Positions 1-64,000 of a stretch of DNA of 64,000 nucleotides are shown here, in pieces. Source of the stretch: Gammaproteobacteria bacterium (lineage in GTDB: Bacteria > Pseudomonadota > Gammaproteobacteria > JACKNK01); contig JACKNK010000001.1 in the NCBI GenBank assembly GCA_024234955.1, forward strand, positions 389,331 to 453,330, in the 5' to 3' direction. Within the stretch, counting starts at the first letter, position 1. Each line of letters opens with the position of its first letter. Below the pieces are notes generated by a model. It saw nothing but the letters and a program-made list of their open reading frames with translations. It was not told where the DNA came from and did no database searches. Both the position numbers and the translations under genes were made by a program.

Positions 1-399
1 GGCGGCAATATGACGGCGGAAACGATCATGCTGCCAATCGAGATTGCCCTCGCTGCGGAAATAATCGAGACCGGTTTCACCGATCGCGACGACTTTCGGA
101 TGTGCCGCCAGTTCGATCAACTCCTGGACGCTTGGATCGTGGCCTTGATCGTGATTCGGATGCACGCCGACCGATGCCGTCACGCGATCGTGCGCTTCGA
201 CAATACGCATCATTTCCGGCCAGTCTTCCAGATTTACGGCCACGCACAGCATCTGCCTGACCCCCAAGTCGCTCGCGGTCGCCATGACCTGATTCATGCC
301 GTCGGCATGCTGATCGAGCTTGAGCATGTCCAGATGACAATGCGAGTCCACCAAGGTGTGCTGCAAAGGAGGCAATTCGGGAAGCGGCTTGTGACCCAT
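1..399 (-). CDS. TatD-family metal-dependent hydrolase. It is 3'-truncated at the window edge, and the ATG (cat) is at 397-399.
   Basis: The minus-strand translation reads MGHKPLPELPPLQHTLVDSHCHLDMLKLDQ...IGETGLDYFR, which carries the classic TatD HCHLD and GETGLD motifs. This ORF is not in the supplied track because it runs off the window. The track's + ORF 10..465 is its antisense. Confidence 0.75.
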   Translation of the reverse strand, partial: MGHKPLPELPPLQHTLVDSHCHLDMLKLDQHADGMNQVMATASDLGVRQMLCVAVNLEDWPEMMRIVEAHDRVTASVGVHPNHDQGHDPSVQELIELAAHPKVVAIGETGLDYFRSEGNLDWQHDRFRRHIAA

Positions 400-520
400 G
401 ACGATGATCCGGGACGAAATGAGCGAACTGCGATTCTAAACAATGCGAAGGGCACCCACGGTTGAACCTTGCCGGGAATTCGCATCCAATCTCCCACGGA
501 ATTTCCTGGGAACCTCAACC

Positions 521-2494
521 ATGCATAGCCTTTGGAACGACACCGACGCCGCTGCCCTGACGAATGATCTGGCACTGCGCGTCTACAGCTCACGGCTTCT
601 GGGTCAGGAACCCGCACTGGTGCTCCACGGCGGCGGCAACACCTCGGTGAAGGTGCGTGAGACCAATACGGTCGGCGAACAGGAAGATCTCCTCTACGTC
701 AAAGGCTCCGGCTGGGATCTCGCCACCATTGAAGCGCCGGGCTATGTCCCGGTGCGCCTCGCGCATCTGCTGAAACTGGCCCAGCTCGAGGAGCTGTCCG
801 ATTCCGCGATGGTCAACGAGTTGAAGACGCATACGACCATTGCCTCGGCGCCAACCCCGTCGGTCGAGGCCATCCTGCACGCCGCCTTGCCCTACAAGTT
901 CGTCGATCACACCCACGCGGACGCCGTGGTGACGATTACCAACACCCCGGATGGCGAAGCGCGCATCCGTGCCCTTTACGGTGACCGGGTTGTCGTCATT
1001 CCTTACGTGATGCCCGGCTTCGACCTGGCGCGGCTGGTCGCCACCTTGTTTGCCAAGCAATCCGGCCCTCACACCGTCGGCATGGTGTTGATGAACCACG
1101 GCATCTTCTCCTTTGGTGAGTCCGCAAAGGAGTCGTACGAACGCATGATCCAACTGGTGACCGAGGCCGAGGACTACCTCGCCGAGAACGGCGCATGGAT
1201 ACTGCCTGAGCCGGTGCAGGTCGAAGATGTACCGCCGTTGCGTGAAAACATTGCGCGGCTGCGCGCCGACATCTCCGCGCATCTGGGGGCCGCCGCGATC
1301 GTCAGTCGCCGTGACGATCCCCGCGCCTGCGAATTTGCTCGCCGCGACGATCTGGCGCGTATCGCCCAGCAAGGCCCGGCTACGCCCGATCACGTCATCC
1401 GCACCAAGCGCGTGCCAATGCTAGGCCGCGATGTCGCGACCTATGCCAGCGATTACCGCACCTACTTTCAGGCCAATGCCGCGAAATCGCGGGTTCCCGT
1501 CACCATGCTGGACCCGGCGCCGCGTGTGATCCTGGATCGCGCGCTGGGGACGCTGACCGTCGGGCGCAGCAGCAAGGAGGCCGATATTGTCGGGGACATC
1601 TACCGTCACACCATCGACATCATCAGCCGCGCAGAAAAACTGGACCGTTGGCAGGCGCTGCCCGAGTTCGACATTTTTGAGGTCGAATACTGGGAACTGG
1701 AGCAAGCCAAGCTGAACAAGGGTGGCAAATCGCCGATGTTTCAGGGTGAGGTCGCCCTGGTGACCGGGGCGGCGTCCGGGATCGGACGCGCCTGTGTCGA
1801 AAGCCTGCTCAAACGGGGGGCGGCGGTGGTCGGACTCGATCTCAATCCAGAAATCATCAACCTGCTGCCGCGCTCGGACTTCCTGGGCGTACGCTGCGAT
1901 GTCACCGACATGACCGCCATTCAGGCCGCACTAGAATCCGCTGTACGCCGCTTCGGCGGCCTCGACATGGTGGTGTTGAACGCGGGAATGTTCCCGGGCG
2001 GACGTGCCGTGGCGGAACTGGATGACGAACTCTGGCGCAAGGTGATGGCGGTCAATCTGGACGCCAATCTGAGCGTGTTGCGCGAGTCCTACCCCCTCTT
2101 GAAGCTCGCCCCCAACAAAGGCCGTGTTGCCGTGGTCGGCTCCAAGAACGTCCCCGCGCCCGGACCGGGTGCGGCAGCCTATTCCGCCTCCAAGGCAGCA
2201 CTGAACCAGTTGATCCGCGTGAGTGCCCTGGAATGGGCCAAGGACGGAATCCGGATCAACTCCGTCCACCCGGATGCCGTATTCGATACCGGTCTGTGGA
2301 CCGACGAAGTTCTGGCGGCACGGGCCGCGCATTACGGCATGACCGTCGAGGCTTACAAGACCAAGAACCTGTTGCGCACCGAGGTGCATTCAGCGGATGT
2401 CGCCGAGATGGTTGCGGAGATGCTCGGGCCGCTCTTCGCGAAGACCACCGCCGCCCAGGTGCCCATCGACGGCGGCAACGACCGGGTTATCTGA
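521..2494 (+). CDS. Bifunctional class II aldolase/adducin-domain plus short-chain dehydrogenase (rhamnulose-1-phosphate aldolase/alcohol dehydrogenase-like).
   Basis: The N-terminal aldolase-II region reads LVLHGGGNTSVK...DHTHAD. The C-terminal SDR region has the Rossmann motif TGAASGIGRA and the active site YSASKAA. I place the start at MHSLWND (ATG 521) rather than at the track start 443. Confidence 0.8.
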   Translation: MHSLWNDTDAAALTNDLALRVYSSRLLGQEPALVLHGGGNTSVKVRETNTVGEQEDLLYVKGSGWDLATIEAPGYVPVRLAHLLKLAQLEELSDSAMVNELKTHTTIASAPTPSVEAILHAALPYKFVDHTHADAVVTITNTPDGEARIRALYGDRVVVIPYVMPGFDLARLVATLFAKQSGPHTVGMVLMNHGIFSFGESAKESYERMIQLVTEAEDYLAENGAWILPEPVQVEDVPPLRENIARLRADISAHLGAAAIVSRRDDPRACEFARRDDLARIAQQGPATPDHVIRTKRVPMLGRDVATYASDYRTYFQANAAKSRVPVTMLDPAPRVILDRALGTLTVGRSSKEADIVGDIYRHTIDIISRAEKLDRWQALPEFDIFEVEYWELEQAKLNKGGKSPMFQGEVALVTGAASGIGRACVESLLKRGAAVVGLDLNPEIINLLPRSDFLGVRCDVTDMTAIQAALESAVRRFGGLDMVVLNAGMFPGGRAVAELDDELWRKVMAVNLDANLSVLRESYPLLKLAPNKGRVAVVGSKNVPAPGPGAAAYSASKAALNQLIRVSALEWAKDGIRINSVHPDAVFDTGLWTDEVLAARAAHYGMTVEAYKTKNLLRTEVHSADVAEMVAEMLGPLFAKTTAAQVPIDGGNDRVI

Positions 2495-2502
2495 AGATTC
2501 GA

Positions 2503-3318
2503 TCAGCCGGTCTCGTCCTCGGACCCTGTGTCGTCGTCGCTACTCCTGGCGCGTTCGGCGCGATGCCGACGAATCCACATCAGGGTAAGCACCGGGCCGG
2601 ATACCACGTAAACCAGGAAACCGCCGAAAACGACCAATGCCGGGTTGATGGCAATCAGTGGGAACGCCAGCGCCAGGATGAGAACGTGCAGAAAACGGAT
2701 GCGCCCACGCAGATCGACCTGCTTGAAGCTGTAATACCGGACATTGCTGACCATCAGAACGCCGGCAAACACGGTGATGCACAACGCAAGCAGATTGAGA
2801 TCATCACCGGCAAAACCGAATTCATTGCCGAACCAGACCATGCCCGCAACCAGCGCGGCGGCGGACGGGCTCGGAAGACCCTGAAAGTAATGCTTGTCGG
2901 CGGTATCCACCTGGGTGTTGAAGCGCGCCAGCCGCAATGCCGTTGACGCCGTGTAAACGAACGCCCCCATCCAGCCGATCTTGAGCCCGAAGCTGCCCCA
3001 GCTGCCCAGACTGTGCAGCGACCATTGGTAGGCAACCAGCGCCGGCGCGACCCCGAAAGCCACCATATCGGTAAGGCTGTCGTACTCCATGCCGAAATCG
3101 CTGGTGGTGTTGGTCAGGCGGGCGACCCGTCCGTCCAGACCGTCCATCACCATGGCGACGAAGATCGCAATCGCCGCGTTGGCGAAATCCCCCGCCATCG
3201 CCGCGAGGATGCTGTAGAAGCCCGCAAACAGGCCTGCCGTGGTGAACAGGTTCGGCAGCAGATATATGCCGCGACGGGGTTTGCGACTGAGATCGGTATT
3301 CGTTTGCTTGGTGCTCAT
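2503..3318 (-). CDS. pssA: CDP-diacylglycerol--serine O-phosphatidyltransferase (CDP-alcohol phosphatidyltransferase family).
   Basis: The motif DGLDGRVARLTNTTSDFGMEYDSLTD matches D-G-x2-A-R-x8-G-x3-D-x3-D. The protein is a 271-aa polytopic membrane protein. Confidence 0.8.
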   Translation of the reverse strand: MSTKQTNTDLSRKPRRGIYLLPNLFTTAGLFAGFYSILAAMAGDFANAAIAIFVAMVMDGLDGRVARLTNTTSDFGMEYDSLTDMVAFGVAPALVAYQWSLHSLGSWGSFGLKIGWMGAFVYTASTALRLARFNTQVDTADKHYFQGLPSPSAAALVAGMVWFGNEFGFAGDDLNLLALCITVFAGVLMVSNVRYYSFKQVDLRGRIRFLHVLILALAFPLIAINPALVVFGGFLVYVVSGPVLTLMWIRRHRAERARSSDDDTGSEDETG

Positions 3319-3374
3319 AGGCCAGTTTGCGATGGTGGGATAACGGTCAGTTTAACAGTCGCCCAGACGCCCGG

Positions 3375-3917
3375 TTATGGCGAGGCGTTGTATGCCATGG
3401 AAAATTCGGCGATGGCCGCCGCTTTGTCACCTTGCGCACCGATACGTTCCCAGAACACATCGAAATCATCGCTCCCGGACTCGATGTCGAACTTCATCGC
3501 GTTTTTCCGACCGGCCAGGAACTGCGAGATATTGATGTTGACCGTGGTGACGTAATCCCGCGCTGCCGCCAACGCGGTGTCCTCAATGATTTCTGGCTGG
3601 TACAGATGCACCCCGTGTATCCAAGCGGGGATGATGAGTCCGGCCTGGGTGCGGCGCGCGTAACTGCGGGCCACTGCTTCGGGGTCGCGGCGCAGATGCA
3701 CGTAAAACACCTCGTTGGGGAAAGCTTGGTCCAGACGACCCAGAAACCAGGCCAGGCGATTGTCGGACTCGATGTGATCCTTGGGATAAGCCAGACGTGC
3801 TGGCCCGAGTTCGGCAACCCGTGTCTCGTGTCCGCTGCTGAAATTGCGGATATGCCGACAGGCCCGATCGAAGGTCATCGAACCGCAACGCCCGGTGCTG
3901 AGGACGAACACATTCAT
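3375..3917 (-). CDS. Small sulfotransferase-family protein (putative).
   Basis: The N-terminal LSTGRCGSMTF resembles the 5'-PSB P-loop. HLRRDPEAVARSYARR resembles the 3'-PB motif (RxP...S.Y). Its ATG overlaps the stop of the upstream GT2 (ATGA at 3914-3917). Confidence 0.5.
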   Translation of the reverse strand: MNVFVLSTGRCGSMTFDRACRHIRNFSSGHETRVAELGPARLAYPKDHIESDNRLAWFLGRLDQAFPNEVFYVHLRRDPEAVARSYARRTQAGLIIPAWIHGVHLYQPEIIEDTALAAARDYVTTVNINISQFLAGRKNAMKFDIESGSDDFDVFWERIGAQGDKAAAIAEFSMAYNASP

Positions 3918-5668
3918 GCACGGCTCCGAATTGCGGTCAGGGACTGGCTCCAGGCGGCGCGATCGGCGTTCAAGGCCAACAGTGCATCGCAGATCGCGGC
4001 TCGGCGAGCTTGCGAGGATTCGGCGACTCCTGGACGTCCTTCATGCCCGCCAAAATTGCGCGCGATGTTGGCGATGAAGGCATCAAACCGGCGCGATGTC
4101 TGCGCGTCGTTGAACCCCTTCCCCGTCAAGGCCGAAAACGCGCTCTGCACGCGTTCGAGTTTCACGAGGATGGTGCGTTGTTTGTCGATATAGCGCTGCT
4201 CCAGTTCTGCCATGGCCGCATCGACCTGCGCCTCGATTGCAGCGCGCCCGACGTCGGTTTCCGGGTACCCCTCGGCAATCAGGCGCTCGACGGTGAACAA
4301 CATCACATCGCCCCAGAATTGACGCTCGAACTCGCCGGACAGATCGACCTCGTTACGGACCCGGTCCACCCCGGGTCTGAATTCGGCACGTCCGGAACTG
4401 GCGGCGGTACGGGTGTGCAACAAAGGCAGATTCGCGGATACGAAGCGCCCCCCTAGCCGCGCCTTGATCAGCCGTCCAAGTACCGGCCCGGCCATCCGCA
4501 ACTTGAGTGGGGCAAAAGGGATGAAGTGCTCCAGGCCCCGGGTATTGATCACATAGTTGCCGGTGTAGACGGTGCGTGCCGGCGTCGTGTCGTCCAGGGA
4601 TCCGAGGTATTCGAAATGGCTGAGCCGGGTCGGATGCTCGCCATCGAAGAATCGATCCAGATGCGCGGCAAAACCGGCAAGGCAATCCCGATGATCGTGA
4701 TCGCCGTTTCGCGTGCAGCGATAGCGGAAGGCCTCTGCCGGCTTGAACCCGAACAGATCGGCCATGTCGTGATAGGCCGCATCGTTAGCCTGCCGGGCAT
4801 TGTCGCCATGAAAGGTGCAGGCCGCCGATGGCGCCAGATCACTGAGCTCATTCAGCAACAGCAACACATCGTCGAGAAAATTGCCGGCCATCACCGCTGG
4901 CGAAACCGGCGGATCGCCGACCACCTTGCCGGTCAACACATCGACATCGCCGCGCGAAAAGATCCGATCCAGGGTATGGAAATAGCTGATGCCATTGACG
5001 TCCCGGCCGCGATCGCCGTCGGGGATACGTACCTTGAACTGTTCATCGCTATCGACGAAAAAGAACAGGCGGTCCGGGGTCGCCAGTTCCGCGAGGCGCA
5101 GGTAAGCGAGATTGCGGCTTACCGAGGCACCTTTATGCGGATGCGCGGCACGGGCACCAAGCACATGATCCAGTGCCCCGCGATCCGGCAACGCTGCAAG
5201 ACACCGATGTTGCGCGTCCGTGCCGAAATATTCGGTGTTCAAGCCCTGAGCGCTGAATTCCTCCGCCAGATTCCGGTTGGCCGCCACGTTCCTCGCACTC
5301 GCCGAATCATCCGCAATCAGCGCGCGCACCTTGCAGAACTGGCCATCTGCCATTCCGCCGTAACGAAAGTCACGACACTGACCGAGCAGCGAATCCAGAA
5401 CCGCCCGCAATTGTTCCGGTCGATCCGCGACCGGAATCACCACGATGAATTCATGGCGTCCTGCAACGGGCAACGCATCGCGGTAGGAAGCAAGCGCTGA
5501 GGCCGACGCCCCGGTCTCCCAGACTTGCGCCTCGCAATTCGCGATCTCCGTCACCGCCACCTCGCAGCGGTGCATGGACAAGGGCAAACATTGCGCCCTG
5601 GCGCTGCGTTCGCAAACACAGTACGACCCGCCGCGATCACCGGTTGGTCTCGTAATTCGGAAAGGCAT
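3914..5668 (-). CDS. Family-2 glycosyltransferase-like protein, large (584 aa) with a long C-terminal extension.
   Basis: EFIVVIPVADRPEQLRAVLDSL is a GT-A N-terminus. IADDSAS is a DD motif. FVDSDEQF is a DxD motif. The track start at 5668 overlaps the upstream TPP gene by 32 nt. An alternative start at MHRCEV (~5575) would remove that overlap. Confidence 0.6.
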   Translation of the reverse strand: MPFRITRPTGDRGGSYCVCERSARAQCLPLSMHRCEVAVTEIANCEAQVWETGASASALASYRDALPVAGRHEFIVVIPVADRPEQLRAVLDSLLGQCRDFRYGGMADGQFCKVRALIADDSASARNVAANRNLAEEFSAQGLNTEYFGTDAQHRCLAALPDRGALDHVLGARAAHPHKGASVSRNLAYLRLAELATPDRLFFFVDSDEQFKVRIPDGDRGRDVNGISYFHTLDRIFSRGDVDVLTGKVVGDPPVSPAVMAGNFLDDVLLLLNELSDLAPSAACTFHGDNARQANDAAYHDMADLFGFKPAEAFRYRCTRNGDHDHRDCLAGFAAHLDRFFDGEHPTRLSHFEYLGSLDDTTPARTVYTGNYVINTRGLEHFIPFAPLKLRMAGPVLGRLIKARLGGRFVSANLPLLHTRTAASSGRAEFRPGVDRVRNEVDLSGEFERQFWGDVMLFTVERLIAEGYPETDVGRAAIEAQVDAAMAELEQRYIDKQRTILVKLERVQSAFSALTGKGFNDAQTSRRFDAFIANIARNFGGHEGRPGVAESSQARRAAICDALLALNADRAAWSQSLTAIRSRA

Positions 5669-7292
5669 CCTTGTCGATGAACAACTCGATCAGGTTGATG
5701 CCCGCCACAAAATCGGCGGCCTCGAATGCCGCATCGAGATCGGTTTCACGCTCGATCCGGAAGTGCGCGATCCCGAACGAGGCGGCGAGTTGGGCATAGT
5801 CCGGATTGACGAAATCGCAGTCGATGTAGCGTTGTTCGTATTTCTGAAACTGGTTCTTGCGAACCAAGCCCATCGTCGCATTGTTGAACAGGATCACGGT
5901 CAACGGGATCCGGTAATTCACCGCCGTCATCAGTTCCATGCAACACATCTGGAACCCGCCATCCCCGATAATCGCGAAAGTCGGACGATCCTCGGCAAAA
6001 CGCGCCCCGATCGCGGCGGGAATCCCGTGCCCGAGCGACGAGATGCCGGAATTCGGATAAAAACGGTTGCCGCTGGAAACCCGGAAAAAGTTCTGCGCAA
6101 AGATGATGTTGTCGTCGAAGACCTGAATCCCGTCCGGAAACCGTGCCTGCAACACCTCAAAGAAGTGCTTGACCAAGCTGAACTGCGCATCGAAGACCGG
6201 CGAGCCGACCGCCGTAAAGTCACTGCGACCGGGTAGCGGCGCGATCTGCTTGGCGGCGACGCCGCGCGCCTTGAGTCGGTCGCGGAGGTCTTCGAGCACG
6301 TCCTTGAGATCGGCGCAGATCGCCACATCGGCGCGGAACACTTTTTCGAGCTGATCCGGATTGTTGTCGATCTGGGCAATGCGCTTGTTGTCAAGCAGAC
6401 CGTGATCCCACAAATAGCTGGTCCGCTCATTGAAGGCCGCGCCCAGAAACACGATCAGATCGGCATGTTCGACGATGTACTGATAGGCCGAGCCATCCGA
6501 AGTCACCCCCAGACTGCCCAGCGACAGCGGCCCCTGTTCACAGATGACGCCCTTGCCCTTGAGGCTGGTGGTGACCGGCACGTTCAACATCTCGGAGAGA
6601 TCCGACACCACATTGCCGGCATTGGCGAGCATGCAGCCATAACCCGCCACGATCACTGGATTCCTGGCATCCTGAACGAGGTCGGCGAGCCGGTTGTAAA
6701 GCGGCGATTCCCGGGCATCGCGGCGGCTGGCTCGGCGCGTCAGCACCTTGTCCAGGACCGACTCATCGACCAGCTCCTGTTGCACGTTGTACGGAAAGCT
6801 CAGCAACACCGGCCCGGGGTTGTCGGAAAGCAGAATCTGCGAGGCGCGATTGAGCACGTTCGCCAGGTAATCGCCCCGCTCGACGATCTTGTTGTAACGC
6901 GTGATACCCGAGAACAGCGCGTTCTGATCGACACTGCCGCCCTCCCCCGAGCTTTCCTGCATGCCACCCTTGCCGAAAATATGCGTGGATGTCTCACCCG
7001 TGATCACCAGCACCGGCTGCTTGTCCACATAGGCGTTGGCAATACCGGTCACCAGGTTGGTCGCACCCGGACCGGCGGTGGTGATGCAGGCGCCAATCTT
7101 TCCCGAGGCACGCGCATAGCCCCCGGCCATGAACGAGGCGCCTTGTTCATGCTTGACCAGTACCGTCCGGATGGCAGACGCAAAGAGGCCGTCGTAGACC
7201 GGCAGGATGTGCGCGCCAGGCATTCCGAAGATCACTTCGATGCCAAGGCGTTCCATATAGCGAACGAGCAATTCGCTTACTTGAACGTTCAT
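5637..7292 (-). CDS. Thiamine-pyrophosphate-dependent enzyme of the acetolactate-synthase-like family; substrate unknown.
   Basis: N-terminal Pyr domain: GMPGAHILPVYDGL...TAGPGATNLVTGIANAY. C-terminal TPP-binding motif: IGDGGFQM...NN. Not clearly canonical IlvB. Confidence 0.8.
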   Translation of the reverse strand: MNVQVSELLVRYMERLGIEVIFGMPGAHILPVYDGLFASAIRTVLVKHEQGASFMAGGYARASGKIGACITTAGPGATNLVTGIANAYVDKQPVLVITGETSTHIFGKGGMQESSGEGGSVDQNALFSGITRYNKIVERGDYLANVLNRASQILLSDNPGPVLLSFPYNVQQELVDESVLDKVLTRRASRRDARESPLYNRLADLVQDARNPVIVAGYGCMLANAGNVVSDLSEMLNVPVTTSLKGKGVICEQGPLSLGSLGVTSDGSAYQYIVEHADLIVFLGAAFNERTSYLWDHGLLDNKRIAQIDNNPDQLEKVFRADVAICADLKDVLEDLRDRLKARGVAAKQIAPLPGRSDFTAVGSPVFDAQFSLVKHFFEVLQARFPDGIQVFDDNIIFAQNFFRVSSGNRFYPNSGISSLGHGIPAAIGARFAEDRPTFAIIGDGGFQMCCMELMTAVNYRIPLTVILFNNATMGLVRKNQFQKYEQRYIDCDFVNPDYAQLAASFGIAHFRIERETDLDAAFEAADFVAGINLIELFIDKDAFPNYETNR

Positions 7293-7500
7293 TCCGATTC
7301 TGACCGTGTGTTGCGCGACCGGTGGCTACCTGACCACCCCGGACGATCAATGTTTTAGTTTGAGCACACCCAGGACGTGCATCGGGCGAGACCAGCCGAA
7401 ATTTAACCCAGATCAGCCACCCGAACATCCACGCGCTCTCCGCCCCAGTAGTGATGCGCTATCCTGACCAAGAACCGGTAACCGGACGGAGACAACAACA

Positions 7501-8043
7501 ATGGGATCATCCCGAAAACTGGAAGACCTTACCGACGAGGTCGCCGCCAACGCCAAACGCGTCGTCGAAGTGCTTGATGGCGTCGGTATCGATCTGCTGA
7601 TCTATTGCACCCTTCGACCTCTCGAAGAACAGGCGCGCTTGTACCGCCAATCGCGCCCCTGGTCGAAGATCAAAAGCAAGATTCTCGACTTTCAGAATCG
7701 CGGTTACGGCTACCTCGGCGACGTCCTCGAACAAGTCGGTCCGTGCAGCGGCCCACATGTCACCAACGCCGCGCCCGGCGAATCCTGGCACAACTACGCC
7801 GAAGCCTGGGATGCGGTGCCATTGATCGGTGGCAAACCCGCCTGGAGCTATTTCGACGCCCGTCCGGAATGGGACGCCTACGGGGAATGTGTGCGCCAGG
7901 TCGGCATGGTATGGGCTGGCGACTGGACCAACTTCCGCGAATACCCACACGCGCAGAAACGTCCGGGCGGAAATCCGCTTCGGGAATCCGATCCCGACAC
8001 CATCCATGAAATCCTGGTCGGCAACGGCCTGCTCACCACCTGA
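7501..8043 (+). CDS. Peptidase M15-family (D-Ala-D-Ala carboxypeptidase or phage L-alanyl-D-glutamate endolysin-like) protein.
   Basis: ESWHNYAEAWDAV matches the M15 SxHxxGxAxD zinc-ligand motif (A replaces G). The protein is 180 aa with no signal peptide, typical of phage endolysins. Confidence 0.6.
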   Translation: MGSSRKLEDLTDEVAANAKRVVEVLDGVGIDLLIYCTLRPLEEQARLYRQSRPWSKIKSKILDFQNRGYGYLGDVLEQVGPCSGPHVTNAAPGESWHNYAEAWDAVPLIGGKPAWSYFDARPEWDAYGECVRQVGMVWAGDWTNFREYPHAQKRPGGNPLRESDPDTIHEILVGNGLLTT

Positions 8044-8060
8044 TACCGGGAGGAAACCCA

Positions 8061-8855
8061 ATGTCTTTCTCTATCCCCTTGCTGGCCATGTTGCCCTCGA
8101 TCTTCTCGACGGTCGCCAAAGTGACCGATCTCTTCAACGCTGGCAAAAAGGTGGTCGAAACCGTTACCGGTGAACCGTCCAAGGCCTCGAACCCGACCGA
8201 ACTGCAGCAAGAAGTCACCCAGCTCCCACAAGCCAAACAGGCTCAATGGGCGGAGATCATGAGTCAGAAAATCGATCTCTATAAGGCCGAAACCGATCGC
8301 TTGGAAATCGAAGAGGGGCGGATCGACCGCAACATCACCAGCAAACTTACGCCGAAAGCCGCCAACGAAATCGCCATCATGCGTCAGACTACGCGCCCCT
8401 GGGCGGTGCGCATGATGGTGCATTACGTATTCTTTCCCTGGTATCTGATCGTCATCGATCTCGTTCAGGAACTCTTCAACCGCTGGATATTGAAGGGGCT
8501 GTTCCAGGCAGAACACGGCGTCGATGTGTTCAACACCTTCAACCACGTCTTCGGAACCGTGGTGCGTGGCGCGCAGGAAGCCAGCGAAACCAACGCCGCA
8601 GAAGCCATCCAGATACTGACTTCCGGCGCCACCACAATGAGTGCGATGTACATGGAGTCGGTTGGCTGGGCCACCGCCATCATCATCACTTACATGGGCC
8701 TGCGCGAATACAGCAAAGCCAAGGGCACCAGCGGCGACACCCCGAACCCAGGGATCGTGGCTGACCCCAGCAAGGATGTGATGGAGAGCGTGACCGGCGT
8801 ACTGGAAGGCAGCGCGGAACTGATCGCCAAGGTGCGGCGTGCCTTCGAGAAATGA
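8061..8855 (+). CDS. Putative holin-like membrane protein with 3 predicted TM segments.
   Basis: It lies 18 nt downstream of the M15 peptidase. There are three hydrophobic segments: an N-terminal one, VHYVFFPWYLIVIDLV, and WATAIIITYMGL. Long charged linkers sit between them. The architecture resembles 3-TM holins. This is an inference only. Confidence 0.4.
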   Translation: MSFSIPLLAMLPSIFSTVAKVTDLFNAGKKVVETVTGEPSKASNPTELQQEVTQLPQAKQAQWAEIMSQKIDLYKAETDRLEIEEGRIDRNITSKLTPKAANEIAIMRQTTRPWAVRMMVHYVFFPWYLIVIDLVQELFNRWILKGLFQAEHGVDVFNTFNHVFGTVVRGAQEASETNAAEAIQILTSGATTMSAMYMESVGWATAIIITYMGLREYSKAKGTSGDTPNPGIVADPSKDVMESVTGVLEGSAELIAKVRRAFEK

Positions 8856-9120
8856 GTTTATCCTCGGTGGCTGTCCTCGCTTGACAGCGACCGAGCAAGA
8901 CCTGAATCTTGGCTCCATGAATTCCGTGATCGTACTCGGCACCAAATCCTGGCTACGTTGGCAACACAACGTCGCCGTTGCCGTGGTGTGATCAAGGTTC
9001 TCCCAGCCTCACTCTGATACCCCCAGGCAGCCGCAGATCACCGTCGCGACTGCCTTTTGTTTTCTGCCCTTTCCGTTCCGCGTCATGTGATCCCGGCTCC
9101 GCTACTGCAAGGAGCGACAC

Positions 9121-10050
9121 ATGTCCCCAGTCCCTACTCCCCCTCCATCCGTTCCATTGAGCGGCGTATTTCTGGTCGTGCTCGGCTCGATCGCATTTTC
9201 CTCCAAGGCGATCATGATCAAGCTCGCCTACGCAGTCGGCGTTGATCTCGATGCCATCACGTTGATGACGTTACGGATGGGCTTCGCGCTGCCATTCTAT
9301 CTGGGCATGTTGTGGTGGCTGCGCGACGCGGATCATGCCCCACTGAGCAACGTGCAACGGCTGTTGTTGGTCGCGGTCGGCGTCTGTGGCTATTACCTGG
9401 CCAGCCTGTTCGACTTCTGGGGGCTTGAATATATAAGCGCCAGCCTTGAACGCCTGATTCTGTATCTCTATCCGACCTTGGTGATCCTCATATCGGCGGC
9501 GCTGGAGCGACGTCGGCCCCGGCGTGAACAGATTGTTGCGCTCACGATCAGCTATATCGGGATTGCACTGGTGGTCGCCAGCGACTTTGACAGTAGCAAT
9601 GACAAGATCGGGCTGGGCAGTCTTCTGGTCTTCGCCAGCGCCCTTTCCTACGCATTATTCCTGGTCGGCAATGGTCGACTGGTCGGTGTGCTGGGGTCGC
9701 GCCGGTTCACTGCCTGGAGCATGTTGATCGCCACCGCCGGGGTATTTCTGCATTTTGTCATTCGCGCCGATTTTTGCGCCCTGAATCAACCCATAGAGGT
9801 CTATGCCTGGGGCCTCGCTCTTGGCGTGATCTCCACGGTGGCAGCGTCATTCATGCTCAACGCAGGTCTGCACAGACTCGGCGCAGATACCACCGTCCTG
9901 CTGAGCATGGTCGGCCCGGTGTCCACACTGACGCTCGGCGCATTGGTCCTGGATGAGCACCTGCTGCCGGTGCAATGGCTCGGCGCTGCCCTGGTCCTGG
10001 CCGGCGTGGTGGTAACCGGTTATCCGATGTCGCGCCGCAACCGAACATAG
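9121..10050 (+). CDS. DMT-superfamily (EamA-like) transporter.
   Basis: About 10 TM segments, two EamA-like halves, 309 aa. Confidence 0.75.
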   Translation: MSPVPTPPPSVPLSGVFLVVLGSIAFSSKAIMIKLAYAVGVDLDAITLMTLRMGFALPFYLGMLWWLRDADHAPLSNVQRLLLVAVGVCGYYLASLFDFWGLEYISASLERLILYLYPTLVILISAALERRRPRREQIVALTISYIGIALVVASDFDSSNDKIGLGSLLVFASALSYALFLVGNGRLVGVLGSRRFTAWSMLIATAGVFLHFVIRADFCALNQPIEVYAWGLALGVISTVAASFMLNAGLHRLGADTTVLLSMVGPVSTLTLGALVLDEHLLPVQWLGAALVLAGVVVTGYPMSRRNRT

Positions 10051-10209
10051 CGGTGTTGACGCAAAAACAATCACCTGGGCGCGCGCATCGAACCGGCATT
10101 GGATGTCACGCCGCGTTCACGGATCTGACCCAGGCCTGTCACCTGTGCATCGCACGCTCTGGCGCAAATTCGGATCTGACTCATCAGATCCATTGCCGCA
10201 GCCGAGCGT

Positions 10210-12600
10210 ATGTCATCCGTACCCACCTTCGTCGACACGCCACCGCTTTCCCAGACGTCCTCGTGGGCATCGAAGCCCTTGCTGGCTTTCGCGCCTGCGC
10301 CTTCAACGGTTCAAACGGCGGATCGTGCGCTTCGTCTGCACGAGGCATTGATCGCCCTGGGACTGGATCGCCCTTGGCACAGCATCGATTTGCACGCCTT
10401 GCCGTTTGCACCGGGAGACATAACAGTCGGATCGGAAAGCGAATTGCAGACCGCAGTGATCGGGAGTGCGGACAAGGTTGATCTGCCGCGTCGCATTCTC
10501 GACTCCGATTACTTCGCCAATATTGCGGAACGTGCACAGCGTGCCGAATCCTCACCCCGCCCGGCGACTCGATTACAACGCTTCGTCGAGGAAAATCCGG
10601 AACAGGTCTGGGAGAACGCCTGGGTGCGCCTGCCTTGGGCGAGCCTCAATCCGCGTGCATGCCAGCTCTGGTCTCAGGACATGCTCCGCGACCGCGAGGA
10701 CCCAAGCAAAGGTCCCCGCAGCGATCGGGCACGGTTCCATTCGCTCGATGAGCACGGCGCGCTCTGGCTTCGGGTGCCGATCAGCTATCTGTTGAAACTC
10801 GCGCTCGCCCAACTGGCAGGCGATTACGCACCCCGATCGGCACACCGCGCCGAAACCGCCGAGCGCCTGATGGCGCATTTTCTGAACGACAACTCCTCGC
10901 CGGAGACGTTCTCCTTCCATGTCAGTGAGCCCGTCGGTCGGGACGGTTCGGTCGGCGAGGCGGTGGCCGTCGAAACGGGCAAACGCTTCCTGTTGACGCA
11001 ATGGTTGCTCGCCTATGCCGAACAGGCTTTCGCACTGGCCGCCCACGGCCAGCGTCCGCTGGCGTATTACTCGCCACACGCGCCGGTGCGATTGCACGAT
11101 CTGAACGATTCGGTCTCCGACAGCTTCTTCCGCGAACTGTTCCTGTCACCCTGTCTGTCCGGGTGGCGACATGGGGAGGAAAAACACCGCTATATGGCCT
11201 TGTGTCACACCGTCCTCAGTCGCAGCCAGTTGAACGGGCTTCAGGTATTGCGCGAGGCCGGCGTCATCGTCAACAACCTGGTGGTGATTCCGCGCACATC
11301 CAATCTCAGCCTGGCGAACAACGGCACCCACATCAGCCTTGGCAGTCGCCGTCTCAGCGCCCTGCTCGACGCCGGCTCGCCGGTTTTCCGGCCCGCCCAT
11401 GAAAAGGTCTTCGGTGATCTGGTCATCAAGGTCGTCGAACACTTCCTGCCCTTGTTCGTGGGCCTTTACTCGGCGGCGCCGTTCCGCCTCGACTACGCGG
11501 ACTTCCACCCCGAACGGGTACTCGGCTTCCTGCCCCACGAATTGCATGGCGCACACCTGCGCATGCTGTGGCGTAACTGGAAAGCCAAGGCGCGACTCAA
11601 TCTCATACCCGGCACGTCGTTGACACCGATGGGGCCGCAATGGCTCGATCGGACCATCGCCACCGTCTTGCGCAAGCGTGGCGACCGCGTTCCCGATTAC
11701 CGCTTGATCGATTATCTGGTCGCGCTTGCCAGTACTGACCGCAGCCCCGCTCTGGATGGCACACCCGGCAACCAGCAAAGCCTGCTCAACGATCTGGACG
11801 ATCTCGGGGTATTCGATCGCGGCATGTCGCTGTATCTCCCATTCAAACAGCGGGAACACGCGAAAATGGGGTTCAGCGGCTTCGAGGCGCGTTGGTTCAG
11901 TCTGTTCCCATCGTTGGACAGGGATCTGGCGAAGGCCGTCGACCTGCAGGTGCTGCTCACGGCCCTGGCGGTCAAACTGATCAGTCAGGGCCTCACCCAC
12001 GAGGACATCCCCGACACCCGGTTCTGCGAGAGCGAACGGCGGCAATTCTTGTTCGTGGCCGCCGCAGGACTGCGTTGCGGCTATGTGCAGCGAAACACCG
12101 ACCGACCTCAAAACCGTTTCCTTGATCGCCTGCTGGAGGACACTCGCCGTACCCGCCCGAGCCGTCTGTACCGTCACTACGCCAAGGTTTACCTGGACGA
12201 CTACCGTACCGGGTTGCTCCGCTTTATCGAACATGAAGCCGCCGACCTGATCGCCGCTTTCGATATGCAGGGTGTGATTGACGACCTGCACCAGCGCCTT
12301 ACTCATAGCGCCGACAGCGCCCTCGATCGGGAAATCTGTGCCGGGCTCGGAATCCATAATCCGCTGCGAGCGACCGGTCGCGAATACAACGCCCAGGCCG
12401 AGCGGCTCTATCGCGAGACCTTCCGTGAAAGGCATCGCGACGAAGCCATCCGGCATCTCGCTGACGAGATCGGCGACGCCGACCCCGACGCACAGACTTT
12501 ATTGCGCAACCCCGATCCGGCGTCCTTACCGGAACGCATCGGCCTGCTCCTCGACAGCCTGGCCCGGGATGCCATCCGAAACCGGAGCACCTCGGCATGA
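10210..12600 (+). CDS. Large hypothetical protein (796 aa) with no domain I recognise. It is the first gene of a coupled 3-gene operon.
   Basis: Long uninterrupted ORF. Its stop overlaps the start of the downstream PSD-like gene (12597-12600). The long antisense ORF 11146..12456 is read as a GC artefact. Confidence 0.55.
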   Translation: MSSVPTFVDTPPLSQTSSWASKPLLAFAPAPSTVQTADRALRLHEALIALGLDRPWHSIDLHALPFAPGDITVGSESELQTAVIGSADKVDLPRRILDSDYFANIAERAQRAESSPRPATRLQRFVEENPEQVWENAWVRLPWASLNPRACQLWSQDMLRDREDPSKGPRSDRARFHSLDEHGALWLRVPISYLLKLALAQLAGDYAPRSAHRAETAERLMAHFLNDNSSPETFSFHVSEPVGRDGSVGEAVAVETGKRFLLTQWLLAYAEQAFALAAHGQRPLAYYSPHAPVRLHDLNDSVSDSFFRELFLSPCLSGWRHGEEKHRYMALCHTVLSRSQLNGLQVLREAGVIVNNLVVIPRTSNLSLANNGTHISLGSRRLSALLDAGSPVFRPAHEKVFGDLVIKVVEHFLPLFVGLYSAAPFRLDYADFHPERVLGFLPHELHGAHLRMLWRNWKAKARLNLIPGTSLTPMGPQWLDRTIATVLRKRGDRVPDYRLIDYLVALASTDRSPALDGTPGNQQSLLNDLDDLGVFDRGMSLYLPFKQREHAKMGFSGFEARWFSLFPSLDRDLAKAVDLQVLLTALAVKLISQGLTHEDIPDTRFCESERRQFLFVAAAGLRCGYVQRNTDRPQNRFLDRLLEDTRRTRPSRLYRHYAKVYLDDYRTGLLRFIEHEAADLIAAFDMQGVIDDLHQRLTHSADSALDREICAGLGIHNPLRATGREYNAQAERLYRETFRERHRDEAIRHLADEIGDADPDAQTLLRNPDPASLPERIGLLLDSLARDAIRNRSTSA

Positions 12601-13649
12601 ATTCCGGCCAGCCCCTGGCGCCGAGTCCCGCGCCTCGAAACGCAACCCGTTCCCACCAATACATCGACCGACGGACCGGTCAGGTGCTCGACGAGCATCT
12701 CTATGCGGACCGGCTGATCCAGTTTCTGTACTCGACCGCGCGCGAACACAGCCCGAACGTGTTTCGGATGCTCACCGGACCGCGCATGTCCGGTCTGCTC
12801 GGCTATCTGAACTACGACCTGATGCTGGGCGCGCGCCTGACCGGCAATCAACGTTTCCTGCGCAAGCTCGGCATCGACCTGGGCGAATGTCTGGATGCGG
12901 CGCAACTGACGACCGCGCGCGCCATTTTCGAACGGCGCATCCGCTATTGGGATGTGCGCCCGATGCCGGTGGACAATCGCATCGTGGTCTCCCCCGCCGA
13001 TGCCCGGGTTCTGGTGGGATCGCTGAACCAGCATTCGCGCTTTTTCATCAAGGAGAAGTTCTTTCATTTCGAGGAATTGTTGGGGCCACACAAGCGGAAT
13101 TGGCTGGAAAGACTCTCCGGAGGCGAGTTCGCGGTGTTTCGCCTGACTCCAGACAAATACCACTACAACCACTGTCCCGTGTCCGGCCAGGTCGTCGATT
13201 TCTACACCGTGTCCGGCCGTCACCACGCTTGCAACCCCAACGCCGTGGTGCATATCGCGACGCCCTACAGCAAAAATGAACGTGTTGTCACGGTCATCGA
13301 CACCGATGTGCCCGGCGGCTCGCAGGTTGGCGTGGTCGCCATGATCGAGGTGGTCGCGCTGATGATCGGCCAGGTGGTACAGACGTACAGCGAACATGCT
13401 TACGAGCGTCCGGTAACGATGCGCCGGGGCCTGTTCCTGCGACGTGGACAACCCAAAAGCCTCTACCGCCCGGGCAGTTCCACCGACGTCTTACTATTTG
13501 AGCCAGACCGCATCCGGTTCGACGGCGATCTGCTCCGCAATCGCCTGCATCGCACCGCGACCAGCCGCTTCAGCCTGGGGTTCGCGGAGAATCTGGTCGA
13601 AACCGACATCGCCGTTCGCGCTTCGCTGGCACGTCGCCTCGGAGATTGA
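12597..13649 (+). CDS. psd: Phosphatidylserine decarboxylase-like pyruvoyl-dependent proenzyme.
   Basis: The C-terminal ...LYRPGSSTDVLLFE matches the PSD self-cleavage site (G-S-[ST] followed by hydrophobics). Size (350 aa) and overall pattern fit the PSD family. It could be the housekeeping Psd or a paralogue. Confidence 0.65.
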   Translation: MNSGQPLAPSPAPRNATRSHQYIDRRTGQVLDEHLYADRLIQFLYSTAREHSPNVFRMLTGPRMSGLLGYLNYDLMLGARLTGNQRFLRKLGIDLGECLDAAQLTTARAIFERRIRYWDVRPMPVDNRIVVSPADARVLVGSLNQHSRFFIKEKFFHFEELLGPHKRNWLERLSGGEFAVFRLTPDKYHYNHCPVSGQVVDFYTVSGRHHACNPNAVVHIATPYSKNERVVTVIDTDVPGGSQVGVVAMIEVVALMIGQVVQTYSEHAYERPVTMRRGLFLRRGQPKSLYRPGSSTDVLLFEPDRIRFDGDLLRNRLHRTATSRFSLGFAENLVETDIAVRASLARRLGD

Positions 13650-14794
13650 TCATGTTTTCGACATTCGCCCCGGAGATGCTGATCCTCGGCCTCAGTCTGC
13701 TGCTTGCACCCTATCTCCGCTGGGGTTTCACCACCCTGGTCGGCGAGCGTTGGCAATTCTTCGCCACCATCCCGACACATAAGGACGACGACGGACGCTG
13801 GCATGGCGTCAATCTGACCTTTTACGGACTGCTCTCGGCGAACGCCTATGTGGTCGCGTTGGCAATCTTCATATTGCTCTGCGGCAGCGCGGGCGTGTCG
13901 GCGCCAATCAGTCTGTTGACCCTGGCCTTGATGCTTCTGGTCTGCGTGCCCGCTTCGCGCTATGTCGCCTGGCTGGTGGAACGCAAATGGCACAGTTTTA
14001 CCGTTGGTGGCGCCTTCTTCGCCGGTGTCGTGGCGGCGCCTGCGGTGATCGCGATCGTCAATGGCGCGATCGGGTTCGGCAACATGTCAGCCGCTACGCC
14101 GGTTCCGGTTCTACCCACTCTGGCGGCGATGGCGATCGCCTATGCCTATGGCGAGGGCCTGGGGCGCTTGTCCTGCATCAGTTTCGGCTGCTGTTACGGA
14201 AAACCGGTCGATCAGGCGCCCGATTGGGTGGCGAGGCACTTCCAGCGCTGGAACTTCACCTTTTTTGGCAATACCCGAAAAGTCGCTTACGCAGGTGGAC
14301 TTCAAGGCGTGAAACTGATCCCCATCCAGGCCATTACCGCCCTGACTTACACCCTGATCGGGCTACTCTCTACCTGGCTCTATCTGCGCGGCATGATCAC
14401 TGCCGCCTTGTTCACGGCGCTGATCGTGACCCAGATCTGGCGATTCGCGTCGGAGATGTTGCGGGCCGATTATCGTGGCGATGGTCGTATTTCCGCATAT
14501 CAGATCATGGCGCTGGTCGCGATCGCGCTCACCGGCATTTATGCCCTGATGGCGCAGGAATCGAGCACGACATTTCGGGTTATCGATGGGTTATCGGCCC
14601 TCTGGAACCCAGCGGTGATTCTCAGTCTGCTGGCAGTCTGGGTTCTCATCTTCACCTACATGGGCCGTTCGACGATCACCGAAGCCACACTTCAGGTCCG
14701 GGTGCGCACCGATCAGGTGCGGATGCCGGCAACGATGGCGGCACCGACGCCGCGCCCCGTCAACGAGGTCGGATCGCCTTCGAAACCTTCCTGA
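13646..14794 (+). CDS. Polytopic membrane protein, prolipoprotein diacylglyceryl transferase (Lgt)-like.
   Basis: About 7-8 TM segments. HGVNLTFYGLL resembles the Lgt N-terminal HWYGLMY. GEGLGRLSCISFGCCYGKP resembles the Lgt signature G-R-[LI]-G-x-F-x-N-G-E-x-[WY]-G. Its start overlaps the stop of the PSD-like gene. Confidence 0.5.
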   Translation: MIMFSTFAPEMLILGLSLLLAPYLRWGFTTLVGERWQFFATIPTHKDDDGRWHGVNLTFYGLLSANAYVVALAIFILLCGSAGVSAPISLLTLALMLLVCVPASRYVAWLVERKWHSFTVGGAFFAGVVAAPAVIAIVNGAIGFGNMSAATPVPVLPTLAAMAIAYAYGEGLGRLSCISFGCCYGKPVDQAPDWVARHFQRWNFTFFGNTRKVAYAGGLQGVKLIPIQAITALTYTLIGLLSTWLYLRGMITAALFTALIVTQIWRFASEMLRADYRGDGRISAYQIMALVAIALTGIYALMAQESSTTFRVIDGLSALWNPAVILSLLAVWVLIFTYMGRSTITEATLQVRVRTDQVRMPATMAAPTPRPVNEVGSPSKPS

Positions 14795-14811
14795 AACCTG
14801 GCACGTTGACG

Positions 14812-15438
14812 TCAGGATTGCCGGTGCGATGTGCGCACCTCCGGCTCGTCCCGCACCCGGATGGGCGCCGACAACGCTCCTCGTAGGGCACGCAGGCGCA
14901 TGAAATCGGCGGGGACGGCCCGCACAGCGGGTACGCCATCCCGAGGCAAGGCGCCCAGCCGCTGGTAGGCCACCGCCACCAGTTCACTACAGAAGGTACC
15001 GGCTCGCGGCCCGGCCCAGCGCCGCTTAGGCCACCAATACGACAGCAGGTGACCGCGCAGATAGTTGCGATACGGTGCGTTGCGCAAGATCCGGATCATG
15101 GTTTCCAGCCGCTTGAGCCGCGCCTCCGAGATCAACGCGTAATCGATTCGCCGTATTGCCACGTCGCCCGGATACCGCGTGATCTTGTCCACCAACGGCA
15201 CCAGGGCCACGCCACGATGAATCTGGCCGCTGTCAACGTCCGCCACGTTGCTGAAGGTGGTCGCCTCCCAGATGAGGAGCCGGTCGGCCTGCAGGTCGTG
15301 AACCACCATACCGACATGGGACCAATGGCAATTAGTAAGAAATCGGATGCTGCGTGCGACCATTCCACGGCCTGAAAACAACACCAGATCGCCGGTTCTC
15401 AGTATCGGCAGCAAGGCCGTCAAGGAGGTCTCACGCAT
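14812..15438 (-). CDS. YiiX/YaeF-family permuted papain-fold (NlpC/P60-like) protein.
   Basis: LRTGDLVLFSGRGMVARSIRFLTNCHWSHVGMVV and a downstream FCSELVAVAY fit the permuted His...Cys arrangement. I chose the start at MRETSL (15438). The track ORF extends to 15600 with an Arg-rich, implausible N-terminus. Confidence 0.5.
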   Translation of the reverse strand: MRETSLTALLPILRTGDLVLFSGRGMVARSIRFLTNCHWSHVGMVVHDLQADRLLIWEATTFSNVADVDSGQIHRGVALVPLVDKITRYPGDVAIRRIDYALISEARLKRLETMIRILRNAPYRNYLRGHLLSYWWPKRRWAGPRAGTFCSELVAVAYQRLGALPRDGVPAVRAVPADFMRLRALRGALSAPIRVRDEPEVRTSHRQS

Positions 15439-15638
15439 CTTTCTTGGGCCGGAAACTGCGGTATGGATGCGCTGAATCACACCGCGTCGCCAGATCCGGA
15501 TGCGGAGCCGAGACGCCCACGCTCGAGAATGTCTGAATGTGCTACCGAGCACCATGCTGCGCATTGCGTCCATTGGTGTTTCGAAGACAGCGATTCTCAC
15601 TCGGCAGTGTGACAGCGATGTTCCGGAACTGAACCAGC

Positions 15639-17639
15639 TTACGCCAGGGCCAGACGGGCATCCTGTATCGCCTTGATCTGATCGCGAACCCGCGCGGCGT
15701 CTTCAAATTCGAGATTGCGGGCGTGGGTATACATCTGTTCTTCCAGCACCTTGAGCTGTTTCGCCAACGCCTCCGGCGTCAGCGCTGCGTACTTCCCGAT
15801 CTCCTCCGCCACCTTGGCCACCTTGCGTCCACCACCTTGCCCAAGCTGCATGACGTCGGCGACCGCCTTGGAAATGGTCTGGGGGGTGATTCCGTGCTGC
15901 TGGTTGTATTCGATCTGCTTGTTCCGCCGACGCTCGGTCTCGTCGAGGGCGCGACGCATCGAATTGGTCACACGATCGGCATAGAGAATCGCCTTGCCCC
16001 TTGCATTGCGGGCGGCGCGACCGATGGTCTGGATCAGCGAGCCTTCCGAACGCAGGAAGCCTTCCTTGTCTGCATCGAGAATCGCAACCAGAGATACTTC
16101 TGGAATATCAAGACCTTCTCGTAACAAGTTAATGCCAATTAATACATCAAATTCCCCCAGACGCAGATCACGGATGATCTCCATGCGTTCCACGGTTTCG
16201 ATGTCGGAATGCAGATACCGCACCCGCACGCCATGTTCGTCGAGGTAATCGGTCAGGTCTTCAGACATGCGTTTGGTCAGGGTCGTGACCAGCACCCGAT
16301 CGCCCATGCCGACCCGCGCCCGAATCTCGGACAGCAAGTCGTCCACCTGGCTGCCAACCGGACGGATCTCCGTCTCTGGATCGATCAGGCCGGTTGGGCG
16401 CACCACCTGTTCGATGACTTCATCGCCGGAGTGCTGCTTCTCATACGGCCCCGGAGTGGCCGATACATAGATGCGCTGCGGCGCCAGTTTCTCGAATTCA
16501 TCGAAGCGCAAGGGACGATTGTCGAGCGCGGAAGGCAGGCGAAAGCCGTATTCGACCAGAGTCTCCTTGCGGGAGCGATCGCCTTTGTACATGGCGCCGA
16601 TTTGCGGAACCGTGACGTGCGATTCATCGATCACCATCAGGGAATGGTCGGGCAGGTAGTCCAGCAGAGTTGGTGGGGATTCGCCTGGGGCGCGGCCGGA
16701 CAGATGTCGCGAGTAATTCTCGATGCCGTGACAGAATCCCAACTCAAGGATCATCTCCATATCGAATCGGGTTCGCTGTTCCAGACGTTGAGCCTCGACC
16801 AGCTTGTTGGCCGCATAAAGCTGCTCCAGCCGTTCCTTGAGTTCGAGCTTGATCGCATCGACGGCTTCGAGCAGCGTCTGCCTGGGCGTCACATAGTGGG
16901 TTTTCGGATAAATGGTCAGGCGCGCGACCTTGCGCAGCACCTCGCCGGTCAAGGGGTCGAAGAAGGCCAGGCTCTCGATCTCTTCGTCGAACAGTTCGAT
17001 GCGCACCGCCTCCTTGTCCGATTCTGCTGGATAGATGTCGATGATCTCGCCGCGCGCGCGATAGGTGCCGCGCTTCAATTCGGTCTCGTTGCGGGTGTAT
17101 TGCAACTCCGCCAGCCGCCTCAGGATCGCCCGCTGGTCGATGATGTCCCCGGTCTTCAGGTGCATCACCATGTTCAGATAGGCAACCGGATCGCCCAGGC
17201 CGTAGATCGCGGATACCGTGGCGACAATCACCGCGTCCGGACGTTCCAGCAAGGCACGGGTAGCGGAGAGACGCATCTGTTCGATGTGCTCGTTGGTGGA
17301 GGCGTCCTTCTCGATGAAAGTGTCGCTGGCAGGAACGTAGGCTTCCGGCTGGTAGTAGTCGTAATAGGAAACGAAATATTCGACCGCATTGTTCGGAAAG
17401 AACTCACGCAATTCGCCGTAAAGCTGGGCCGCAAGCGTCTTGTTTGGGGCCATGACGATGGTCGGGCGGCGCACTGACTCGATCACATTTGCGATGGTGA
17501 ATGTCTTTCCTGACCCGGTAACGCCCAATAACGTCTGATGGGCCAGTCCGGATTCGACGCCATCGATCAGCTGCGCAATCGCGGAGGGTTGATCACCTGC
17601 GGGGGCATAGGCGGATTCGAGCTGAAAAAAACGTGACAT
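15639..17639 (-). CDS. uvrB: Excinuclease ABC subunit B.
   Basis: Walker [11 protein letters not shown], a helicase-like DEAD region and a C-terminal UvrB/UvrC interaction helix. 666 aa. Confidence 0.95.
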
Positions 17640-17720
17640 TTAATGCTGCGGCCAAAAAACGAATTTGCGTATCATAGCCGTCTGCCCCCGGACTCATCTT
17701 CAGCGCCCAGAAATTCGCAA

Positions 17721-18905
17721 ATGCCCGTATCCCTCTCCGACCGCGTGCAGCGCGTCAAACCCTCCCCTACTCTCGCGGTAACCGCCCGCGCCGCCGAGCT
17801 GCGCGCCGCCGGTCAGGACATCATCGGCCTGGGTGCCGGCGAGCCGGATTTCGGAACCCCCGAGCACATCAAACAGGCGGCGATTGCGGCGATTCAGGCG
17901 GGTGAAACGCGTTACACAGCGGTGGACGGCACCCCTGCGCTGAAGAAGGCGATCATTGCCAAATTCCAACGCGACAACGGTCTGGAATACGCCCCCGATC
18001 AGATCCTGGTGTCCAGCGGCGGCAAGCAGAGTTTCTACAACCTCTGCCAGGCGCTGCTGAACCCGGGTGACGAAGTCATCATTCCCGCTCCCTACTGGGT
18101 TTCGTATCCCGACATGGTGTTGCTTGCCGATGGCCAACCGATCATTGTCGAGTGCCATCAGGCGCAGAATTTCAAGCTGCAGCCGGAGCAACTCGATGCG
18201 GCGATCACCGGGAAAACCCGCTTGGTGGTGCTCAACAGCCCGTCCAATCCGACCGGCGTCGCGTACACGCGCGACGAGCTGGCCGCACTGGGCGTTGTAT
18301 TGCGCAAACACCCGGACGTCCTGATCGCGACCGATGATATGTACGAACACATCATCTGGGCGGACGAACCGTTCGCAAACATTCTCAACCCGTGTCCGGA
18401 TCTGTATGACCGCACCCTGGTACTGAACGGCGTTTCCAAGGCGTATGCAATGACCGGCTGGCGAATCGGCTACGCCGGCGGCCCTGCGGCGATCATCAAG
18501 GCAATGAAGAAGATTCAATCGCAGAGCACCTCCAACCCGGCTTCCATCTCCCAGGCCGCGTCCGTCGCCGCGCTGAACGGCGACCAGGGTTGCATCCAGG
18601 AGATGTTGCACGCTTTCAAATCCCGACACGACATCATCCAGAAACGACTTGATTCGTTGCCTGGCGTGGAGTGCCTGCCCGCCGATGGCGCGTTTTACCT
18701 GTTTCCTCGCGTACAACATGCCATCGACAAACTCGCCGGAATCGATGACGACGTCGCGTTCTCTGAGTACCTGCTCAAGGCGGGTGTGGCAGTAGTACCG
18801 GGCTCTGCGTTCGGTGCGCCCGGGCATGTTCGGATTTCGTTCGCAACCAGTCTCGACAACCTGAACAAGGCCGTCGATCGAATCGCCGCCGCACTGCCCA
18901 AATAG
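17721..18905 (+). CDS. Class I pyridoxal-phosphate aminotransferase (aspartate/aromatic aminotransferase-like).
   Basis: SKAYAMTGWRIGY carries the PLP-lysine motif. The fold pattern is typical of AspC-like enzymes. The start is set at MPVSLSD (17721). Confidence 0.85.
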   Translation: MPVSLSDRVQRVKPSPTLAVTARAAELRAAGQDIIGLGAGEPDFGTPEHIKQAAIAAIQAGETRYTAVDGTPALKKAIIAKFQRDNGLEYAPDQILVSSGGKQSFYNLCQALLNPGDEVIIPAPYWVSYPDMVLLADGQPIIVECHQAQNFKLQPEQLDAAITGKTRLVVLNSPSNPTGVAYTRDELAALGVVLRKHPDVLIATDDMYEHIIWADEPFANILNPCPDLYDRTLVLNGVSKAYAMTGWRIGYAGGPAAIIKAMKKIQSQSTSNPASISQAASVAALNGDQGCIQEMLHAFKSRHDIIQKRLDSLPGVECLPADGAFYLFPRVQHAIDKLAGIDDDVAFSEYLLKAGVAVVPGSAFGAPGHVRISFATSLDNLNKAVDRIAAALPK

Positions 18906-18983
18906 TCCTGTTTGGCCTTGACCCTAATCGGTCGTATCCGTAACATGCGCGCCTTCGTTTGATGGCACGCCTTGAACGAAAAT

Positions 18984-19059
18984 TCCCCGGTAGCTCAGTC
19001 GGTAGAGCGGATGACTGTTAATCATTAGGTCGGCGGTTCGAGCCCGTCCCGGGGAGCCA
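18984..19059 (+). tRNA. tRNA-Asn (anticodon GTT).
   Basis: The sequence is TCCCCGGTAGCTCAGTCGGTAGAGCGGATGACTGTTAATCATTAGGTCGGCGGTTCGAGCCCGTCCCGGGGAGCCA. It has a 7-bp acceptor stem, a GTT anticodon inside CTGTTAA, a T-loop GGTTCGAGCC and an encoded CCA. Confidence 0.9.
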
Positions 19060-19330
19060 AATCCAAAGCCCGAAGTGGTCTAACCGCTTCGGGCTTTTTC
19101 GTTGCACGGTGGCAAAGCTCGCCCCGCCGACTGCGTCGCCGGTGGAGGCCGGACTTCCCTGCCCGGCCCCGCTTCGCGGCGGCCTGAAGGCCGTCCAATT
19201 CCGTTCCCGACGGAATTGTCGAGCCCGTCCTGGGGAGCCAAATCTAAAGCCCGAAGTGGTCCAATCGCTTCGGGCTTTTTCGTTGCGCGGCGGTAAAGCT
19301 CGCCCCGCTGACTGCGTCGCCGGTGGAGGC
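19038..19330 (+). repeat. Tandem ~112-bp direct repeat (copies at ~19038-19149 and ~19219-19330, ~90% identical).
   Basis: Each copy carries the last ~22 nt of tRNA-Asn, the terminator hairpin, and about 50 nt further. Copy 2 has CCT where the tRNA has CCC. Most differences fall in hairpin loops. Confidence 0.75.
19065..19100 (+). terminator. Rho-independent terminator downstream of tRNA-Asn.
   Basis: The hairpin is AGCCCGAAG...CTTCGGGCT followed by TTTTT. Confidence 0.7.
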
Positions 19331-19449
19331 AAGCCCATCACTTCTGAAACACCAATCAAACGAGCCCGACGCAAATGAGTCGCCTGGGCTCTCTCGATGA
19401 TTTCGCTCGACACCGGGGCGAGTATCGGATTTGCGCTGCGGCAGTACGT

Positions 19450-20361
19450 TTAACCGCCGATGAAATCCGAAATCATGTCTGCGGCGTCTTCCAGATACAG
19501 GTCACGGAAGAAGTGATCGGCACCGTCGATGATCTCCAGCTTCACATGGTCTCCGTCGGCAACGCTTTCCATTTTCGGGATCAAGTCATTGACGACGGTA
19601 TCGGCACTGCCGGCAATGACCAGCACAGGCGCCTTGATGCGTCCGACCACACGCGGGGTGTCGAGGTCCGCGTCCGGCCGGTAATAGCCGACGAATGCAT
19701 CGGCGGTGGCTTCAGTCTGCTTGCAGTAAATGAAGTCGATGGGATTCATGACTTCATCCCCTTTCCCGGCGGCCACCAGGGCTTCCGCTTTGGCAAGCAG
19801 GGGTTTGAGTTCGACGCCGTATTTCTTCTTGTAATCCTCGGCCTCACCGTCCTCGCTCCAGGTCATGGGTGCAATCAGGATTGCGGCGTGAATCGCGCCT
19901 TCATCCTGAGCGGCCGCGAAACGTGCTGTTTGATTGCCGCCCCGAGAATGACCGAGCACGGACACATTGGTCGCGCCTTCGGCCTTCAACCAGTCATACC
20001 AGGCACCGATCTCGCCGATGGCATCGGTGTGTTTATGGTTATGACGCACCGCGCAGTCATACATGGATTGCGCGCGGTCGTTGATGCCGAGGCTGAGGTT
20101 GATTGCGAGGGTGTTGATGCCCCGCTCGGCCAGCAGGTGCTGTAGCCCGCTGATTATCTCCATGCCTGCATGTGCGATGGTGCCGTGGGTGATCAGCACG
20201 GTCGGGGCGCCACTCAAGCCTGCGTCAACGGTCTCCAGGTTTGCATTCAGCACGACACCGTCGTGCGTAATGCGCACCTCATCGGCGTGCACAGCCGGGC
20301 TGTGCAACCCGATCAAGAGCGGTACGGACAGGGTGGCCAAGGTCGTAAGCAGTTTGCGCAT
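19450..20361 (-). CDS. Secreted alpha/beta-hydrolase-fold protein.
   Basis: Signal peptide MRKLLTTLATLSVPLLIGLHSPAVHA. Nucleophile elbow GHSRGG. A C-terminal D/H region. Confidence 0.7.
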   Translation of the reverse strand: MRKLLTTLATLSVPLLIGLHSPAVHADEVRITHDGVVLNANLETVDAGLSGAPTVLITHGTIAHAGMEIISGLQHLLAERGINTLAINLSLGINDRAQSMYDCAVRHNHKHTDAIGEIGAWYDWLKAEGATNVSVLGHSRGGNQTARFAAAQDEGAIHAAILIAPMTWSEDGEAEDYKKKYGVELKPLLAKAEALVAAGKGDEVMNPIDFIYCKQTEATADAFVGYYRPDADLDTPRVVGRIKAPVLVIAGSADTVVNDLIPKMESVADGDHVKLEIIDGADHFFRDLYLEDAADMISDFIGG

Positions 20362-20406
20362 GATGTTGTCTTTTCGAGTGGTAAACCGTGCCGTGACGGA
20401 GAGCGA

Positions 20407-21246
20407 TCAGAATAGGCCAAGAATGCGTTTCAGAAGGGCCTGGTTGGGGTGTTCGGCCCGCTGCATTGCGAAGATCTGACGCTTGAATTCCGGGGCGTCT
20501 GCGACCGGATACAAACGCCCGGCTTCCACCAGGTTTTGCGCCATCGCCTCGGGCAGGTAAGCCGAACCGTCCAGTGCACCAAGCAAATCGAGGGCCACCG
20601 AGCCCTGACTTACCTGAAGACGACTGGACTGGATCGCTGGCAAGGATTCGTTCTCCCCACTTGCCAGATTGAAGCTCCCCCCCCAATCCACACTGATATG
20701 CGATGCGTCCGCGATCTCGTTGGTTTCCCGCTGGGGTTCGGTGGCATAAAGGCGCAAAGGCACGTCTGCCATCGGCGTCACATGCAACCCGTTGGTGTGC
20801 GAGGTTTCGAGTACAAAGGCCAGGTCGAGCGAGCCGTCTCCAAGCTTCCGGATCAGCGTATGGGCGTCACCAATCTCCAAATGCAAGGCAACATCCGGCA
20901 GTTCCAGCCGTAGACGAGTGACCCAGGACTGCAACCAGGGCTGCCACAGGTCCAGCACCCCTCCAATGGAAACGCTCGCGGATTGCCCATCCCTCAAGGC
21001 GACCTCCGCTTTGGCCCGTCCCCAGGAACGAACGATGATCTCGGCGTGACGGCTGAGTCGTTCACCGGCCGGGGTCAGACGAATATCGTTGCGACGCCGG
21101 TCGAACAGGTCTACACCAAGCGTGGACTCAAGCAATTTGATGCGCGCGCTGACCGCAGATTGGGTAACGAACAGATTGTTCGCCGCGTTACCGAAGTGAC
21201 GGGTGCGTGCGACTTCGAGAAAGGTGCGTAATAAGGCGATGTCCAT
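20407..21246 (-). CDS. LysR-family transcriptional regulator.
   Basis: The N-terminal HTH reads LRTFLEVARTRHFGNAANNLFVTQSAVSARIKLLE. The protein is 279 aa and is transcribed divergently from the acidic-protein/GNAT/RimK operon. Confidence 0.9.
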   Translation of the reverse strand: MDIALLRTFLEVARTRHFGNAANNLFVTQSAVSARIKLLESTLGVDLFDRRRNDIRLTPAGERLSRHAEIIVRSWGRAKAEVALRDGQSASVSIGGVLDLWQPWLQSWVTRLRLELPDVALHLEIGDAHTLIRKLGDGSLDLAFVLETSHTNGLHVTPMADVPLRLYATEPQRETNEIADASHISVDWGGSFNLASGENESLPAIQSSRLQVSQGSVALDLLGALDGSAYLPEAMAQNLVEAGRLYPVADAPEFKRQIFAMQRAEHPNQALLKRILGLF

Positions 21247-21276
21247 CGGGAATTGGCTCTCTTACGACAAGTGATG

Positions 21277-21293
21277 ATGATCTTCACGATCAT
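21277..21293. promoter_or_regulatory. Perfect inverted repeat ATGATC-N5-GATCAT in the LysR / operon divergent intergenic region; candidate LTTR operator.
   Basis: The sequence atgatcttcacgatcat contains two GATC sites. It sits 31 nt upstream of the lysR start codon on the opposite strand. Confidence 0.4.
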
Positions 21294-21452
21294 GACATTT
21301 CGTTAGCGTAAGCGTCGATGGACATCTACAAAGCGCGGAAACGTCGGGCAACCACCCGACCTTCCTTCCTGATCGGCAGTGGTCCTCACGAGCAAGCCGA
21401 TCCCTGCTTTCCCGGCATTCTGCCGGGTTGCAGAAATCTGGAGAACACAGCC

Positions 21453-21653
21453 ATGGGCGATTCTGACGATGATGACTTGATTGATGATGATGACGAATTC
21501 AGCTCCGATGACGACCTGAATTTCGATTCCGAGGATGAGGAGGTTGAACTACGCCATCGTTCACCGCTCGAACTTCGACGCCAGCTAGAGCGTCGTCGTG
21601 AGTTATCCGAACTCCGACGTCTGCTTGACGACCCCTTTCTGGAACTTGATTGA
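21453..21653 (+). CDS. Small (66 aa) extremely acidic protein.
   Basis: MGDSDDDDLIDDDDEFSSDDDLNFDSEDEEVELRHRSPLELRRQLERRRELSELRRLLDDPFLELD. A GGAGAA RBS lies 8 nt upstream. Its stop overlaps the start of the next gene. The longer track ORF from 21318 lacks an RBS and has a biased N-terminus. Confidence 0.55.
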   Translation: MGDSDDDDLIDDDDEFSSDDDLNFDSEDEEVELRHRSPLELRRQLERRRELSELRRLLDDPFLELD

Positions 21654-22828
21654 ACCAACAACATTCGGCGACCGCTCCAGCCTCCTCCGCACCTGATTCG
21701 ACGGTCCCCTCCGCGTCGTCATTGCCGATTTCCAAGGCCGTACCACGGGTCGCGGGCAAAACCGACCTGGACTCCTTAGTCGCCCTGGAAGACCGCTGCT
21801 TCGCCAGCGATCGCCTGAGCCGCCGGCAATTCCGTCACCTGCTGCAACGCGGCAACGCACAGATTCTGGTCATCGACGCCGATGCGCACGGCCTCGCAGC
21901 CGCCATCGTCGTCCTGTTCCGCCGTGCGACCTCCATTGCCCGTCTGTATTCCATCGCGGTGGACCCGGATCAACGTGGGCGTGGTTTCGCCCAGACCCTG
22001 GTTGCGGCTGCAGAGGCGGAGGCGTGGGCGCAGTCGCGCGCGTGGATGCGTCTGGAAGTCCGCAAGGACAACACTGCATCCATCGGGCTGTTTGAGCGCC
22101 TTGGGTATCGCCGTTTTGGCGAATACCGGGACTATTACGAAGACCATATGGACGCCTGGCGCTTCGAGAAGCAGCTCGATCCTGGCCTGAAGCCACCGTT
22201 GGCACGGGTTCCTTATTACGAGCAGACCCTCGATTTCACCTGTGGCGCGGCCTGTCTGATCATGGCGATGCAGGCCCTGAAGCCGGATGAACAGCCGGAT
22301 CGCAAGCTGGAACTGCGCTTATGGCGTGAAGCCACCACCATTTTCATGACCTCAGGTCATGGCGGCTGTGGCCCCTATGGCTTGGCATTGGCCGCCAAAC
22401 ATCGTGGTTTCGACGTTCAGGTCTTTGTGTCGGATCGTGAACCGCATCTCATCGAGTCGGTGCGCAGCGACGCAAAAAAGGAAGTCATGAGCCTGGTCCA
22501 GGAAGATCAGGAAGAGCAACTGCAGCGTGAAGGCGTCCCCATTTCGACTGACGTCCCGGACATCGTTGCACTCGAAGCCTTGTTCCACGATGGTCACATA
22601 CCGCTGGTGCTGATCAGCTCGTGGCAGATTTATCAGGAACGATGGCCGCATTGGGTGGTGATCAATGGTTTCGATGAACATTTCATCTATGTTCATGACC
22701 CCTTCGTCGATTATGACAACGGTGAGAATCGCCTGGATTCGATCAACATGCCCATCAGCCGCGAGCAGTTCACACGCATGGCCCGTTACGGTCGGCGCGG
22801 TCTGCAAGCGGTCATCACCCTGCGCTGA
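21650..22828 (+). CDS. Fusion protein: GNAT (RimI-like) acetyltransferase domain plus a C39-like papain-fold cysteine peptidase domain.
   Basis: GNAT motif A is LYSIAVDPDQRGRGFAQTLV. The C39-like catalytic Cys context is YYEQTLDFTCGAACLIMAMQAL, and the downstream His is HWVVINGFDEHFIYVHDP. The start is TTG per the track and is uncertain. Confidence 0.7.
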   Translation: MNQQHSATAPASSAPDSTVPSASSLPISKAVPRVAGKTDLDSLVALEDRCFASDRLSRRQFRHLLQRGNAQILVIDADAHGLAAAIVVLFRRATSIARLYSIAVDPDQRGRGFAQTLVAAAEAEAWAQSRAWMRLEVRKDNTASIGLFERLGYRRFGEYRDYYEDHMDAWRFEKQLDPGLKPPLARVPYYEQTLDFTCGAACLIMAMQALKPDEQPDRKLELRLWREATTIFMTSGHGGCGPYGLALAAKHRGFDVQVFVSDREPHLIESVRSDAKKEVMSLVQEDQEEQLQREGVPISTDVPDIVALEALFHDGHIPLVLISSWQIYQERWPHWVVINGFDEHFIYVHDPFVDYDNGENRLDSINMPISREQFTRMARYGRRGLQAVITLR

Positions 22829-22840
22829 GGCTATAGAGCA

Positions 22841-24343
22841 TTGAGTGAACACATCCTGCTGGTCGAAAAAACCAGCGAATGGAAATCCGAGTACCCGCCT
22901 TATCCGGTGGTTGCAGCCAGCGACTATCTGACCAATTCCGAGTGGGCCAATCGCAAGGGCCTGCGCGTGGTGAATCTGTGTCGCAACTCCGGCTATCTGG
23001 GCATCGGTTACTACTGTTCCTTGCTTGCTGAGGCGCGTGGACATCGTGTCGTTCCCGACATTCGCACCTTCAACGACCTGAGCCGCAAAGCGTTCTACGG
23101 TCACGATCTCGAGGAACTGGACCGTCGGGTACGTCGGGTTCTGGGGCGCCGCAAGTCCGGACTGGAAACCACCCGCTTCGAGATTGTCATCGTGTTCGGG
23201 GAATGTCGGGTCTCCGAACTGGCCGGCTTCGCTCGTGAATTGTTCATTGCCTTCCGTGCACCGCTCATGAAAGTGGTGTTTGAACGCACCCATCACTGGC
23301 GTATCGAAGCCGTGCGCCCGGTGACGCCGGGACAACTGGATCCGGCCAACCGGGACTTGTTCTTCGACGCCCTGCAGACCTATCTGGGCAAACCCTGGCG
23401 CCGTCCGCGCACCAGGAAGGCACCGCGTTACGACCTCGCGATCCTGCACGACCCCGATGAGGCCATGCCGCCATCGAACCGACAGGCCCTGGCCCGGTTC
23501 ATCAAGGCAGGCAAAGCCGCCGGGATCGCCGTGGAGCTGATCACGCGCAAGGATTTCGGTCGCCTCGCGGAATTTGACGCACTGTTCATCCGCGAGACCA
23601 CCTCGGTGAACGACCATACGTATCGCTTCTCGCGCCGTGCGCAAAGCGAGGACATGGTGGTGATGGACGACCCGGAATCGATTCTGCGCTGCAGCAACAA
23701 GATCTATCTCGCTGAACTGCTCACCAGCAATGGCGTCGCCGCACCCAAGACCGCGATCGTGCGCCCCGAGAACCTTAACGAACTCGAAAACAGCCTGAAT
23801 TATCCGATGGTGCTGAAAGTCCCGGATGGGTCGTTTTCCCGGGGTGTCATCAAGGTCGAAGATCGGGAAGAACTCGATGCGGGTGTGAAACGGCTTTTCA
23901 ACCAGACCGAACTGGTATTGGCCCAGGAATTCGTCCCGACGCAATTCGATTGGCGCGTCGGGGTGCTCAACGGTGAAGCGCTGTTCGTCTGCCAGTACGG
24001 CATGTCGCCTGGCCATTGGCAGATCATCAACCACAACTCCGGCGGCCAGTCTCCGCGTGAAGGCGATCATCGCACCATCTCGGTCGAAGACGCGCCGCCC
24101 AAAGTGGTCAAGACGGCCATCCGCGCGGCGCGACTCATCGGCGACGGTCTGTACGGCGTGGATCTGAAGGAAACCGCCAAGGGCGTCCTCGTGGTCGAAG
24201 TCAACGACAACCCGAATATCGACGTCGGGGTCGAAGACCAGTTCCTCGGCGACGCCTTATACCAACGAATCATCAGCGAATTCGTGCGTCGCCTCGATCA
24301 AAGCCGTCACGCTGTCCGAAGCGGCCCCGCAAACGCATCGTGA
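22841..24343 (+). CDS. RimK-like ATP-grasp ligase with a long N-terminal (RLAN-type) extension.
   Basis: The C-terminal half has RimK-like ATP-grasp motifs: YPMVLKVPDGSFSRGV, ELVLAQEFVPTQFDWRVGVLNGEALFVCQY and GLYGVDLKETAKGVLVVEVNDNP. The total of 500 aa is much longer than the 300-aa RimK. Confidence 0.8.
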   Translation: MSEHILLVEKTSEWKSEYPPYPVVAASDYLTNSEWANRKGLRVVNLCRNSGYLGIGYYCSLLAEARGHRVVPDIRTFNDLSRKAFYGHDLEELDRRVRRVLGRRKSGLETTRFEIVIVFGECRVSELAGFARELFIAFRAPLMKVVFERTHHWRIEAVRPVTPGQLDPANRDLFFDALQTYLGKPWRRPRTRKAPRYDLAILHDPDEAMPPSNRQALARFIKAGKAAGIAVELITRKDFGRLAEFDALFIRETTSVNDHTYRFSRRAQSEDMVVMDDPESILRCSNKIYLAELLTSNGVAAPKTAIVRPENLNELENSLNYPMVLKVPDGSFSRGVIKVEDREELDAGVKRLFNQTELVLAQEFVPTQFDWRVGVLNGEALFVCQYGMSPGHWQIINHNSGGQSPREGDHRTISVEDAPPKVVKTAIRAARLIGDGLYGVDLKETAKGVLVVEVNDNPNIDVGVEDQFLGDALYQRIISEFVRRLDQSRHAVRSGPANAS

Positions 24344-24819
24344 TTGCGCGATTCTGGCTTCTGTCGTTGGCATTTTCAGCGCTGGCTCAGGCCGCCGCAG
24401 GCCCGCTGTCGGTGGATGCCATCCTGCAATTCCGGGAAGCACCGCCTGGTGTCGTGTTCGAGATCATCGAGCCGTCGCCGGAGCAACTTGCGCCTGCGCT
24501 GTTTCAGGCCCAGACGGATGCGGCACGTCTGCGCGACAAGTTTCCCAAACTGCCCATCGCGATCGTCAGCCACGGTCGCGAACAGTTCGCCCTGCTGCGC
24601 GAGAACGCCAATCGCTTCGAAGCCGCGCATCGGGCTAGCCACGCACTCATCGACAGTGGCGTCGAAATCAGCGTTTGCGGCGTAAACGCCGAACGTCGTG
24701 GCAAGACCGCAGAAGACTTCATGCAGGAAATCGACGTCAGTGCGGAAGGTCCGGCCAGAATTCGCGATCTGGAAGCGCTCGGTTATCTTCGGGTGCGCGT
24801 GCGTAGCGCCAAACCCTGA
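24340..24819 (+). CDS. Secreted DsrE/DsrF-like (YchN-fold) protein; putative.
   Basis: Signal peptide MIARFWLLSLAFSALAQAAAG. The start GTG overlaps the RimK-like stop (GTGA). Motifs VVFEII...IAIVSHG...ISVCG are reminiscent of the DsrE family. Confidence 0.45.
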   Translation: MIARFWLLSLAFSALAQAAAGPLSVDAILQFREAPPGVVFEIIEPSPEQLAPALFQAQTDAARLRDKFPKLPIAIVSHGREQFALLRENANRFEAAHRASHALIDSGVEISVCGVNAERRGKTAEDFMQEIDVSAEGPARIRDLEALGYLRVRVRSAKP

Positions 24820-24826
24820 AACGCAA

Positions 24827-24864
24827 AACGCCCGTCAGTATCGGTTGACGGGCGTTCTGTTTTT
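24827..24864. terminator. Bidirectional rho-independent terminator between the convergent DsrE-like gene and mlaA.
   Basis: AACGCCCGTCA-loop-TGACGGGCGTT followed by CTGTTTTT. Confidence 0.65.
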
Positions 24865-24882
24865 GAGCTTGAGGACGACGTG

Positions 24883-25632
24883 TTACTTGGCGGGCGGTGG
24901 CGGAGGTGCGTCCAACAACAGATCGTCTTCGCTGAAACCGCCCTTGGCGACCGTTTCGGCGCCGTCCGCAACCAGATAAGCACGACGCTGCAGGTAGGAA
25001 TCCCGCAGGGTCTGATACGGATCGTAAGCCACCTCATCCAGAACGTCGGTAGCGGTCAGCAGATCGGCTCGGGTATCGATGGCACGCAGAATCACCGCAA
25101 CCCAGCGATCCCGCTCCGGATGGACATGGGCAACCGGGTCGATATACCACTCGGCGACAAAACCGACGCCATCACGAACGTTGCTCGGACCGAAGATTGG
25201 CAACACCAGATACGGACCGGTGCCCATACCCCAGTAACCCAGGGTCTGACCGAAGTCTTCATCATGTTTTTCCAGACCCCACATGGTCGCCACGTCGAAC
25301 ACACCGAGGATGCCGAAGCTGGTGTTGACCATGATGCGGGAAAGATCGGACAACGCGTTGACCAGCTTGAGCTGCAGGACGTTGTTGATCATCACACTGA
25401 CATCGTCAATGTTATTGAAGAAGTTGGTGACGCCTTTATCGACCACATCCGGGGTCACGGCCTTGTAAGCTTGTGACACCGGCTTCATCAGAGCCCGATC
25501 AAAGGTCTCGTTGAAGCTGTAGATGCCGCGATTCAACGGCTCCAGCGGATCTTCCGGATGAGCGTTCGGCCCGGTGGCGCAGCCACTGAGAACAGATCCG
25601 GCAACGAATAAAAGCAAGAGCTTGCGAAGCAT
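24883..25632 (-). CDS. mlaA: Phospholipid-binding outer-membrane lipoprotein MlaA (VacJ).
   Basis: Lipobox LSGC. VacJ-family block GPYLVLPIFGPSNVRDG. 249 aa. Confidence 0.85.
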   Translation of the reverse strand: MLRKLLLLFVAGSVLSGCATGPNAHPEDPLEPLNRGIYSFNETFDRALMKPVSQAYKAVTPDVVDKGVTNFFNNIDDVSVMINNVLQLKLVNALSDLSRIMVNTSFGILGVFDVATMWGLEKHDEDFGQTLGYWGMGTGPYLVLPIFGPSNVRDGVGFVAEWYIDPVAHVHPERDRWVAVILRAIDTRADLLTATDVLDEVAYDPYQTLRDSYLQRRAYLVADGAETVAKGGFSEDDLLLDAPPPPPAK

Positions 25633-25718
25633 GATTGAAAATCGACCTTGTAATGGTTCGGCAACAGCGTGGACGGCGCCAAGAATATCAAAACCTTCGG
25701 TTTGGTAACGGGAAAATC

Positions 25719-27725
25719 ATGATCCCGATGGCAATCTCATCTCACGCCCGACTCCTCGGCCACCCTCCGGTACGCACTGCGACCTTACAGTGGTTGTTGC
25801 TGACGTTGACCTTGATTGCTGCCCCTCATGCATCGTGGGTGCCAATCTGGATAACGTTGCTGTTCCTGGCGATTGCCAGCTGGCGTTGGTTTGCCGGACA
25901 ACGCAACTGGAACCTGCCGAATGGCTGGATCCGTGCCGCCAGTGCACTGCTGGGCGTCAGCGCCGTGTATGCGTACTACGGCACCGTGTTTGGACGCGAG
26001 CCGGGCGTCTCATTGTTGCTGGTCATGGTGGCGCTGAAATTGATGGAGCTGAAGACGCAACGTGACGAATGGGTATTGCTGCTGCTCGGCTACTTCCTGT
26101 TGTTAACCGCGTTTCTGTTTCAGCAGGGAATTGGCACCGGCGTTTACATGTTGACTATGGCCATCCTGCTGACCACCCTGCTCACGACGATCAGCGACGC
26201 CCGGCGTCCAGGCCTGGAAACCCGGCATTGGCGCATGGCGGGATTGATGATGTTGCAAGGGCTTCCGCTGATGCTGGCCCTGTTCATCCTGTTCCCACGT
26301 ATCGATCATCCCTTATGGGGCATGTCTGAGTCGGCGGTGGGCGCGCGGACCGGACTGAGCGATTCGATGAGCCCCGGCGCGTTCACCAATCTGACCTTGT
26401 CGGATGAGGTCGCCTTCCGGGTCGATTTCGACGGCGATTTACCGCCCATGTCGAAACTATATTGGCGCGGCCCGGTGTTTTGGCGCTACGACGGGCGGGA
26501 ATGGCGTCGTGGTGGACCCAGTGGGCCGCGTCGGCTCGACTTCAGCAAACTCGACCACGCCGTCGATTACACCGTCACCCTTGAGCCTCATGACCGGCTC
26601 TGGCTGTTCGCGCTCGACGTGCCGGGCGATGTCCCGGACAGTGCCTACTTCACCACCGATTACCGCCTCGAAACCGACCGCCAGGTCAAGGACAGGCGGG
26701 TATACCGAATGCGCTCCTGGCTGGACTACCGCATCGATGCAACGCCGCGCCCGGAGGACCTGAAACTGGCCCTTAGCCTGCCGGATGGCCGCCATCCCAA
26801 GGCGCGTGAACTCGCTGCCAAATGGCGTCAAACCTACGGTGACGATCATCTGGGCATCGTCAATGAGGCGCTCAAAAGATTCCGCGAATTACCTTATCGC
26901 TACACCTTGTCGCCACCTCTGTTGCGCCAGGATCCGGTGGACGAATTCCTGTTCGAAACCCAGGCCGGGTTTTGTGAACATTACGCCAGCAGTTTTGTCG
27001 TGCTGATGCGCGCCGCCGGCGTCCCTGCCCGCATCGTTACCGGTTATCAGGGCGGCATCTGGAACAAACTCGGTGGCTATTTCATGGTCCGACAAGCGGA
27101 CGCCCATGCCTGGGCGGAGGTGTGGTTGCCCAAGGTGGGCTGGTTACGCGTCGATCCCACCGCAGCGGTTGCGCCCCAACGCATCGAACGCGGACTCGGT
27201 GCGGCGATTCGCGATGAACAGCGCGCGCTCGCCGCGATGGCCCAAGCGGATGAAGTTGGCGGTTGGCGCTATCAAGTGGCCCTGGCCTTGGATGCCCTAC
27301 ATACCAATTGGGGGCGCTGGGTGGTCGGCTACAACGCCAAGCGCCAACGCAGCCTGTTGCAGGCATGGGGCATGGATGAGGTCTCCCCGAATCAACTCGC
27401 CCAAGGCATGGTATTCGTCGTCGGCGGTTTGTTGCTGTTCTTCTCGGCGCTGATGTTTCTGCGCCGCTCACCAAACACCTTAACGCCAGTGCAGAAGGCA
27501 TGGCTGCAATTCACCAATACGTTGGAGAAAGCCGGACTGACGCGTGGTCCGCATGAAGGCCCGGTCAACTTCGCCAACCGGGCGGCGCAACGGTTTCCAA
27601 TGTCCGAGACGTCGATCTCTGCGATCGTTTCCGACTACGTTGAATTGCGATACGGACGACAGGTCGACGACGACAAACGCTTGTCACGTTTGCGCCGTGC
27701 GGTGCGGAGTTTCCGACCGAAGTAG
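25719..27725 (+). CDS. Transglutaminase-like domain membrane protein (TgpA-like).
   Basis: N-terminal multi-TM region. The transglutaminase core GFCEHYASSFVVLMRAAGVPARIVTGY has the Cys, and DAHAWAEVW has the His. A C-terminal TM follows. The start is uncertain; the track gives 25635. Confidence 0.75.
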   Translation: MIPMAISSHARLLGHPPVRTATLQWLLLTLTLIAAPHASWVPIWITLLFLAIASWRWFAGQRNWNLPNGWIRAASALLGVSAVYAYYGTVFGREPGVSLLLVMVALKLMELKTQRDEWVLLLLGYFLLLTAFLFQQGIGTGVYMLTMAILLTTLLTTISDARRPGLETRHWRMAGLMMLQGLPLMLALFILFPRIDHPLWGMSESAVGARTGLSDSMSPGAFTNLTLSDEVAFRVDFDGDLPPMSKLYWRGPVFWRYDGREWRRGGPSGPRRLDFSKLDHAVDYTVTLEPHDRLWLFALDVPGDVPDSAYFTTDYRLETDRQVKDRRVYRMRSWLDYRIDATPRPEDLKLALSLPDGRHPKARELAAKWRQTYGDDHLGIVNEALKRFRELPYRYTLSPPLLRQDPVDEFLFETQAGFCEHYASSFVVLMRAAGVPARIVTGYQGGIWNKLGGYFMVRQADAHAWAEVWLPKVGWLRVDPTAAVAPQRIERGLGAAIRDEQRALAAMAQADEVGGWRYQVALALDALHTNWGRWVVGYNAKRQRSLLQAWGMDEVSPNQLAQGMVFVVGGLLLFFSALMFLRRSPNTLTPVQKAWLQFTNTLEKAGLTRGPHEGPVNFANRAAQRFPMSETSISAIVSDYVELRYGRQVDDDKRLSRLRRAVRSFRPK

Positions 27726-27734
27726 GTGCAAGGA

Positions 27735-30377
27735 TCAGCCGGAAAGGCTTTTGCTCGCCACCTCGAAGCAATCCCGAGAGAGATTGTTATGCACAACGAT
27801 GCGCTCCAGTTCTGCACGCATCAGTGACTTGCGATCATCGTCGAAACGTCGCCAATGGGCGAGATTGCCGAGCAATCTGGCGGCAATTTGCGGGTTCTTC
27901 ATATCGATCTGCAACACATGGTCGGCGAGGAATCGGTAACCGCTGCCATCGGCGGCATGAAAACAGATCGGATTGGCCGCGCAGAACGCGCCAATCAGGG
28001 CGCGGATTCGATTCGGATTCCGAGCGTCATAGGCCGGATGGGCTTCGAGGCTGCGAACGCGGGCCAGCGTGTCCGCCATCGGTGCGGTTGCCTGCAGGCT
28101 GAACCATTTGTCGAGTACCAAGGGATCACCGTGCCAACGCTGCGCAAAGCGGTCGAGCACGGCTTCCTGGTGCTTGTTCGGGTGATGCGCCAGGGCCGCC
28201 ATCGCCGCGATGGTGTCGGTCATGCTGCTATCCGCATCGAATTGCTTCTTGGCGAGCTCGATCCCGACCGGCAGGCTGGCGAGATAGCCAAGACAGGTGT
28301 TACGCAGCGAACGCCGACCGATGGCATCCGCATCGACCTGATATGGGCCGCTGGCAGCCATATCGTCGTATACGCGACGCAGTTCATCGGTGAGCGCCTT
28401 GGCCAGCGCGTGTCGAACGAATTCGCGGGCGGTGTGAATCCCGTCCACGTCGATCGGGCTCATGGATTCTGCCAGGGTCGCTTCGGTCGGCAAGCGGATC
28501 AGCTCGGCACGGTAATCGGCGGGCAATGTCGCGTCGTTCAACGCCGCGCTAAACGCCGCGATATAACTGGCATCGAGATGCAGTGTGCGACCGGCTTTGT
28601 GCGCTTCGATCAAGCCCATAATCACCCGTGTAGCCAATACCTGACCGGCCTCCCAACGGTTGAATTCGTCACTGTCATGCGCCAGCAGGTGCCGCAGTTG
28701 TGCGTCGCTGTAGTCAAACTCGAGTCGTACCGGTGCGGAGAATCCGCGCAACAAGGACGGCGTCGGCTCCACATCGAGATTGATGAATTCAAACCGTTCA
28801 ATCGGGTTCCGCAAGGCCAGCACCCGCGTGCCCGTCTGCGCGACCGCCTCCCCTTCCAGACGCAGTGGCAGCTCCTTGCCATCCGGCCCGATCAAACCGA
28901 TCGCGAAGGGGATATGAAATGGTTCCTTCTCGCTCTGCCCGGGAGTGGCCGGGCAAGTCTGGCTGCAATGCAGGGTGTAACGACCGGTGCTGGCGTCGTA
29001 TTCGGGCTCGACAATGACCCGAGGTGTCCCTGCCTGGCTGTACCACCGGCGGAACTGGCTCAGATCGATTCCGTTTGCGTCTTCCATGCAGCGGACGAAA
29101 TCGTCGGTGGTCACCGCCTGGCCATCGTGACGCTCGAAATACAGGTCGGTGCCTTTACGAAAGCCCTCCGCACCCAACAAGGTGTGCTGCATGCGGACCA
29201 CTTCGGCCCCTTTTTCGTAAACCGTGACCGTGTAGAAGTTGTTGATCTCGATATACGAGGCCGGACGTACGGGGTGCGCCATCGGTCCGGCGTCTTCGCG
29301 GAACTGATGCTGTCGCAGCAGACGCACGTCGTCGATGCGTTTCACGCCACGCGCGCCCATATCTGCCGAGAACTCCTGATCCCGGAACACCGTGAGTCCT
29401 TCCTTCAAGCTGAGCTGGAACCAGTCGCGGCAGGTAATGCGGTTACCGGTCCAATTGTGGAAGTACTCGTGGGCCACCACCCCTTCGATGCCCAGGTAAT
29501 CCTGGTCGGTCGCCGTATCGGGTCGGGCGAGGATGAATTTGGCATTGAAGATATTCAGCCCCTTGTTCTCCATCGCCCCCATGTTGAAGTCGTTGACCGC
29601 AACGATCATGAAAATATCGAGATCGTATTCGCGGCCGTAAACCGCTTCATCCCAACGCATGGCGCGCTTGAGCGAGTCCATCGCGTGCTGGCAGCGATCG
29701 ATGTTTTGCGGCTCGACGAAAATCTGCAACGTGACTTCGCGCCCGGAAGCCGTGGTGTAGCGATCCTCGATGTGTTTGAGATCGCCCGCCACCAGTGCAA
29801 ACAGGTAACAGGGCTTCGGAAAGGGATCTTCCCAGGTCGCAAAGTGGCGCCCGCCATCGAGCGGGCCGTGCTCGACCTTGTTGCCGTTTGAGAGCAATAC
29901 CGGAAAGCGCGACCCGTCCGCCTCGATGCGGGTGCGGAAACGTGCCATCACATCGGGGCGATCCGGGTAATACGTGATCTTTCGGAACCCCTCCGCTTCG
30001 CACTGGGTGCAGTAGAGGTCGTTCGACCGATACAGCCCTTCCAGGTTGGTGTTGTCCTGAGGGCGGATGCGGGTGACGACTTCCAGTTCGAAATCGTCCG
30101 GCACCTCGTGAATCAGCAGCGATTCCTCGCCCAGACGGTAATTGTCGATATGCACCCGTTCGCCATCGAGTACGAGCGACACCAGTTCCATGTCCTGACC
30201 ATCGAGGTGCAACGGTGGCGACTCATCCCTTTCCAGCGCCGGATTACGTCGGATGCGACTGCGCGCGGTCACCGTAGTGATGTCATCGTCGAGATGGACG
30301 TCGAGATCGACATGGTCGATCAGGTAGGCGGGCGGCTGATAGTCTGCGAGGTAAATCGTGCTCGGTGCGGTGCTCAT
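27735..30377 (-). CDS. pepN: Aminopeptidase N (M1 family).
   Basis: Zinc motif VVAHEYFHNWTGNR with a downstream LKEGLTVF. 881 aa from MSTAPSTIYLADYQPP. The track ORF starts 28 codons upstream. Confidence 0.9.
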   Translation of the reverse strand: MSTAPSTIYLADYQPPAYLIDHVDLDVHLDDDITTVTARSRIRRNPALERDESPPLHLDGQDMELVSLVLDGERVHIDNYRLGEESLLIHEVPDDFELEVVTRIRPQDNTNLEGLYRSNDLYCTQCEAEGFRKITYYPDRPDVMARFRTRIEADGSRFPVLLSNGNKVEHGPLDGGRHFATWEDPFPKPCYLFALVAGDLKHIEDRYTTASGREVTLQIFVEPQNIDRCQHAMDSLKRAMRWDEAVYGREYDLDIFMIVAVNDFNMGAMENKGLNIFNAKFILARPDTATDQDYLGIEGVVAHEYFHNWTGNRITCRDWFQLSLKEGLTVFRDQEFSADMGARGVKRIDDVRLLRQHQFREDAGPMAHPVRPASYIEINNFYTVTVYEKGAEVVRMQHTLLGAEGFRKGTDLYFERHDGQAVTTDDFVRCMEDANGIDLSQFRRWYSQAGTPRVIVEPEYDASTGRYTLHCSQTCPATPGQSEKEPFHIPFAIGLIGPDGKELPLRLEGEAVAQTGTRVLALRNPIERFEFINLDVEPTPSLLRGFSAPVRLEFDYSDAQLRHLLAHDSDEFNRWEAGQVLATRVIMGLIEAHKAGRTLHLDASYIAAFSAALNDATLPADYRAELIRLPTEATLAESMSPIDVDGIHTAREFVRHALAKALTDELRRVYDDMAASGPYQVDADAIGRRSLRNTCLGYLASLPVGIELAKKQFDADSSMTDTIAAMAALAHHPNKHQEAVLDRFAQRWHGDPLVLDKWFSLQATAPMADTLARVRSLEAHPAYDARNPNRIRALIGAFCAANPICFHAADGSGYRFLADHVLQIDMKNPQIAARLLGNLAHWRRFDDDRKSLMRAELERIVVHNNLSRDCFEVASKSLSG

Positions 30378-30452
30378 CGTCGACCTGAAGTGCTTTGGAC
30401 TGCTCACCAGTGTAAAGGGCACCGCCCTCCTCAAACACCTTGTTGATACGCC

Positions 30453-32369
30453 ATGAATCAAGCCGCCTGTGGAACCTGGAAATCACCGATCAGTGCCTCC
30501 GATGTTGCGGATTCCGGGGTCTCACTGTCTTCGTTGACGGTCGTCGATGGACGTGCAAACTGGCTTGAACGTCGCCCCCTGGAAGGGGGGCGCAGCGTGT
30601 TGGTGAGTGCGCGCGATGGGCGTCTGACCGAGCTTTCCGCTGCCGGATTCAGTATTCGCTCACGCGTGAATGAATATGGGGGTGCACCCTATTGCCTTCA
30701 CGGCGACACACTCTGGTTCTGCAACGATGCCGATCAACGCATCTATCGGCAGGCAGCCGGTGATGCGCCGGTCCCGCTGACCCCTGCCCAACCCCATCGT
30801 TACGCCGACCTGACCTTCGATGCATGGCGAAACCGCTTGCTCGCGATTCGCGAAGACCACACCCGGGACGACCACGAACCGGCGAACGCGATCGTCGCGA
30901 TTGCCCCGGACGGCACGCTAACCACCCTGATCGACGGTGCGGACTTCTACGCCAGCCCGGTGTTCTCACCCAATGGTCGGCAACTGGCCTGGCTGAGCTG
31001 GAATCATCCCGACATGCCGTGGGATGCCACCGCGCTCTGGCTGGCAGACATCGACGCATCCGGACTGCCGCAAAATGCTCGTCAGGTCGCCGGCGGGCCG
31101 GAGGAGTCCATCTTCCAGCCGCAATGGTCGCCCGAAGGTCAGCTTCATTTCGTTTCCGACCGCAGCGACTGGTGGAACCTTTACCGGATCGACGCCCAGC
31201 GCCAGACCCCGCTTTGCCCCATGAACGCCGAATTCGGCCGCCCACAATGGGTATTTGGCATGAGCGCATACGGCTTCACGGCGCACGGCGACATCGTCGC
31301 CTGTTACAGCCGCGACGGTCGCTGGCATCTGACCCGCATCGATGCCGATGGCCACCATGATTACGACCTGCCCTACGACGACATCCAGGAACTGCGAGTC
31401 GGTGGCGATCAGGTCTGGTTGCTTGCCGCAGCCGCCGATTGCCTTCCCGGCATCATCGAGATCGACGTTCGTGACGGTCGCCATCAGCGACTTGCGCACG
31501 GCGGCAGCGCGGGACTCGAGACCGCCATGATCGCCATACCCGAAGCATTCAGTTTCGCCAGTGGCAAGGCGATGGCGCACGCGTTCTATTACCCGCCAAC
31601 CCATGCCGACTTCGCGCCTCTGCCGAACGAGGCCCCACCGTTGATCGTAAAAATCCACGGAGGCCCGACTGCCGCGACCAGTACCGCCCTGAATCCTCAG
31701 ATCCAGTTCTGGACCAGCCGGGGATTTGCCTTGGTTGATGTCAATTATCGCGGCAGCACGGGCTACGGTCGGCGCTATCGCGAGGCGCTCCACGGCGAAG
31801 CCGGCATCGCCGACGTTGAGGACTGCATCAATGCGGCACGACATTTGATCGCGGCAGGACGCGCCGATGCCAACCGGTGTCTGATTCGCGGCAGCAGTGC
31901 TGGGGGATTCACGGCACTTGCCGCCCTGACCTTCCACCGGTTTTTCCGCGCCGGGGCCAGCTATTACGGCATCGGTGATCTCTCAGCGCTCGCGCGTGAC
32001 ACGCACAAATTCGAGGCACGATACATCGATCGGCTGGTAGCACCCTGGCCAGAGGGTGAGGCCTTATACCGGGCGCGTTCTCCGCTTGAACATGTGGCAC
32101 AACTCGCGGCCCCGGTGATCTTCTTTCAAGGTCTGGACGACAAGGTCGTGCCGCCGAATCAGGCCGAAGACATGGTCAACGCACTCGTGCGCAAAGGGCT
32201 GCCGGTTGCCTATCTCACGTTTGAAGGCGAGGCCCATGGTTTCCGCCGCGCAGAGACCCTCATTCGCACCTTGGAAGCGGAATTGTCGTTCTACGGTCAG
32301 GTGCTCGGATTCGAGCCCGATGATGACATCGAAGCCGTGGCGATCCGCAATCTTGACGCCAATGCATGA
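30453..32369 (+). CDS. S9-family serine peptidase (prolyl oligopeptidase / acylaminoacyl-peptidase-like) with an N-terminal beta-propeller.
   Basis: Nucleophile GSSAGG. C-terminal alpha/beta hydrolase region with D and H. 638 aa. Confidence 0.8.
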   Translation: MNQAACGTWKSPISASDVADSGVSLSSLTVVDGRANWLERRPLEGGRSVLVSARDGRLTELSAAGFSIRSRVNEYGGAPYCLHGDTLWFCNDADQRIYRQAAGDAPVPLTPAQPHRYADLTFDAWRNRLLAIREDHTRDDHEPANAIVAIAPDGTLTTLIDGADFYASPVFSPNGRQLAWLSWNHPDMPWDATALWLADIDASGLPQNARQVAGGPEESIFQPQWSPEGQLHFVSDRSDWWNLYRIDAQRQTPLCPMNAEFGRPQWVFGMSAYGFTAHGDIVACYSRDGRWHLTRIDADGHHDYDLPYDDIQELRVGGDQVWLLAAAADCLPGIIEIDVRDGRHQRLAHGGSAGLETAMIAIPEAFSFASGKAMAHAFYYPPTHADFAPLPNEAPPLIVKIHGGPTAATSTALNPQIQFWTSRGFALVDVNYRGSTGYGRRYREALHGEAGIADVEDCINAARHLIAAGRADANRCLIRGSSAGGFTALAALTFHRFFRAGASYYGIGDLSALARDTHKFEARYIDRLVAPWPEGEALYRARSPLEHVAQLAAPVIFFQGLDDKVVPPNQAEDMVNALVRKGLPVAYLTFEGEAHGFRRAETLIRTLEAELSFYGQVLGFEPDDDIEAVAIRNLDANA

Positions 32370-32396
32370 GGTTTTGGGCTCGGCCCTAGCGATCGG

Positions 32397-33164
32397 TCAG
32401 TCCCAAAACGCGAAGGCGTGCATGCCCAGATTGCCGTAATCGAATCCCTCGTGGAGCACTTCGCCCCCGGCGCGCGCCGCGCCCCAGGCCACAAACAAAG
32501 GTAGAAGATGCTCATCGGTCGGATGTGCCCGTTCCGCGAACAGCGCCTGATTTCGATAATCGTCCACACGCTCGCGCCGATCCTGGGTCACCGTATCGAT
32601 CATCCATTCCGCAAACCCACTCGCCCATGCCTCCGGCGACGCCCCCGGCTTGCTCAAGGCGCTCAGGTTATGGACGAGCCCCCCGGTCGCCACAATCATG
32701 ACCTTCGCGGTGCGCGCCTCTCCCAGCACCTGCCCAAATTGCATGAGTCGCGAAGGTGGCCAATGCACCGGCAGCGCCACAGGGACCACCCTGACATCCG
32801 CTTCCGGATACATGAGGCTGAGCGTGGTCCATACACCATGATCAAGTCCCCGCTGCGGGTCGCATTCCGCAGACATGCCTGATTTACGCAGGTGATCGCA
32901 CAATCGGACCGCCAGTTGGGAATCGCCCGGCGCGTCGTACCGTCTGGATGAAAGCTCAGGCGGAAACCCGGAGAAGTCATGGATTGTCGTCGGACGCGGC
33001 GCACTGCCTACGATCGGGTTTGGCGCAGACCAGTGCGCCGAAAGCACGATCACCGACTGTGGACGTGGCAAGGAGCGCCCAAGGTCACGGAGGAACTCAC
33101 CGTGCGGGGTGTCGCGCAATACGATGTTTGGCGCACCGTGGCTGATAAATAACACTGGATTCAT
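32397..33164 (-). CDS. Class III extradiol dioxygenase (4,5-DOPA dioxygenase/YgiD-like, LigB family).
   Basis: MNPVLFISHGAPN...LSAHW... is the typical YgiD N-terminus. 255 aa. Confidence 0.8.
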   Translation of the reverse strand: MNPVLFISHGAPNIVLRDTPHGEFLRDLGRSLPRPQSVIVLSAHWSAPNPIVGSAPRPTTIHDFSGFPPELSSRRYDAPGDSQLAVRLCDHLRKSGMSAECDPQRGLDHGVWTTLSLMYPEADVRVVPVALPVHWPPSRLMQFGQVLGEARTAKVMIVATGGLVHNLSALSKPGASPEAWASGFAEWMIDTVTQDRRERVDDYRNQALFAERAHPTDEHLLPLFVAWGAARAGGEVLHEGFDYGNLGMHAFAFWD

Positions 33165-33244
33165 GACATGTTGTTACGCATGAACTACGTATCCGGATGT
33201 GCTTATCGCCTTTTTACACCTAAAAACAACGAATTAGTAACCCA

Positions 33245-33583
33245 ATGGACATCAATAATCTTTTCGCCAACCTGTGCGCCAGCGATCGTTTCGGCGAGGA
33301 ACAGTTCGACACACTCCTCCAAAGCGACACCTTTCGCCTGGAGCGAATCGTCTCCACCGGCCACGCGACGCCCGTCGGGACGTTTTACGATCAGGAATGG
33401 GATGAATGGGTGATTCTTCTGACTGGAAGCGCTGAAATTCAGTTCATCGACCCCGACGAGCGCATCCGCCTCTCGCCGGGAGATCACCTACGGCTACCCG
33501 CTCATCGGCTGCATCGTGTCGACGCCACCGACCGAAATGAGGCGACCGTCTGGCTCGCGCTACACTATCAACCGATCCGATAA
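33245..33583 (+). CDS. Small cupin-domain protein.
   Basis: 112 aa. The cupin beta-barrel pattern WDEWVILLTGSAEIQF...PGDHLRLPAHRLHRV is present. Confidence 0.6.
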   Translation: MDINNLFANLCASDRFGEEQFDTLLQSDTFRLERIVSTGHATPVGTFYDQEWDEWVILLTGSAEIQFIDPDERIRLSPGDHLRLPAHRLHRVDATDRNEATVWLALHYQPIR

Positions 33584-33820
33584 GGCCCCGTGTTGAGCCG
33601 GACAAGGTCGCTCAACGGAATCAAAAACAAAAAAACGGCGCTCTGGACTACAGAGCGCCGGAAAACCAGCGGAGTTGAGAAATGGCTACAGACCGGTGGA
33701 CATCGTCCTGATCACGGCCTGAAGATCACCCGAATCCTTGGACGAGAACAAAGGCCGACTGAAATCAGCCGCCTTTGATGCGTATCGTCCCAATTACTCG
33801 AATCCCGCTCCATGATCTGA

Positions 33821-33858
33821 ATCAAAAAAGCCCCGCGTATGAACGCAGGGCTTTTCTG
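33821..33858. terminator. Bidirectional rho-independent terminator downstream of the sox operon.
   Basis: AAAAAAGCCCCGCG-loop-CGCAGGGCTTTTCT. On the minus strand the U-run follows the hairpin. Confidence 0.6.
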
Positions 33859-33900
33859 AAACGACCGAGCGACATCCTCGGCTGCACGACCAAACGGGAA

Positions 33901-34242
33901 TCAGAAATGCCAGGTTGGATTGGCCTGATCCGCCGCTTGTTTCTGAGCCAACTCGGCCTGCTGCTTGGCCTTGGCAACCAGCTTCATGGCCTTGCCAATA
34001 TCCCCTTCCTTCGCGATCTTGTCCGCGTCTTCCAGGAACTTGGCGGTATCACGCCATTCAAAGCCGGTGCTACCTGCTTTCTTGATCTCCGCTTCCGCAG
34101 CCGCGCTGGCTTCCGCAAACGCCTGTGCCGCCGGATCAACCTTCGGGGCGGCATCGTCGGACGCCATGCTGTGACCCGCCAAGGCAGCCAGAGACAGGGC
34201 GCTGCCCAGCAGTACGGCCTTCTTAAGGGAACGCTGTTTCAT
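33901..34242 (-). CDS. soxK: Small periplasmic protein, probable SoxXA-binding subunit SoxK.
   Basis: 113 aa with a signal peptide. It sits immediately downstream of soxA in the same orientation, the position of soxK in soxXAK operons. The sequence is Ala/Lys-rich and helical. Confidence 0.5.
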   Translation of the reverse strand: MKQRSLKKAVLLGSALSLAALAGHSMASDDAAPKVDPAAQAFAEASAAAEAEIKKAGSTGFEWRDTAKFLEDADKIAKEGDIGKAMKLVAKAKQQAELAQKQAADQANPTWHF

Positions 34243-34265
34243 GTTATTTCCTCGCTATTGTCCGC

Positions 34266-35108
34266 TTACTTACGAGCGCCGGGGCCGTTGACTTCCAGGC
34301 CGTTGCTCAAATAGGTGTGGAAGAACTCCAGCGCGCGATATTCCTCGCTCTGGGCCTTGAACGGCTTGGCACGGACCTGCTTGTTGCAGCCGCCGTAACG
34401 ACGATGCAGCGTGCCCAGCTCGCCCCACTTGGAGCGGTACACCGGGAAATGGGTGACGTGCCCAAGAGCCGGAGACAACAGATCCGCGCGGACGTAGTTG
34501 CCGGCGTTGTAGACGTGGCAGTCCGCGCAAGCCAAGTTCAGCTGACCGCGCTTGGCCAGGAAGTGGTCACGACCGCGCTTGTACCAAGCCAGGGCATCCG
34601 CACCTTCGACCTTGACATCGAACTTCTTGCCACGGGACTTGAACGCGAGATAGGCAGAAATATCGGCAATCGCACCCTTCTTGTAGCCCAGCGGCTTTTC
34701 GCCGTTGGCTTCACGGCACTGGTTGATGGCCAGTTCCAGGGTAATGACCTGCTTGGTCGCCTTATCGAAGAACGGATAGTTCTGACGAACGCCGTTTTCA
34801 TAGCCCGGGAAGCAGTCAGCCAGTGACTTGCCGTTGGCAAACGCGGTGTGGAACAGCTCATCGCCCTTGTCGATGTTCGGCTCGTAGGGCGGGAACTCTT
34901 CGATGGCTTCCCATTGCGCACGGGATGCAGGATCGATGGAGTAGACACCATTGATGTAATCGTTGAACGGGGTCTCCGGGAACTTCTTGGCAAAGTAATC
35001 ACGCACCGCCTTCAAATCGGCAGCCGGATCGACATTGCCTGCCATGACCGGTGCGCTGAGCAGAGCACCGACGACCGCAGCCGCGGTCAGAATCCGCATG
35101 GTTTTCAT
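34266..35108 (-). CDS. soxA: Sulfur-oxidation c-type cytochrome SoxA (monohaem type).
   Basis: Signal peptide. Haem motif CADCH. The conserved Cys-ligand region HRRYGGCNKQVRAKP is present. 280 aa. Confidence 0.85.
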   Translation of the reverse strand: MKTMRILTAAAVVGALLSAPVMAGNVDPAADLKAVRDYFAKKFPETPFNDYINGVYSIDPASRAQWEAIEEFPPYEPNIDKGDELFHTAFANGKSLADCFPGYENGVRQNYPFFDKATKQVITLELAINQCREANGEKPLGYKKGAIADISAYLAFKSRGKKFDVKVEGADALAWYKRGRDHFLAKRGQLNLACADCHVYNAGNYVRADLLSPALGHVTHFPVYRSKWGELGTLHRRYGGCNKQVRAKPFKAQSEEYRALEFFHTYLSNGLEVNGPGARK

Positions 35109-35145
35109 ATTTTTACCTCTGATGGGTTAGGTCGCGTTCGCCGCG

Positions 35146-35520
35146 TTACAGGGTCCAGATGAAATCGGTGATATCCGAAATCTCTTGATCGCTCAGCGCC
35201 TTGTGACGACCGAACGGCGGCATGGCCGAATTCGGATTGCGCTTGGTGGCGTCATAGATCTGGTCGTACAGCTTCTGGCGATCCGGGTAACGCGCCTTCA
35301 TCGCAATCAGCGGTGGTCCGATGTTTCCCGGCAGGTCGCCGCCGGCGATGGCGTGACAGCCCAGGCAGTTGCCCTTTTTGCGATCGAACGCAACTTCTTT
35401 GCCCTTCTCGACACTGGAGGCTTCGTCAGCGGCGCTGACGCTCATCGGCGCCAGACCCAGGCTCCCGAGAAGCGCGGCAACCGAAACCGCCGTGGCGATT
35501 GCGTGCTTGAACGTCTTCAT
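35146..35520 (-). CDS. soxX: Sulfur-oxidation cytochrome c SoxX.
   Basis: Signal peptide. Haem motif CLGCH. A conserved Met-ligand region (NSAMPPFG). 124 aa, directly upstream of soxA. Confidence 0.8.
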   Translation of the reverse strand: MKTFKHAIATAVSVAALLGSLGLAPMSVSAADEASSVEKGKEVAFDRKKGNCLGCHAIAGGDLPGNIGPPLIAMKARYPDRQKLYDQIYDATKRNPNSAMPPFGRHKALSDQEISDITDFIWTL

Positions 35521-35990
35521 TGTTGTGTACCTACCTTTGTTGGTCGTTTGAATAACCGTGAAGAGCCCCCATAACCAGTTATTAATCCGGTCTCAGGATG
35601 GGTTCACTCGCTTGGATGCTAAAGAATGCCCACTACCAAAATCAATGCAGAATTCGGTAATGAACGAGGCGAATTCCGGAGCGCTTCAGATTGCAATCCG
35701 AGTCAATGCAATCCGCAATCAGGGAAGACCAAATTCCATTATTTTTCAAGCTGCTCTGGATCGTTCCAGTCAGGACACAGCGAAAGCCGTGCCAACCTCT
35801 CATAGCGTTATAGGTCATGTCGGAGAGTTTGGGACAAGAATAAGTTTTTTATTAAAATCTAATTATTAATTATCGATAACTTGCGTTCGAGACCCCGATC
35901 AAGGAATCAGGCGGTCAAACACCCATGATTGGTAGATTTTCCCCGACCGAACAGGATTAATCCTCCCTCCTCCGCACCGACGCGACGCCG

Positions 35991-36626
35991 ATGAAAGACC
36001 TGCACACCCTGGAACACCGTACACTCGCCCTCGCTGGCATATATCAAGCTGCCTCGCTTGTGGACCAGATCGCACGTCGTGGCGATACCGTGGAGTCGGA
36101 AATGGCAACACTGATCGGCAGCGTGTTCCGGCAGGAATCGGAAAGCGTGGTGGCGATTTATGCGGGGGACAATCTTCCCGCGCACGTCGCTTTGCAGCGC
36201 GGTCTTCGCACCATGTTGGAGGCCATATCAACTGGAAAGCACCGCGAGATCACCCGCTACGCGATGACCTTGGTGCAACTCGAAGGTAAACTCGGTAAGC
36301 ACGTCTCCCTTCTGGATCGCATCGGTTCCGGAATTTCCGACAGCGCCGATCAGGTGCGTTATTTCGGGATGACGCATGAGAACGTCCTGGCCCGCCTCGC
36401 CGATCTCTACGTCAACACCATCAGCACGCTCTCCCCCCGCATCAATGTATTTGGCGAACCCGTTCATCTCGAAAACGTGCGCAATAAGAACGCAATTCGC
36501 GCCTTGTTACTCGCAGGAATGCGCTCTGCGGTGCTATGGCGGCAATGTGGCGGAAGCCGGTGGCGTCTGCTGTTCGAACGCCGGGCCCTGATCAACACAG
36601 CCACCGCAATGCTCGGTCACGCCTGA
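35991..36626 (+). CDS. hflD: High-frequency-lysogenisation protein HflD.
   Basis: The HflD N-terminus LEHRTLALAGIYQAASLVDQIARRG is present. 211 aa. Confidence 0.8.
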   Translation: MKDLHTLEHRTLALAGIYQAASLVDQIARRGDTVESEMATLIGSVFRQESESVVAIYAGDNLPAHVALQRGLRTMLEAISTGKHREITRYAMTLVQLEGKLGKHVSLLDRIGSGISDSADQVRYFGMTHENVLARLADLYVNTISTLSPRINVFGEPVHLENVRNKNAIRALLLAGMRSAVLWRQCGGSRWRLLFERRALINTATAMLGHA

Positions 36627-36740
36627 CCGCACCCGAGCTATCGATATTGGTCTGATTTGGGGATAATCGCGGCTCCCGCGCGTCGTGTGCTCGACCTCGG
36701 CTCCGCGCCCCGAGCCCCCCATCCCGGAGTATCCCTGCCC

Positions 36741-39422
<2,682 letters not shown>

Positions 39423-39467
39423 GCCGGAAACGCGAATCGGCACGCTTTCAAACAGCTGTGTCAACAG

Positions 39468-39498
39468 AAAACGGCGGCCTGAGGGTCGCCGTTTTTTT
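39468..39498 (+). terminator. Rho-independent terminator after acnA.
   Basis: AAAACGGCGGCC-TGAG-GGTCGCCGTTTTTTT. Confidence 0.8.
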
Positions 39499-39635
39499 CG
39501 CCCACGCAGGCGTGTGAGCGAATTGGAAATTCTCGCAGGACGACCGCCCGTGGTTCCGAGAACCCTGTGTCAATCCCAGGTCAGAATCCAGAAAACAGGC
39601 AGGTAATTACTTTAATAAAGTTAATTAACTTATTG

Positions 39636-39672
39636 ATATAAAAAAGCCCGTACTCTTTCGAGTACGGGCTCT
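39636..39672 (-). terminator. Rho-independent terminator after fccB (minus strand).
   Basis: On the minus strand: AGCCCGTACTC-GAAAG-AGTACGGGCT followed by TTTTTTAT. Confidence 0.75.
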
Positions 39673-39704
39673 CATCCCAAACGGGACTAACGCAACGATT
39701 GCAA

Positions 39705-41006
39705 TCAGGTACCGCTGAACATGTCACTCATGATGTTCGCGTACCAGCTCTGCGCGTAGATGGCTTCCATCTGATTATTGCCATCGGCCGGAGTCAGACC
39801 GCCAGAGCCCTTCACCTTGCCGATCTTTCCGTCGGCGGTGTAGTCATAAACCATCGCCACAGAAATGCCGTGGTTCGGGGTGACCAGGGAATAACAGGTG
39901 TTGACCCAAGCCGGGGTCCCGACATCACGACCATTCATCAGGTCAACGACGGCGGCGGCACAGACCTTGGCTTCCGAGTTCGCGGCATATCCGGACTTCG
40001 GCAGCGGAGAGGCGATGGAGGCGTCACCGATGACATGAATGTTCGGATGAATCGTGGACTCGAAAGTCTTGTGATCCACCGGACACCAACCGGAGTCGTC
40101 AACCAGACCGGCAACATGCGCAATGTGACCCGCCTTCTGCGCCGGGATGACGTTCAACACGTCCGCCTGATGTTCGCTGAATTCGGTGATGGCAACGCGC
40201 TTGTCAGCATCTACCGCCTTCACAGTGCCGTCGTTCGCCTTGGATACCCAGGTGATCATGCTGTCGTCAGTGCCGTAGCCGTAATGCTTGGTCCAACCAG
40301 CCGTGAACAGGCCCTGCTTCGAGAACTTGTCCTTGGAATCCAGGACCACGATCTTGGAATTCGGCTTGTGGTTCTTGAAGTAATTGGCGACCAGAGAGAT
40401 ACGTTCGTACGGCCCAGGGGGGCAGCGGAACGGGTTCGGCGGCGTCGCAATCACGAAGGTGCCGCCGTTGGGCATGGCTTCCAACTGAGCGCGCAGCAGC
40501 GAAGTCTGCGGGCCGGCCTTCCACGCATGCGGGACCTGCCAGGAAGCCTTCTCGTCGTAACCTTCAATGGTGTCGTAACGGAAGTCGATACCCGGCGACA
40601 CGACCAGACGGTCATAGCTCATGGTGCTGCCGCTGACCGTGGTCACGGTGCGCTTGGCCGCATCGATACCGGTGACGGTGTCATGAACGATATTTACGCC
40701 ATGCTTGGAAGCGAGGCCGTCATAGGTGTGTTCGATGAAACCGATGTCGTTCAAGCCACCGATGACGGTGTTGGAGAACGGACAGCTGTGGTAGGTACGG
40801 TTCTGCTCAATCAAGGTGACCTTGATCCCGGCATCTGCCATCCGGATGTACTTGGCCGCGATGGTGCCACCGTAGCCGCCACCGATCACGATGACGTGGC
40901 CGCCGCCGGCCGCCGCCTTCATCGGCATACCCATCAGACCCAAACCGGTCGCCGCGCCCGCAGCGCCGGCAACCTTGATAAATTCACGACGTTTCATGTT
41001 GGACAT
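39705..41006 (-). CDS. fccB: Flavocytochrome c sulfide dehydrogenase, FAD-binding subunit.
   Basis: Tat signal RREFIKVAGAAGAATGLGL. FAD-binding VIVIGGGYGGTIAAKY. Fcc/SQR-like fold. 433 aa. Confidence 0.85.
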   Translation of the reverse strand: MSNMKRREFIKVAGAAGAATGLGLMGMPMKAAAGGGHVIVIGGGYGGTIAAKYIRMADAGIKVTLIEQNRTYHSCPFSNTVIGGLNDIGFIEHTYDGLASKHGVNIVHDTVTGIDAAKRTVTTVSGSTMSYDRLVVSPGIDFRYDTIEGYDEKASWQVPHAWKAGPQTSLLRAQLEAMPNGGTFVIATPPNPFRCPPGPYERISLVANYFKNHKPNSKIVVLDSKDKFSKQGLFTAGWTKHYGYGTDDSMITWVSKANDGTVKAVDADKRVAITEFSEHQADVLNVIPAQKAGHIAHVAGLVDDSGWCPVDHKTFESTIHPNIHVIGDASIASPLPKSGYAANSEAKVCAAAVVDLMNGRDVGTPAWVNTCYSLVTPNHGISVAMVYDYTADGKIGKVKGSGGLTPADGNNQMEAIYAQSWYANIMSDMFSGT

Positions 41007-41021
41007 TGTTATTGCTCCCTC

Positions 41022-41333
41022 TTATTTCATGCCGCCGAAATAGGCTGCCATCGCGTCGATGTCGGCGTCGCTGTAGCCCTTGGCAATGCGGTTCATGATG
41101 GTGGCGGGGCGTTTGTCCGACTTGAAGTCATGCATCGCCTGCTTCAGATAATCGACCGGAAGTCCTTTCAAGGACGGTGCAGCACCGGCGCTGACACCAT
41201 GAGTGCCGTGGCAACCCGCGCAGGTGTTGCCGAGCATGGCGCCTGAGGCACCCGCATTTACGGTACCGGACAGGCCAAGGCACAACAGGCTGGCCGCCGT
41301 CACCGCGCTCGCTTTGAACAATTTATGAGTCAT
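41022..41333 (-). CDS. fccA: Flavocytochrome c sulfide dehydrogenase, monohaem cytochrome c subunit.
   Basis: Signal peptide. Haem motif CAGCH. 103 aa, immediately upstream of fccB. Confidence 0.75.
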   Translation of the reverse strand: MTHKLFKASAVTAASLLCLGLSGTVNAGASGAMLGNTCAGCHGTHGVSAGAAPSLKGLPVDYLKQAMHDFKSDKRPATIMNRIAKGYSDADIDAMAAYFGGMK

Positions 41334-41599
41334 GACTCCTCCCAGAGCATTCCCGTTTGGTGGTTTTTTCTAGCCCGATCTGGTCGGGTGCGGCCATCCT
41401 AGAGGAATTTATTGATACAGGTAAAGTTTTGGTTAATGCTTATCTAAATATAAGTAATTGCAGATATTTTTTATATACAACATCCCAACGCCGGATCGAT
41501 GGCGCGGCTTTCAACATAAACATCACGGCAGATTCGGCCATTTCGCATATATTGCGTCGGGAAGGTGCGCCAAGCATCGTTGTCCGGCAACCGATCGCC

Positions 41600-42100
41600 A
41601 TGAAACAACGCCTCCAATTCCTCGTTCCGTCTCTTGAGTCCTGCCATGCCATCTGCGCGGAACTTGAAGGGGCAAAAATTTCCGAAGCACACATTCATGT
41701 TGTGGCGGGACATCGGTACGACCTGAGCGCATTCCGGCAAGCAACCTTATTGCAACGCAGCGATCTTGTTTACGGCATTGAATGGGGTCTGATCACAGGC
41801 GGCGGTGCGGGTCTGATCGGCAGCCTGCTGGCGCATTTCTTTCCTCCGGCTGATCTTCAGATCGGCTGGATCGCAATGGTGGCCAGCACCTGTATCGGCG
41901 CCGGGTTCGGTGCCGTGGTGGCTGGTCTGGTTGCCAAAGATGTTCCGAATCATGAGCTGGAGCCTTTCCAGGAGCGGATCGATCAGGGTGACCTTCTGAT
42001 GCTTGTCGATGTGCCGGTACGTCGTGTTCGCGATGTCGTGGCGATGATCCTGAACCACCACCCGGAAGCTGAGATTGTCCAAAAGCGTTCGCCGGACTGA
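41600..42100 (+). CDS. Hypothetical membrane protein with glycine-zipper TM segments (DUF1269-like).
   Basis: GGGAGLIGSLLAHF and IGWIAMVASTCIGAGFGAVVAGLVA. The start is chosen at MKQRLQF (41600). The track ORF starts at 41357 inside an AT-rich promoter-like tract. Confidence 0.45.
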   Translation: MKQRLQFLVPSLESCHAICAELEGAKISEAHIHVVAGHRYDLSAFRQATLLQRSDLVYGIEWGLITGGGAGLIGSLLAHFFPPADLQIGWIAMVASTCIGAGFGAVVAGLVAKDVPNHELEPFQERIDQGDLLMLVDVPVRRVRDVVAMILNHHPEAEIVQKRSPD

Positions 42101-42197
42101 CGCTGGGAAACGGGTTTATCTCCCTCTGCAATCGTTGCACCTCTACCGCGCCGGCATTCGGTAAAATGCACGTTCCGCCCAAAGATCGCCTGATTCG

Positions 42198-43274
42198 ATG
42201 ACCAACACTGCCGACCTCATTCCGGCGCGTCTGTCCGCCGAGATTGCAGCGCAAGCCCTGCGTGCGCCGCAAATCCCGCCGCTTCGCCCAGCCGATCGAA
42301 GCGCCCTGCTCGATCGTTGTCGTCGTCTGCTTCGCGAGCGCAATGCGGTGTTGGTCGCCCATTACTACACCGATGACGATCTGCAGTACCTTGCCGAGGA
42401 ATCCGGGGGCTGCGTTTCGGATTCACTGGAAATGGCGCGTTTCGGGCGGGACCACCCTGCCACCACGCTGGTCGTGGCGGGCGTCCGTTTCATGGGCGAA
42501 ACCGCAAAAATCCTGAGTCCGGAAAAGCGCGTACTGATGCCGACGCTGGATGCGCAATGCTCGCTGGACCTCGGCTGCCCGGCACCGGAGTTCAGCGCCT
42601 TTTGCGACGCGCATCCGGATCGCACCGTCGTCGTCTATGCGAACACCAGCGCCGAAGTCAAGGCGCGTGCGGACTGGATGGTCACCTCCGGCATTGCCCT
42701 GAAAATCGTCGAACATCTGCACGCCCAAGGCAAAAAGATCCTCTGGGCTCCGGACAAACATCTCGGAAACTATGTGCAACGCATGACCGGCGCCGACATG
42801 CTCATGTGGGGCGGATCCTGCGTGGTGCATGAGGCTTTTCGCGCCAACGCACTGGAGGACCTGATGAAGCAGCATCCGGACGCCAAGATACTGGTGCATC
42901 CGGAATCGCCGGAACCGGTCTGGCGGCTCGCCGACGTGGTCGGCTCCACCACGGCGCTGATCAATGCCGTTCGGGACATCGATGCCGACAAATTTATCGT
43001 CGCTACCGACCGGGGCATCTTCTACAAAATGCGCCAACTGGCCCCGCACAAGACGCTCATCGAAGCCCCCACAGTCGGAGAGGGGGCAACCTGTGTCAGC
43101 TGTGCGCATTGTCCGTGGATGGGAATGAACGGTCTGGCCAATCTTGCCGATACGCTTGAAACCGGTCGCAACGAGATTCACGTAGACCCGGGCGTTGGCG
43201 CACGCGCCGTCCATTCAATCCAGCGCATGCTCGATTTCGCCCACGAACACGGCATTGGCACTGCGCGAAAGTAG
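42198..43274 (+). CDS. nadA: Quinolinate synthase A.
   Basis: 358 aa. Conserved NadA blocks [25 protein letters not shown] and ILVHPES. Cluster cysteines present. Confidence 0.9.
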
Positions 43275-43309
43275 ACCCCAGGGCCGGATACCCGTTCCGG
43301 CGCATCCCG

Positions 43310-44476
43310 CTATTTCAGGAATGCAGCAAGCCGGGCCACCCCCTCCTCCAGTTTCGGCATGGTCGTCGTGTAAGCGAAACGCAGGTATTCATGGGCTCGA
43401 TGCGTGCCGAAATCGATCCCTGGGGTAACGGCAACGCCCACCTCGTCGAGCAAACGATTTGCCAAGGTAAAACTGTCATCCGTGAAGCGCGATGCCTTGG
43501 CGTAGAGATAGAACGCCCCCGCCGGTTCGGCGTCGATAGCGAAGCCGATCTTCCGCAATGCCGGCAATAGGTAATCGCGCCGCTGCTGAAATTCCGCCCG
43601 CCGCGCCTCCATGATCGCCATCGTCTCGTTACCGAAGGCGGAAAGGGCCGCATATTGGGCCGGCGTGGGCGCCGCCAGAAACAGGTTCTGCGCCAGCCGA
43701 TCGAGTGCCGGGATGTAGGCCTGAGGGGCAATCAGCCAGCCCAGACGCCAGCCGGTCATACCGAAATACTTGGAAAAACTGTTGATGACGAAGATGTCAT
43801 CCGACACCGACAAAGCGGTGGGCGGATGCGGGCCGTAAACCAGACCGTGATAAATCTCATCGACGATCAGATGCCCATCCCGCGCAAACACCGCCTTCGC
43901 TAGATCGCTCAGCTCGGCCTGCCCCAATATTGTGCCGGTGGGGTTCGACGGAGAGGCAACCATTGCCGCGACGGTTTGCGCATCCCAATACGCGGCGATG
44001 TGCGCCGGGCCAAGTTGATAACCGCCCTCCGCTTCGACGGGTATGGACACCGGTACGCCATCCACCAGACGGACCAGATGACGATTACAGGGATACCCCG
44101 GATCGCTAAGCAGGACCTTGCGACCCGGATCGACCAGCACCGCCAGCAACAGGTGCAACGCACCGGATGCGCCGGGCGTCACCACCACGCGGTCCGGGTC
44201 GATTTCCACGCCGTACCGGGTTGCGTAGTAGCTGGCGATCGCCTCGCGTAACGCGGGCAAGCCCAAGGCCGGGGTGTAATGCGTGCGACCTTCCGCAAGC
44301 GCTTGACGCCCCGCAGCGATGATCGGCCCGGGCGTTGGGAAGTCCGGTTCGCCAATCTCCATATGGACGATCGAGCGTCCGTCCCGCTCCATGCGCCTCG
44401 CCCGCGCCAGCAAATCCATGACGTGGAATGGCGCAATGGCATCCATGCGTTCTGCGATACGGCTGGGTTGGCTCAT
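43310..44476 (-). CDS. Class I/II pyridoxal-phosphate aminotransferase.
   Basis: SFSKYFGMTGWRLGW carries the PLP-Lys motif. 388 aa. Confidence 0.8.
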   Translation of the reverse strand: MSQPSRIAERMDAIAPFHVMDLLARARRMERDGRSIVHMEIGEPDFPTPGPIIAAGRQALAEGRTHYTPALGLPALREAIASYYATRYGVEIDPDRVVVTPGASGALHLLLAVLVDPGRKVLLSDPGYPCNRHLVRLVDGVPVSIPVEAEGGYQLGPAHIAAYWDAQTVAAMVASPSNPTGTILGQAELSDLAKAVFARDGHLIVDEIYHGLVYGPHPPTALSVSDDIFVINSFSKYFGMTGWRLGWLIAPQAYIPALDRLAQNLFLAAPTPAQYAALSAFGNETMAIMEARRAEFQQRRDYLLPALRKIGFAIDAEPAGAFYLYAKASRFTDDSFTLANRLLDEVGVAVTPGIDFGTHRAHEYLRFAYTTTMPKLEEGVARLAAFLK

Positions 44477-44557
44477 AAACCGGAAATCGAGGACGTGCGA
44501 GACAGAAGAGGATATTGGATCAAGGGGCCAATCATGCGCTGAAAACCCCGGGGGGTA

Positions 44558-45334
44558 TCAACCGTGGCTCGCCGCATGGAGCTGCCGCAGGAAATCCAGG
44601 GTCACATGATCGGCACCCAATACATCGCCGGCCAGCACTTTGAATGGTGTCCCCGGCTCCCCGAGTTGATCCAGAATGACAGCGGCGCCACTCAAATCCT
44701 CGTTCTCGGTGTATCCGTTGACGGTAACCAGCGTGGTCAGTCCGGCACCGGTAGAAGAACGGACCCCGTTCTTCGAATCCTCGAAAGCCAGACACTCGTC
44801 CGGCTTGAGGCCCATCGTCGCCATCGCCCAGAGATAGATATCCGGGGCCGGTTTCTTTGCCGGGACAATATCGCCTGCCGCAATCACCTCGAACCAATCC
44901 AATCCGTCTTCGGCCAGACTATGCGTCAACAGGGCGGAAACATTCTCCGGGGTGGTCGTGGTCGCCACGGCAAGCCGCAAACCCGCCGCGCGCGCCTCCT
45001 CAAGCAGACGACGGACTCCTGGTCGCAACTGCACCGCGCCGTCGGCAAGCATGGCGGTGTAATGCGCGGTCTTGGCCTTGTGCAGACCCGCAACGAAGCT
45101 GTCGAGATCCCCTTGCGCCTGGAAATCCGGTCGATGACCGGCCAGGAAATGCTTGATGCGTTCCTTGCCACCGGTCACGGCCAGCAACTGTCCGTACAGC
45201 TCCACCGACCAATACCAGTCCAGACCGGCATCGGCAAAGGCGCGATTGAAGGCGACGCGATGACCATCGCGTTCGGTATCGGCAAGCGTGCCGTCCACAT
45301 CAAACAACAGGGCTTTGAGCTCGGACATTTCCAC
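44558..45334 (-). CDS. HAD-superfamily hydrolase (CbbY/phosphatase-like).
   Basis: Motif I LLFDVDGTLADTE. A downstream K...D motif IV (FEDSKNG). 258 aa. Confidence 0.75.
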   Translation of the reverse strand: MEMSELKALLFDVDGTLADTERDGHRVAFNRAFADAGLDWYWSVELYGQLLAVTGGKERIKHFLAGHRPDFQAQGDLDSFVAGLHKAKTAHYTAMLADGAVQLRPGVRRLLEEARAAGLRLAVATTTTPENVSALLTHSLAEDGLDWFEVIAAGDIVPAKKPAPDIYLWAMATMGLKPDECLAFEDSKNGVRSSTGAGLTTLVTVNGYTENEDLSGAAVILDQLGEPGTPFKVLAGDVLGADHVTLDFLRQLHAASHG

Positions 45335-45554
45335 CTCTGGGCGACATAACAGGAACGCTGAAAAGCGCGGCGAGGATAGCCTGAGGGCACTGCGAAAAAC
45401 CCATCATGATTTGCCTGCAATCGCAGCGGATCGCGGTTTTTTTGACCGGAAATCAATGATGGGGCGTATCTTGCTTGCCCCACCCGCCCGGGTCTGATAG
45501 AAAAGCGCGCTGCCTCGAATCCGCATATTTGCTAGCCCATTCAGGAGAAGGCGA

Positions 45555-45977
45555 ATGGCCAATGACGTTTCTTCCGCCAGCTTTACCCCTTACGAGGAGA
45601 AGGACGGCGAGGAGTACATGAATCCCGCTCAAGTCGAGCACTTCCGCAACATCCTCATGGGTTGGAAACGTGAGCTGATGGAAGAAGTCGATCGCACCGT
45701 GCATCACATGCAGGACGACGCCGCGAACCATCCGGACCCGGCGGATCGCGCCACTCAGGAAGAAGAATTCAGCCTCGAACTGCGCACCCGCGACCGTGAG
45801 CGCAAGTTGCTGAAAAAGATTGCCGAATCTCTGAAGGATCTGGATACCGGTGAATACGGTTATTGCGAATCCTGCGGCGTGGAGATCGGCATTCGCCGCC
45901 TCGAAGCCCGCCCGACCGCAACCCTGTGTTTCGATTGCAAGACGCTCGACGAGATTCGCGAAAAGCAGCGCGCTTGA
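45555..45977 (+). CDS. dksA: RNA polymerase-binding transcription factor DksA.
   Basis: A coiled-coil region and a C4 zinc finger CESCGVEI...CFDC. 140 aa. Confidence 0.9.
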
Positions 45978-46044
45978 GAGGCATCTGAAAACGACGAGGG
46001 CCGGCAATCGCCGGCCCTCGTCCGTTAATTACGTGCGCTGGGAA

Positions 46045-46359
46045 TCAACCCCACTCACCGCCGTTGGTGATCGCGCAGATCACCACACATTCCGCGCCAC
46101 GTCCCTGCAAGGTACAGCCCTTCACGCAGCGCCCTACCGCGCCTGAATCGTTCCATCCCCGGGATGCAAACGAATTGAACAGCATGTCGGAGGCGGTCTC
46201 GGCCCGAGTGATATTGACGTCGTCACCCTGTACTTCGATGCGCATGATCTCATCCAGACTGTCCGGGTCGACAATGACCACGGTGTTTTCGTCAACGACC
46301 CGATATGCGCCCTCTTTACCCGTTGCCTCATCCTTGACCCGTTTCACTTCATTCGACAT
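46045..46359 (-). CDS. Small hypothetical protein (104 aa).
   Basis: The start is at MSNEVKRV, with GAGGAG 7 nt upstream. There are C-terminal Cys pairs (CVKGC...CVVIC). The track ORF extends further upstream without an RBS. Confidence 0.45.
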   Translation of the reverse strand: MSNEVKRVKDEATGKEGAYRVVDENTVVIVDPDSLDEIMRIEVQGDDVNITRAETASDMLFNSFASRGWNDSGAVGRCVKGCTLQGRGAECVVICAITNGGEWG

Positions 46360-46452
46360 GGCTTGGCTCCTCTGATTTCTTCTGTGGAAACCAAACCCTA
46401 CTAAGCTGAATTCCGCATTTCCAATGCGGGATCGTTTCAGATCAATCGTTAG

Positions 46453-46488
46453 AAACGACAAGGGCCGACATTGTCGGCCCTTGTCGTT
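46453..46488 (-). terminator. Rho-independent terminator after htpG.
   Basis: Perfect palindrome AACGACAAGGGCCGACA-ATG-TCGGCCCTTGTCGTT with a U-run on the minus strand. Confidence 0.7.
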
Positions 46489-46505
46489 ACGCACGCGTGC
46501 GACGA

Positions 46506-48404
46506 TCAGCCGGCCAGAAGCTTGTTCATACGGCGCACGAAGCCAGCGGGGTCTTCAAGCTGTCCCCCCTCGCTGAGCATGGCCTGGTCGAACAGCACTT
46601 CGGCGATGTCCTTGAAAGCCTCATCGCTGTCGGTGGCCTTGAGACGCTGCACCAAGCCGTGATCCGGATTCAGTTCCAACGTGGGCTTACTGCTCGGCAG
46701 ATCGTGTCCGGCTTCCTTCATCAGCCTCTGCATATGCATTGCCATGTCGAAGTCATTGAGCACGATGCAGGACGGCGATTCGGTCAGACGATGACTCAGT
46801 CGCACTTCCTGGGCCTTCTCGGACAGCACGTCACCGACGCGGCTAAGGAAGTCCTTATTCTCCTCGGCGACTTTTTCCGCATTCTCCTTGTCGTTCGCAT
46901 CATCGAGCTCGCCCAGATCGAGGTCACCCTTGGCCACGGACTGAAGCGCCTTGCCGTCGAATTCGTTGAGATGCGAAACCAGCCACTCATCGACCCGATC
47001 GGTAAGCAGCAGCACCTCGATCCCCTTCTTGCGGAAGACTTCCAGATGCGGGCTGTTGGCCGCTGCGGCATGGCTGTCGGCGGTCACAAAGTAAATCTTC
47101 TCCTGACCGTCCTTCATGCGCGCGACGTATTCCTCCAGGCTGACCTTCTGGTCCTTGGCGCCGTCCTGGGTGGAGGCGAAACGCAACAGCTTGGCGATGC
47201 GTTCCTTGTTCGCAAAGTCTTCGCCCGGGCCTTCCTTGAGTACCCGCCCGAACTGACGCCAGAACGCCGAATATTGCTCCGGTTCGTCCTTGGCCATGGA
47301 TTCCAGCATGCCGAGGACGCGCTTCACCGAGGCGCCACGAATGGTGTCGATCATGCGATTGTGCTGCAGGATCTCGCGTGAAACGTTGAGCGGCAGATCA
47401 TCCGAGTCGATTACACCCTTCACGAAGCGCAGGTACTGTGGCATCAGATGTTCGGCATCGTCCATGATGAACACCCGCCGCACGTAAAGCTTTATCCCGG
47501 TCTGGCGATCGCGATCCCAAAGATCGAACGGAGCGCGCTTCGGCAGATAGAGCAGCGAGGTATAGCTCTGATTGCCTTCGACCCGATTGTGGCTCCAGGT
47601 CAGGGCATCCTCGAAATCATGGGAAACATGCTTATAGAAGGCTTGATAGTCGTCGTCGCTGATCTCGGACTTCGATCGCGTCCAGATGGCCGACGCACTG
47701 TTTACCGTCTCCCACTCGATCACGGTTTCCTTGTCGTCACCCTCGCCTTCCTCGCGCATGTTCTGCATGCGGATCGGCAGGGAAATGTGTTCGGAATATT
47801 TGTGAATGATGTTGCGCAGGCGCCACGCATCGAGGAACTCACCTTCCTCTTCCTTCAGGTGCAACACGACCTCGGTACCGCGCTCGGGCTTCTCGACCGT
47901 CTCCAGTTCGAAGCTGCCCTCGCCTTTGGAAGTCCAGCGGATACCGTGTTCCGCCCCCATGCCGGCGCGACGAGTGGTGACGGTGACCGTATCGGCAACG
48001 ATGAACGAGGAATAGAAACCGACGCCGAACTGACCGATGAGCTGGGCATCCTTCTTCTGATCGCCGGAGAGAGAATCCAGAAATTTGCGGGTGCCGGAGC
48101 TGGCAATGGTGCCGATATTGTCGATGACCTCCTGACGATCCATGCCAATGCCGTTGTCCCGAATGGTCACGGTACTCGCATCCTTATCGAATTCGACTTC
48201 GATGCGCAGATCCGAATCGTTCTCGAACAAGGCATCGTCGCTCAAAGCTTCAAAACGCAGCTTGTCGCAGGCATCCGAGGCATTGGAGACCAACTCGCGC
48301 AGGAAGATTTCCTTGTTCGAATACAGCGAATGGATCATCAGATGCAACAGTTGGCGGACCTCGGTCTGGAATTCCAAGGTCTCTTTATGGCCCTCGACAC
48401 TCAT
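46506..48404 (-). CDS. htpG: Molecular chaperone HtpG (Hsp90).
   Basis: N-terminal ATPase motifs [12 protein letters not shown] and GTIASSGT. 633 aa from MSVEGHKE. The track ORF starts 46 codons upstream. Confidence 0.95.
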
Positions 48405-48722
48405 CGTAAATCTCTCCCATCGTGATTCTTGGATTGAAACGAGCGATGAAAATGGTGGCGGGTGGCGCGATTTCAAGTGGTAAGGAAACGAGTTTTTTGT
48501 CGCGGTCGGTCCGTCCCCGTTGCCCGGTAATGCGGCCGACAAAAACCGACGCGACGACCGCCTGCGGTCACCGGCGATTCCCGCCCCATCAAGGCGTTAA
48601 CAATCTTTTACCGAAAACTGCGCAAACCACGGACAGACATCGGCCCACCTCACGGGAATACTCGCGCGCGCCCTTGTTGCTCAAAACGAGGGGTATTTCA
48701 AACGCACGTAGAGGGGAACCTG

Positions 48723-50183
48723 ATGAGTCTGAACCGAAGTGGGGCTGTCGCAGCCCTGGCCGGCATATTGGCCATGCCCGTCCAGGCGGGAACGTCACTG
48801 GACGCCATTGCCGCAAAACTCGATGCCTTGATTGCCGAAAACGCCGAGCTGAAGGCGCGAGTTGCGCAACTGGAAAGTACGCAAACCCAGACCGCGACCG
48901 CAGTCCAGGAAGCGAAGGAATCCATCAGCGCGGTCAGCGAAGCCAGCCGCAGCGCCAACGTGGTCCGCACCGACCACGATTATTCCTATGCCATGCTGGA
49001 CCCCAACACCTGGGTCAATCGCAAGGAAAAGCTGCTCCTGGAACGCCGCAAAAGCGGGTCGATCCCGGCCAATACGGTCATTCTGAGCGGCGCCGTGACC
49101 CCGATCGTGGACATCCAGAAGAGCAACACCGAAGACAAATTCGGCTACCTGATGCGCCATCCGACCGCCTCGAATCAGCGCACCACGCAAGCCTCTGAAG
49201 CCGTCGTCCACTCAGCCCAATTGGGCGTGACCGGCACCATGGGCGACTGGATTACCGGCTACATGGAGATGCTCTACAACCCGACGCAGAGTTTCGGTAC
49301 CGGCACCCTGACGGACATCAACCGCAACCAGGTTGAAATGCGCAAGGGCTACGTAATTCTGGGAAATCTAAATGAGTCCCCGTATTACGCCCAGATCGGC
49401 AAGATGGACACTCCGTTCGGTCTCATGGATACGGTGAACCCCTTCACCAGCAACACGGTCTGGCACGCCTTCGGTGGCCTCGCATACGGACTGAATCTCG
49501 GTTATGACAGCTACGACTGGGACATGAATTTCATGGCCATCCAGGGTGGCGCACAGTTCCGGGCACACAATGTACCCGTCGATCGCAGCAACGTTCCGAG
49601 CAAGCTCAGTAACTATGCGGTGGACGTGAACCGCACCTTCAGTTTCGACGATGAATCCTGGCTCCTGGTTGGCGGCTCCTACACCAAGGGCAGCGCCTAC
49701 TGCCAAGGATTCCCGGTCACGCACTTCTCGTCCTGTGCCGAAGCGAACGGAGCATTCGACGTATACGGCCAATATGTGGACGGCGATCTGACGCTCGAAG
49801 CGGAATTCGCCAAGACCACCAAGGTGTGGCCAGGGACTTTCAACCCGACCATTCCTCAGTTCGAAGCGTCCAAGGTCACCAGCTTCGGGGTGGGTGGAAA
49901 ATATCGCACCCACTGGTTCGACAAACCCACCGATCTTTCCGTCGAATTCAGCCGCTTCATCGCCGGACCGAACGGCGCCCCGTGGGAGAAGCAGGACCAG
50001 CTTGTCTTCGGCGCCGCCACCTTCATCACGCCCAGCGCCAAGCTATTCGGCGAGGTCATTCACACCGCCGGATTCGCGCCGCTCAACAACATCAGCGGCG
50101 ACGGCGTGACCGCAGGCGTGACCATCTCCGACAGAAACGCCCGTTCGAACATCATTCTGTTCGGCGCCAACGTCGCGTTCTAG
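48723..50183 (+). CDS. Outer-membrane porin-like beta-barrel protein with an N-terminal coiled-coil.
   Basis: Signal peptide. A roughly 60-aa coiled-coil (LDALIAENAELKARVAQLES). A following amphipathic beta-strand-rich region ends in ...GANVAF, the C-terminal Phe typical of OMPs. Confidence 0.6.
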   Translation: MSLNRSGAVAALAGILAMPVQAGTSLDAIAAKLDALIAENAELKARVAQLESTQTQTATAVQEAKESISAVSEASRSANVVRTDHDYSYAMLDPNTWVNRKEKLLLERRKSGSIPANTVILSGAVTPIVDIQKSNTEDKFGYLMRHPTASNQRTTQASEAVVHSAQLGVTGTMGDWITGYMEMLYNPTQSFGTGTLTDINRNQVEMRKGYVILGNLNESPYYAQIGKMDTPFGLMDTVNPFTSNTVWHAFGGLAYGLNLGYDSYDWDMNFMAIQGGAQFRAHNVPVDRSNVPSKLSNYAVDVNRTFSFDDESWLLVGGSYTKGSAYCQGFPVTHFSSCAEANGAFDVYGQYVDGDLTLEAEFAKTTKVWPGTFNPTIPQFEASKVTSFGVGGKYRTHWFDKPTDLSVEFSRFIAGPNGAPWEKQDQLVFGAATFITPSAKLFGEVIHTAGFAPLNNISGDGVTAGVTISDRNARSNIILFGANVAF

Positions 50184-50244
50184 CACCAAGCGGTAATCCA
50201 CCCGTCGGGACGATTCGCAATGAATCGTCCCGACGTTCTTTGTT

Positions 50245-50751
50245 CTATCCGCGCCCAACCCGGGCAAGCGCAACGCGCGACGCCGGACGTTCTCCCCGTT
50301 CGTGCGCCAGCAGCCATTGCTTGGCGGCCACCCACCCGCCCTCTGCATCCCCCGAAAACCCCCCTATTCCCTGCGCGGCAACGACCCGATGACAGGGTGT
50401 GAGCAACGGTATCGGATTGGCGCGACACGCTCCTCCTATTGCACGCGCGGCGGTACCCAGCTGGGTCGCCAATGCGCCATAGCTGATCGGTGCGCCACAC
50501 GGAATCCGCCTCAAGGCTTGCCACACGCGTTTCTGAAACACCGTTCCACGCTCGTCAAAAGGCAATTCAAAAACGAACCTGGGATCGCGGAAATATTGCG
50601 CGAGCTGCGACCCGACCTGCTTGCTGAACAGGTCCTCCGGCGGTGTCAATTCGTGCGTGCCAAGAAAATCGATCCCAATGAGACGGTCTGCGTGGACACG
50701 AATTCCCAAAGCGCCGATCGGGCTGTCAAAAATTGCGGAATACCGGCTCAT
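50245..50751 (-). CDS. ogt: Methylated-DNA--protein-cysteine methyltransferase.
   Basis: The active site PCHRVV is in IPLLTPCHRVVAAQGIGGF. 168 aa. Its start overlaps the stop of the upstream gene. Confidence 0.85.
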   Translation of the reverse strand: MSRYSAIFDSPIGALGIRVHADRLIGIDFLGTHELTPPEDLFSKQVGSQLAQYFRDPRFVFELPFDERGTVFQKRVWQALRRIPCGAPISYGALATQLGTAARAIGGACRANPIPLLTPCHRVVAAQGIGGFSGDAEGGWVAAKQWLLAHERGERPASRVALARVGRG

Positions 50752-52544
50752 GGTCTCGCTCCTTTTGCCTTGAGGCGGAGTTGATGAATTCGGCCTTGCA
50801 ACATGGCACGTCGGGCGGGATCGCGAGTAACCCCCAGAAGTCGAAAATAGATCGCCTGAGCATCGAGATACAGTCCGGCGACCGCCAGCTGGTCTGCCGC
50901 CTGATAACGCGCCGTCTGCGCCCAGGGATCCATCGCATAAGGGTCCTGATCGGTCGCCGACGCCAGATAAGCCCGTGCGGCAGCCACCGAATCACCCAGC
51001 GCTTTCTGCGAATCTCCGATCCAGTACCATAACTCCCGTCGCTCCTTGCCGCTCTGTGCAGACGACATCAAGGTATCGAACAACTCAATCGCAACCGCAT
51101 GACGATCGGCAGACTGAAGATCGAACACCACTTGCACGAACCGATCTCTGTCGGCGGTGTTGGCGATGGCCGGATCCCGGACCAAACCGAGCAACAAGGC
51201 GATTGCCTGACGATAACGCCCTCCCAACAACAGCACCCGGGCTTGGCGCAGGCGCCAATCGAACGCGACATCATCCGCCGGGGGCTGATCCAGGCCGACA
51301 CTCCAGCCGGCAGCCAGTCCGACCTCGTTCTGGGCAACTGCGAGATCGATCAATCGGTGACGCAGTTCGACGGGCATCGCCGCCGCATCGGAAAACCATC
51401 GAGACCCGGAAAACAAACGAAGTATCAGGCGCCTTCCCTGATCTTTTTCGACCAGCAGGTCGATCAAACCCAATGCCGAATCGCGCCGCACCGACGCTTC
51501 CTTTGCGTCGGCCATCAACAAGGCATACAGACCTCGCGCCGCAAATGGCGACTCCGTGACGGCCGCCTGCGCAGTCCGTAGCCATGCGGCATCGTCGCCG
51601 ACCAACAACTTCCAACTATTGGCAACCCAACGCCCGTAAGCGATATAGGCATCCCAGAGCCGATCCGGGTCGAGACGAAACAGGCCATGCAGCGATGCAC
51701 TCAAGACTTCCGCATCGAAGAGGCGCTCCAAAGCGGAAATTCGGCCTGGAAGATGATCGGATGCTTCCGCCGCTTCCGCCATCAAGGCCAACGCCTGCTG
51801 ACGGTCGGACGCCGACAATCGAAGCTGCGCCGCCAATTCCGTGGCCGCTTTCAACACTTCACGGTGGCGACCATCGTTCAGTCGCAACACCGCCAACCAA
51901 CGCAGTAGATCGGCCTCGTCCGACTTAAACCCTGCCAGCAGGCCAGGTACCGCATCGAATCGACCAAGATGCAAGGCGATACGAGCACGCAAAAGGGCTG
52001 CCTCGATCTTGTCCTCGCCCTCCTCCATGTAGCGGGCCATTACCCGAGCTGCGTCTTCCCCGTTACCGCTCCGCAGATAGGCCAGCGCAATCTGACGTTG
52101 CCATGCACCGAGCGCCACGTCGTTATCCGGCGGCGCCCCACTCCACAGCAGCCTGCGCAGCGTTTGCAAAGCGCGTTCATAGGCCTTGTTCTGCAACTGG
52201 GCAGTCGCCAGTTCACCCAACGCCCAGACCGCCACGGGGTTGGACACCGGTTGCGCCAGGATTTCGTTGAGTCGCGCCACCACCATTTCGCCACGGTCTT
52301 GCAGCTTCAGCAGTTCTATCCGCTCCCGCTCCCAACTGAACCAGTTGGCCGGTTGATCTCGAAGCGCGGGTTGGTGCCGCGTCAACAGACGTTCGGCAAG
52401 TTGCGGCGCGCCTTGCCGGGCCAGCTCCCGGATCGAGTCGAGATCGTCCGCTGCCGAGGCCGACTCAGCCCCCAAAAGGACGAGCACCCCCAGCAAAAAC
52501 GCAAAACGGGCGCCCACTCGCGTGGAACGCCCGTTTGCTTTCAT
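50748..52544 (-). CDS. Secreted TPR/helical-repeat protein, hypothetical.
   Basis: The start at MKANGRST (52544) gives the signal peptide RFAFLLGVLVLLGAESASA. The remainder is an Ala/Leu/Arg-rich helical repeat protein of 599 aa. The track ORF adds 52 codons. Confidence 0.55.
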   Translation of the reverse strand: MKANGRSTRVGARFAFLLGVLVLLGAESASAADDLDSIRELARQGAPQLAERLLTRHQPALRDQPANWFSWERERIELLKLQDRGEMVVARLNEILAQPVSNPVAVWALGELATAQLQNKAYERALQTLRRLLWSGAPPDNDVALGAWQRQIALAYLRSGNGEDAARVMARYMEEGEDKIEAALLRARIALHLGRFDAVPGLLAGFKSDEADLLRWLAVLRLNDGRHREVLKAATELAAQLRLSASDRQQALALMAEAAEASDHLPGRISALERLFDAEVLSASLHGLFRLDPDRLWDAYIAYGRWVANSWKLLVGDDAAWLRTAQAAVTESPFAARGLYALLMADAKEASVRRDSALGLIDLLVEKDQGRRLILRLFSGSRWFSDAAAMPVELRHRLIDLAVAQNEVGLAAGWSVGLDQPPADDVAFDWRLRQARVLLLGGRYRQAIALLLGLVRDPAIANTADRDRFVQVVFDLQSADRHAVAIELFDTLMSSAQSGKERRELWYWIGDSQKALGDSVAAARAYLASATDQDPYAMDPWAQTARYQAADQLAVAGLYLDAQAIYFRLLGVTRDPARRAMLQGRIHQLRLKAKGARP

Positions 52545-52560
52545 CGGAAGCGGCGTCCGA

Positions 52561-52914
52561 TCAACGAGTCGCCAACTTTTCCTTGATACGCGCTGCCTTG
52601 CCTTCGCGACCGCGCAGGTAGTACAGCTTGGCGCGACGGACCTTGCCACGGCGCTTGACCTGGATCTCGGCAATCGCCGGGCTGTAGGTCTGGAAAACAC
52701 GTTCCACGCCCGTGCCGCTGGAAATCTTGCGCACCGTGAACGCGGAGTTCAAACCACGATTGCGTCGCGCGATGACAACGCCTTCGAACGCCTGCACCCG
52801 CTCGCGATCGCCTTCCTTGACCTTGACCTGCACGACAACGGTGTCGCCCGGACCAAAATCCGGCACTTCGCGGGTCATCTGCTCCCGTTCCAGCTCTTGA
52901 ATGATGTTGCTCAT
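52561..52914 (-). CDS. rplS: 50S ribosomal protein L19.
   Basis: 117 aa with the characteristic [16 protein letters not shown]...IARR pattern. Confidence 0.95.
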
Positions 52915-52965
52915 GTCTGCTCCCCGAATCCGCGAATTCCCGATCCGCTCGTTAAATCGAAATCA

Positions 52966-53721
52966 CTAATCAACAGGTATCGTTGCAGCGTATTCTCGCT
53001 GAAACCCTTCCAATAACCCGCGTTCCTCATCGCTGAGTTCGCGAGCCGCCAATAACTCCGGGCGACGCAGCCAAGTGCGCCCTAGTGCCTGTTGCAACCG
53101 CCAGCGACGAATCGCCTCATGATTGCCGCCACGCAGCACCTCAGGGACTGCGTGCCCCTCATACACCTCAGGCCGGGTGTAATGAGGACAATCGAGCAGG
53201 CCGTCCATGAACGAGTCCTGCTCTGCCGAGTCGGCGGCGCCCAGTGAGCCTGGCAACATCCGCGTTATCGCGTCGATGATCACCAGCGCGCCAAGCTCTC
53301 CCCCACTCAACACGTAATCGCCGAGGGACCATTCCTCATCGACCAGGGTCTCAATGACCCGTTCGTCGATGCCCTCATAGCGCCCACAGACCAGAATCAT
53401 CCCGGGCCGGGTCGCTAACTCGCGTACCGCATCCTGATCGAGGCGCCGCCCTTGCGGGCTGAGGTACGCGACCTTCGTTTCCGGATCCGCAACCGCTTTC
53501 GCATCGCGGATCGCTGCTTCCAGCGGCCCGGCCAGCATCAACATGCCCGGCCCACCGCCGTAGGGACGATCATCCACGGTGCGATGCACATCGTGGGTGT
53601 AATCCCTCGGGTTCCAGGTGGACAACGCCACCAGACCCCGACTCAGCGCTCGACCGGTGATACCCGGTTCACACGCCGCCCGGATCATCTCCGGGAACAG
53701 GCTGACGACATCGAAACGCAT
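52966..53721 (-). CDS. trmD: tRNA (guanine37-N1)-methyltransferase.
   Basis: [12 protein letters not shown]... and the SPOUT knot GYEGIDERV...DYVLSGGE. 251 aa. Confidence 0.95.
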
Positions 53722-53730
53722 CAGCCTGAC

Positions 53731-54234
53731 TTAGAACTCCGGGTCCCAATCAACCTCGATCAGGCCCGCTTCCCTATCCACGCGCTTGACCGCGTAGCCG
53801 TCTTCATCGCCAATCGTGAACGGAATCAACCGTTCCCGATCTCCCTGGACGACCAACACCTCGTTGGCCCCGGTATCGAACAGATGCGTGACCTTGCCCA
53901 GTTCGACACCTTCCAGATTGACGACGCGCAGACCCTCCATGTCCACCCAGTAATATTCACCCTCCGGCAGAGGCGGCAACTGATCGCGGGGAATCGCGAT
54001 GGTGGCTTCGACCAGGGATGCCGCCGCATCGCGGTCGTCGATACCCGCCAGTTTTGCGATCACGCCCCGACCGTTGGCTTGCCCATCCTCGACCTTCAGT
54101 GCCCGCCATTCGTTGCCGATGCGAATCTGCCAGACCGGGTAATGGACAATGTTTTCACGCGGTTCGGTGTAGGAGAACACCTTCACCCAACCACGCACCC
54201 CGTGGAGACCGGAAATCCGGCCCAATTCCAACAT
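53731..54234 (-). CDS. rimM: Ribosome maturation factor RimM.
   Basis: LGRISGLHGVRGWVKV and a PRC barrel. 167 aa. Confidence 0.9.
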   Translation of the reverse strand: MLELGRISGLHGVRGWVKVFSYTEPRENIVHYPVWQIRIGNEWRALKVEDGQANGRGVIAKLAGIDDRDAAASLVEATIAIPRDQLPPLPEGEYYWVDMEGLRVVNLEGVELGKVTHLFDTGANEVLVVQGDRERLIPFTIGDEDGYAVKRVDREAGLIEVDWDPEF

Positions 54235-54257
54235 TCCGGGGTACTTTGACGCCGGCC

Positions 54258-54506
54258 TTAAGCGGCCTTACGCGCTTCTTCGATCAGTTTCGCAACGCGT
54301 TCACTGGTCTGGGCGCCCGTACCGACCCAATGATCGACGCGGTCCAGATCAATGCGCAGGCGCTCTTCCTGGCCACGGGCGACCGGGTTGTAGAACCCGA
54401 CGCGCTCAATGTTACGACCGTCGCGCGCGTTACGGCTGTCAGTCACCACGATGCTGTAGAACGGCTGGCGTTTGGCACCACCGCGGGACAAGCGAATCGT
54501 CACCAT
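54258..54506 (-). CDS. rpsP: 30S ribosomal protein S16.
   Basis: [21 protein letters not shown]. 82 aa. Confidence 0.95.
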
Positions 54507-54880
54507 GTAGGAATACCTTCTGAATTCTGTTTTCGGAGACCCGATAAAATCACCGCCCGGGCCACGTAGCGATACGCGGAACCGGGCGGACGTAAACGGC
54601 GTATTGTACGAATATTTGTACGAAAGAAAAGTCCATCTTCACTTTTAACGTCCTTCTCAATGCGTATCCGGGACACCATGAACACGACCGCGCGTTGTGA
54701 CAACGAGATGTTTTCTGCAAGGACCGTTTCCAATGCCTTCTTGCGCCCTCTTGTCGCAGCAACGATGGTGGAACTTTTCATGCATGAACAGATCAATCCA
54801 GCCCGATGCACCAGGTTCCATTCCAGGGTAAAAATAAGGCCCCGAGAAAAACTGATAGGGCACATCAAAAAGGAGTCGTC

Positions 54881-55447
54881 ATGCGCAAACCCGACATCAC
54901 CGAAGACATGATCTTTGAATGCTTCGCCGCAGCCCGTGAGGCCTCATCCCTGGAAGATTCGGCGGCATCCTTTGTGGATGTTGAAGAATATGAAAATCAG
55001 GTCATGTATCCTGAATTCGCCCGCTGGGCCGATACCGCAGGCGAACCCGAACTTGCCAGCCTGTTTCGCAAGGTTGCCGGTGAGGAGAAGCTGCATGCGG
55101 TCTGGCTCCGCGAGCTCTATGCCGATATTGGTATCCCCAAGCGCGGTGAAGACACCCAGCGCGCCATCGATGCCTTGACCACCATCCGTGCGAACTGCGA
55201 CGCCCTGATCGCGTTGAACCCCGAGGGGGTCATCGAAAAAGCCCTGACCGTCGCCATTCGTGTCGAAGAACGCGAATACGCCGACATTTACCCGCGCTTC
55301 CGCGATCAGGCATTGGCCGCTGGCGACTCGGCCACTGCGGCCGTTTATCAGCGGGTCGTCGATTCCGAACAGCATCATGCGGTCTGGTTTGAAAACGCCT
55401 TGGCGGATTTCCGCTCCCGTATCCCCTCAAACCTTTCGGCCTGCTAG
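54881..55447 (+). CDS. Ferritin-like di-iron protein (rubrerythrin/Coq7-type four-helix bundle, no rubredoxin domain).
   Basis: Two E...ExxH pairs: EEYENQ/EEKLHAVW and EEREYADIY/EQHHAVWF. 188 aa. An RBS AAAAAGGAG lies upstream of ATG 54881. Confidence 0.7.
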   Translation: MRKPDITEDMIFECFAAAREASSLEDSAASFVDVEEYENQVMYPEFARWADTAGEPELASLFRKVAGEEKLHAVWLRELYADIGIPKRGEDTQRAIDALTTIRANCDALIALNPEGVIEKALTVAIRVEEREYADIYPRFRDQALAAGDSATAAVYQRVVDSEQHHAVWFENALADFRSRIPSNLSAC

Positions 55448-55453
55448 TCGCCC

Positions 55454-56317
55454 TTGCGTACCGAGCCACGATGGTGGGTTGCGTTGAACCCACCCATTTA
55501 CCTGATCTCGGTATTGCCGGGAGTCGCCGTCTGGCTGATCAGCGGCCACTCCCACTCCGAGATCAAACCCGCGCTCGGTCTGTTGATCGCTGCCACCGTG
55601 GCGGTCACCCTCATTCAACATGCCGTGAATCTGTTCAACGACGCCAAGGATTGGCAGTTGGGTGCAGACACCGAAAAGTACGATTCCTGGGTACGGGTGC
55701 ATGACGAAGCCCCGCGCGTAGCGATCTGGCATGGGACAATCGCGCTGATATTGGGGAGCGTTCTCGGGCTCACCGTCCTGGTTTCTGCCGGTCAGCTGTG
55801 GGTACTGAGTTTCACCCTTCCATTGTTTTTTCTGGGTCTCGGGTATAACGCCGGGAAACGACCGCTTTCCTATTCTGCCTGGGGCGAATGGGTCACCGGA
55901 GTGTGTTACGGGCCGGGCGTGTTTGGCGGACTGTGGTTTGCCGCCGGATTGCCTTTCGAGGCGATCCCCCTTGGCCTGGGGATGTTCACCTTCGCGGCGT
56001 TGGCCACCGCCTTGCTCCTATCGCACCAACCACCGCAAATCGACACCGACCGGGCCGCCGGCAAGCACACGTTCGCGGTGCGTCACGGGGCCCCCGCCGC
56101 ACGCCGTGCCGCGACCCGCCTGCATGTTGCCAGTCTGATCTCGATGACGGCGGCGATGGGGTTTGCCCACGATGCCCCATTGATCACCCTCGCCTTTGCG
56201 GTTTTCGGACTGCTCGCGATCATGGCTGTGGGTTGCCCAGGGGCGAACCCCAAACGCATCCTTTTATCGAGCACCACCTTGTATGTCGTGGTGTCCGGCA
56301 TCGCCCTGCTGGTCTGA
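55454..56317 (+). CDS. UbiA-family aromatic prenyltransferase.
   Basis: Polytopic membrane protein with NLFNDAKDWQLGAD (NxxxDxxxD). 287 aa. The track start is TTG. Confidence 0.7.
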   Translation: MRTEPRWWVALNPPIYLISVLPGVAVWLISGHSHSEIKPALGLLIAATVAVTLIQHAVNLFNDAKDWQLGADTEKYDSWVRVHDEAPRVAIWHGTIALILGSVLGLTVLVSAGQLWVLSFTLPLFFLGLGYNAGKRPLSYSAWGEWVTGVCYGPGVFGGLWFAAGLPFEAIPLGLGMFTFAALATALLLSHQPPQIDTDRAAGKHTFAVRHGAPAARRAATRLHVASLISMTAAMGFAHDAPLITLAFAVFGLLAIMAVGCPGANPKRILLSSTTLYVVVSGIALLV

Positions 56318-56327
56318 AGCCGGCGAT

Positions 56328-56549
56328 TCACGATTCACATCGATCCTTCATCGCCGCTCTGGCACCCGGCAACACCGAGCGCAGGAAGGTGGATACCAAG
56401 ATCACCAGGGCAAACAGCAAAAGCAAAAAGCCGATCGCCGTAATCAGGTGATGCAGATAGAACACATGTGGCAGCAATTTGAGTCCCGCCAGTGCCATCA
56501 GGATGCCGGCTGCAAAGAAGGCAAATGAGAACACCACGCCTTCCTGCAT
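56328..56549 (-). CDS. Small hypothetical membrane protein; start very uncertain.
   Basis: It has two hydrophobic segments. The longer track ORF (to 56813) would overlap the divergent lipoprotein gene head-to-head, so I chose a shorter start at MQEGVV. Confidence 0.25.
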   Translation of the reverse strand: MQEGVVFSFAFFAAGILMALAGLKLLPHVFYLHHLITAIGFLLLLFALVILVSTFLRSVLPGARAAMKDRCES

Positions 56550-56697
56550 GGTGACGCAACCAAGTTCGCCCGGGACAACCATCTGAATTAACGAATCGAA
56601 TGCTCTGCGGGTAACGGAGCTAACCGGTGCATCGCCAAACGTATAGTCCGACCGAGCACGCTTGATGTCGGCAATCCACGGCTTCATATTCGCAGGC

Positions 56698-57552
56698 ATG
56701 CTGTCATTCCAACCCCTTCGTTTCCTTTCCATCCTGATCCTGAGCGTGCTGGTCACCGCATGCAGCACCACCCGGATGCTGTATGACAATGCGCCCTGGC
56801 TGCTGCAAACCAAGGTCAGCGCCTACCTGGACCTCGACAGTACCCAGAACGAAACGGTCGGACAGCAAATCGATCGCCTCTTCCTATGGCATCGGGAAAC
56901 CGAACTCCCTATTTATGCCGCGTTGATGACTGGCCTGGCGGACGATCTCGCAGACGGCCTGAGCGCGCCTGAACTCGAACGTTTCCTGCGTGGCCTGGAA
57001 CGAGCAAGGTATCGTCTGGTGCAACAGGCGGTACCGGAAATGGCAAAGCTATTCACCCAACTGAGCCCAGATCAGATCGCGCACTTCGATGGGCAGGTCC
57101 GGGAAAGCTGGGCCGAGGAAAAAATCCTCTCCGAGATGCCCATCGAAGATCGCCAAGTCAAACGGGCGGCACGCTGGATCGATCGATTCAGTGAGTTCTA
57201 CGGTGCCCTTGAGCCTGACCAGCGTCGTCTGATCCAGAGCGCCATCACGAACGACCCCGACTTCCAGCCAATGCGGCTTAGACAAAAGCTGCAACGGCAC
57301 ACGGAGTTCATCGCTTTCTTGTACGAATTCCCAAGTCCCGGCGCGATTGCCGACCGATTGCACTGGGCCTGGGACGACCTCGACGCCTCGCTCTCCGCTA
57401 CATATCGAAATGCGCAAACCGCAAGTCTGGAGGCGACCAAGCGCATGATCCTCGATGTAGACGCGCATATGTCCGGGCCACAACGCGCGCGTGCCATTCG
57501 CCGGATTCTCAGCTATCGCGACGACTTCACCGCCCTGGCGGCTGATAAATAG
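56698..57552 (+). CDS. Hypothetical lipoprotein.
   Basis: MLSFQPLRFLSILILSVLVTAC is a signal peptide with an LVTAC lipobox. The remainder is helical and Arg/Glu-rich. Confidence 0.55.
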   Translation: MLSFQPLRFLSILILSVLVTACSTTRMLYDNAPWLLQTKVSAYLDLDSTQNETVGQQIDRLFLWHRETELPIYAALMTGLADDLADGLSAPELERFLRGLERARYRLVQQAVPEMAKLFTQLSPDQIAHFDGQVRESWAEEKILSEMPIEDRQVKRAARWIDRFSEFYGALEPDQRRLIQSAITNDPDFQPMRLRQKLQRHTEFIAFLYEFPSPGAIADRLHWAWDDLDASLSATYRNAQTASLEATKRMILDVDAHMSGPQRARAIRRILSYRDDFTALAADK

Positions 57553-57639
57553 CGCAGACAGCTACCCCAACCCTGTCCCGGGCTTTGTCCTGGCGCACAT
57601 GTGATAATTGCGCCATTGAACCATCCGGATGCCAAAACC

Positions 57640-57975
57640 ATGACCGACGACAACACGCCCAACGACACCACCTCCAGCGATATCGATGCAGCCAAACTCT
57701 CCAAGGAACAGAAGGTCATGCGCGCGATGCGCAAGACCCTGGGGATCATCATTCGGGAAACCACACCGCAACCGGGCATGCATCACCCGTTGAGCCGCGA
57801 ATGCATCGAAGACATGCGTCAATGTCTGGCGCTGATCGCGGCACGGGAACGGGAGATCGGCGAGGAACTGGGGCTCGACATGAACATGCGGCCGGTCTAT
57901 CGCGACAGCATCACCCGCAGCGCCAAGGTCGTCCCGTTGAGCAGCATCGGGCGCAAGAACAAGGACAGCGAATAA
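57640..57975 (+). CDS. Small hypothetical protein.
   Basis: The start is at MTDDNTPND. 111 aa. It is followed by a strong terminator. Confidence 0.4.
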   Translation: MTDDNTPNDTTSSDIDAAKLSKEQKVMRAMRKTLGIIIRETTPQPGMHHPLSRECIEDMRQCLALIAAREREIGEELGLDMNMRPVYRDSITRSAKVVPLSSIGRKNKDSE

Positions 57976-58015
57976 CCGCCGAAACAAGGCCGAAGACAAA
58001 AGGCTGCAGACAAAA

Positions 58016-58054
58016 AAGGGGCGTCGATGTAGATCGACGCCCCTTTTTCATTTT
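58016..58054. terminator. Bidirectional rho-independent terminator.
   Basis: AAAAAAGGGGCGTCGAT-GTAG-ATCGACGCCCCTTTTTCATTTT. Confidence 0.8.
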
Positions 58055-58079
58055 CCGACCAATCGGATGACGATCCGTC

Positions 58080-61000
58080 TCACTCCTCGACGGCGTCGGC
58101 TTCCGGCTTGTCTTCAAGACCGGCCGCCTTGCGGAAGGTCTCTTCTCCGATGCTAAGGCAACCTAACGGCACCACCAGCAAGGTGAGGATCGTCGACACG
58201 AACACACCGAACAGCAGCGAGATCGCCATGCCTTGGAAGATCGGGTCAGTCAGGATAACCGCTGAACCGAGCACCAGCGCCAGCGCGGTGATCATGATCG
58301 GACGGGTTCTGGCCTTTGCAGCGGTAATGACTGCGTCGTAGAGCGACAGACCATCGCGGATCAGAACCAGAGTGAAGTCCACCAGAAGGATCGAGTTACG
58401 CACGATGATGCCCGCGAGTGCGATCCAGCCGATCATCGAGGTTGCGGTGAAATCCGCTCCAAACAACATATGCCCCGGAACGATACCCAGGAGGGTCAGA
58501 GGAATCGGCGCCATGATGATCGCGGGGATCACGAAGTTGCCGAACTGCCAGACCACCAGCATGTAGATCGCAATCAACGCGATCGCATAAGCGGCCCCCA
58601 TGTCACGGAAGGTTTCAAAGGTAACGGTCCATTCGCCGCCCCATTCGAATCCGGACTGCTGATCAGTGGGAGGCGGGCCTGCGTACTCACCGGAGAGCTT
58701 CACCCCGTCCGGCGCGGTATAGCCTTCCAGAAGCTCATCGACATCAAGCTGCGCGTACACCGGCGCGGCAAGGCGCCCCTTGGCATCGCCAACCACAAAC
58801 TCCACCGGACGCAGGTCCTTGTGGAAAACGATGTCGTTACGTTTCTGCTCGACGAAGCGACCGAGTTCACCCAGCGGAACGGTGCCCGACTGCATCATGT
58901 TCATGACCGGCAGGTCACGCAGACCCGCCAGGTTCGAACGCTTCGACAGCGGAACCTGCATCAGGATGTAGGTCGGCTCTTCCAGGCCGCGTTCCTTGAG
59001 ATCGCCCACCTTGAACTCGCCCATGGCCATGGCCAAGTGCTTGTTGATGCTGTCGATGCTGACCCCGTTCAGCGCCGCCTTCTCGGTGTCGATCTCGAAG
59101 CGCCATTCAGTCATCGGGTCACGAATCAGCGTCTGCTCTTCACCGACGAAATCGGACTGATTGAAGATATTGCTCAGGTCGCGAGCGACCTGCTTGCGGG
59201 TCGCGGCATCCGGGCCGTGAACCTCGGCCACCAGGGTTTGCAGCACTGGTGGACCAGGCGGCATCTCGACCACGGTCACCCCTGCGCCATCGTGCTTCTT
59301 GATACCGGAGGCATCGATCAACCCGGCAAGTTTGCCGCGAATCTCATTGGCGATCTCATGGCTGTTGCGATGTCGATCTCCCTTGTCGGTCAGGATCACC
59401 TGAATCTGTGCCTGCCACGGAAACTGGCGCAGATAGTAGTGACGTACCAGACCGTTGAAGTCAAACGGGATCGCGGCGCCAACATAGGTCTGCACCGACA
59501 ACACATCCGGGTCCTGACGCACGATCTCGGCAATGTCGGCGGTAAAGCTGGCGGTCTCCGGGAGCGCCGTGCCGGCAGGCATGTCCACCGCGATCTGGAA
59601 CTCGGCCTTGTTATCGAACGGCAGCATCTTCACGGTCACGCCGGTGGTGTAGAACATCAACGCCGACAGGAAGAAGGCCACAAACAGGCCGATCAGGAAG
59701 ATGTTGCCCCACCTACGCTCCTTGTAGAGGGTGCCAATAGATTTCTGATACAGGCCATCGAGCTTCTCGGCAAGTTTCTCCTCGTCGTGATGCATGGCCT
59801 TGAGCTTTTCCATACTCGGCACGATGCGCATCGCCAACCAGGGCGCGAACACCAGCGCGGCAAACAGCGAGAACACCATTGCGACCGAACCCAAGGCCGG
59901 AATCGGTTCCATGTACGGTCCCATCATTCCCGAGACGAAGCCCATCGGCAGCAACGCCGCGACCACGGTGTAAGTCGCAAGCACGGTGGGATTGCCGACC
60001 TCGCGCACCGCATCGACGGACACATCGGTCGATGGCTCGCCATGCATCAGCCAGCGTCGGTAGATGTTTTCCACGATAACAATCGCATTATCGACCAGGA
60101 ACCCGATGGAGAAGATCAACGCAAACAAGGACACACGGTTGATCGAGTAGCCCATCAACATTGCCGAGAACACCGTGATGACCAGCACCACCGGAATGGT
60201 CAGCAGGACTACGACGGAGGGTTTCCAACCCATCGAATACCAGACGAGCAGGGTCACCGCTGCGGTGGCAACAAACAGTTTGAAGAGCAGATCGTTGACC
60301 TTTTTGTCAGCGGTCTTGCCGTAATTCCGGGTGATCTCCCAATGCACGTTGTCGGGGATCAAATAACCCTGAATGCTCTCCATCTCGGACAAAACCGAGT
60401 TGACCACATCGACGCCGTTCGCCCCCTTCTGCTTGGCAACCGCGATGGTCACCGCCTGGGCGTAATCGACACGCTCACCGGTGTTTGCGGCACCGGTGGC
60501 GAAGGTCACCATCTGCTTGACGTCTTCCGGACCGATGCTGACGTTGGCCACATCGGACATGTAGATCGGACGTCCTTCATGATTACCGACAACCAGCTTC
60601 TTCAGTTGATCGATGTTACTCAGGAAGGCCCCGGTCACCACGTAGGCGTACTTGCCTGCGCTTTCGGTAGCGCCCACGGTCATTTCGGCATTGAAGCCCT
60701 GAACCACCTGCGCCATCTGAGCCATGCTCATGCCGTACGCAGAAAGGCGCTCGGGCTGGACGTCGATACGGGCCTGACGGGCACGACCACCTACCACAAA
60801 GGTGTTGCCGGTTTTCGGCAACTGCTTGAGGTGTTGCTGAACGGATACCGCCAGTGCACGCAAGGCATCGTCATTAACCTCCTTGGACCACAAGGTCAGC
60901 GTCACCACCGGAACGTCGTCGATCTCCTTCGGCTTGATCTGCGGATCTTCCGCCCCCGGTGGCAACAGATCGTGGTTCGCACGGATCTTGTCCCCGGCAC

Positions 61001-61391
61001 GCACGATCGCGGCATTCATATCTTCGCCGACCTCGAACTCCAGGGTGATCATTCCGTATTCCTGATCGCTCGCCGAGTAGACGTGCTTGATCCCCGGAAT
61101 TTCCGAAAGCACCCGTTCCTGAGGGCCGATCAGCAATTTCGACACCTCTTCCGAAGACGTACCTGGCATGCGGTAGAAGATGTCGATCATCGGCACCGAA
61201 ATTTCCGGGTCCTCCTGACGCGGCGTCGCCATCAAGCCGTAGAAGCCCAGCAGCATCATCGCCGCAAACAACAACGGCGAGAGCGGCGAATGGATGAAGG
61301 CCTGTGCGAGCTTGCCCGCGAAGCCGAGTTCCATTTCGGCGATCAGATCCTCCGGCGTTTGATGATGTTCGTGGTGTGCGGATTCACTCAT
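58080..61391 (-). CDS. RND-family efflux transporter permease (AcrB/CzcA-like).
   Basis: 1103 aa with 12 TM segments and two large periplasmic loops. The N-terminus is His-rich (SAHHEHHQ). Confidence 0.85.
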   Translation of the reverse strand: MSESAHHEHHQTPEDLIAEMELGFAGKLAQAFIHSPLSPLLFAAMMLLGFYGLMATPRQEDPEISVPMIDIFYRMPGTSSEEVSKLLIGPQERVLSEIPGIKHVYSASDQEYGMITLEFEVGEDMNAAIVRAGDKIRANHDLLPPGAEDPQIKPKEIDDVPVVTLTLWSKEVNDDALRALAVSVQQHLKQLPKTGNTFVVGGRARQARIDVQPERLSAYGMSMAQMAQVVQGFNAEMTVGATESAGKYAYVVTGAFLSNIDQLKKLVVGNHEGRPIYMSDVANVSIGPEDVKQMVTFATGAANTGERVDYAQAVTIAVAKQKGANGVDVVNSVLSEMESIQGYLIPDNVHWEITRNYGKTADKKVNDLLFKLFVATAAVTLLVWYSMGWKPSVVVLLTIPVVLVITVFSAMLMGYSINRVSLFALIFSIGFLVDNAIVIVENIYRRWLMHGEPSTDVSVDAVREVGNPTVLATYTVVAALLPMGFVSGMMGPYMEPIPALGSVAMVFSLFAALVFAPWLAMRIVPSMEKLKAMHHDEEKLAEKLDGLYQKSIGTLYKERRWGNIFLIGLFVAFFLSALMFYTTGVTVKMLPFDNKAEFQIAVDMPAGTALPETASFTADIAEIVRQDPDVLSVQTYVGAAIPFDFNGLVRHYYLRQFPWQAQIQVILTDKGDRHRNSHEIANEIRGKLAGLIDASGIKKHDGAGVTVVEMPPGPPVLQTLVAEVHGPDAATRKQVARDLSNIFNQSDFVGEEQTLIRDPMTEWRFEIDTEKAALNGVSIDSINKHLAMAMGEFKVGDLKERGLEEPTYILMQVPLSKRSNLAGLRDLPVMNMMQSGTVPLGELGRFVEQKRNDIVFHKDLRPVEFVVGDAKGRLAAPVYAQLDVDELLEGYTAPDGVKLSGEYAGPPPTDQQSGFEWGGEWTVTFETFRDMGAAYAIALIAIYMLVVWQFGNFVIPAIIMAPIPLTLLGIVPGHMLFGADFTATSMIGWIALAGIIVRNSILLVDFTLVLIRDGLSLYDAVITAAKARTRPIMITALALVLGSAVILTDPIFQGMAISLLFGVFVSTILTLLVVPLGCLSIGEETFRKAAGLEDKPEADAVEE

Positions 61392-61520
61392 GGCGTGTGT
61401 TTCCTGAGGTACTCAAGGCAATTCGGGAAAGCGCAGTGCGGAACAGGGCCGGCACGACGCCTGGCGGGCAAAGCGACGAAACACCCGTAAGTGGCGTCAC
61501 CATTGCCCGCGCGCGTTCGA

Positions 61521-62675
61521 TCAGGAACCGGAACGGGTACCGGCAGAGGGATTGGCGAGAATCTTGTCGCCCACCTTGATGCCAGAAATCACGCTGACCA
61601 CACCGTTCGCAGAGGTTTCGCCAACTCGGATCAGGCGCAGCTTGAGTTCCCCGGCATCATCGACCAGGAACACTGCCGGCAGGCTGCCACGCCACAGGAT
61701 CGAGGACTTGGGAATGCCCGGATACGCCGAAGCCTGCTTGGACGGGTCGGGAATCAGCACTTCCGCGTACTGGCCGGAATGCGCCAGTGTACCGACCGGG
61801 AGATTGAATTTGACGGTGGTGGTATGACCTCCGGGATCGGCCATCGGGAAAACGCGATCGACCTCAACGTCAACCGGCGCTGCATCGTTGTCGAGCTTGG
61901 CCTGGAACACGCCACCCTGCTTGATGGCGTTGAGCACGCCGGTCGGCACCTCGACCCGAACCTGCAGTTTGGTGATGTCGGCAAACGTCACCAGCGGCAT
62001 GCCCGGCTGCACGATATCGCCCTGCTCCACCATCTTCTTCAGAATCACCCCATCGAACGGGGCATAGCTGACCGCGTTCTCCAGCGAGTCATCGAGCTCG
62101 CGCAGACCGGCGCGCGCCTGTTCGACGGCATTGCGCGCGGTCTCGATCTGCACGCCCTGCCCGTAAAGGTTGGAATGACGCTCGTAGCCGGGGCTGCCCT
62201 GCCCCATCACCGAACGCATCGGATCGGAGAACATGCTGAACATGCCCGGCATACCGCCGAGCATCGAGTTGGACTGGGAATTCGGCGTAAATACTTCGCG
62301 GTTGTACTGAACCAGCGAGTTGCGATAGCCCGCATCGGCCGACGCCAGCTGGCTCACTGCCTGCACCCGCTTGGCCTGCAACGCGGTGGTATCCAGCGCG
62401 ACCAGACGGTCACCCTTCTTGAATTCGTCGCCTTCCGAACCCCCGACGAATTCCACGTCACCGGGCATCTGGGCAGACAGGTTCACGATCTTTTCCGGCA
62501 TCACGGTGCCGCCCAGAACAACGACGCCGCCGCTGCTCTGGCTCTTCACGACAATGATGTCGTGCGCGGCAGCCGGAGTGGGTGTTGCACCCTCGCCTTC
62601 AGCCTGGACGGTGGAGAGTTGAAGACCGGCGGCCACCAGGCCGGCGATCAACACAGAAGTGACGGCTTTGTTCAT
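61521..62675 (-). CDS. RND efflux periplasmic adaptor (membrane fusion protein).
   Basis: Signal/anchor MNKAVTSVLIAGLVAAGL. Lipoyl/beta-barrel MFP pattern. 384 aa from ATG 62675. The track ORF starts 84 codons upstream. Confidence 0.75.
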   Translation of the reverse strand: MNKAVTSVLIAGLVAAGLQLSTVQAEGEGATPTPAAAHDIIVVKSQSSGGVVVLGGTVMPEKIVNLSAQMPGDVEFVGGSEGDEFKKGDRLVALDTTALQAKRVQAVSQLASADAGYRNSLVQYNREVFTPNSQSNSMLGGMPGMFSMFSDPMRSVMGQGSPGYERHSNLYGQGVQIETARNAVEQARAGLRELDDSLENAVSYAPFDGVILKKMVEQGDIVQPGMPLVTFADITKLQVRVEVPTGVLNAIKQGGVFQAKLDNDAAPVDVEVDRVFPMADPGGHTTTVKFNLPVGTLAHSGQYAEVLIPDPSKQASAYPGIPKSSILWRGSLPAVFLVDDAGELKLRLIRVGETSANGVVSVISGIKVGDKILANPSAGTRSGS

Positions 62676-62862
62676 ACCTTGCTCCGTGTTGCGCTGCGTT
62701 GCGATGCAGGTTGCAAAAAATTCGCGCGAGCTTACCTGAAATTTACAGTTTATTGAAGCACTTATGGAGTTTCGCAGGGGTTCGCGGCAGGCGCCGCCAA
62801 GCGCTTGCACTGGCACAAATTCTAGACGCCCGGACGCAACTGTCTGCAAAGTTCCGCGAATA

Positions 62863-64000
62863 CTATTGACCGATGTAGTCACGTCGTGCGGTGACGACCT
62901 TGAGCAGATACCGCCGCGTCTCTTCAAACTTCAATCCGCCACGCAGACGTTCATAGACTTGCGCGGCATTCAGCCGATTAATGGCTTCCACAGCCCGTTG
63001 CCGATCCGGGTCGAATGTCTTGAAAACATTGCCCGCGCCGCCGTTGTAAGCGGCAATCACACAATATTCCCGCGCCACCGGATCGATGATCGCGGCGAGA
63101 TAGCGGCTGTCGAGCAGATTCAGGTAAGCCGCCCCCAACTCGATATTGTTGGCCGGCTCAAAAAGGAAATCTCGACCCGGAATCGCATCGGTACCACGCG
63201 CATGGCGATAGGCGTCGCGGCCACCGCTGGTGGGCACCAACTGCATCAATCCGTAGGCGGGAACATGACTGACGGCGAAGGGATTGAAGGCACTTTCCAC
63301 CTCCATAACCGCATAAATCAGACTGGAACTCACCCCGAACCGCGCCGCGTTTTTCTCGACCAGACCGGCATAACGCCTTGCCTGGGCATGAAGATGACCC
63401 GCAGTCAGCCGAAACTCAACCGCAAACACGGTCTCATCGCCACGAGGCGTGCGCAGACGACTTCGCTGCAGTGCGTTATCCCAGAGCCAATGCGCATAGC
63501 GTTCCGCGTCGTAGCGATCGCGTATGGATCTACCCGCCTCATCGACCACCAAGCCATTGAGATAAGGATCACCCCCCAGTTCCACCGGCTTGGCGGAATA
63601 CACATCGACGGCACGGGGATCATCGGGGGTCAGCAAAGTAACCACGACCGCTTCGATCAGACTTTGCTCGGGATGGCCCTGATCCAGGGTCTCGATACGC
63701 ACCGTGCCGCTGTCGAAATCGATGATCGCGCGACTGCGGTAACTTTGTGAGTATTTGACGTAGACCTTGCGATCCGGCGTCTTCGTATCTTTTCCCCAGA
63801 CTTCACCCGCCTCACCGCGTAATACCGCCACCAGTTGATTGAAGGCGTCGCGTACCCCTTTTGCATCCTTGATCAGGATTTCCGGGTCGCGTGCATAACT
63901 TTGCAGGCGACCGGTCACCACCCGTCGCGCTGCCGTGACCGGATCACCCGCAGTGACCACATCCACCGCCTGTCGGACGCTACATGCCGTACTCACGCCC
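62863..64000 (-). CDS. mltC: Membrane-bound lytic murein transglycosylase C-like (SLT domain); the N-terminus probably lies beyond the window edge.
   Basis: The SLT catalytic block is ESAFNPFAVSHVPAYGLMQLVP. There is an MltC-like N-terminal DUF. No signal peptide or lipobox is visible before position 64000. Confidence 0.7.
   Translation of the reverse strand, partial: GVSTACSVRQAVDVVTAGDPVTAARRVVTGRLQSYARDPEILIKDAKGVRDAFNQLVAVLRGEAGEVWGKDTKTPDRKVYVKYSQSYRSRAIIDFDSGTVRIETLDQGHPEQSLIEAVVVTLLTPDDPRAVDVYSAKPVELGGDPYLNGLVVDEAGRSIRDRYDAERYAHWLWDNALQRSRLRTPRGDETVFAVEFRLTAGHLHAQARRYAGLVEKNAARFGVSSSLIYAVMEVESAFNPFAVSHVPAYGLMQLVPTSGGRDAYRHARGTDAIPGRDFLFEPANNIELGAAYLNLLDSRYLAAIIDPVAREYCVIAAYNGGAGNVFKTFDPDRQRAVEAINRLNAAQVYERLRGGLKFEETRRYLLKVVTARRDYIGQ

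Follow-up and report, generated by a model that had tools for sequence, protein, structure and literature searches.

We report a gene cassette that is conserved in many sulfur-oxidising bacteria and consists of an ALS-like ThDP-dependent enzyme (TPP), a GT-A-fold predicted glycosyltransferase (BIG) and a miniature PAPS-type sulfotransferase-like protein (SMALL). The adjoining pssA gene in the analyzed stretch of 64,000 nucleotides (the window) lies outside this cassette. All members of the cassette that we found are annotated as hypothetical proteins, and no paper on the cassette was found. The reading that we prefer, and to which we give an even chance, is that the three genes form a self-contained cytoplasmic cassette for synthesis of a soluble sulfated glycoside or oligosaccharide, with pssA as a housekeeping neighbour. 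The initial annotation of this DNA had treated all four genes as a group suggestive of synthesis of a sulfated or sulfonated glycosyl lipid or polar head group, and its overall interpretation is partly supported by the analysis presented here.

Organization of the locus

The four genes are located on the minus strand in the order TPP (5637..7292, 551 aa), which is the first gene of the cassette, BIG (3914..5554, 546 aa), SMALL (3375..3917, 180 aa) and pssA (2503..3318, 271 aa), and their GC3 of 0.70–0.77 is coding-like. Direct reading of the sequence confirmed this arrangement as initially described, including the 4-nt ATGA stop/start overlap between BIG and SMALL (3914..3917) and the 56 nt separating the SMALL stop from the pssA start. 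SMALL is translationally coupled to BIG via the ATGA overlap, and the same 4-nt overlap recurs in Thiohalomonas and Endoriftia. The spacing between TPP and BIG depends on the start codon assigned to BIG. The originally reported overlap of 32 nt holds for the longest BIG ORF (3914-5668, 584 aa) but not for the start that we selected on the basis of the Shine-Dalgarno sequence and the homologues, namely the GTG at 5554, which has a GAGG Shine-Dalgarno sequence 5 nt upstream and yields a 546-aa product, in agreement with the ENA gene call and with the sister lineage (the NCBI gene call gives 555 aa). This GTG is the likely start, and the TPP–BIG gap is therefore about 82 nt rather than −32 nt. 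Among the ORFs of the window scanned with Pfam and NCBIfam models, no APS kinase or other PAPS-supply gene was seen.

Conservation of the cassette

The position of TPP at the head of the group, which had been noted from the window alone, is retained throughout: TPP is directly upstream of BIG in all 50 of the 50 related loci that have enough sequence upstream of BIG for the comparison. The third position is more variable. SMALL follows BIG in 38 of 67 loci, while in 22 others its place is taken by a CapK/PaaK-like adenylate-forming ligase of the kind found in capsule loci, which is likewise translationally coupled to BIG and overlaps it by the same 4 nt where the gene calls were read (loci L171 and L172). 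The best explanation of this pattern is that TPP and BIG constitute an obligate core and that the third gene encodes a tailoring enzyme that can be exchanged; the CapK/PaaK-like ligase is absent from the window and is relevant here only in that alternative role. The complete order TPP-BIG-SMALL is kept in Thiohalomonas, Endoriftia, Sedimenticola, Thiobacillaceae, Hydrogenophilales and others. None of the three proteins contains transmembrane or hydrophobic segments.

BIG, a GT-A-fold protein

The BIG protein of the window has no sequence match in Pfam, NCBIfam or PDB. Its AF2 model (pLDDT 85) was compared with PDB by Foldseek, and all significant matches (E 7e-6 to 1e-3) are GT-A glycosyltransferases, including hyaluronan synthase (HAS), GlfT2, K4CP, BcsA and MpgS/GpgS. 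Superposition is confined to the GT-A core, which accounts for the low TM-scores (about 0.3). The presence of polymerases (HAS, GlfT2, K4CP) among the best structural neighbours is compatible with a polymer product. The Rossmann-like GT-A core is shared with MpgS (2wvm/3kia) and GpgS (3ckq/7p8g), which act on small acid acceptors, as well as with GlfT2 (4fiy), K4CP (2z86) and HAS (7sp9), grouped here as soluble polymerising GT-A enzymes. Other features in common with GT-A enzymes are the N-terminal "IPVxxxP" strand and the DSD (DXD) motif, which resembles that of GpgS. Unlike these enzymes, BIG does not belong at the sequence level to any GT family, and it has about 190 additional residues that are highly conserved, as well as a long C-terminal region of helical structure.

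Conserved motifs of the BIG family are VIPVADRP, DDS, DSD(Q/E)(E/Q)F, GDPPVSPAVMAGNF, YHDMA, GEHPTR and NLP(M/L)LH(K/T)RT; within the DSD motif, D168 and D170 do not vary across the family and S169 hardly does. A search of 1.84 billion cluster representatives (50% identity) with the BIG profile retrieved just 387 proteins and did not extend to canonical GT2, and PF00535 matches only 7 of 32 BIG relatives, all marginally (E 0.036 or worse). Membership in the GT2 family, as implied by the original label "large GT2", is not supported: the BIG of the window has no GT2 HMM match, and the resemblance is at the level of the fold. The structural model, together with the DXD motif, supports the designation of BIG as a GT-A-fold predicted glycosyltransferase.

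The structural neighbours of BIG invite the alternative that the cassette serves to assemble or modify a polymeric or oligomeric glycan, either a capsule-like one or a cytoplasmic polysaccharide. In this case BIG would act as a soluble GT-A polymerase comparable to GlfT2 or K4CP, TPP would introduce a two-carbon branch on a keto-sugar nucleotide, as YerE reportedly does, and the decoration of the chain would fall to SMALL or the CapK-like ligase. The best Foldseek matches of BIG are indeed processive or polymerising enzymes (HAS, GlfT2, BcsA, K4CP), and both the SMALL family and the CapK family are characteristic of polysaccharide loci. The genomic context offers further points in favour of a polymer: a TviB-like UDP-GlcNAc 6-dehydrogenase adjoins the cassette in 6 loci, one distant BIG-like protein is found near UDP-galactopyranose mutase (L174), and a second is encoded beside GT2, GT4 and sulfotransferase genes (L173). 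On the other hand, TPP-BIG has no conserved association with a flippase, Wzy, ABC exporter, priming transferase or 4,6-dehydratase, and BIG has no membrane segment. We consider a polymer product unlikely, although it deserves to be kept in mind.

SMALL, a miniature sulfotransferase-like protein

The AF2 model of SMALL (pLDDT 93) finds sulfotransferases as its best 27 Foldseek matches in PDB (E 3e-5 to about 1e-3, TMq 0.49–0.66), including SULT7A1, TPST1/2, the CurM ST (4gbm), for which TMq is highest (0.66), and the 195-aa activating ST SgdX2 (8y9p). Both of the PAPS-type motifs recognized initially are present, GRCGS at residues 9–13 and RDP...S at residues 77–85, and their key residues are conserved in 34 homologues: the invariant set consists of the motif residues G9, R10, G12, R77 and S85 together with H30, H48, E50, D52, R54, H74, R89 and D121, and S13 comes close to invariance (at least 90%). 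Both motifs can also be aligned with those of 4gox, an ST domain of olefin synthase (FILSSPRSGSTL and YIHLVRHPYAVIESF) that is the sole sequence-level match of the SMALL profile in PDB and a weak one (E 0.82). SMALL thus resembles the PAPS sulfotransferases (4gbm/4gox, TPST 3ap3, cytosolic SULTs, Sulfotransfer_3) in its fold and in having a 5'-PSB loop, GRCGST compared to PRSGST, and a 3'-PB element, R-x7-S, in the right order and at the right spacing. It differs from them in its length, 180 aa as opposed to about 250–300, and in missing the C-terminal elements of the larger enzymes. Pfam Sulfotransfer_3 weakly matches 13 of 34 SMALL relatives (best E 6e-5), and the SMALL of the window has no match to any Pfam model. 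The name "Stf0" given to some family members in UniRef was not reproduced with PF09037, which matches none of them at E of 5 or better, and this assignment was rejected. The fold and both PAPS motifs support classification of SMALL as a PAPS-type sulfotransferase-like protein.

Relatives of SMALL in Methylotuvimicrobium, Roseimaritima and Allorhodopirellula are encoded inside Wzx/Wzy/GT polysaccharide clusters, which points, by analogy, to a carbohydrate as the probable acceptor. Those of Methylotuvimicrobium and Roseimaritima are comparable in this respect to the synechan xss cluster of Synechocystis, and sulfotransferases in such Wzx/Wzy clusters accompany sulfated EPS (PMC8205485). The cassette in the window differs from the xss cluster in that it is devoid of flippase, polymerase and export genes; its partners are a ThDP enzyme and BIG. 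In addition, homologues of SMALL are found in places where TPP-BIG is not close by, in some cases with a Methyltransf_24 gene as the only partner, and SMALL may therefore act on a substrate that does not come from TPP-BIG.

The similarity to the CurM/OLS ST and SgdX2 raises the possibility that SMALL is an "activating" sulfotransferase, in which case the sulfate would serve transiently as the leaving group in an elimination or substitution and the end product would be unsulfated. This idea draws on 4gox being the only sequence-level match in PDB, on the top TMq of the CurM ST and on the match to SgdX2, but the 4gox match is weak as noted above, no thioesterase, ACP or other elimination partner is conserved, and stable sulfate esters would be expected in the polysaccharide clusters where the SMALL relatives reside. 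We regard a transient sulfate as improbable.

The adjoining pssA gene

PssA contains a CDP-alcohol phosphatidyltransferase domain (PF01066, E 6e-21) and scores 119.2 bits against TIGR00473 (cut-off 107), which bears out its original "PssA-type" label. Unlike TPP, BIG and SMALL it is a membrane protein. The gene adjoins the cassette in 3 of 127 BIG-containing loci, all belonging to the close sister lineage of the window, where PssA is 93% identical. Conservation of the neighbourhood, which the initial annotation had proposed to check, thus extends to TPP-BIG(-SMALL), whereas the linkage of pssA is limited to one lineage. We favour the view, also considered initially, that pssA is an ordinary housekeeping PS synthase (CDP-diacylglycerol-serine O-phosphatidyltransferase) and a mere neighbour, which may or may not be co-transcribed with the cassette.

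The initially proposed role of a four-gene operon, PssA included, in making a sulfated or sulfonated glycolipid or phospholipid head group has to be weighed against these data. SMALL and pssA share the strand and are only 56 nt apart, with no terminator-like hairpin found in this spacer, the adjacency is retained in the sister lineage, and a divergent PSD-like/Lgt-like operon is located 7 kb from the cassette. Against such a role, the 3 adjacent loci amount to one close relative with a 93% identical PssA, PssA scores as an ordinary equivalog, TPP, BIG and SMALL are soluble, TPP is far below the Xsc cut-offs (see below), and the cassette has no acyl or lipid-handling gene as a conserved companion. 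That the product is a lipid or polar head group now appears very improbable.

TPP, a distinct ALS-like subfamily

TPP carries all three TPP domains, and all of its 51 NCBIfam matches are under the respective cut-offs. The best is TIGR00118 (acolac_lg), with 373 bits compared to a cut-off of 538, and the other ALS equivalogs, including PRK models, are also missed by far. The same applies to sulfoacetaldehyde acetyltransferase (Xsc), which was rejected as an identity for TPP at 253 bits for TIGR03457 (cut-off 676) and 266 bits for PRK07525 (cut-off 620); ComDE-like and SqdB-like genes are likewise absent, and the sulfonate route contemplated originally is not upheld. The HMM classification suggested at that time accordingly places TPP in neither IlvB/G/I nor Xsc, and SMALL for its part retains the PAPS-binding residues. 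TPP is 66–69% identical to its own orthologues, compared to 30% for Endoriftia IlvI, 33% for E. coli IlvB and 34% for BbmA. The last (8x3x/8xod) is the best-scoring homologue of solved structure (305 bits vs 241 for ALS I) and shares with TPP the overall fold and a GKGxxQES-type loop, while having LGDW where TPP has FNER. No paper on BbmA was found.

The large subunits of AHAS/ALS (IlvB/IlvG/IlvI; 6lpi, 1n0h, 1ybh) and TPP have in common the three-domain ThDP/FAD-type architecture, the catalytic Glu (HEQGA; KHEQGA in TPP), the GDG-X26-NN ThDP motif (GDGGF...FNN in TPP) and, from the FDDR motif, the Arg to which binding of the acceptor carboxylate is assigned. The Glu and the GDG-X(24–27)-NN motif define the whole ThDP superfamily and not ALS specifically. 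Three features are invariant in the TPP subfamily and set it apart from AHAS: a 7-residue insertion, GKGG(L/M)QESSGEGGS, the sequence FNER in place of FDDR with the Arg retained, and an Asn (in RKNQ) at the AHAS specificity position, where the Trp of GMV(R/M)QW (AHAS II, plant AHAS) presumably selects 2-ketobutyrate. TPP is, moreover, obligately linked to BIG rather than to a regulatory subunit gene. No ilvH homologue was found within the window, and ilvH occurs near BIG only in Ca. Endoriftia, as part of a genuine ilvI-ilvH-ilvC set that is distinct from the cassette and adjoins it. Judged by sequence, TPP is a distinct ALS-like subfamily and not IlvB/G/I. That TPP is one more acetohydroxyacid synthase isozyme serving branched-chain amino acid synthesis, its adjacency to BIG and SMALL being functionally meaningless, is hardly credible: acolac_lg is its best HMM family, its catalytic Glu and ThDP motifs are intact and the Endoriftia cassette directly follows ilvIHC, but TPP misses every ALS cut-off, is only distantly similar to true IlvI and IlvB, has the subfamily-specific insertion and the Trp-to-Asn change, has no adjacent ilvN/H partner and is syntenic with BIG in 50 of 50 loci, and a genuine IlvIH coexists with it in Endoriftia.

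Proposed pathway

The TviB-like dehydrogenase next to the cassette in 6 loci speaks for our preferred reading as well as for a polymer. If the cassette makes a soluble sulfated glycoside or oligosaccharide, as we prefer, TPP would decarboxylate a 2-oxo acid and ligate the remainder to a second carbonyl or 2-oxo-acid acceptor, providing an alpha-hydroxy-keto(acid) building block. BIG would use a nucleotide sugar and its putative DSD/His metal site to join a sugar to this building block or, alternatively, could extend a short glycan. SMALL would then transfer sulfate from PAPS onto a sugar hydroxyl, and where a CapK-like ligase replaces SMALL, the lineage concerned would form an amidated or acylated version of the product.

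Organisation of the cassette

The four minus-strand open reading frames lie exactly where the initial annotation had placed them, and all have a coding-like GC3 of 0.70–0.77. They are the gene for a 551-aa ThDP-dependent, ALS-like enzyme (TPP, 5637–7292), the gene for a GT-A-fold protein (BIG, with a longest ORF of 584 aa at 3914–5668), the gene for a 180-aa miniature PAPS-type sulfotransferase-like protein (SMALL, 3375–3917), and pssA (2503–3318); the first three are referred to as the cassette. The 56-nt spacer between SMALL and pssA and the ATGA overlap at 3914–3917, both previously claimed, can be read straight off the sequence. TPP probably does not overlap BIG by the 32 nt claimed, a figure that holds for the longest BIG ORF. 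We prefer as the BIG start the GTG at 5554, preceded at 5 nt by a GAGG Shine-Dalgarno sequence, and with this start the gap to TPP is ~82 nt. The resulting 546-aa protein is also the product called in ENA and in a close relative that shares the pssA adjacency and wider synteny (the sister lineage); the NCBI call is 555 aa long.

Scanning of positions 2300–7700 yielded no sigma-70-like promoter sites and three terminator-like hairpins, fewer than expected from shuffled sequences, with none in the SMALL–pssA spacer; pssA may be co-transcribed with the cassette. At the Rfam gathering threshold, no riboswitch or leader RNA was detected in the window or in four cassette loci, the sole match being a tRNA gene at 18984–19056 (+). 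Divergent from TPP, at 7501–8855 (+), are genes for a Peptidase_M15_4 (VanY-like) protein and a 264-aa protein without a family match, and their synteny is retained in the sister lineage. Farther away, at 21650–24343 (+), the gene for a GNAT acetyltransferase–DUF3335 (peptidase C39-like) fusion precedes one for a RimK-like ATP-grasp protein that carries an RLAN domain; together the two resemble a module for ligating peptides or amino acids.

Conservation of the gene neighbourhood

The neighbourhood analysis proposed with the initial annotation showed TPP–BIG, often with SMALL, to be conserved. When one genome per species was scanned, relatives of SMALL turned up at 567 loci, among them loci of Ca. 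Endoriftia, Ca. Thiodiazotropha and Sedimenticola, all well-studied chemosynthetic symbionts. The exact order TPP–BIG–SMALL occurs in about half of a set comprising the best 80 of the 567 loci and four direct look-ups. In this set every full-trio locus comes from the Gamma- or Betaproteobacteria, and most of the carriers oxidise sulfur (Thiohalomonas, Ca. Endoriftia, Sedimenticola, Thiolapillus, Thiobacillaceae, Hydrogenophilales and Parasulfuritortus). The window itself encodes a SoxA/TsdA-type cytochrome (34266–35108, minus strand) and a flavocytochrome c sulfide dehydrogenase flavoprotein (39705–41006, minus strand), which indicates that the organism is a sulfur oxidiser, in line with the cassette-carrying taxa.

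A survey based on BIG covered 80 metagenomic loci. TPP is immediately upstream of BIG in all 50 loci whose upstream sequence extends for 1.9 kb or more, an obligate synteny, and SMALL is immediately downstream of BIG in 38 of the 67 loci with room; the counts rest on tblastn positions because the locus ORF caller works only crudely on high-GC DNA. Third in order in 22 loci is not SMALL but a gene for a ~440-aa CapK/PaaK-like adenylate-forming ligase (examples are L090, L100, L102, L109–L111, L122, L134, L135, L140–L144 and L171–L172), and in the two loci whose gene calls were read, L171 and L172, it overlaps BIG by 4 nt. BIG is translationally coupled to an exchangeable tailoring enzyme. The CapK form is sometimes accompanied by a TviB-like UDP-GlcNAc 6-dehydrogenase (469 bits) or a lasso-B2-like transglutaminase (PF13471). 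A Methyltransf_24 gene with an N-terminal TM helix occurs near SMALL in 52 of 127 BIG loci (for example, L002 8539–9300, minus strand), usually convergent and just downstream of SMALL; such pairs with SMALL are also found where TPP–BIG is not nearby (L022, L026, L037, L054, L057), and the gene is absent from the window.

The ThDP-dependent enzyme

All three of the three ThDP-enzyme domains are present in TPP. The initial annotation had left its class to HMM classification, in which TPP falls under the curated cut-off for 51 of the 51 NCBIfam families matched, the closest being acolac_lg (373 versus a cut-off of 538), AruI-like (343 versus 500) and Xsc (266 versus 620). Being below every cut-off, it is neither IlvB/G nor, among the other candidates, Xsc, sulfopyruvate decarboxylase or IolD, which are ruled out. 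Its best solved homologue is BbmA (8x3x, 305 bits), nearer by score than E. coli ALS I (241 bits). We aligned TPP with 24 orthologues, Endoriftia IlvI, E. coli IlvB and BbmA. Its identity is 66–69% to the two orthologues checked, 65–69% among the matches listed, and only 30–34% to IlvI, IlvB and BbmA. Like AHAS, the subfamily keeps the catalytic Glu (in KHEQGA, invariant in the subfamily) and the Arg of the FDDR site, where FNERTSYLWD is invariant; unlike AHAS, it has an invariant 7-residue insertion, GKGG(L/M)QESSGEGGS (AHAS counterpart G(S/T)DAFQE), and an invariant Asn in place of the specificity Trp. The scores below cut-off, the low identities and the invariant features together set TPP apart, and judged by sequence it belongs to a distinct subfamily of ALS-like carboligases, neither IlvB/G/I nor Xsc. 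Orthologues are named in databases as "thiamine pyrophosphate-binding protein" or, wrongly, as "acetolactate synthase".

A sequence-isolated family with a GT-A fold

Searches with BIG against Pfam and NCBIfam gave no match, and a profile search of PDB sequences returned nothing meaningful; marginal GT2 matches appear in 7 of 32 relatives, at E-values of 0.036 or worse. The AF2 model (pLDDT 85) compared with the PDB by Foldseek matches GT-A glycosyltransferases only (hyaluronan synthase, GlfT2, K4CP, BcsA, MpgS, GpgS), with E-values from 7e-6 to 1e-3 and TM-scores that are low, ~0.3, because the superposition is confined to the core. Of the earlier designation of BIG as a "large GT2", the GT-A fold is thus borne out by the model, whereas a match to a GT2 HMM was not obtained. 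Conservation within the family is very strong, with the motifs VIPVADRP, DDS, DSD(Q/E)(E/Q)F, GDPPVSPAVMAGNF, YHDMA, GEHPTR, ARTxYTGNY, LRMxGP and NLP(M/L)LH(K/T)RT. A BIG profile searched against 1.84 billion representatives returned only 387 proteins, and consequently the family is isolated in sequence from ordinary GT2 enzymes; public data contain more than 2,000 BIG homologues. Distant BIG-like proteins, scoring about 150–220 bits to the profile, occur in two loci outside the window, with radical SAM/SPASM, GT2, Sulfotransfer_1/3 and GT4 genes in L173 (163–8769) and with a PaaK-like ligase, radical SAM/SPASM, UDP-galactopyranose mutase and PhyH in L174 (5930–12384).

A miniature sulfotransferase-like protein

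SMALL of the window has no Pfam match of its own, and 13 of 34 relatives match Sulfotransfer_3 weakly. Its AF2 model (pLDDT 93) retrieves PAPS sulfotransferases (SULT7A1, TPST1/2, CurM ST) at Foldseek PDB ranks 1–27, with TMq up to 0.66. A P-loop kinase was rejected, as kinases appear only from rank 28 and the loop has no Walker Lys. The sole match of the SMALL sequence profile in the PDB is a weak one, to the ST domain of an olefin synthase (OLS), with the first PAPS motif, FVLSTGRCGSTT, aligned with FILSSPRSGSTL and the second, YVHLKRDxxAVARSY, aligned with YIHLVRHPYAVIESF. No variation is seen at residues G9, R10, G12, R77 and S85, and very little at S13. The PAPS-binding residues that the initial annotation had recognised are therefore present on alignment, and the sulfotransferase reading of SMALL stands. 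At least 782 homologues exist in public data; relatives beyond the proteobacterial cassette often have a C-terminal extension of roughly 30 aa, and an NJ tree of SMALL is indicative only.

Proposed pathway and alternatives

CapK-like ligases are capsule-locus enzymes. Beyond the proteobacterial cassette, relatives of SMALL are found in classical polysaccharide clusters, in the order Wzy-like, Wzx flippase, SMALL relative and three GT2 genes in Methylotuvimicrobium sp. KM1, and GT4, methyltransferase, SMALL relative, AsnB-like amidotransferase and UDP-GlcNAc 2-epimerase in Roseimaritima; the Allorhodopirellula relative adjoins a GT4 gene. In cyanobacteria, sulfotransferases encoded in Wzx/Wzy clusters are known to go along with sulfated EPS (PMC8205485). 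These clusters, the CapK-like ligase and the sugar genes of L173 and L174 point to carbohydrate chemistry around BIG, and none of these clues points to lipids.

In the proposed pathway, the ThDP enzyme would convert one or more 2-oxo acids to an alpha-hydroxy-keto(acid) unit, BIG would join this unit to, or extend it with, a nucleotide-sugar-derived residue, and SMALL would O-sulfate a sugar hydroxyl from PAPS. In this general scheme, to which we give about even odds, the product would be soluble and sulfated, either a glycoside or a short glycan. More tentatively, TPP–BIG could represent an undescribed pathway to small alpha-hydroxy-keto(acid) compounds with a glycosyl group, which would form a new class, and BIG would found a new GT family. 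The finishing step would then depend on the lineage, SMALL adding sulfate and the CapK-like ligase an amide or acyl group; the compound might serve, for instance, as a cofactor, in signalling or as a new anionic compatible solute.

A polymeric or oligomeric product, with the ThDP enzyme in a YerE-like role, is unlikely, and an activating sulfation in which the sulfate is later eliminated appears more doubtful still. The lipid or head-group operon suggested initially is quite improbable. PssA itself passes the equivalog (TIGR00473, 119 bits versus a cut-off of 107) and is a multi-span membrane protein; TPP, BIG and SMALL are soluble, with no hydrophobic segment in any of them. The pssA gene is not conserved with the cassette, which it adjoins at only 3 of 127 loci; these three are contigs from a single close relative that also has wider synteny in common with the window (SMALL 83% and PssA 93% identical). 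Convergent with pssA, and 8 nt from its stop, is a gene for a bifunctional class II aldolase/short-chain dehydrogenase (443–2494, plus strand; NF006196, 1092 bits versus a cut-off of 831). Some 7 kb from pssA, three translationally coupled genes at 10210–14794 (+), with 4-nt overlaps at 12597–12600 and 13646–13649, may form an uncharacterised lipid-modifying operon; they encode a 796-aa protein without a Pfam or NCBIfam match, a divergent phosphatidylserine-decarboxylase-like protein (123 bits versus a cut-off of 371) and a divergent Lgt-like protein (33 bits versus 334). The 796-aa protein has no similarity to a 762-aa protein encoded downstream of the Thiohalomonas cassette.

That TPP is a mere extra AHAS isozyme is scarcely credible; in Ca. 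Endoriftia persephone (L002–L004, 828–8531) the cassette lies directly downstream of genuine ilvI-ilvH-ilvC, so that a genuine AHAS coexists with the TPP paralogue. Linkage to ilvIHC was rejected as a cassette feature, since among the BIG loci it occurs in Endoriftia alone. In the window the cassette is directly upstream of pssA. In Pseudomonas, ilvIHC-pssA forms one uninterrupted array, and an ancestral array of this kind may have received the cassette by insertion.

Significance

The enzymes belong to well-known superfamilies, whereas their combination, the BIG family and the product are unfamiliar. All named database entries found for BIG and SMALL are "hypothetical" or generic (H6981_02065 and H6981_02060 in the window), and nothing on the cassette was found in literature on the gene combination, BbmA/CsmA, or the sulfotransferases of Endoriftia, Thiodiazotropha, Sedimenticola and Thiohalomonas. 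Two of the three cassette proteins, BIG and SMALL, are without a Pfam or NCBIfam model, and the absolute TPP–BIG synteny provides a clean three-gene unit testable by heterologous expression. The proposed TPP–BIG pathway would extend across sulfur-oxidising Gamma- and Betaproteobacteria, including the symbionts of Riftia and lucinids. Identification of the product of the three-gene unit would end the annotation of these genes as acetolactate synthase and place ALS-like ThDP enzymes in a new reaction context. It would probably also establish a new family of glycosyltransferases and a minimal scaffold for sulfotransferases, and many genes now listed as "hypothetical" in bacteria of the sulfur cycle would gain a function.

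Follow-up and report, generated by a model that had tools for sequence, protein, structure and literature searches.

A Pho-linked three-gene operon with Psd-like and Lgt-like members, conserved across bacterial phyla: a tentative membrane lipid head-group pathway

The genes described here as A, B and C form an operon whose members are co-inherited across bacterial phyla, a conclusion that is well supported. They were analysed in a 64-kb stretch of gammaproteobacterial DNA, the whole of which is called the window in the following. As a conserved operon tied to phosphate-starvation genes it probably makes an unknown membrane lipid, and it is read here, tentatively, as a lipid head-group pathway that is linked to the Pho regulon and separate from the housekeeping psd and lgt functions. 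The literature searched contained no account of these genes as a set. The features of the operon are listed in Table 1.

Table 1. Positions in the window of the three genes, their conserved motifs and the upstream repeat array.
Feature	Position	Strand	Remarks
CTGTCAT-like heptamer array, 11-bp phased	10103..10153	+	Candidate PhoB (Pho-box) operator, 57-107 nt upstream of A
Gene A	10210..12600	+	796 aa; soluble protein of a widespread new family
A motif G74-S-E76-S-E78-L-Q80	10429..10449	+	G, E, E and Q invariant; matches GIELEMQ of E. coli YbdK
A motif N370-N-G-T-H374-I-S-L-G378	11317..11343	+	Matches HVHVG of YbdK
A motif FLPLFVGLYSAAPF	11443..11484	+	Paired by hhalign with YbdK FVPHFIALSAASPY; hhalign probability not significant
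ATGA overlap, A stop and B start	12597..12600	+	Translational coupling
Gene B	12597..13649	+	350 aa; pyruvoyl proenzyme of the phosphatidylserine decarboxylase (PSD) family
B Asp135	12999..13001	+	Equivalent to E. coli PSD D90; kept in at least 97% of 68 orthologues
B H189-Y-N-H192	13161..13172	+	Equivalent to E. coli PSD H144 and H147; H189 and H192 at least 97% conserved
B G293-S294-S295-T296	13473..13484	+	Predicted self-cleavage site; G-S-S in at least 97% of 68 orthologues
Gene C	13646..14794	+	382 aa from TTG; Lgt-fold integral membrane protein, ~9 TM helices
C motif G171-R172-L-S-C175-I-S-F-G-C180-C181-Y-G183 (GRLSCISFGCCYG)	14162..14200	+	Altered Lgt signature motif
C motif R264-x3-E268-x2-R271-x-D273	14441..14470	+	Invariant in 20 members; pattern fit to Lgt R239/E243/R246/D249

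Operon architecture and conservation

Three open reading frames of 796, 350 and 382 aa lie on the same strand, where a preliminary description of this DNA had placed them. That description had also reported an overlap at both gene junctions. The A/B overlap stands and is identical, at 4 nt, in loci L087 and L088, while the B/C overlap (13646-13649) holds only if C starts at its TTG codon. The start candidates for C are TTG 13646, ATG 13652 and ATG 13676 (the NCBI call, M11). The second is preferred; it is preceded by GGAG at 13641-13644, lies 2 nt past the stop of B and is the counterpart of the codon at which C is called to begin in the close relatives L087 and L088. The spacing of B and C is at most 26 nt whichever of the three starts applies, and translational coupling of A, B and C is well supported. 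A scan of positions 9900-15700 for sigma-70 promoters and terminators yielded none above chance level. Clusters of opposite-strand 'shadow' open reading frames across A, B and C were dropped as artefacts of ORF calling.

Among 75 non-redundant species-level loci, A is present in all, B in 70 and C in 68. The comparison with other genomes that had been proposed at the outset shows the triad order to recur across phyla, A-B-C being preserved in approximately 70 of the 75 loci, which span Desulfobacterota, Nitrospirota, Acidobacteriota, NC10 and Gammaproteobacteria. The carriers include relatives of Geobacter, syntrophs and sulfate reducers; Trichlorobacter lovleyi SZ, Geobacter pickeringii and Desulfatibacillum alkenivorans are carriers that can be cultivated. 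The operon occurs in at least 350 species. A was confirmed in 352 of 600 sampled pattern matches drawn among 185,579 species genomes, a lower bound for its spread. With more than 2,710 database homologues, and with 880 clusters at 50% identity, A is not the orphan that it had been taken for. At three loci (L047, L081 and L083) it stands without an adjacent B or C and may therefore also act alone. A second psd or lgt was found neither in the 64-kb window nor in 1.1 Mb of related loci.

The three encoded proteins

That B is a pyruvoyl decarboxylase of the PSD type, complete in its catalytic residues, is well supported. PF02666 matches residues 110-307 with 127.3 bits (gathering score 22), and B aligns with E. 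coli PSD 7cnw at 1e-9. By alignment, the E. coli triad of D90, H147 and S254 has its counterparts in D135, H189/H192 and G293-S294 of B. The G-S-S-T autocleavage site noted in the preliminary description is present, and S294 would be the precursor of the pyruvoyl group. B belongs to the same family as Psd (PF02666; E. coli 6l06, 7cnw) and shares with it the D-H-S triad as well as the Gly-Ser self-cleavage site; it also possesses the N-terminal region typical of long PSDs and is about 30% identical to the E. coli PSD core. Unlike Psd, it is encoded between A and C, and its scores reach none of the NCBIfam psd/asd equivalog cutoffs (NF001941, the best psd equivalog, 123 bits with a cutoff of 371; TIGR00163, 85 bits with a cutoff of 111.75).

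C has the Lgt fold, with a PF01790 match above the gathering score, and is annotated by NCBI as 'prolipoprotein diacylglyceryl transferase'. Its score against NF000778, the housekeeping lgt equivalog, is 33, the cutoff being 334. Lgt (PF01790; E. coli 5azb, 5azc) is 17% identical to C, which differs from it by one additional TM helix at either end and a conserved C-terminal tail. A search of the PDB with a C-family profile did not find Lgt (5azb), tblastn with E. coli Lgt gave no match to C or to any related locus, and global hhalign and Smith-Waterman comparisons of C with E. coli Lgt gave no usable alignment beyond the signature motif. The GRL..GCCYG motif reported for C in the preliminary description is confirmed as an altered form of the Lgt signature G142-R-L-G-N-F-I-N-G-E-L-W-G154. 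The equivalents of G142, R143, G150 and G154 are retained, whereas N146 is changed to C, N149 to F and E151 to C, all of these changes being invariant; C has four invariant cysteines in total, C98, C175, C180 and C181. H103 of Lgt (HGGL) is also lost, and hhalign sets Ala124 (consensus Val) opposite to it. In E. coli Lgt, the E151A/Q mutants and all H103 mutants are inactive (PMC4728403). Retention in C of the signature-motif Arg that binds diacylglyceryl/phosphate in Lgt is well supported at the level of the motif. The second invariant motif of C was mapped to its putative Lgt equivalents by eye, the Smith-Waterman alignment not being significant.

The loops of C are reversed in charge relative to Lgt. 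In 20 of 20 members of the C family the active-site side carries 13-22 Lys and Arg residues and the opposite side 0-2, compared with 5 and 13, respectively, in E. coli Lgt. From the positive-inside rule, the active site of C is predicted to face the cytoplasm, inverted relative to that of periplasmic Lgt, which would make an exported prolipoprotein an unlikely acceptor.

A had been described as having no recognisable domain, and database searches agree. Neither the single sequence nor a 24-member profile gave a significant match in Pfam, NCBIfam or the PDB; the Pfam families GCS2, Pup_ligase, Glu_cys_ligase and Gln-synt_C gave no match at E<=1 in the 24 A-family members; and a model of A found no match in the PDB with Foldseek. 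When 1.84 billion representatives were searched with an HMM of the A family, the best 150 matches listed were all members of the family or fragments of them, and none linked it to a known family. A lone weak match to NifB (E 0.15) was taken as noise.

On the basis of its motifs A is a candidate carboxylate-amine ligase with a fold of the GS/GCL/GCS2/PafA type. The metal/ATP-site motifs (a GxExE strand, a His strand and the following helix) are ordered in A as in YbdK: GSESELQ, HISLG and FLPLFVGLYSAAPF are collinear with GIELEMQ, HVHVG and FVPHFIALSAASPY of YbdK and invariant across the A family. The hhalign pairing of A with YbdK, whose probability is itself not significant, carries weight because the motifs are collinear. 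The stretch N370-G378 also resembles the NGxGxH motif of glutamine synthetase. A differs from GCS2/YbdK, GshA, PafA/Dop and glutamine synthetase in showing neither sequence-profile similarity nor a Foldseek match to them, in having approximately 180 additional residues within the catalytic domain, and in a helical C-terminal region of approximately 230 aa. YbdK is half the size of A, and the second His of HxH is Ser in A. By analogy with Dop, A could be an amidase instead of a ligase.

Phosphate-starvation context

At least one gene for Pi transport or PhoU (pst/phoU/PHO4) is located within 8 kb of the triad in 21 of the 75 loci, and at least two different ones in 8 of them; the identities of these Pho neighbours were confirmed by Pfam. 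Locus L023 has the arrangement A-B-C-pstSCAB-phoU on a single strand, and L062, L075 and L082 are other Pho-linked examples. The neighbours of the triad also include phoBR genes and, in some loci, PsiE, alkaline phosphatase, Ppx/CHAD and Zn-dependent phospholipase C. A GT4 protein of approximately 810 aa adjoins the triad in 20 of the 75 loci and the Zn-dependent phospholipase C in 6. The 64-kb window itself has neither pst nor pho genes.

Pho-box-like repeats precede the operon in gammaproteobacterial genomes, including this window. In a scan of the window for single Pho boxes, the site upstream of A scored 10/14 and was one of 30 sites with at least 10/14, so that a single Pho box at this position is unconvincing alone. 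The weight lies only on the phased array and its conservation. The array is composed of the heptamers ATGTCAC, CGTTCAC, CTGACCC, CTGTCAC and GCATCGC, and its four-unit phased score of 19/28 was the joint highest of approximately 128,000 window positions in a test devised post hoc. In L087, a relative with 76% identity, the heptamers of the array are kept and the spacers have diverged. Stronger phased arrays were found upstream of A in L009, L015, L035 and L067, with 12/14 matches in L009 and L015. Regions upstream of A outscore other intergenic regions of the same loci (Mann-Whitney p=3.7e-5) in a post hoc test which, like all of the Pho-box scoring, assumes a PhoB specificity that may not be that of these taxa.

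Proposed pathway and alternatives

The early suggestion of a co-conserved module, as opposed to housekeeping psd and lgt with a chance neighbour, is borne out by the A-B-C order across phyla, the low equivalog scores and the absence of essential Lgt residues from C. As to its function, the phosphate context and the predicted cytoplasm-facing C favour a lipid head-group pathway over lipoprotein modification. The operon would encode a pathway of three steps that works on a membrane glycerolipid's head group on the cytoplasmic side of the inner membrane, and PhoB probably activates the operon under phosphate scarcity. In the scheme that follows each enzyme is assigned the usual chemistry of its family; the sequence of steps, the acceptor and also the product are conjectural. 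C would move diacylglyceryl from a phospholipid (e.g. phosphatidylglycerol) to a small nucleophile, for which the thiol of cysteine or of a cysteine-containing compound is the most plausible choice, and the phosphorylated head group would be freed inside the cell, where its phosphate could be reused. B would then decarboxylate the amino acid now attached to the lipid, in the manner of PSD acting on phosphatidylserine. Finally A would use ATP to couple the amine thus formed to a carboxylate, for which the gamma-carboxyl of glutamate is the most likely candidate. A zwitterionic lipid without phosphorus, possibly an aminolipid, would be the product. The thiol acceptor is suggested by analogy with Lgt and GCL only, and the literature searched offered no precedent for a reaction that passes diacylglyceryl directly from a phospholipid on to a small acceptor. 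The specific combination of thiol, decarboxylation and glutamylation chemistry, in which a flipped C, B and a GS-fold A capping with glutamate would give a thioether-linked aminolipid, is quite unlikely to be correct as it stands.

Bacteria of phosphate-poor sediments, soils and aquifers swap phospholipids for phosphorus-free lipids, and we know of no biosynthetic genes for many environmental polar lipids. The known remodelling systems are those for PlcP-Agt glycolipids, the BtaAB betaine lipid and the OlsBA/OlsF ornithine lipid (PMC12971839, PMC5193443). They have in common with A-B-C the Pho-regulon context and the expected outcome that lipid phosphorus is spared or recycled, and in some loci A-B-C also has a phospholipase C and a GT4 glycosyltransferase nearby, as known systems do; none of the three has a PSD-like, Lgt-like or GS-fold enzyme. 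If A-B-C is a remodelling pathway, it represents a fourth enzymatic logic besides the glycolipid, betaine-lipid and ornithine-lipid routes, provides a function for the large unannotated protein family of A, and re-uses a re-oriented Lgt fold on another substrate. To our knowledge, the Lgt fold is known to date only from lipoprotein maturation. Lgt is pursued as an antibiotic target.

It is possible, though unlikely, that the module decorates an existing phospholipid and that its product contains phosphorus and shifts the membrane charge under stress. B, which resembles full-length PSD over residues 21-317 (NF001941), would convert a phospholipid of the serine type into phosphatidylethanolamine or a comparable amine lipid, A would amidate the amine, e.g. 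by gamma-glutamylation, and C would move diacylglyceryl between lipids. Gamma-glutamylation of amines, ethanolamine and putrescine among them, is known for GS-family enzymes, and L087 has a gene for a CDP-alcohol phosphatidyltransferase upstream. However, such a decoration does not explain why pst/phoU/PHO4, phospholipase C and glycosyltransferase genes recur beside the triad, and it leaves the Lgt-fold enzyme without a clear role.

The Pho context also fits a catabolic set for phosphate scavenging, in which C, with water as its acceptor, would hydrolyse phosphatidylglycerol to diacylglycerol and glycerol phosphate, the amino head groups, whether released or left behind, would be handled by B and A (e.g. 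by decarboxylation and then gamma-glutamylation of ethanolamine), and the glycosyltransferases next door would turn the diacylglycerol into glycolipids. Slow hydrolysis of phosphatidylglycerol to diacylglycerol was observed in Lgt crystals (PMC4728403), and the GT4 and phospholipase C neighbours counted above are in line with such a set. We consider it decidedly improbable, as PSD-type enzymes use amino acids bound to lipid and not free ones, a single product is suggested by the strictness with which the three enzymes are inherited together, and neither this window nor most of the loci contain a GT4 gene.

There is very little likelihood of an alternative protein lipidation, in which C would put diacylglycerol on a protein Cys, a PafA/Dop-like A would ligate or remove a peptide tag, and B would mature the bound residue. 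No fourth gene that might encode the substrate protein or a tag resembling Pup is conserved with the triad. H103 and E151 are missing from C, whose predicted cytoplasmic orientation would keep it apart from exported lipoproteins, and no protein substrate is known for a PSD-like enzyme.

The idea of ordinary housekeeping psd and lgt beside an unrelated large gene can draw on the Pfam domains of B and C, the NCBI label of C and the lack of another psd or lgt in the 64-kb window, but is largely refuted by the order kept across phyla, by scores far under the equivalog cutoffs, by the failure of E. coli Lgt to hit C in tblastn and the loss of its essential residues, and by the limited spread of A, confirmed in 352 of the 600 sampled matches among 185,579 species genomes (at least 352 genomes), whereas psd and lgt are near-universal in these bacteria. 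The automatic labels 'prolipoprotein diacylglyceryl transferase' and 'phosphatidylserine decarboxylase' on the C and B genes, respectively, are probably wrong.

Arrangement and conservation of the gene set

Three genes on one strand, encoding a putative ligase (A), a phosphatidylserine decarboxylase (PSD)-like enzyme (B) and a membrane protein with the fold of prolipoprotein diacylglyceryl transferase (Lgt) (C), were found at exactly the coordinates of the preliminary description and are listed below with neighbouring features. That description had overlaps at both junctions. The A/B overlap stands, as ATGA at 12597-12600 is common to the stop of A and the start of B, while the B/C overlap holds only with the TTG start of C. 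An alternative start, ATG 13652, lies 2 nt past the stop of B and is preceded by GGAG at 13641-13644; such an ATG-type start just after the B stop is called in both closest relatives (loci L087 and L088), and the NCBI annotation places the start at Met11. Whichever start is used, the spacing is too tight for separate promoters. Scanning of positions 9900-15700, gene interiors included, gave no promoter-like sites and no terminator-like sites above chance level.

Features of the window in and around the triad, with a second phased repeat site
Feature	Coordinates	Strand	Remarks
Peptidase_M15_4 gene	7501-8043	+	D-Ala-D-Ala carboxypeptidase-like
264-aa gene	8061-8855	+	no Pfam or NCBIfam match; 18 nt after the Peptidase_M15_4 gene
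EamA/DMT-family transporter gene	9121-10050	+	between the preceding pair and A
Candidate Pho-box array	10103-10146		ATGTCAC-n4-CGTTCAC-n4-CTGACCC-n4-CTGTCAC; upstream of A
A	10210-12600	+	796 aa
B	12597-13649	+	350 aa
C	13646-14794	+	382 aa, counted from the TTG start
Peptidase_C92 gene	14812-15600	-	weak match; permuted papain, YiiX/YaeF-like; convergent with C
Phased CTGTCAT site	40228-40271	+	sole other window site with an equal four-unit score (19/28)

A species-level scan (one genome per species, 600 pattern matches sampled) gave at least 352 species genomes encoding a relative of A among the 600 matches listed. Hosts are Desulfobacterota (Geobacterales, Desulfuromonadales, Syntrophales, Syntrophobacterales, Desulfobacterales, Desulfobulbales), Nitrospirota, Nitrospinota, Acidobacteriota, NC10, Victivallales and several gammaproteobacterial MAGs. 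Synteny, proposed in the preliminary description as a check, was compared in 75 non-redundant loci, drawn from the best 80 and those gathered earlier, and the triad proved co-conserved: B follows A in 70/75 loci and C follows in 68/75, nearly always in the order A-B-C. Three loci (L047, L081, L083) carry A without adjoining B or C, and in L019 the set is broken by a 5.6-kb insert. A gene for a DksA/TraR-type C4 zinc finger lies between B and C in three loci of Desulfobacterota (L052, L072 and L075, in the last at 11480-11908).

Predicted functions of the three proteins

Pfam PS_Dcarbxylase matches B at 127 bits, and the G-S-S-T site previously reported for B was confirmed in the sequence. In the alignment with the solved E. 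coli PSD, Asp135 corresponds to D90, His189/His192 to H144/H147, and Gly293-Ser294 to the cleavage site G253-S254. Because, among 68 orthologues, 97% or more keep these catalytic and cleavage residues, B very likely functions as a pyruvoyl decarboxylase. Its score falls far below all NCBIfam psd equivalog cutoffs (best 123 vs 371); judged by these profiles, B is a PSD family member of a type other than the housekeeping enzyme.

Three invariant motifs of A are collinear with those of the E. coli carboxylate-amine ligase YbdK, the sequence of which was checked against 1r8g: GSESELQ with GIELEMQ, HISLG with HVHVG, and FLPLFVGLYSAAPF with FVPHFIALSAASPY, the last being the top hhalign segment. A is therefore read as a predicted, very divergent ATP-dependent amide ligase. 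The fold assignment derives from a moderate model and a single search method, with the collinear motifs as independent sequence support. Relative to YbdK, A is twice as large, with a further helical region at the C terminus; a possible alternative role is that of a Dop-like amidase.

The GRL..GCCYG-type motif noted earlier in C was recovered as GRLSCISFGCCYG. C has one helix more than Lgt at either end. Sidedness was assessed from the helices of the structural model of C and the known sidedness of Lgt loops. In 20/20 members of the C family, 13-22 Lys+Arg lie on the active-site side and 0-2 opposite, the reverse of E. coli Lgt (5 vs 13), and a nine-helix N-out/C-in topology agrees with the positive-inside rule throughout. 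On this large and uniform charge bias, C is predicted to be inverted in the membrane relative to Lgt, with its catalytic face cytoplasmic. C98, C175, C180 and C181 (numbered from ATG 13652) are invariant in 20/20 aligned members and could form a metal site or disulphide; three of the four sit where the Lgt signature motif has polar residues. R264/E268/R271 were matched to Lgt residues by eye and are putative equivalents.

Phosphate starvation and a proposed lipid pathway

At least one gene for PstS, PstC/A, PstB, PhoU or a PHO4/PitA transporter lies within 8 kb of the triad in 21/75 loci, and two or more in 8/75; by chance, well under 1% of random genes would lie this near to the single pst operon of a roughly 4-Mb genome. 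Gene orders include A-B-C-pstS-pstC-pstA-pstB-phoU on the same strand (L023), pstSCAB and a PhoR-type kinase followed by A-B-C (L062), phoB-pstSCAB-phoU divergent from A-B-C (L075), and A-B-C downstream of phoB-phoR-pstB-phoU (L082). Further neighbours are PsiE, alkaline phosphatase, Ppx/CHAD, Zn-dependent phospholipase C, DUF2062, an alpha/beta hydrolase and, in 20/75 loci (e.g. L032:2779-5214), an adjoining protein of about 810 aa with a C-terminal GT4 glycosyltransferase domain and an N-terminal part of about 430 aa. These recurring neighbours point to phosphate starvation and are strong evidence for a Pho link at the family level; they are absent from the gammaproteobacterial loci, the window included.

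The gammaproteobacterial loci, again with the window, carry phased direct repeats 5' of A that resemble Pho boxes (PhoB operators, heptamers like CTGTCAT phased at 11 bp). L009 has six heptamers spaced 11 bp, among them CTGTCATGACACGGTCAC (12/14 consensus positions), and L015, L035 and L067 have similar arrays. The window array has the joint-best four-unit score of about 128,000 positions, and its heptamers are kept in L087 while spacers and flanks have diverged. Across loci, regions upstream of A outscore other intergenic regions (p=3.7e-5, in a test devised post hoc). Since the Pho-box tests were designed after the pattern had been seen, the evidence for the candidate array is rated as suggestive. 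In four Trichlorobacter loci (L001, L011, L012, L013) a palindrome, GTGACAG-n3-4-CTGTCAC, lies 80-160 nt upstream of A in place of direct repeats, which suggests that this genus has an additional or different regulator.

It is well supported that the three enzymes, probably all acting at the cytoplasmic face, are co-inherited and tied to the phosphate-starvation response. The general reading, in which A-B-C encodes a pathway for lipid head groups that is linked to the Pho response and separate from psd and lgt, is held at about even confidence. In the usual Lgt reaction a thiol receives the diacylglyceryl group from phosphatidylglycerol and glycerol phosphate is freed; PSD removes the carboxyl of a lipid-bound alpha-amino acid, and ligases of the GS/GCL type use the gamma-carboxyl of glutamate to acylate an amine. 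If each family's usual reaction is assigned to its member, C would join the diacylglyceryl group of a phospholipid to cysteine or a comparable thiol, giving S-diacylglyceryl-cysteine, B would decarboxylate this to S-diacylglyceryl-cysteamine, and A would form the gamma-glutamyl amide. The final lipid would be zwitterionic and phosphorus-free, the phosphate-bearing head group being freed intracellularly. This specific sequence of thiol transfer, decarboxylation and amide formation, drawn by analogy, is unlikely to be right in every step; a small-molecule acceptor, new to the Lgt fold, would fit the lost head-group filter residues, the invariant cysteines and the inverted topology of C. Rival explanations are that A-B-C decorates an existing phospholipid, that it is a catabolic phosphate-scavenging set with C a hydrolase, or that it is a protein-lipidation system. 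B and C as housekeeping psd and lgt are essentially excluded.

The superfamilies of the parts and the biological theme are already known; not known from before are A-B-C as a set, the family of ligases to which A is assigned, and an Lgt fold that is apparently flipped, as in C. A full-text literature search found no paper linking the three genes, and the recent reviews of phosphorus-free lipids examined mention neither a decarboxylase nor Lgt.

Other genes near the triad

The Peptidase_M15_4 and 264-aa genes also lie upstream of the triad in L087, from a Chromatiales MAG (85% and 74% identity). The EamA/DMT transporter is missing from the position 5' of A in L087 and every other locus, and is therefore probably a local insertion outside the module. 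Homologues of the Peptidase_C92 gene (66-69% identity), which may encode an accessory lipid or peptide hydrolase, adjoin the triad in L087 and lie about 4 kb off in L088. The N-terminal part of the GT4 protein opens with a PHP-like DLHVHSxxS...ITDHN (by eye; no Pfam match), and in L081 this protein directly follows A, B and C being missing. Two further uncharacterised families recur near the triad in Geobacterales: one of about 735 aa in nine loci (e.g. L011:11322-13529), which lacks a Pfam match and whose N-terminus resembles a signal peptide, and one of about 250 aa (L027:6835-7587 and eight others), with a sub-threshold DUF3108 match.

Follow-up and report, generated by a model that had tools for sequence, protein, structure and literature searches.

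The question raised by this locus is whether four chained genes, located in a 64,000-nucleotide stretch of gammaproteobacterial DNA (the window), form one dedicated system in which a RimK-like ligase and an acetyltransferase-peptidase fusion work with a small acidic protein, as an earlier note made from the sequence had proposed. The physical layout is as that note described. A LysR gene (20407-21246, minus strand, 279 aa) is oriented divergently from the acidic ORF (21453-21653, plus strand, 66 aa), which is followed on the same strand by the GNAT-C39 fusion gene (21650-22828, 392 aa), the RLAN-RimK ligase gene (22841-24343, 500 aa) and a 159-aa ORF (24340-24819), the product of which is weakly DsrE/DsrF-like with a conserved Cys113. 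Inspection of the junctions confirmed a 4-nt stop/start overlap, TTGA, between the acidic and GNAT genes (21650-21653), a second, GTGA, between the ligase and 159-aa genes (24340-24343), and a 12-nt gap containing GAGG between the GNAT stop codon and the TTG start of the ligase. Comparison with L081, a 79%-identical relative, shows purifying selection on each of the five genes (dN/dS 0.04-0.10), which are thus real genes rather than chance ORFs; for the acidic ORF, which has homologues in the PA3496 family, the value is 0.066. The only strong terminator-like site lies 3' of the fourth gene, where the 159-aa and MlaA genes converge. It is an intrinsic terminator-like hairpin (24827-24856, plus strand) with a 13-bp stem and then a T run, and its position fits one transcription unit. 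Based on the overlaps and the absence of internal terminators, the four genes are probably co-transcribed.

Comparison with sister genomes divides the locus into two parts. In L085-L087 the gene order is abhydrolase, LysR, acidic 66-aa gene, 163-aa gene, MlaA, TgpA and PepN, and DNA homology to the window ends at 21658 and restarts at 24429. A backbone of HdfR-like LysR gene, PA3496-family acidic gene and DsrE-like gene stands alone in these genomes, and a two-gene cassette, the GNAT-C39 fusion and ligase genes (approximately 21659-24340), sits in the window exactly between the acidic stop codon and the DsrE-like start codon. We hold this composite structure to be highly probable. The GC and GC3 of the cassette are the same as those of the flanking genes and are therefore compatible with insertion and loss alike, so the cassette may have been inserted here long ago or may have been lost in the sister lineage; in the window its transcription probably starts at the promoter under LysR control. 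The expectation that the four genes would be conserved as a unit did not survive this comparison. Among 80 cassette loci in related genomes, a homologue of the acidic protein is encoded at a single one, where its gene is found past the LysR gene and on the other strand, and a homologue of the 159-aa protein at none.

The acidic protein has the length originally given, but Asp/Glu make up 41% of it (27/66) and not about 45%; in the N-terminal half the figure is 59%. Against NF046101, the model of the PA3496 family ('putative envelope integrity protein'), it scores 15.7 bits (E 0.015) over profile positions 1-52 of 54, under the cut-off of 22, while hhalign aligned it with 10 LysR-adjacent small proteins at a probability of 96.4% (E 1.2e-9), all ten of which match NF046101 (best E 7.4e-13). 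It is like the family in length, in its acidic N-terminal half, in an Arg-rich helix carrying the motif (A/L)RR.(I/L)E...EL(R/K)RL and in adjoining an HdfR-like LysR gene; it differs in its sub-cut-off score and in having close homologues in only 4 clusters among 5.8 billion proteins. These profile comparisons identify it as a divergent PA3496-family member, the low score placing it in a divergent subgroup. PA3496-family genes also accompany HdfR-like LysR genes at loci without the cassette.

It is at this point that the proposal of one dedicated four-gene system, with the acidic protein as substrate, scaffold or LysW-like carrier of the ligase, has to be weighed. The overlap of the acidic stop codon with the GNAT start codon, a junction conserved in L081, speaks for it, but L085, which has no GNAT gene, shows the same TTGA after its acidic gene. 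LysW-type carriers are small and acidic, as is this protein; however, Zn-ribbon residues are absent from it, C-termini vary across the PA3496 family, and its own C-terminus, DDP[FY]LELD, is conserved to the same degree whether or not the cassette is present. The LysR/acidic pair also adjoins the cassette in L006, a second, distant lineage, which may indicate some functional tie, yet an acidic-protein homologue is missing from 79 of the 80 cassette loci, and its 4 close-homologue clusters compare with thousands for the cassette. Since L085-L087 have the acidic gene but no cassette, we conclude that the product of this gene belongs to the backbone and is neither a substrate nor a carrier dedicated to the cassette. 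The four-gene proposal is largely refuted by this comparative genomics and now appears very improbable.

The 159-aa protein is likewise a backbone product from outside the cassette. It had been described as a secreted DsrE-like protein. The ORF is confirmed; the DsrE-like assignment is sub-threshold (PF02635, 18.9 bits against a gathering score of 22.7), with a similarly weak sub-threshold match in all three orthologues, and no PDB sequence relative was found. Its putative secretion, to the periplasm, is predicted from a signal peptide recognized by visual inspection. In the cassette-less L085 a 56%-identical orthologue of 163 aa directly follows the acidic gene.

The divergent LysR gene, also part of the backbone and outside the cassette, encodes a protein with HTH_1 and LysR_substrate domains for which HdfR (NF002946) is the top of 52 NCBIfam LysR models, at 186.8 bits under a cut-off of 240. 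LysR orthologues elsewhere (38-47% identity) have a DUF413/MaoP gene in divergent orientation, like E. coli hdfR, for instance those of 39-42% identity in L104, L128 and L135; the LysR gene in the window has no DUF413/MaoP neighbour. Between the LysR and acidic genes lies a divergent promoter/operator region (21247-21452) with the palindrome ATGATC-N5-GATCAT at 21277-21293 (inverted repeat I4). The LysR-proximal half of this region is strongly conserved both in L081 and in the cassette-less L085; a search of 21247-21452 for a sigma-70 consensus gave no match, and dN/dS is 0.35 for the 45 codons by which the PGAP annotation extends the acidic ORF upstream. The LysR protein may regulate the cassette, and the association that had been noticed here recurs: HdfR-like LysR genes adjoin the cassette in the window lineage and in L006, L024, L030, L075, L096 and L111/L112, and in other genomes adjoin a canonical rimK operon (RimK, AstE/AspA-like, Zn_protease) at 13 of 80 loci. 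That HdfR-like regulators recurrently neighbour one or the other is a new observation.

The cassette itself is a different matter from its surroundings. The GNAT-C39 and RLAN-RimK genes are adjacent at 77 of the 80 related genome loci (73 co-directional, 4 divergent), while their other neighbours vary, and neither a conserved small flanking ORF nor a linked target gene was found in the conserved neighbourhood. The GNAT-C39 fusion accounts for more than 4,300 protein clusters, and at least 573 GTDB species encode it. A GNAT-RLAN-RimK fusion and a DUF3335-RLAN fusion fragment were also found; the existence of GNAT-RLAN-RimK fusions is new, and such gene fusions support a functional link between the two proteins. 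On this comparative evidence the two genes constitute a conserved, functionally linked and widespread pair. The pairing was reportedly predicted by comparative genomics by Iyer and colleagues. The window cassette is the same as the PF11814 + PF14401 gene pair in its architecture, in the order of the genes and in the residues conserved, differing only in its context of PA3496-like and DsrE-like flanking genes. Its proteins are already in NCBI, where PGAP calls the fusion 'GNAT family N-acetyltransferase/peptidase C39 family protein' and the ligase 'RimK family protein'. To call it an undescribed system, as the earlier note did, was thus an overstatement, although that note was right that biochemical work is lacking: our literature search found no biochemical characterization of the cassette, which is of a catalogued kind and biochemically uncharacterized in the literature searched. 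The reference list of PMC10318531 includes Iyer et al. 2009 (Mol Biosyst 5:1636) as ref. 74. Searches of all four proteins with the PADLOC anti-phage defence models returned zero matches.

All four Pfam domains anticipated for the two cassette proteins scored above their gathering scores. The fusion protein comprises a RimI-like GNAT N-acetyltransferase (approximately aa 33-175; Acetyltransf_1, PF00583, 51.1 bits against 20.7) and a DUF3335 C39-like cysteine peptidase (aa 187-391; 'Peptidase_C39 like', PF11814, 287.7 bits against 25). The Cys and His that the peptidase had been said to retain are Cys198 and His334, which together with Asp350 are invariant in an alignment of 24 homologues, and the acetyl-CoA motif R-x-x-G-x-A of the GNAT is retained. 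According to NCBIfam models and PDB sequences, the nearest relatives of the GNAT are the protein N-terminal acetyltransferases RimI, Naa30 and Ard1. A bacteriocin-processing C39 peptidase was considered and rejected: PF03412 did not match, Peptidase_C39_2 (PF13529) reached 21.7 bits, below 24, and no ABC exporter is paired with the fusion, the conserved cassette neighbourhood containing no transporter. Unlike the C39 double-glycine peptidases (ComA, PCAT1), the pseudomurein endoisopeptidase PeiR and Alr0975 (PDB 2btw, which we take to be a phytochelatin-synthase-like protein), the C39-like domain in the window has no ABC transporter attached and is instead joined to a GNAT in a cytoplasmic protein.

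The ligase bears out the expected size of about 500 aa and the long N-terminal extension. The latter is an RLAN domain (aa 1-193, 22841-23419, plus strand; PF14401, 156.8 bits against a gathering score of 25), a truncated ATP-grasp-like module that is probably non-catalytic, and it is followed by a C-terminal RimK/LysX-clade ATP-grasp module (23426-24343, plus strand; PF08443, 44.2 bits against 21). Nearly invariant among 45 sequences are the ATP-grasp positions K (LKVPDG), D (GVDLK) and E-x-N (VEVNDNP), which align with canonical RimK, and among PDB sequences RimK and LysX come closest. With these residues, the GNAT motif and the Cys/His/Asp of the peptidase conserved, and the folds matching, both cassette proteins appear catalytically competent. 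The PGAP name and the Pfam RimK match might suggest an oddly annotated canonical RimK at an ordinary locus. We reject this identity, and the chance that it is correct seems negligible: similarity to canonical RimK amounts to 23% identity confined to the ATP-grasp region, the S6-glutamate ligase model NF007764 gives 34.6 bits against a cut-off of 331, and the protein, at 500 aa well above the roughly 300 aa of a canonical RimK, carries the RLAN module and has no Pfam match to Rimk_N, as compared to the Rimk_N + RimK arrangement of the canonical enzyme from L104. This agrees with the earlier view that the ligase is distinct from the S6-ligating enzyme. The best NCBIfam models for the ligase are rimK_fam (TIGR00768, 91.4 bits against 143.4) and LysX (79.4 against 275.6), both sub-cut-off. 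Another candidate, the LysW/LysX carrier system, shares with the window a RimK-clade ligase and a small acidic protein; it was rejected on the LysX score and on an acidic protein that is not co-conserved with the ligase, varies at its C-terminus across the family and has neither a Zn ribbon nor a conserved C-terminal Glu.

What, then, might the cassette make? As a whole, the explanation we favor, with somewhat better than even confidence, is a composite locus with a cassette that makes an N-acetylated Glu-type peptide linkage. The ATP-grasp module would activate a carboxylate as an acyl-phosphate and then ligate an amino acid, most likely L-glutamate, while RLAN, a degenerate ATP-grasp copy, might serve in substrate or partner binding or in oligomerization. 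The RimI-like GNAT would N-acetylate a free alpha-amine, thereby either capping the product or making an N-acetyl-amino-acid acceptor, and the Cys-His-Asp domain would hydrolyze or trim the product, or act as a transpeptidase. The predicted product is an N-acetylated Glu-type oligopeptide, and the system would include an amidase of its own.

By analogy with known systems we prefer a free amino acid or short peptide as the substrate class, a choice that we put slightly short of an even chance. In the NAGGN system Ngg, a GNAT and ATP-grasp fusion, works with AsnO and an M42 peptidase, and in mammals NAT8L together with RIMKLA synthesizes NAAG; like these (and NAT8L + RIMKLB), the cassette combines N-acetyltransferase, ATP-grasp ligase and peptidase, and the GNAT-RLAN-RimK fusions mimic the Ngg architecture. 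The cassette differs in lacking an amidotransferase and in its peptidase fold, and its match to the Ngg model TIGR03103 covers the GNAT core alone and reaches 27.9 bits, where the cut-off is 569. Glutathionylspermidine synthetase/amidase (Gss) similarly joins an ATP-grasp synthetase to an amidase, papain-like with Cys and His, by which the product is broken down again. In the window the two domains are on separate polypeptides, the peptidase is of the C39-like and not the CHAP type, and there is a GNAT in addition. Many of the taxa that host the cassette also appear to be halophilic, alkaliphilic or marine sulfur bacteria, which we count in favor of the small-molecule analogy.

Alternatively, the cassette might modify protein termini, the ligase adding Glu to the C-terminus of a protein encoded in trans, the GNAT acetylating an N-terminus and the peptidase trimming or exposing ends; an attractive target would be the S6:S18 pair, substrates of RimK and RimI, with the cassette as a non-orthologous counterpart of the rimK operon. 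We judge this distinctly less likely than not. RimK and LysX, the best relatives of the ATP-grasp module, both act on protein C-termini, and RimI and other N-alpha-acetyltransferases are the closest to the GNAT, but the rimI, rimK and LysX model scores are all far under their cut-offs. C39-type peptidases usually cleave peptides or proteins and RLAN could be a protein-docking module; against this, the cassette has no linked target gene, and GNAT-ATP-grasp fusions are known mainly from small-molecule pathways. The rimK operon or the cassette beside HdfR-like LysR genes suggests positional equivalence, which might, however, be inherited synteny. The likeness to E. coli RimK and the Pseudomonas rimABK-type operon extends to conserved catalytic residues, a hydrolase-type partner and an HdfR-like neighbour in several lineages; the differences are the divergent sequence, the extra RLAN pseudo-ATP-grasp module and a GNAT-C39 partner in place of the AstE/AspA-like and retropepsin-like ones. 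We note that the RimI-like GNAT, the RimK/LysX kinship and the C39 type fit protein modification at least as well.

In a more specific and rather unlikely form, the cassette would be a rimK/rimI-like ribosome-modification counterpart, a pseudo-dimeric ligase with a dead RLAN half and an acetylase/peptidase tailing, for example, S6:S18 under the control of an HdfR-like regulator. If true, this would explain why HdfR orthologues stand beside either a canonical rimK operon or the cassette.

The window carries a LysR gene on the minus strand (20407-21246) and, divergent from it, four plus-strand ORFs: an acidic ORF of 66 aa (21453-21653), a GNAT-C39 ORF of 392 aa with a TTG start (21650-22828), an RLAN-RimK ligase ORF of 500 aa, likewise with a TTG start (22841-24343), and a 159-aa ORF with a GTG start (24340-24819). 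The GNAT-C39 start overlaps the TGA stop of the acidic gene as TTGA, the start of the 159-aa gene overlaps the TGA stop of the ligase as GTGA, and the ligase TTG lies 12 nt past the GNAT-C39 stop with GAGG just 5' of it. The ORF list and direct reading of the sequence thus bear out the ORFs, overlapping stop and start codons, short gap and divergent LysR gene described in an earlier note made from the sequence alone. Compared with L081, a relative that is 79% identical and has the same two middle genes, every gene of the block is under strong purifying selection: dN/dS is 0.040 in the ligase gene, 0.059 in GNAT-C39, 0.066 in the acidic ORF and 0.10 in the 159-aa gene. A single strong terminator-like hairpin (24827-24856) was identified, 3' of the fourth gene, and a sigma-70 promoter scan of the region returned zero matches. 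Taken together, the ORFs, overlaps, domains, dN/dS and sole strong terminator indicate that the features are real and that the four genes plausibly form one transcript.

Comparison with sister loci nevertheless leads us to read the locus as a composite, which we count as a new point. Three of these loci (L085-L087) have the order abhydrolase, LysR (-), acidic 66-aa gene (+), 163-aa gene (+), MlaA (-), TgpA (+) and PepN (-), that is, the window backbone minus the two genes for GNAT-C39 and the ligase (hereafter the cassette); their 163-aa protein is orthologous to the window 159-aa protein (56% identity, E 7e-57). At the nucleotide level, the window and L085 are homologous up to 21658, just beyond the acidic stop, and again from 24429; with the same backbone order, this break marks the cassette as an indel exactly between two backbone genes. 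The indel may represent either a gain in the window lineage or a loss in the sister lineage, and the GC and GC3 of the cassette, examined as a compositional test for horizontal transfer, equal the flank values. A 53-codon ORF read by eye across the L085 intergenic region, considered as a deletion scar, was rejected, since its similarity to the GNAT N-terminus and RimK C-terminus came to only 'LNQ'. The junction TTGA is present in L085 too, even without a GNAT gene after the acidic gene. For genome annotation, this means that tight stop/start overlaps can link genes from separate evolutionary units.

The cassette itself is widespread. GNAT-C39 homologues fall into more than 4,349 clusters, many of which already bear the name 'GNAT family N-acetyltransferase/peptidase C39 family protein'. 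A scan with one genome per GTDB species found the gene in 573 or more species representatives; among the matches listed, most hosts belong to Chromatiales, Ectothiorhodospiraceae, Sedimenticolaceae, Halieaceae, Competibacteraceae, Rhodocyclaceae and Gemmatimonadota/Longimicrobiales. RLAN-RimK adjoins GNAT-C39 in 77 of the best 80 loci, 73 times co-directional and immediately downstream and four times divergent. The three others (L002, L023 and L058, the last from Thiorhodospira sibirica) have GNAT-C39 but no RLAN-RimK gene within flanks of at most 7 kb per side, less at contig ends, so some genomes can carry the two genes apart or have lost the ligase. RLAN-domain searches also recovered a GNAT-RLAN-RimK triple fusion lacking the peptidase (P0285, 663 aa), further fusion variants (P0388, P0389) and a fragment joining DUF3335 to RLAN (P0275). 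The fusions P0285 and P0275 provide strong evidence that the two cassette proteins act together; we count the triple fusions as new. The linked pair of GNAT-peptidase and RimK-like ligase put forward in the earlier note therefore stands, and defines a minimal expression unit of two genes.

Its proposal of one four-gene system does not. Neighbour clustering across the 80 cassette loci showed that partners other than RLAN-RimK are lineage-specific; recurrent ones, named by reading sequences, are ArgA-like, RsmF-like methyltransferase, YpfJ-like and Ada-like, and neighbour clusters 2 and 4 were discarded as antisense artefacts of high-GC DNA. The 159-aa protein had no phmmer homologue in these loci, and a search of ORFs with an ATG start and an Asp/Glu share of 25% or more, followed by phmmer and a custom HMM, found an acidic homologue upstream of GNAT only in L006 and close relatives. 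L006 is the sole exception: there the homologue is encoded on the opposite strand and diverges from the LysR gene that precedes the cassette. Among small flanking ORFs (20-110 aa), sought as a precursor or carrier, none was conserved across the 80 loci; those found were the ends of genes or out-of-frame shadows of the genes beside them. A PADLOC scan of the four proteins gave zero matches.

If the acidic protein is foreign to the cassette, to what does it belong? Its Asp/Glu content is 41% by count, strongly acidic as claimed but below the approximately 45% first given, and is mostly in the N-terminal half, followed by an Arg-rich helix-like segment. Against NCBIfam NF046101, the 'PA3496 family putative envelope integrity protein', it scores 15.7 bits (cut-off 22) over the whole profile; the L006 homologue, at 26.2 bits, clears the cut-off. 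In a second, distinct set of 80 LysR-centred loci, described below, about 14 have a small acidic protein directly beside LysR with the same (A/L)RR.IE...EL(R/K)RL motif. Ten of these, aligned below the L006 homologue as first row, all match NF046101 (best E 7.4e-13), and their profile matches the window-type profile at 96.4% probability (E 1.2e-9). We accordingly assign the acidic ORF, by profile similarity, to the PA3496 family, a further new point. Close relatives form four clusters only among 5.8 billion proteins; one of them, P0123, from a Chromatiales MAG and encoded in L085-L087, is 69% identical, and the C-terminus DDP[FY]LELD is identical with or without the cassette. Public annotation (P0121, 111 aa) starts the gene at an ATG at 21318, adding 45 codons (21318-21452) with dN/dS of 0.35 as against 0.066 for the 66-aa core; homologues are 64-66 aa long. 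The extra codons are probably non-coding, and 21453, with GGAG ahead of it, is the more likely start.

These findings bear on the suggestion that the acidic protein is the substrate of the ligase. The absence of an acidic homologue from cassette loci other than L006, the acidic gene without a cassette in L085-L087, and the PA3496 and LysR affiliation largely refute it, and we now regard it as very improbable; a misleading lead is thereby removed.

The regulator is HdfR-like: its best NCBIfam model is HdfR, at 186.8 bits with a cut-off of 240. A metagenome scan with a LysR alignment yielded the 80 LysR-centred loci, with LysR proteins 38-47% identical to that of the window. The orthologues in L104, L128 and L135 are flanked by a DUF413/MaoP gene in divergent orientation, as is E. 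coli hdfR. The same orthologue group adjoins the cassette in other lineages, upstream on the same strand in L006 and L024, downstream and convergent in L030, divergent in L075, and also in L096, L111 and L112 of the metagenome set. This recurrence makes LysR control plausible for the window lineage. The LysR-proximal half of the intergenic region, including a palindrome at 21277-21293, is conserved also in cassette-less L085, however, so the LysR-controlled promoter belongs primarily to the acidic gene. Eight loci (L094, L102, L105, L108, L110, L113, L145 and L146) have stand-alone GNATs beside LysR that are 38-51% identical to the cassette GNAT half; these are of approximately 190-215 aa, upstream of LysR on the minus strand, and the DNA fetched around them holds neither a C39 nor a RimK partner.

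Of the 80 LysR-centred loci, 13 have a canonical rimK operon next to LysR, for instance L104 (1238-6532), L115, L128, L135, L155, L099, L132, L142, L159 and L162; the operon comprises DUF1003, RimK (Rimk_N plus RimK), AstE/AspA-like, MscS-like and Zn_protease genes. HdfR-type regulators thus associate recurrently with RimK-type ligase modules, again a new point, and inherited synteny may be the cause; our literature search found no paper linking HdfR to rimK functionally. The HdfR-like LysR is a candidate cassette regulator.

What might the cassette make? Pfam searches found the domains expected: the 392-aa protein matches GNAT and DUF3335 ('Peptidase_C39 like family', 287.7 bits), and the 500-aa protein matches RLAN (156.8 bits) and the RimK ATP-grasp domain. 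We read RLAN as a probable degenerate copy of an ATP-grasp module, and count this probable ATP-grasp-like fold as new. Catalytic residues are retained in all three catalytic domains. The GNAT half conserves the acetyl-CoA motif RGRGFA; among characterised proteins it lies closest to RimI and to archaeal and eukaryotic N-alpha-acetyltransferases, and in each case it scores far below the family cut-off. The C-terminal 300 aa of the ligase are 23% identical to canonical RimK and keep the ATP-grasp Lys/Asp/Glu-x-Asn positions; its best family models, every one scoring below cut-off, are rimK_fam, LysX, MptN and CofF, a set of alpha-L-glutamate/LysX-type ligases.

On these grounds the ligase would form an acyl-phosphate and then add a Glu-type amino acid, the GNAT would acetylate an alpha-amine, and the Cys peptidase would trim or reverse the product. 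The main rival reading, which we consider rather unlikely, is that the cassette modifies protein termini, possibly S6/S18; the RimI-like and RimK-like affinities of its domains, and its positional equivalence with canonical rimK operons, speak for it. Our tentative preference, held at a little less than even confidence, is for free amino acids or short peptides as substrates, which would yield an N-acetylated oligopeptide. This preference draws on three analogies and on host habitats: the hallmark of NAGGN synthetase is a GNAT-ATP-grasp fusion, RimK-like NAAG synthetases use N-acetyl-aspartate as acceptor, and glutathionylspermidine synthetase (Gss) combines an ATP-grasp and a papain-like amidase, while many cassette host taxa are, we presume, halophilic, alkaliphilic or marine. 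Two testable substrate classes are thus indicated.

The window cassette is typical of a catalogued, uncharacterised gene pair. A survey of papain-fold enzymes (JBC 2023, PMC10318531) names the DUF3335-GNAT fusion just in passing, citing Iyer et al. 2009. The 'undescribed system' of the earlier note is therefore already catalogued and named, and is undescribed in that our literature search turned up no experimental study of DUF3335 or RLAN. Present in at least 573 species representatives, the pair represents a genuine biochemical gap among ATP-grasp, GNAT and papain-like enzymes.

Of the backbone, the 159-aa protein was called DsrE-like; the Pfam match exists, yet is sub-threshold (18.9 bits, threshold 22.7), and a PDB profile search gave noise only. 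Downstream, an MlaA lipoprotein gene lies at 24883-25632 (-), followed by one for a TgpA-type transglutaminase with DUF4129 at 25635-27725 (+) and one for a PepN-like M1 aminopeptidase at 27735-30461 (-); all three are syntenic in L081 and L085, with no link to the cassette seen. In L085, a block with a Phage_GPA gene lies directly upstream of the abhydrolase gene. The window also holds a tRNA-Asn(GTT) at 18984-19059 and a direct repeat of 112 nt whose copies, at 19038-19149 and 19219-19330, are 93% identical. The first copy begins within the 3' end of the tRNA; the repeat looks like an att-type duplication left behind by an integrated element.

What the first reader, a model, noticed from the sequence alone, without database searches (positions are those of the whole stretch)
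21453..21653. 66-aa hyper-acidic ORF with poly-Asp runs, coupled to the GNAT-peptidase gene
The sequence is MGDSDDDDLIDDDDEFSSDDDLNFDSEDEEVELRHRSPLELRRQLERRRELSELRRLLDDPFLELD. The N-terminal half is almost purely acidic and the C-terminal half is an Arg/Glu/Leu amphipathic helix. It has a good RBS, and its TGA overlaps the TTG start of the next gene. Composition this extreme is unusual for a globular protein. It suggests a substrate mimic, an unfolded carrier onto which residues are ligated, or a polycation/metal chelator.
Basis: seen in the sequence. Interest (0 to 1): 0.55.

Follow-up and report, generated by a model that had tools for sequence, protein, structure and literature searches.

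The report
Small acidic PA3496-family protein gene
The 66-codon hyper-acidic reading frame is a real, conserved gene of a catalogued but uncharacterised family of tiny acidic bacterial proteins, and it sits next to a LysR regulator and a RimK-like peptide-ligase gene pair more often than chance would give, which makes it a testable candidate partner of that orphan enzyme system.

Summary
ORF 21453..21653 (+) encodes 66 aa with net charge about -18. Residues 1-35 are 54% Asp/Glu. The C-terminal half is an Arg/Glu/Leu helix. The gene is under strong purifying selection (dN/dS about 0.07) and starts at ATG 21453, not at ATG 21318 as publicly annotated.

It is not an orphan. It is a divergent member of the PA3496 family (NCBIfam NF046101, Pfam DUF8197), whose function is unknown.

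"Coupled to the GNAT-peptidase gene" is only partly right. The closest syntenic relatives keep LysR, the small gene and the downstream DsrE-like gene but lack the GNAT-C39 and RimK genes. None of 80 GNAT-C39/RimK loci has such an ORF directly upstream.

However, 6 of those 80 loci carry a PA3496-family gene within 4 kb. They represent at least 3 lineages and 4 different gene arrangements, and usually include an HdfR-like LysR ortholog. About 0.1-0.35 loci would be expected by chance.

My best reading is a three-part module of LysR regulator, small acidic protein and GNAT-C39 plus RLAN-RimK enzymes. The small protein would be a partner of the enzymes, as substrate or regulator. That last step is inferred, not shown. 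This is a new member of a known kind, of moderate interest.

The parts
21453..21653 (+). Coding sequence of the 66-aa small acidic protein (stop included). It is a divergent PA3496/DUF8197-family member.
   Evidence: ORF and translation. Purifying selection. Homologs P0002-P0004. Family link.
21440..21443 (+). Shine-Dalgarno-like GGAG, 9 nt upstream of ATG 21453.
   Evidence: Sequence. A purine-rich motif is kept at the same place in L087, L081 and L088.
21453..21557 (+). Codons 1-35. Polyanionic, predicted-disordered N-terminal half with the family's DD[DE]F motif (DDDDEF, residues 11-16).
   Evidence: Composition. Block-mean pLDDT 50-52 for residues 1-30. F16 and flanking Asp conserved.
21564..21626 (+). 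Codons 38-58. Conserved Arg/Glu/Leu amphipathic helix (PLELRRQLERRRELSELRRLL). This is the family signature (S/A)RRRIE..EL.RLR.LLDD.
   Evidence: AF2 helix 38-58 with block-mean pLDDT above 90. Residues 37-66 are invariant except 41, 52 and 62 among 4 relatives. Family alignment.
21277..21337 (.). Conserved non-coding element in the LysR/small-gene intergenic region. It holds the palindrome ATGATCttcacGATCAT (21277-21293), ATTTCGTTAGC (21297-21307) and CTACAAAGCGCG (21326-21337). It is a probable promoter or LysR operator of the small gene.
   Evidence: Conserved blocks in the 4-way DNA alignment. The exact 11-mer is present in L081-L088, including L088, which lacks the LysR gene. No sigma-70 consensus hit. 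The function is inferred.
20407..21246 (-). Divergently transcribed HdfR-like LysR-family regulator. It is the most consistently conserved neighbour of the small gene.
   Evidence: NCBIfam HdfR model 186.8 bits, below its cut-off of 240. 34% identity to E. coli HdfR. Orthologs (41-84% identity) lie next to family members in L081-L087, L090-L092, L062/63, L074 and L079.
21650..22828 (+). GNAT (RimI-like) N-acetyltransferase fused to a DUF3335 / peptidase-C39-like domain. The longest ORF starts at TTG 21650, overlapping the small gene's stop. An alternative start is TTG 21722.
   Evidence: Pfam PF00583 and PF11814 (E 5.7e-86). Most of the 80 homologous loci align only from residue 25-33.
22841..24343 (+). 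RimK-like ATP-grasp ligase with an N-terminal RLAN domain.
   Evidence: Pfam PF14401 (E 4e-46) and PF08443. NCBIfam rimK_fam 91 bits, below its cut-off. It follows the GNAT gene in 78 of 80 loci.
24340..24819 (+). 159-aa DsrE-like protein with a hydrophobic, signal-peptide-like N-terminus. Its GTG start overlaps the RimK stop (GTGA). In relatives without the GNAT and RimK genes it directly follows the small gene.
   Evidence: ORF. 59% identity to the 163-aa protein of L081. Synteny. Weak Pfam DsrE hit.

Best explanation
ORF 21453..21653 is a genuine gene for a 66-residue cytoplasmic protein. It is a divergent member of the PA3496/DUF8197 family of small hyper-acidic proteins.

Architecture:
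- A disordered polyanionic N-terminal tail carries a conserved DD[DE]F motif.
- One highly conserved amphipathic Arg/Glu/Leu helix follows, then a short acidic C-terminal tail.

Expression:
- The gene is transcribed divergently from an HdfR-like LysR regulator.
- In this genome it is the first cistron of a tightly packed operon: small gene, GNAT-C39, RLAN-RimK, DsrE-like gene.

Proposed role:
- It is the small-protein component of a recurrent three-part module made of the LysR regulator, the small acidic protein and the GNAT-C39 plus RimK-like ligase pair.
- The conserved helix would dock the protein onto the enzyme pair. The RLAN domain is the obvious candidate docking site.
- An acidic tail would then either be modified (amino-acid tailing by the ATP-grasp ligase, trimming by the C39-like peptidase, N-acetylation by the GNAT), or act as a product-like regulator of the enzymes.

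Shown: the gene is real, its start codon, family relatedness, predicted architecture, and non-random co-location with the LysR and the GNAT/RimK genes.

Inferred: any physical interaction, any modification, and the direction of regulation.

Confidence by layer: real gene and family relatedness about 0.9. Member of a LysR / small protein / RimK functional module about 0.4. Actual substrate of the ligase about 0.2. The overall confidence value of 0.4 refers to the module-partner statement as a whole.
For: Real gene:
- dN/dS is about 0.07, and mismatches by codon position are 7/1/29.
- A Shine-Dalgarno-like motif is conserved, and in-frame stops precede the ATG in relatives.

Family:
- The window protein scores 15.7 bits on NF046101.
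- Its close homolog P0004 scores 23.1, and profile-linked relatives score 31.9-46.1 against a cut-off of 22.
- Some relatives carry a precomputed Pfam PF26620/DUF8197 hit.

Architecture:
- AF2 gives helix 38-58 with block-mean pLDDT above 90 and a low-confidence N-terminal half.

Module:
- PA3496-family ORFs lie within 4 kb of the GNAT-C39/RimK pair in L040, L053, L062, L063, L074 and L079.
- On NF046101 the L040, L053, L062 and L079 ORFs score 24.7-41 bits and the L074 ORF scores 21.5.
- With the window there are five different arrangements, falling in two deep clades of the GNAT tree.
- The expected number under random placement is 0.09-0.35, giving P(3 or more) of 5e-3 or less.
- All three pairwise links occur on their own: LysR with small gene and no enzymes (L081, L090); enzymes with LysR and no small gene (L013); enzymes with small gene and no LysR (L040, L053).
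- In the window both junctions are 4-nt overlaps (TTGA, GTGA), and the GNAT and RimK genes have host-like GC3.
- One clade adds a divergent M14 carboxypeptidase next to the pair. That fits chemistry at a protein C-terminus.

Established knowledge: RimK extends the acidic C-terminal tail of the small ribosomal protein S6 (cited in PMC4431377 and PMC10375531).
Against: - 74 of 80 GNAT-C39/RimK loci have no family member and no other hyper-acidic small ORF within about 4 kb.
- Sampling from the small protein outward, only the window lineage has the enzymes nearby. L081, L089/L102, L090, L093/L097, L096, L103 and L106 do not.
- The closest syntenic relatives lack the GNAT and RimK genes between the small gene and the DsrE-like gene. 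The tight coupling seen here is therefore lineage-specific.
- The extreme C-terminus is not conserved across the family (ends in LELD, LDLN, DEDY, LDDA, RDED, SEEE, DEQR, DFYL). This differs from the Glu-Glu end of S6.
- Shared ancestry of a chromosomal neighbourhood, rather than selection, could explain part of the co-location.
- The LysR adjacency may mean only transcriptional control.
- No interaction, modification or expression data exist.
Confidence: 0.4

Rival explanations
1. The small protein has a function of its own that does not involve the RimK-like enzymes. That would be whatever PA3496-family proteins do elsewhere; NCBI's label is 'putative envelope integrity protein'. The HdfR-like LysR simply regulates it. 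The GNAT-C39/RimK pair lies beside it here because of a lineage-specific insertion or deletion, or because both belong to the same LysR regulon.
For: - Most family members are monocistronic in unrelated contexts.
- The closest relatives keep LysR, the small gene and the DsrE-like gene without the enzymes.
- LysR adjacency is more frequent than enzyme adjacency. It is seen in the window, L081-87, L090-92, L062/63, L074, L079 and perhaps L098.
- 74 of 80 enzyme loci lack the small gene nearby.
Against: - Co-location with the enzyme pair recurs in at least 3 lineages besides the window and in different arrangements. This is far above random expectation.
- L040 and L053 keep the small gene next to RimK without any LysR.
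- Ca. Thiodiazotropha assemblies carry both systems, though not adjacent.
- I could not trace any published evidence for the 'envelope integrity' label.
Confidence: 0.35
2. The small protein is a modulator of its neighbouring HdfR-like LysR regulator. The polyanionic tail would act as a DNA mimic or anti-activator that occupies the regulator's DNA-binding domain, with the helix providing specificity.
For: - The LysR/small-gene pair is kept adjacent both head-to-head (window, L081, L087, L090) and tail-to-tail (L062/63, L074, L079, L098). A shared divergent promoter alone does not explain this.
- The net charge is about -18.
- Established knowledge (my own recollection, not checked here): small acidic DNA-mimic proteins such as Neisseria DMP19 bind transcription factors.
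Against: - I know of no precedent for a LysR-type regulator.
- Many family members have no LysR neighbour, and L088 has lost the LysR but kept the small gene.
- Known DNA mimics are usually folded, with fixed charge arrays. Here the acidic half is predicted to be disordered.
Confidence: 0.12
3. The ORF is a RiPP-type precursor peptide. The conserved helix would be the recognition sequence, and the variable acidic Ser/Asp/Glu-rich part would be the core. The ATP-grasp ligase would modify the core, the C39-like peptidase would cleave it and the GNAT would acetylate it. This mirrors the logic of microviridin or graspetide clusters.
For: - The gene set of small ORF, ATP-grasp, GNAT and C39-like peptidase resembles microviridin-type clusters (background in PMC8939145).
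- The conservation pattern is one invariant helix plus a fast-evolving remainder.
Against: - The ATP-grasp is RimK-like with an RLAN domain. PMC8939145 treats RimK enzymes as separate from the graspetide ligases.
- There is no double-glycine site, no Lys and no Thr in the putative core.
- The conserved part is C-terminal rather than an N-terminal leader.
- No transporter gene is present in the operon.
- Precursors normally sit next to their enzymes, whereas most family members do not.
Confidence: 0.04
4. The 66-aa frame is not the true product. Either the gene is the 111-aa protein starting at ATG 21318, as in the public annotation, or the frame is a chance ORF in a GAT/GAC-rich stretch.
For: - Gene callers annotated 111 aa (P0001) and 108 aa (P0002) forms.
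- An antisense 92-aa ORF also exists at 21386..21664.
Against: - In-frame stops lie immediately upstream of the conserved ATG in L081 and L088.
- 64-66-aa forms are called elsewhere.
- Third-position substitution bias is confined to 21453-21650 in the + frame.
- dN/dS is about 0.07.
- A Shine-Dalgarno-like motif is conserved before ATG 21453.
Confidence: 0.02

Closest known systems
PA3496 family 'putative envelope integrity protein' (NCBIfam NF046101) / Pfam DUF8197 (PF26620)
   Same: - Size is 57-88 aa.
- An acidic N-terminal region holds a DD[DE]F-type motif.
- The C-terminal helix signature is (S/A)RRRIE..EL.RLR.LLDD.
- A profile built from the window clade retrieves proteins that pass the NF046101 cut-off.
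   Different: - The window protein itself scores 15.7 bits, below the 22-bit cut-off.
- It is more acidic than most members.
- It belongs to a rare subclade. Only 3 other sequences are recognisably close among 1.84 billion representatives.
- The family has no demonstrated function, and I found no paper that supports its name.
Pfam DUF3545 (small gammaproteobacterial proteins of unknown function)
   Same: The RimK-adjacent relatives from L040 and L053 (...KWRNIEQYWEE.RLREQLKD...) give sub-threshold DUF3545 matches over the same helix (21.7 and 18.0 bits against a cut-off of 25). The two families may be related.
   Different: The window protein gives no DUF3545 hit. All matches are below the gathering score, and the function of DUF3545 is equally unknown.
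RimK with ribosomal protein S6 (RpsF): C-terminal polyglutamylation of a small acidic-tailed protein, reversed by a protease (RimB in Pseudomonas)
   Same: - An ATP-grasp ligase of the RimK type is encoded with a peptidase, next to a small protein with an acidic C-terminal region.
- Background papers: PMC4741518, PMC11957791, PMC10375531.
   Different: - The ligase has an extra RLAN domain and falls below the rimK_fam cut-off.
- The peptidase is C39-like and fused to a GNAT, not retropepsin-like.
- The small protein is unrelated to S6 and lacks a conserved Glu-Glu end.
- No modification has been shown.
Microviridin/graspetide RiPP clusters (precursor, ATP-grasp ligases, GNAT, C39-type peptidase)
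   Same: The same four kinds of component are encoded together (PMC8939145).
   Different: - The ATP-grasp is RimK-like.
- There is no double-glycine motif and no Lys/Thr core.
- The conserved segment is C-terminal.
- No transporter is encoded.
- The small gene usually occurs without the enzymes.
E. coli hdfR-maoP divergent gene pair
   Same: A 279-aa HdfR-type LysR regulator (34% identical to the window's) is transcribed head-to-head with a small gene across a short intergenic region.
   Different: MaoP (112 aa, DUF413) shows no similarity to the PA3496-family profile. This is only a positional analogy.
Small acidic DNA-mimic or RNA-polymerase-binding proteins (for example DMP19, SutA, RbpA), named from my own knowledge
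   Same: These are small, strongly acidic proteins with a helix plus disordered tails. There is a weak, non-significant profile match to the RbpA sigma-interaction helix (E 0.68).
   Different: There is no significant sequence or structural relationship, and no binding data exist.

Membership tests
PA3496 family (NCBIfam NF046101) / DUF8197 | Score at or above the curated NF046101 cut-off (22 bits). | tested here: not met
   The window protein scores 15.7 bits with E 0.015, aligned over residues 11-62 to profile positions 1-52 of 54. The close homolog P0004 (65% identical) scores 23.1 and P0003 scores 19.8. This is an operational naming threshold, so I call the protein a divergent relative, not a PGAP-nameable member.
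PA3496 family (NCBIfam NF046101) / DUF8197 | Homology to accepted members shown by profile search. | tested here: met
   A profile of the window clade plus P0006 finds P0007 (E 4e-18) and P0008 (E 7e-9) in a 5.8-billion-protein database. These score 31.9 and 40.4 bits on NF046101. P0008, P0017, P0019 and P0020 carry a precomputed PF26620 hit.
PA3496 family (NCBIfam NF046101) / DUF8197 | Architecture: about 60 aa, an acidic N-terminal region with an aromatic residue in a DD[DE]F context, and a C-terminal helix RRxhE..EL..LR.LLDD. | tested here: met
   Alignments. AF2 helix 38-58. Composition.
RimK substrates (S6-like) | Conserved C-terminal Glu-Glu acceptor. | tested here: not met
   The window protein ends in ...FLELD. 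Family C-termini vary (LDLN, DEDY, LDDA, RDED, SEEE, DEQR, DFYL).
RimK substrates (S6-like) | Demonstrated ATP-dependent addition of amino acids by the ligase. | not testable with these tools
   This needs mass spectrometry or in vitro reconstitution.
RimK substrates (S6-like) | Genomic linkage between the small-protein gene and the ligase gene. | tested here: inconclusive
   6 of 80 ligase loci plus the window have a family member within 4 kb, well above chance. Most loci of either kind lack the other.
Graspetide/microviridin RiPP precursors | Graspetide-type ATP-grasp ligase, a Thr/Ser/Lys plus Asp/Glu core, and often a double-glycine cleavage site. | tested here: not met
   The ligase is RimK-like with an RLAN domain. 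The peptide has no Lys, no Thr and no Gly-Gly. Criteria are taken from PMC8939145.
DNA-mimic proteins | High negative charge density. | tested here: met
   Net charge is about -18 and pI about 4.05.
DNA-mimic proteins | A folded surface that reproduces DNA phosphate spacing, and competitive binding to a DNA-binding protein. | not testable with these tools
   The acidic half is predicted to be disordered.
Known RNA families (alternative to a protein gene) | Match to an Rfam model in 20300-25000. | tested here: not met
   Only one chance-level hit elsewhere in the stretch (E 0.41, at 24797-24870).

The most novel reading that the evidence does not exclude
PA3496/DUF8197-family small acidic proteins are the dedicated protein substrates, or primers, of the uncharacterised GNAT-C39 plus RLAN-RimK enzyme pair. 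In this reading the conserved helix docks on the RLAN domain and the ligase extends an acidic tail with amino acids. The C39-like peptidase (and, in some clades, an M14 carboxypeptidase) trims the tail, and the RimI-like GNAT acetylates the N-terminus. An HdfR-like LysR regulator controls the whole module. This would be a second bacterial protein-tailing system beside RimK/S6, analogous to tubulin polyglutamylation and deglutamylation.
Probability: 0.2. Interest if true: 0.7.

Novelty: new member of a known kind. Interest (0 to 1): 0.4.

Why it matters
On its own the ORF is a divergent member of an already catalogued family of unknown function, so the gene itself is ordinary.

What adds value is context. 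RLAN-RimK/GNAT-C39 pairs were easy to find: at least 147 of the species-representative genomes scanned encode a relative. I found no paper that names their substrate.

PA3496-family proteins are likewise named but unexplained.

A three-way genomic association recurs in several arrangements. It links an HdfR-like LysR, a PA3496-family protein and the GNAT-C39/RimK pair. This gives a concrete, cheap experiment: intact-mass analysis of a 7-kDa protein with and without the ligase. That experiment could assign a function to both orphan families at once.

The work also corrects the public start-codon call for this gene, from 111 aa to 66 aa.

Tried and rejected
- tblastn of the 66-aa protein against the 80 GNAT-C39/RimK loci gave no hits. 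Listing the ORFs that end near each GNAT start showed nothing acidic. The 'conserved directly upstream' idea was rejected.
- An exhaustive HMMER search of 1.84 billion representatives with the clade profile found only P0002, P0004, P0006 and one repeat-protein artefact, P0005. The close subfamily is rare.
With a narrower alignment it returned only 5 loci, none with GNAT or RimK genes. It added little.
- Pfam gave no hit for the window protein. The local Pfam copy did not report DUF8197, which is known here only from precomputed annotations.
- The PDB profile search gave nothing significant; the best hit was RbpA at E 0.68. I did not run a fold search, because a single helix would give meaningless matches.
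- Literature searches:
  - PA3496 appears only in expression tables.
  - DUF8197 gets one passing mention, in Legionella.
  - DUF3545 gave nothing.
  - DUF3335 gave one classification paper.
  - RimK + C39 + GNAT together gave nothing.
  - The Iyer et al. 2009 amidoligase paper, which is cited for the RimK-like ATP-grasp families, is not held.
- I tested homology between MaoP (the small neighbour of E. coli HdfR) and this family and rejected it.
- The sigma-70 promoter and intrinsic terminator scan of 21150-21800 found nothing. The Rfam scan found nothing.
- A search for substitute hyper-acidic small ORFs in the other GNAT/RimK loci found none apart from the family members. Some unrelated ORFs with hydrophobic, signal-peptide-like N-termini lie about 3 kb away in Sedimenticola.
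- Recent horizontal transfer of the GNAT and RimK genes finds no support in composition: their GC3 is 0.69-0.73, like the flanking genes.
Full report
**1. The observation**

Window 21453..21653 (+) is an ATG-to-TGA ORF with the quoted translation. The composition is as follows.
- It has 17 Asp, 10 Glu, 9 Arg and 12 Leu in 66 residues.
- Residues 1-35 are 54% Asp/Glu with a net charge of about -18.
- Residues 36-66 are charge-balanced and Leu-rich.
- The pI is about 4.05.

Nothing else in the 64-kb window approaches this. The next best 35-residue Asp+Glu fraction among 422 ORFs is 0.34.

GGAG sits 9 nt before the ATG. The TGA overlaps a TTG (21650) that opens the longest version of the next ORF. 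Both points in the finding are therefore literally true.

One caveat applies. Most of the 80 homologous GNAT loci align only from residue 25-33 of that ORF. The only other in-frame start is TTG 21722, so the 4-nt overlap is probable but unproven. No terminator-like structure separates the genes.

**2. It is a real gene and it starts at 21453**

A protein search found three relatives besides the window's own public entry.
- P0002 is 86% identical.
- P0003 is 69% identical and 66 aa long.
- P0004 is 72% identical and 64 aa long.

In the four-way DNA alignment, substitutions in 21453-21650 fall 7/1/29 on codon positions 1/2/3.

Nei-Gojobori dN/dS is about 0.07 against the closest relative. Synonymous sites are saturated against the others, yet residues 37-66 are invariant except at positions 41, 52 and 62.

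The public annotation starts this gene at ATG 21318, giving 111 aa. That extension is not conserved.
- L081 and L088 have in-frame stops immediately before the shared ATG.
- Against L087 the extension shows no clear codon-position bias (6/9/14).

**3. What it is**

NCBIfam gives one weak hit, NF046101 'PA3496 family putative envelope integrity protein'. It scores 15.7 bits against a cut-off of 22 and aligns over nearly the whole 54-position profile.

The link holds up when followed through intermediates.
- P0004 scores 23.1 bits on NF046101.
- A profile of the window clade plus P0006 pulls in P0007 and P0008 at E 4e-18 and 7e-9 in a 5.8-billion-protein database. These score 31.9 and 40.4 bits.
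- Some relatives carry a precomputed Pfam PF26620/DUF8197 hit.

The family alignment shows two conserved elements. One is an aromatic residue in an Asp-rich context, DD[DE]F. The other is a C-terminal helix, (S/A)RRRIE..EL.RLR.LLDD, followed by a short acidic tail that is not conserved.

AlphaFold2 with a 20-sequence alignment predicts helix 38-58 with block-mean pLDDT above 90 and a low-confidence N-terminal half.

Other searches add the following.
- No solved structure is related.
- The close subclade is rare. An exhaustive profile search of 1.84 billion representatives found only three small-protein relatives, P0002, P0004 and P0006.
- I found no publication that explains the 'envelope integrity' name. 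PA3496 appears only in expression tables.

**4. Is it coupled to the GNAT-peptidase/RimK genes?**

The downstream genes are as follows.
- A RimI-like GNAT fused to a DUF3335/C39-like peptidase domain (21650..22828).
- An RLAN-domain RimK-like ATP-grasp ligase (22841..24343).
- A DsrE-like protein with a hydrophobic, signal-peptide-like N-terminus, whose GTG start overlaps the RimK stop (24340..24819).

Three tests bear on the coupling.

(a) Enzyme-first sampling. Eighty GNAT-C39 loci from species-representative genomes were fetched with 4-kb flanks. RimK follows the GNAT gene in 78 of them.
- None has a homolog of the small protein directly upstream.
- None has any other hyper-acidic small ORF beside the pair.

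(b) Small-protein-first sampling. In the closest informative relatives (L081-L086) the neighbourhood matches the window's: abhydrolase, LysR, small gene, DsrE-like gene, MlaA, TgpA, PepN. The GNAT and RimK genes are missing there, and 163 nt separate the small gene from the DsrE-like gene. More distant family members lie in unrelated contexts.

Read on their own, (a) and (b) would argue against coupling.

(c) A family HMM run on six-frame ORFs of the 80 enzyme loci changed the picture. PA3496-family ORFs lie close to the pair in six loci.

| Locus | Arrangement |
|---|---|
| L062, L063 | Small gene directly after RimK on the same strand, then a convergent LysR |
| L074 | RimK, then LysR, then a convergent small gene |
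| L040, L053 | Convergent small gene directly after RimK, no LysR |
| L079 | Small gene and convergent LysR upstream; the LysR is divergent from the GNAT gene |

- On NF046101, the L040, L053, L062 and L079 ORFs score 24.7-41 bits and the L074 ORF scores 21.5. The near-identical L063 ORF was not scored separately.
- The LysR genes are orthologs of the window's, at 41-44% identity over the full length.
- L013 has that LysR next to RimK without a small gene.
- On a GNAT tree, the loci with these neighbours fall in two deep clades, interspersed with loci that lack them.
- With about 431 kb of flank scanned and 1-2 family copies per 2.5-5 Mb genome, 0.09-0.35 co-locations are expected. Counting only three independent lineages gives P of 5e-3 or less.

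All three pairwise associations therefore occur, each also without the third partner: LysR with small gene, LysR with enzymes, and small gene with enzymes. That is the pattern expected of a functional module that is often dispersed.

It does not prove one. Inheritance of an old neighbourhood with local inversions could produce part of it.

Within the window, both junctions are 4-nt overlaps and GC3 is host-like. A recent foreign insertion therefore finds no support. Deletion in the L081 lineage is at least as likely as insertion here.

**5. The strongest conserved partner is the LysR regulator**

It is HdfR-like: 186.8 bits on the HdfR model, below that model's cut-off of 240, and 34% identical to E. 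coli HdfR.

It lies next to family members in two orientations.
- Head-to-head in the window, L081-L087 and the Thiodiazotropha loci L090-L092.
- Tail-to-tail in L062/63, L074, L079 and possibly L098, where the LysR is only 31% identical.

The LysR/small-gene intergenic region holds a conserved element. It consists of the palindrome ATGATCttcacGATCAT, then ATTTCGTTAGC and CTACAAAGCGCG (21277-21337). The element persists even in L088, where the LysR gene is gone. It is probably the promoter or operator of the small gene, but this is inferred.

**6. Mechanism**

Shown: the protein has a polyanionic disordered tail and one strongly constrained amphipathic helix.

Inferred: the helix is a docking element, and one of the acidic tails is the working part.

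I rank the readings as follows.

(i) Partner of the GNAT-C39/RLAN-RimK enzymes under LysR control, about 0.4. The specific version in which the small protein is a tailing substrate is about 0.2.
- For: the RimK/S6 precedent (PMC4741518, PMC11957791, PMC10375531), the presence of peptidases, including an M14 carboxypeptidase beside the pair in one clade, and the co-location statistics.
- Against: the variable C-terminus and the frequent separation of the genes.

(ii) A RimK-independent family function, with the LysR merely regulating the gene, about 0.35.

(iii) A modulator or DNA mimic of the LysR, about 0.12.

(iv) A RiPP-like precursor, about 0.04. The gene set resembles microviridin clusters. 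However, the ligase is RimK-like, there is no double-glycine site and no Lys/Thr core, and the conserved part is C-terminal.

(v) Not this gene, or the 111-aa form, about 0.02.

It does not explain the invariant helix.

**7. Comparison, novelty and verdict**

The protein is a divergent relative of a catalogued family of unknown function, so I rate it a new member of a known kind.

It works, at most, like an S6-type RimK client. It fails the one sequence feature that defines such clients, a Glu-Glu end.

The useful new points are these.
- The corrected start codon.
- The family assignment.
- The recurrent association of LysR, small protein and GNAT-C39/RimK, which suggests a simple mass-spectrometry test for two orphan families.

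Interest is 0.4.

Noticed in passing
window 21318-21452; public entry P0001: The public annotation of this MAG calls the gene as 111 aa from ATG 21318, and a relative (P0002) is called as 108 aa. Comparative evidence puts the start at ATG 21453 (66 aa). The extension is an annotation artefact.
   Followed up: yes
window 21238-21248 and 21316-21326: A perfect 11-nt inverted repeat (GATGTCCATCG / CGATGGACATC) lies 67 nt apart and brackets the conserved intergenic element. One arm covers the LysR start codon and the other covers the spurious ATG 21318, so both frames begin Met-Asp-Ile. About 0.03 such pairs are expected by chance in 500 nt. It may be part of the LysR autoregulatory site.
   Followed up: partly
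window 21277-21337: Conserved non-coding blocks lie about 115-175 nt upstream of the small gene's start: the palindrome ATGATCttcacGATCAT, then ATTTCGTTAGC and CTACAAAGCGCG. They are kept in L081-L088, including L088, where the LysR gene has been lost. No sigma-70 consensus match was found.
   Followed up: partly
window 21650-24343 compared with L081 6202-6364: The GNAT-C39 and RimK genes (about 2.7 kb) are present in the window but absent from the otherwise syntenic loci L081-L086. The direction of the event (insertion or deletion) is unresolved. GC3 of the two genes is host-like.
   Followed up: partly
window 21453-21653: The small gene has a much lower GC3 (0.46) than every neighbouring gene (0.67-0.74). 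This is largely because of the many GAT Asp codons.
   Followed up: no
L040 2145-3839, with corresponding ORFs in L053, L074 and L065: In one clade a peptidase M14 (zinc carboxypeptidase) gene is transcribed divergently from the GNAT-C39/RimK pair (Pfam-confirmed for L040; matching ORFs in the others). A carboxypeptidase next to a RimK-like ligase fits addition and removal of residues at a protein C-terminus.
   Followed up: partly
L005, L006, L010, L012, L014, L019 and related loci, upstream of the GNAT gene: In 12-15 of the 80 loci the pair is preceded by an M20-family peptidase gene (Pfam-confirmed in L005) and a 447-aa ORF that looked ArgA-like to me by eye. In L001-L004, L007 and L009 an Ada/AraC-type regulator gene follows RimK (Pfam-confirmed in L001). 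These neighbours look clade-specific.
   Followed up: no
L101 (E. coli K-12 3947128-3948424): E. coli hdfR is also transcribed head-to-head with a small gene, maoP (112 aa). MaoP shows no similarity to the PA3496-family profile, so the parallel is only positional.
   Followed up: yes
window 18984-19330: A tRNA-Asn (GTT) gene lies at 18984-19059. A 112-nt segment that begins in its 3' end (19038-19149) is repeated at 19219-19330 with 93% identity. This looks like the scar of an element that integrated at the tRNA. The syntenic relatives L081 and L082 carry a Phage_GPA replication-protein gene in the corresponding region.
   Followed up: partly
window 24340-24819: A 159-aa protein with a hydrophobic, signal-peptide-like N-terminus and a weak DsrE/DsrF-like match (below the Pfam threshold) is translationally coupled to the RimK-like gene. 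In relatives it is the direct downstream neighbour of the small acidic gene. Its role is unknown.
   Followed up: no
L090-L092, compared with L025, L030, L037-L039, L046, L056 and L067: Ca. Thiodiazotropha assemblies carry both a head-to-head LysR/PA3496-family pair and a GNAT-C39/RimK pair, but at different loci. The two systems therefore co-occur at genus level without being adjacent.
   Followed up: no
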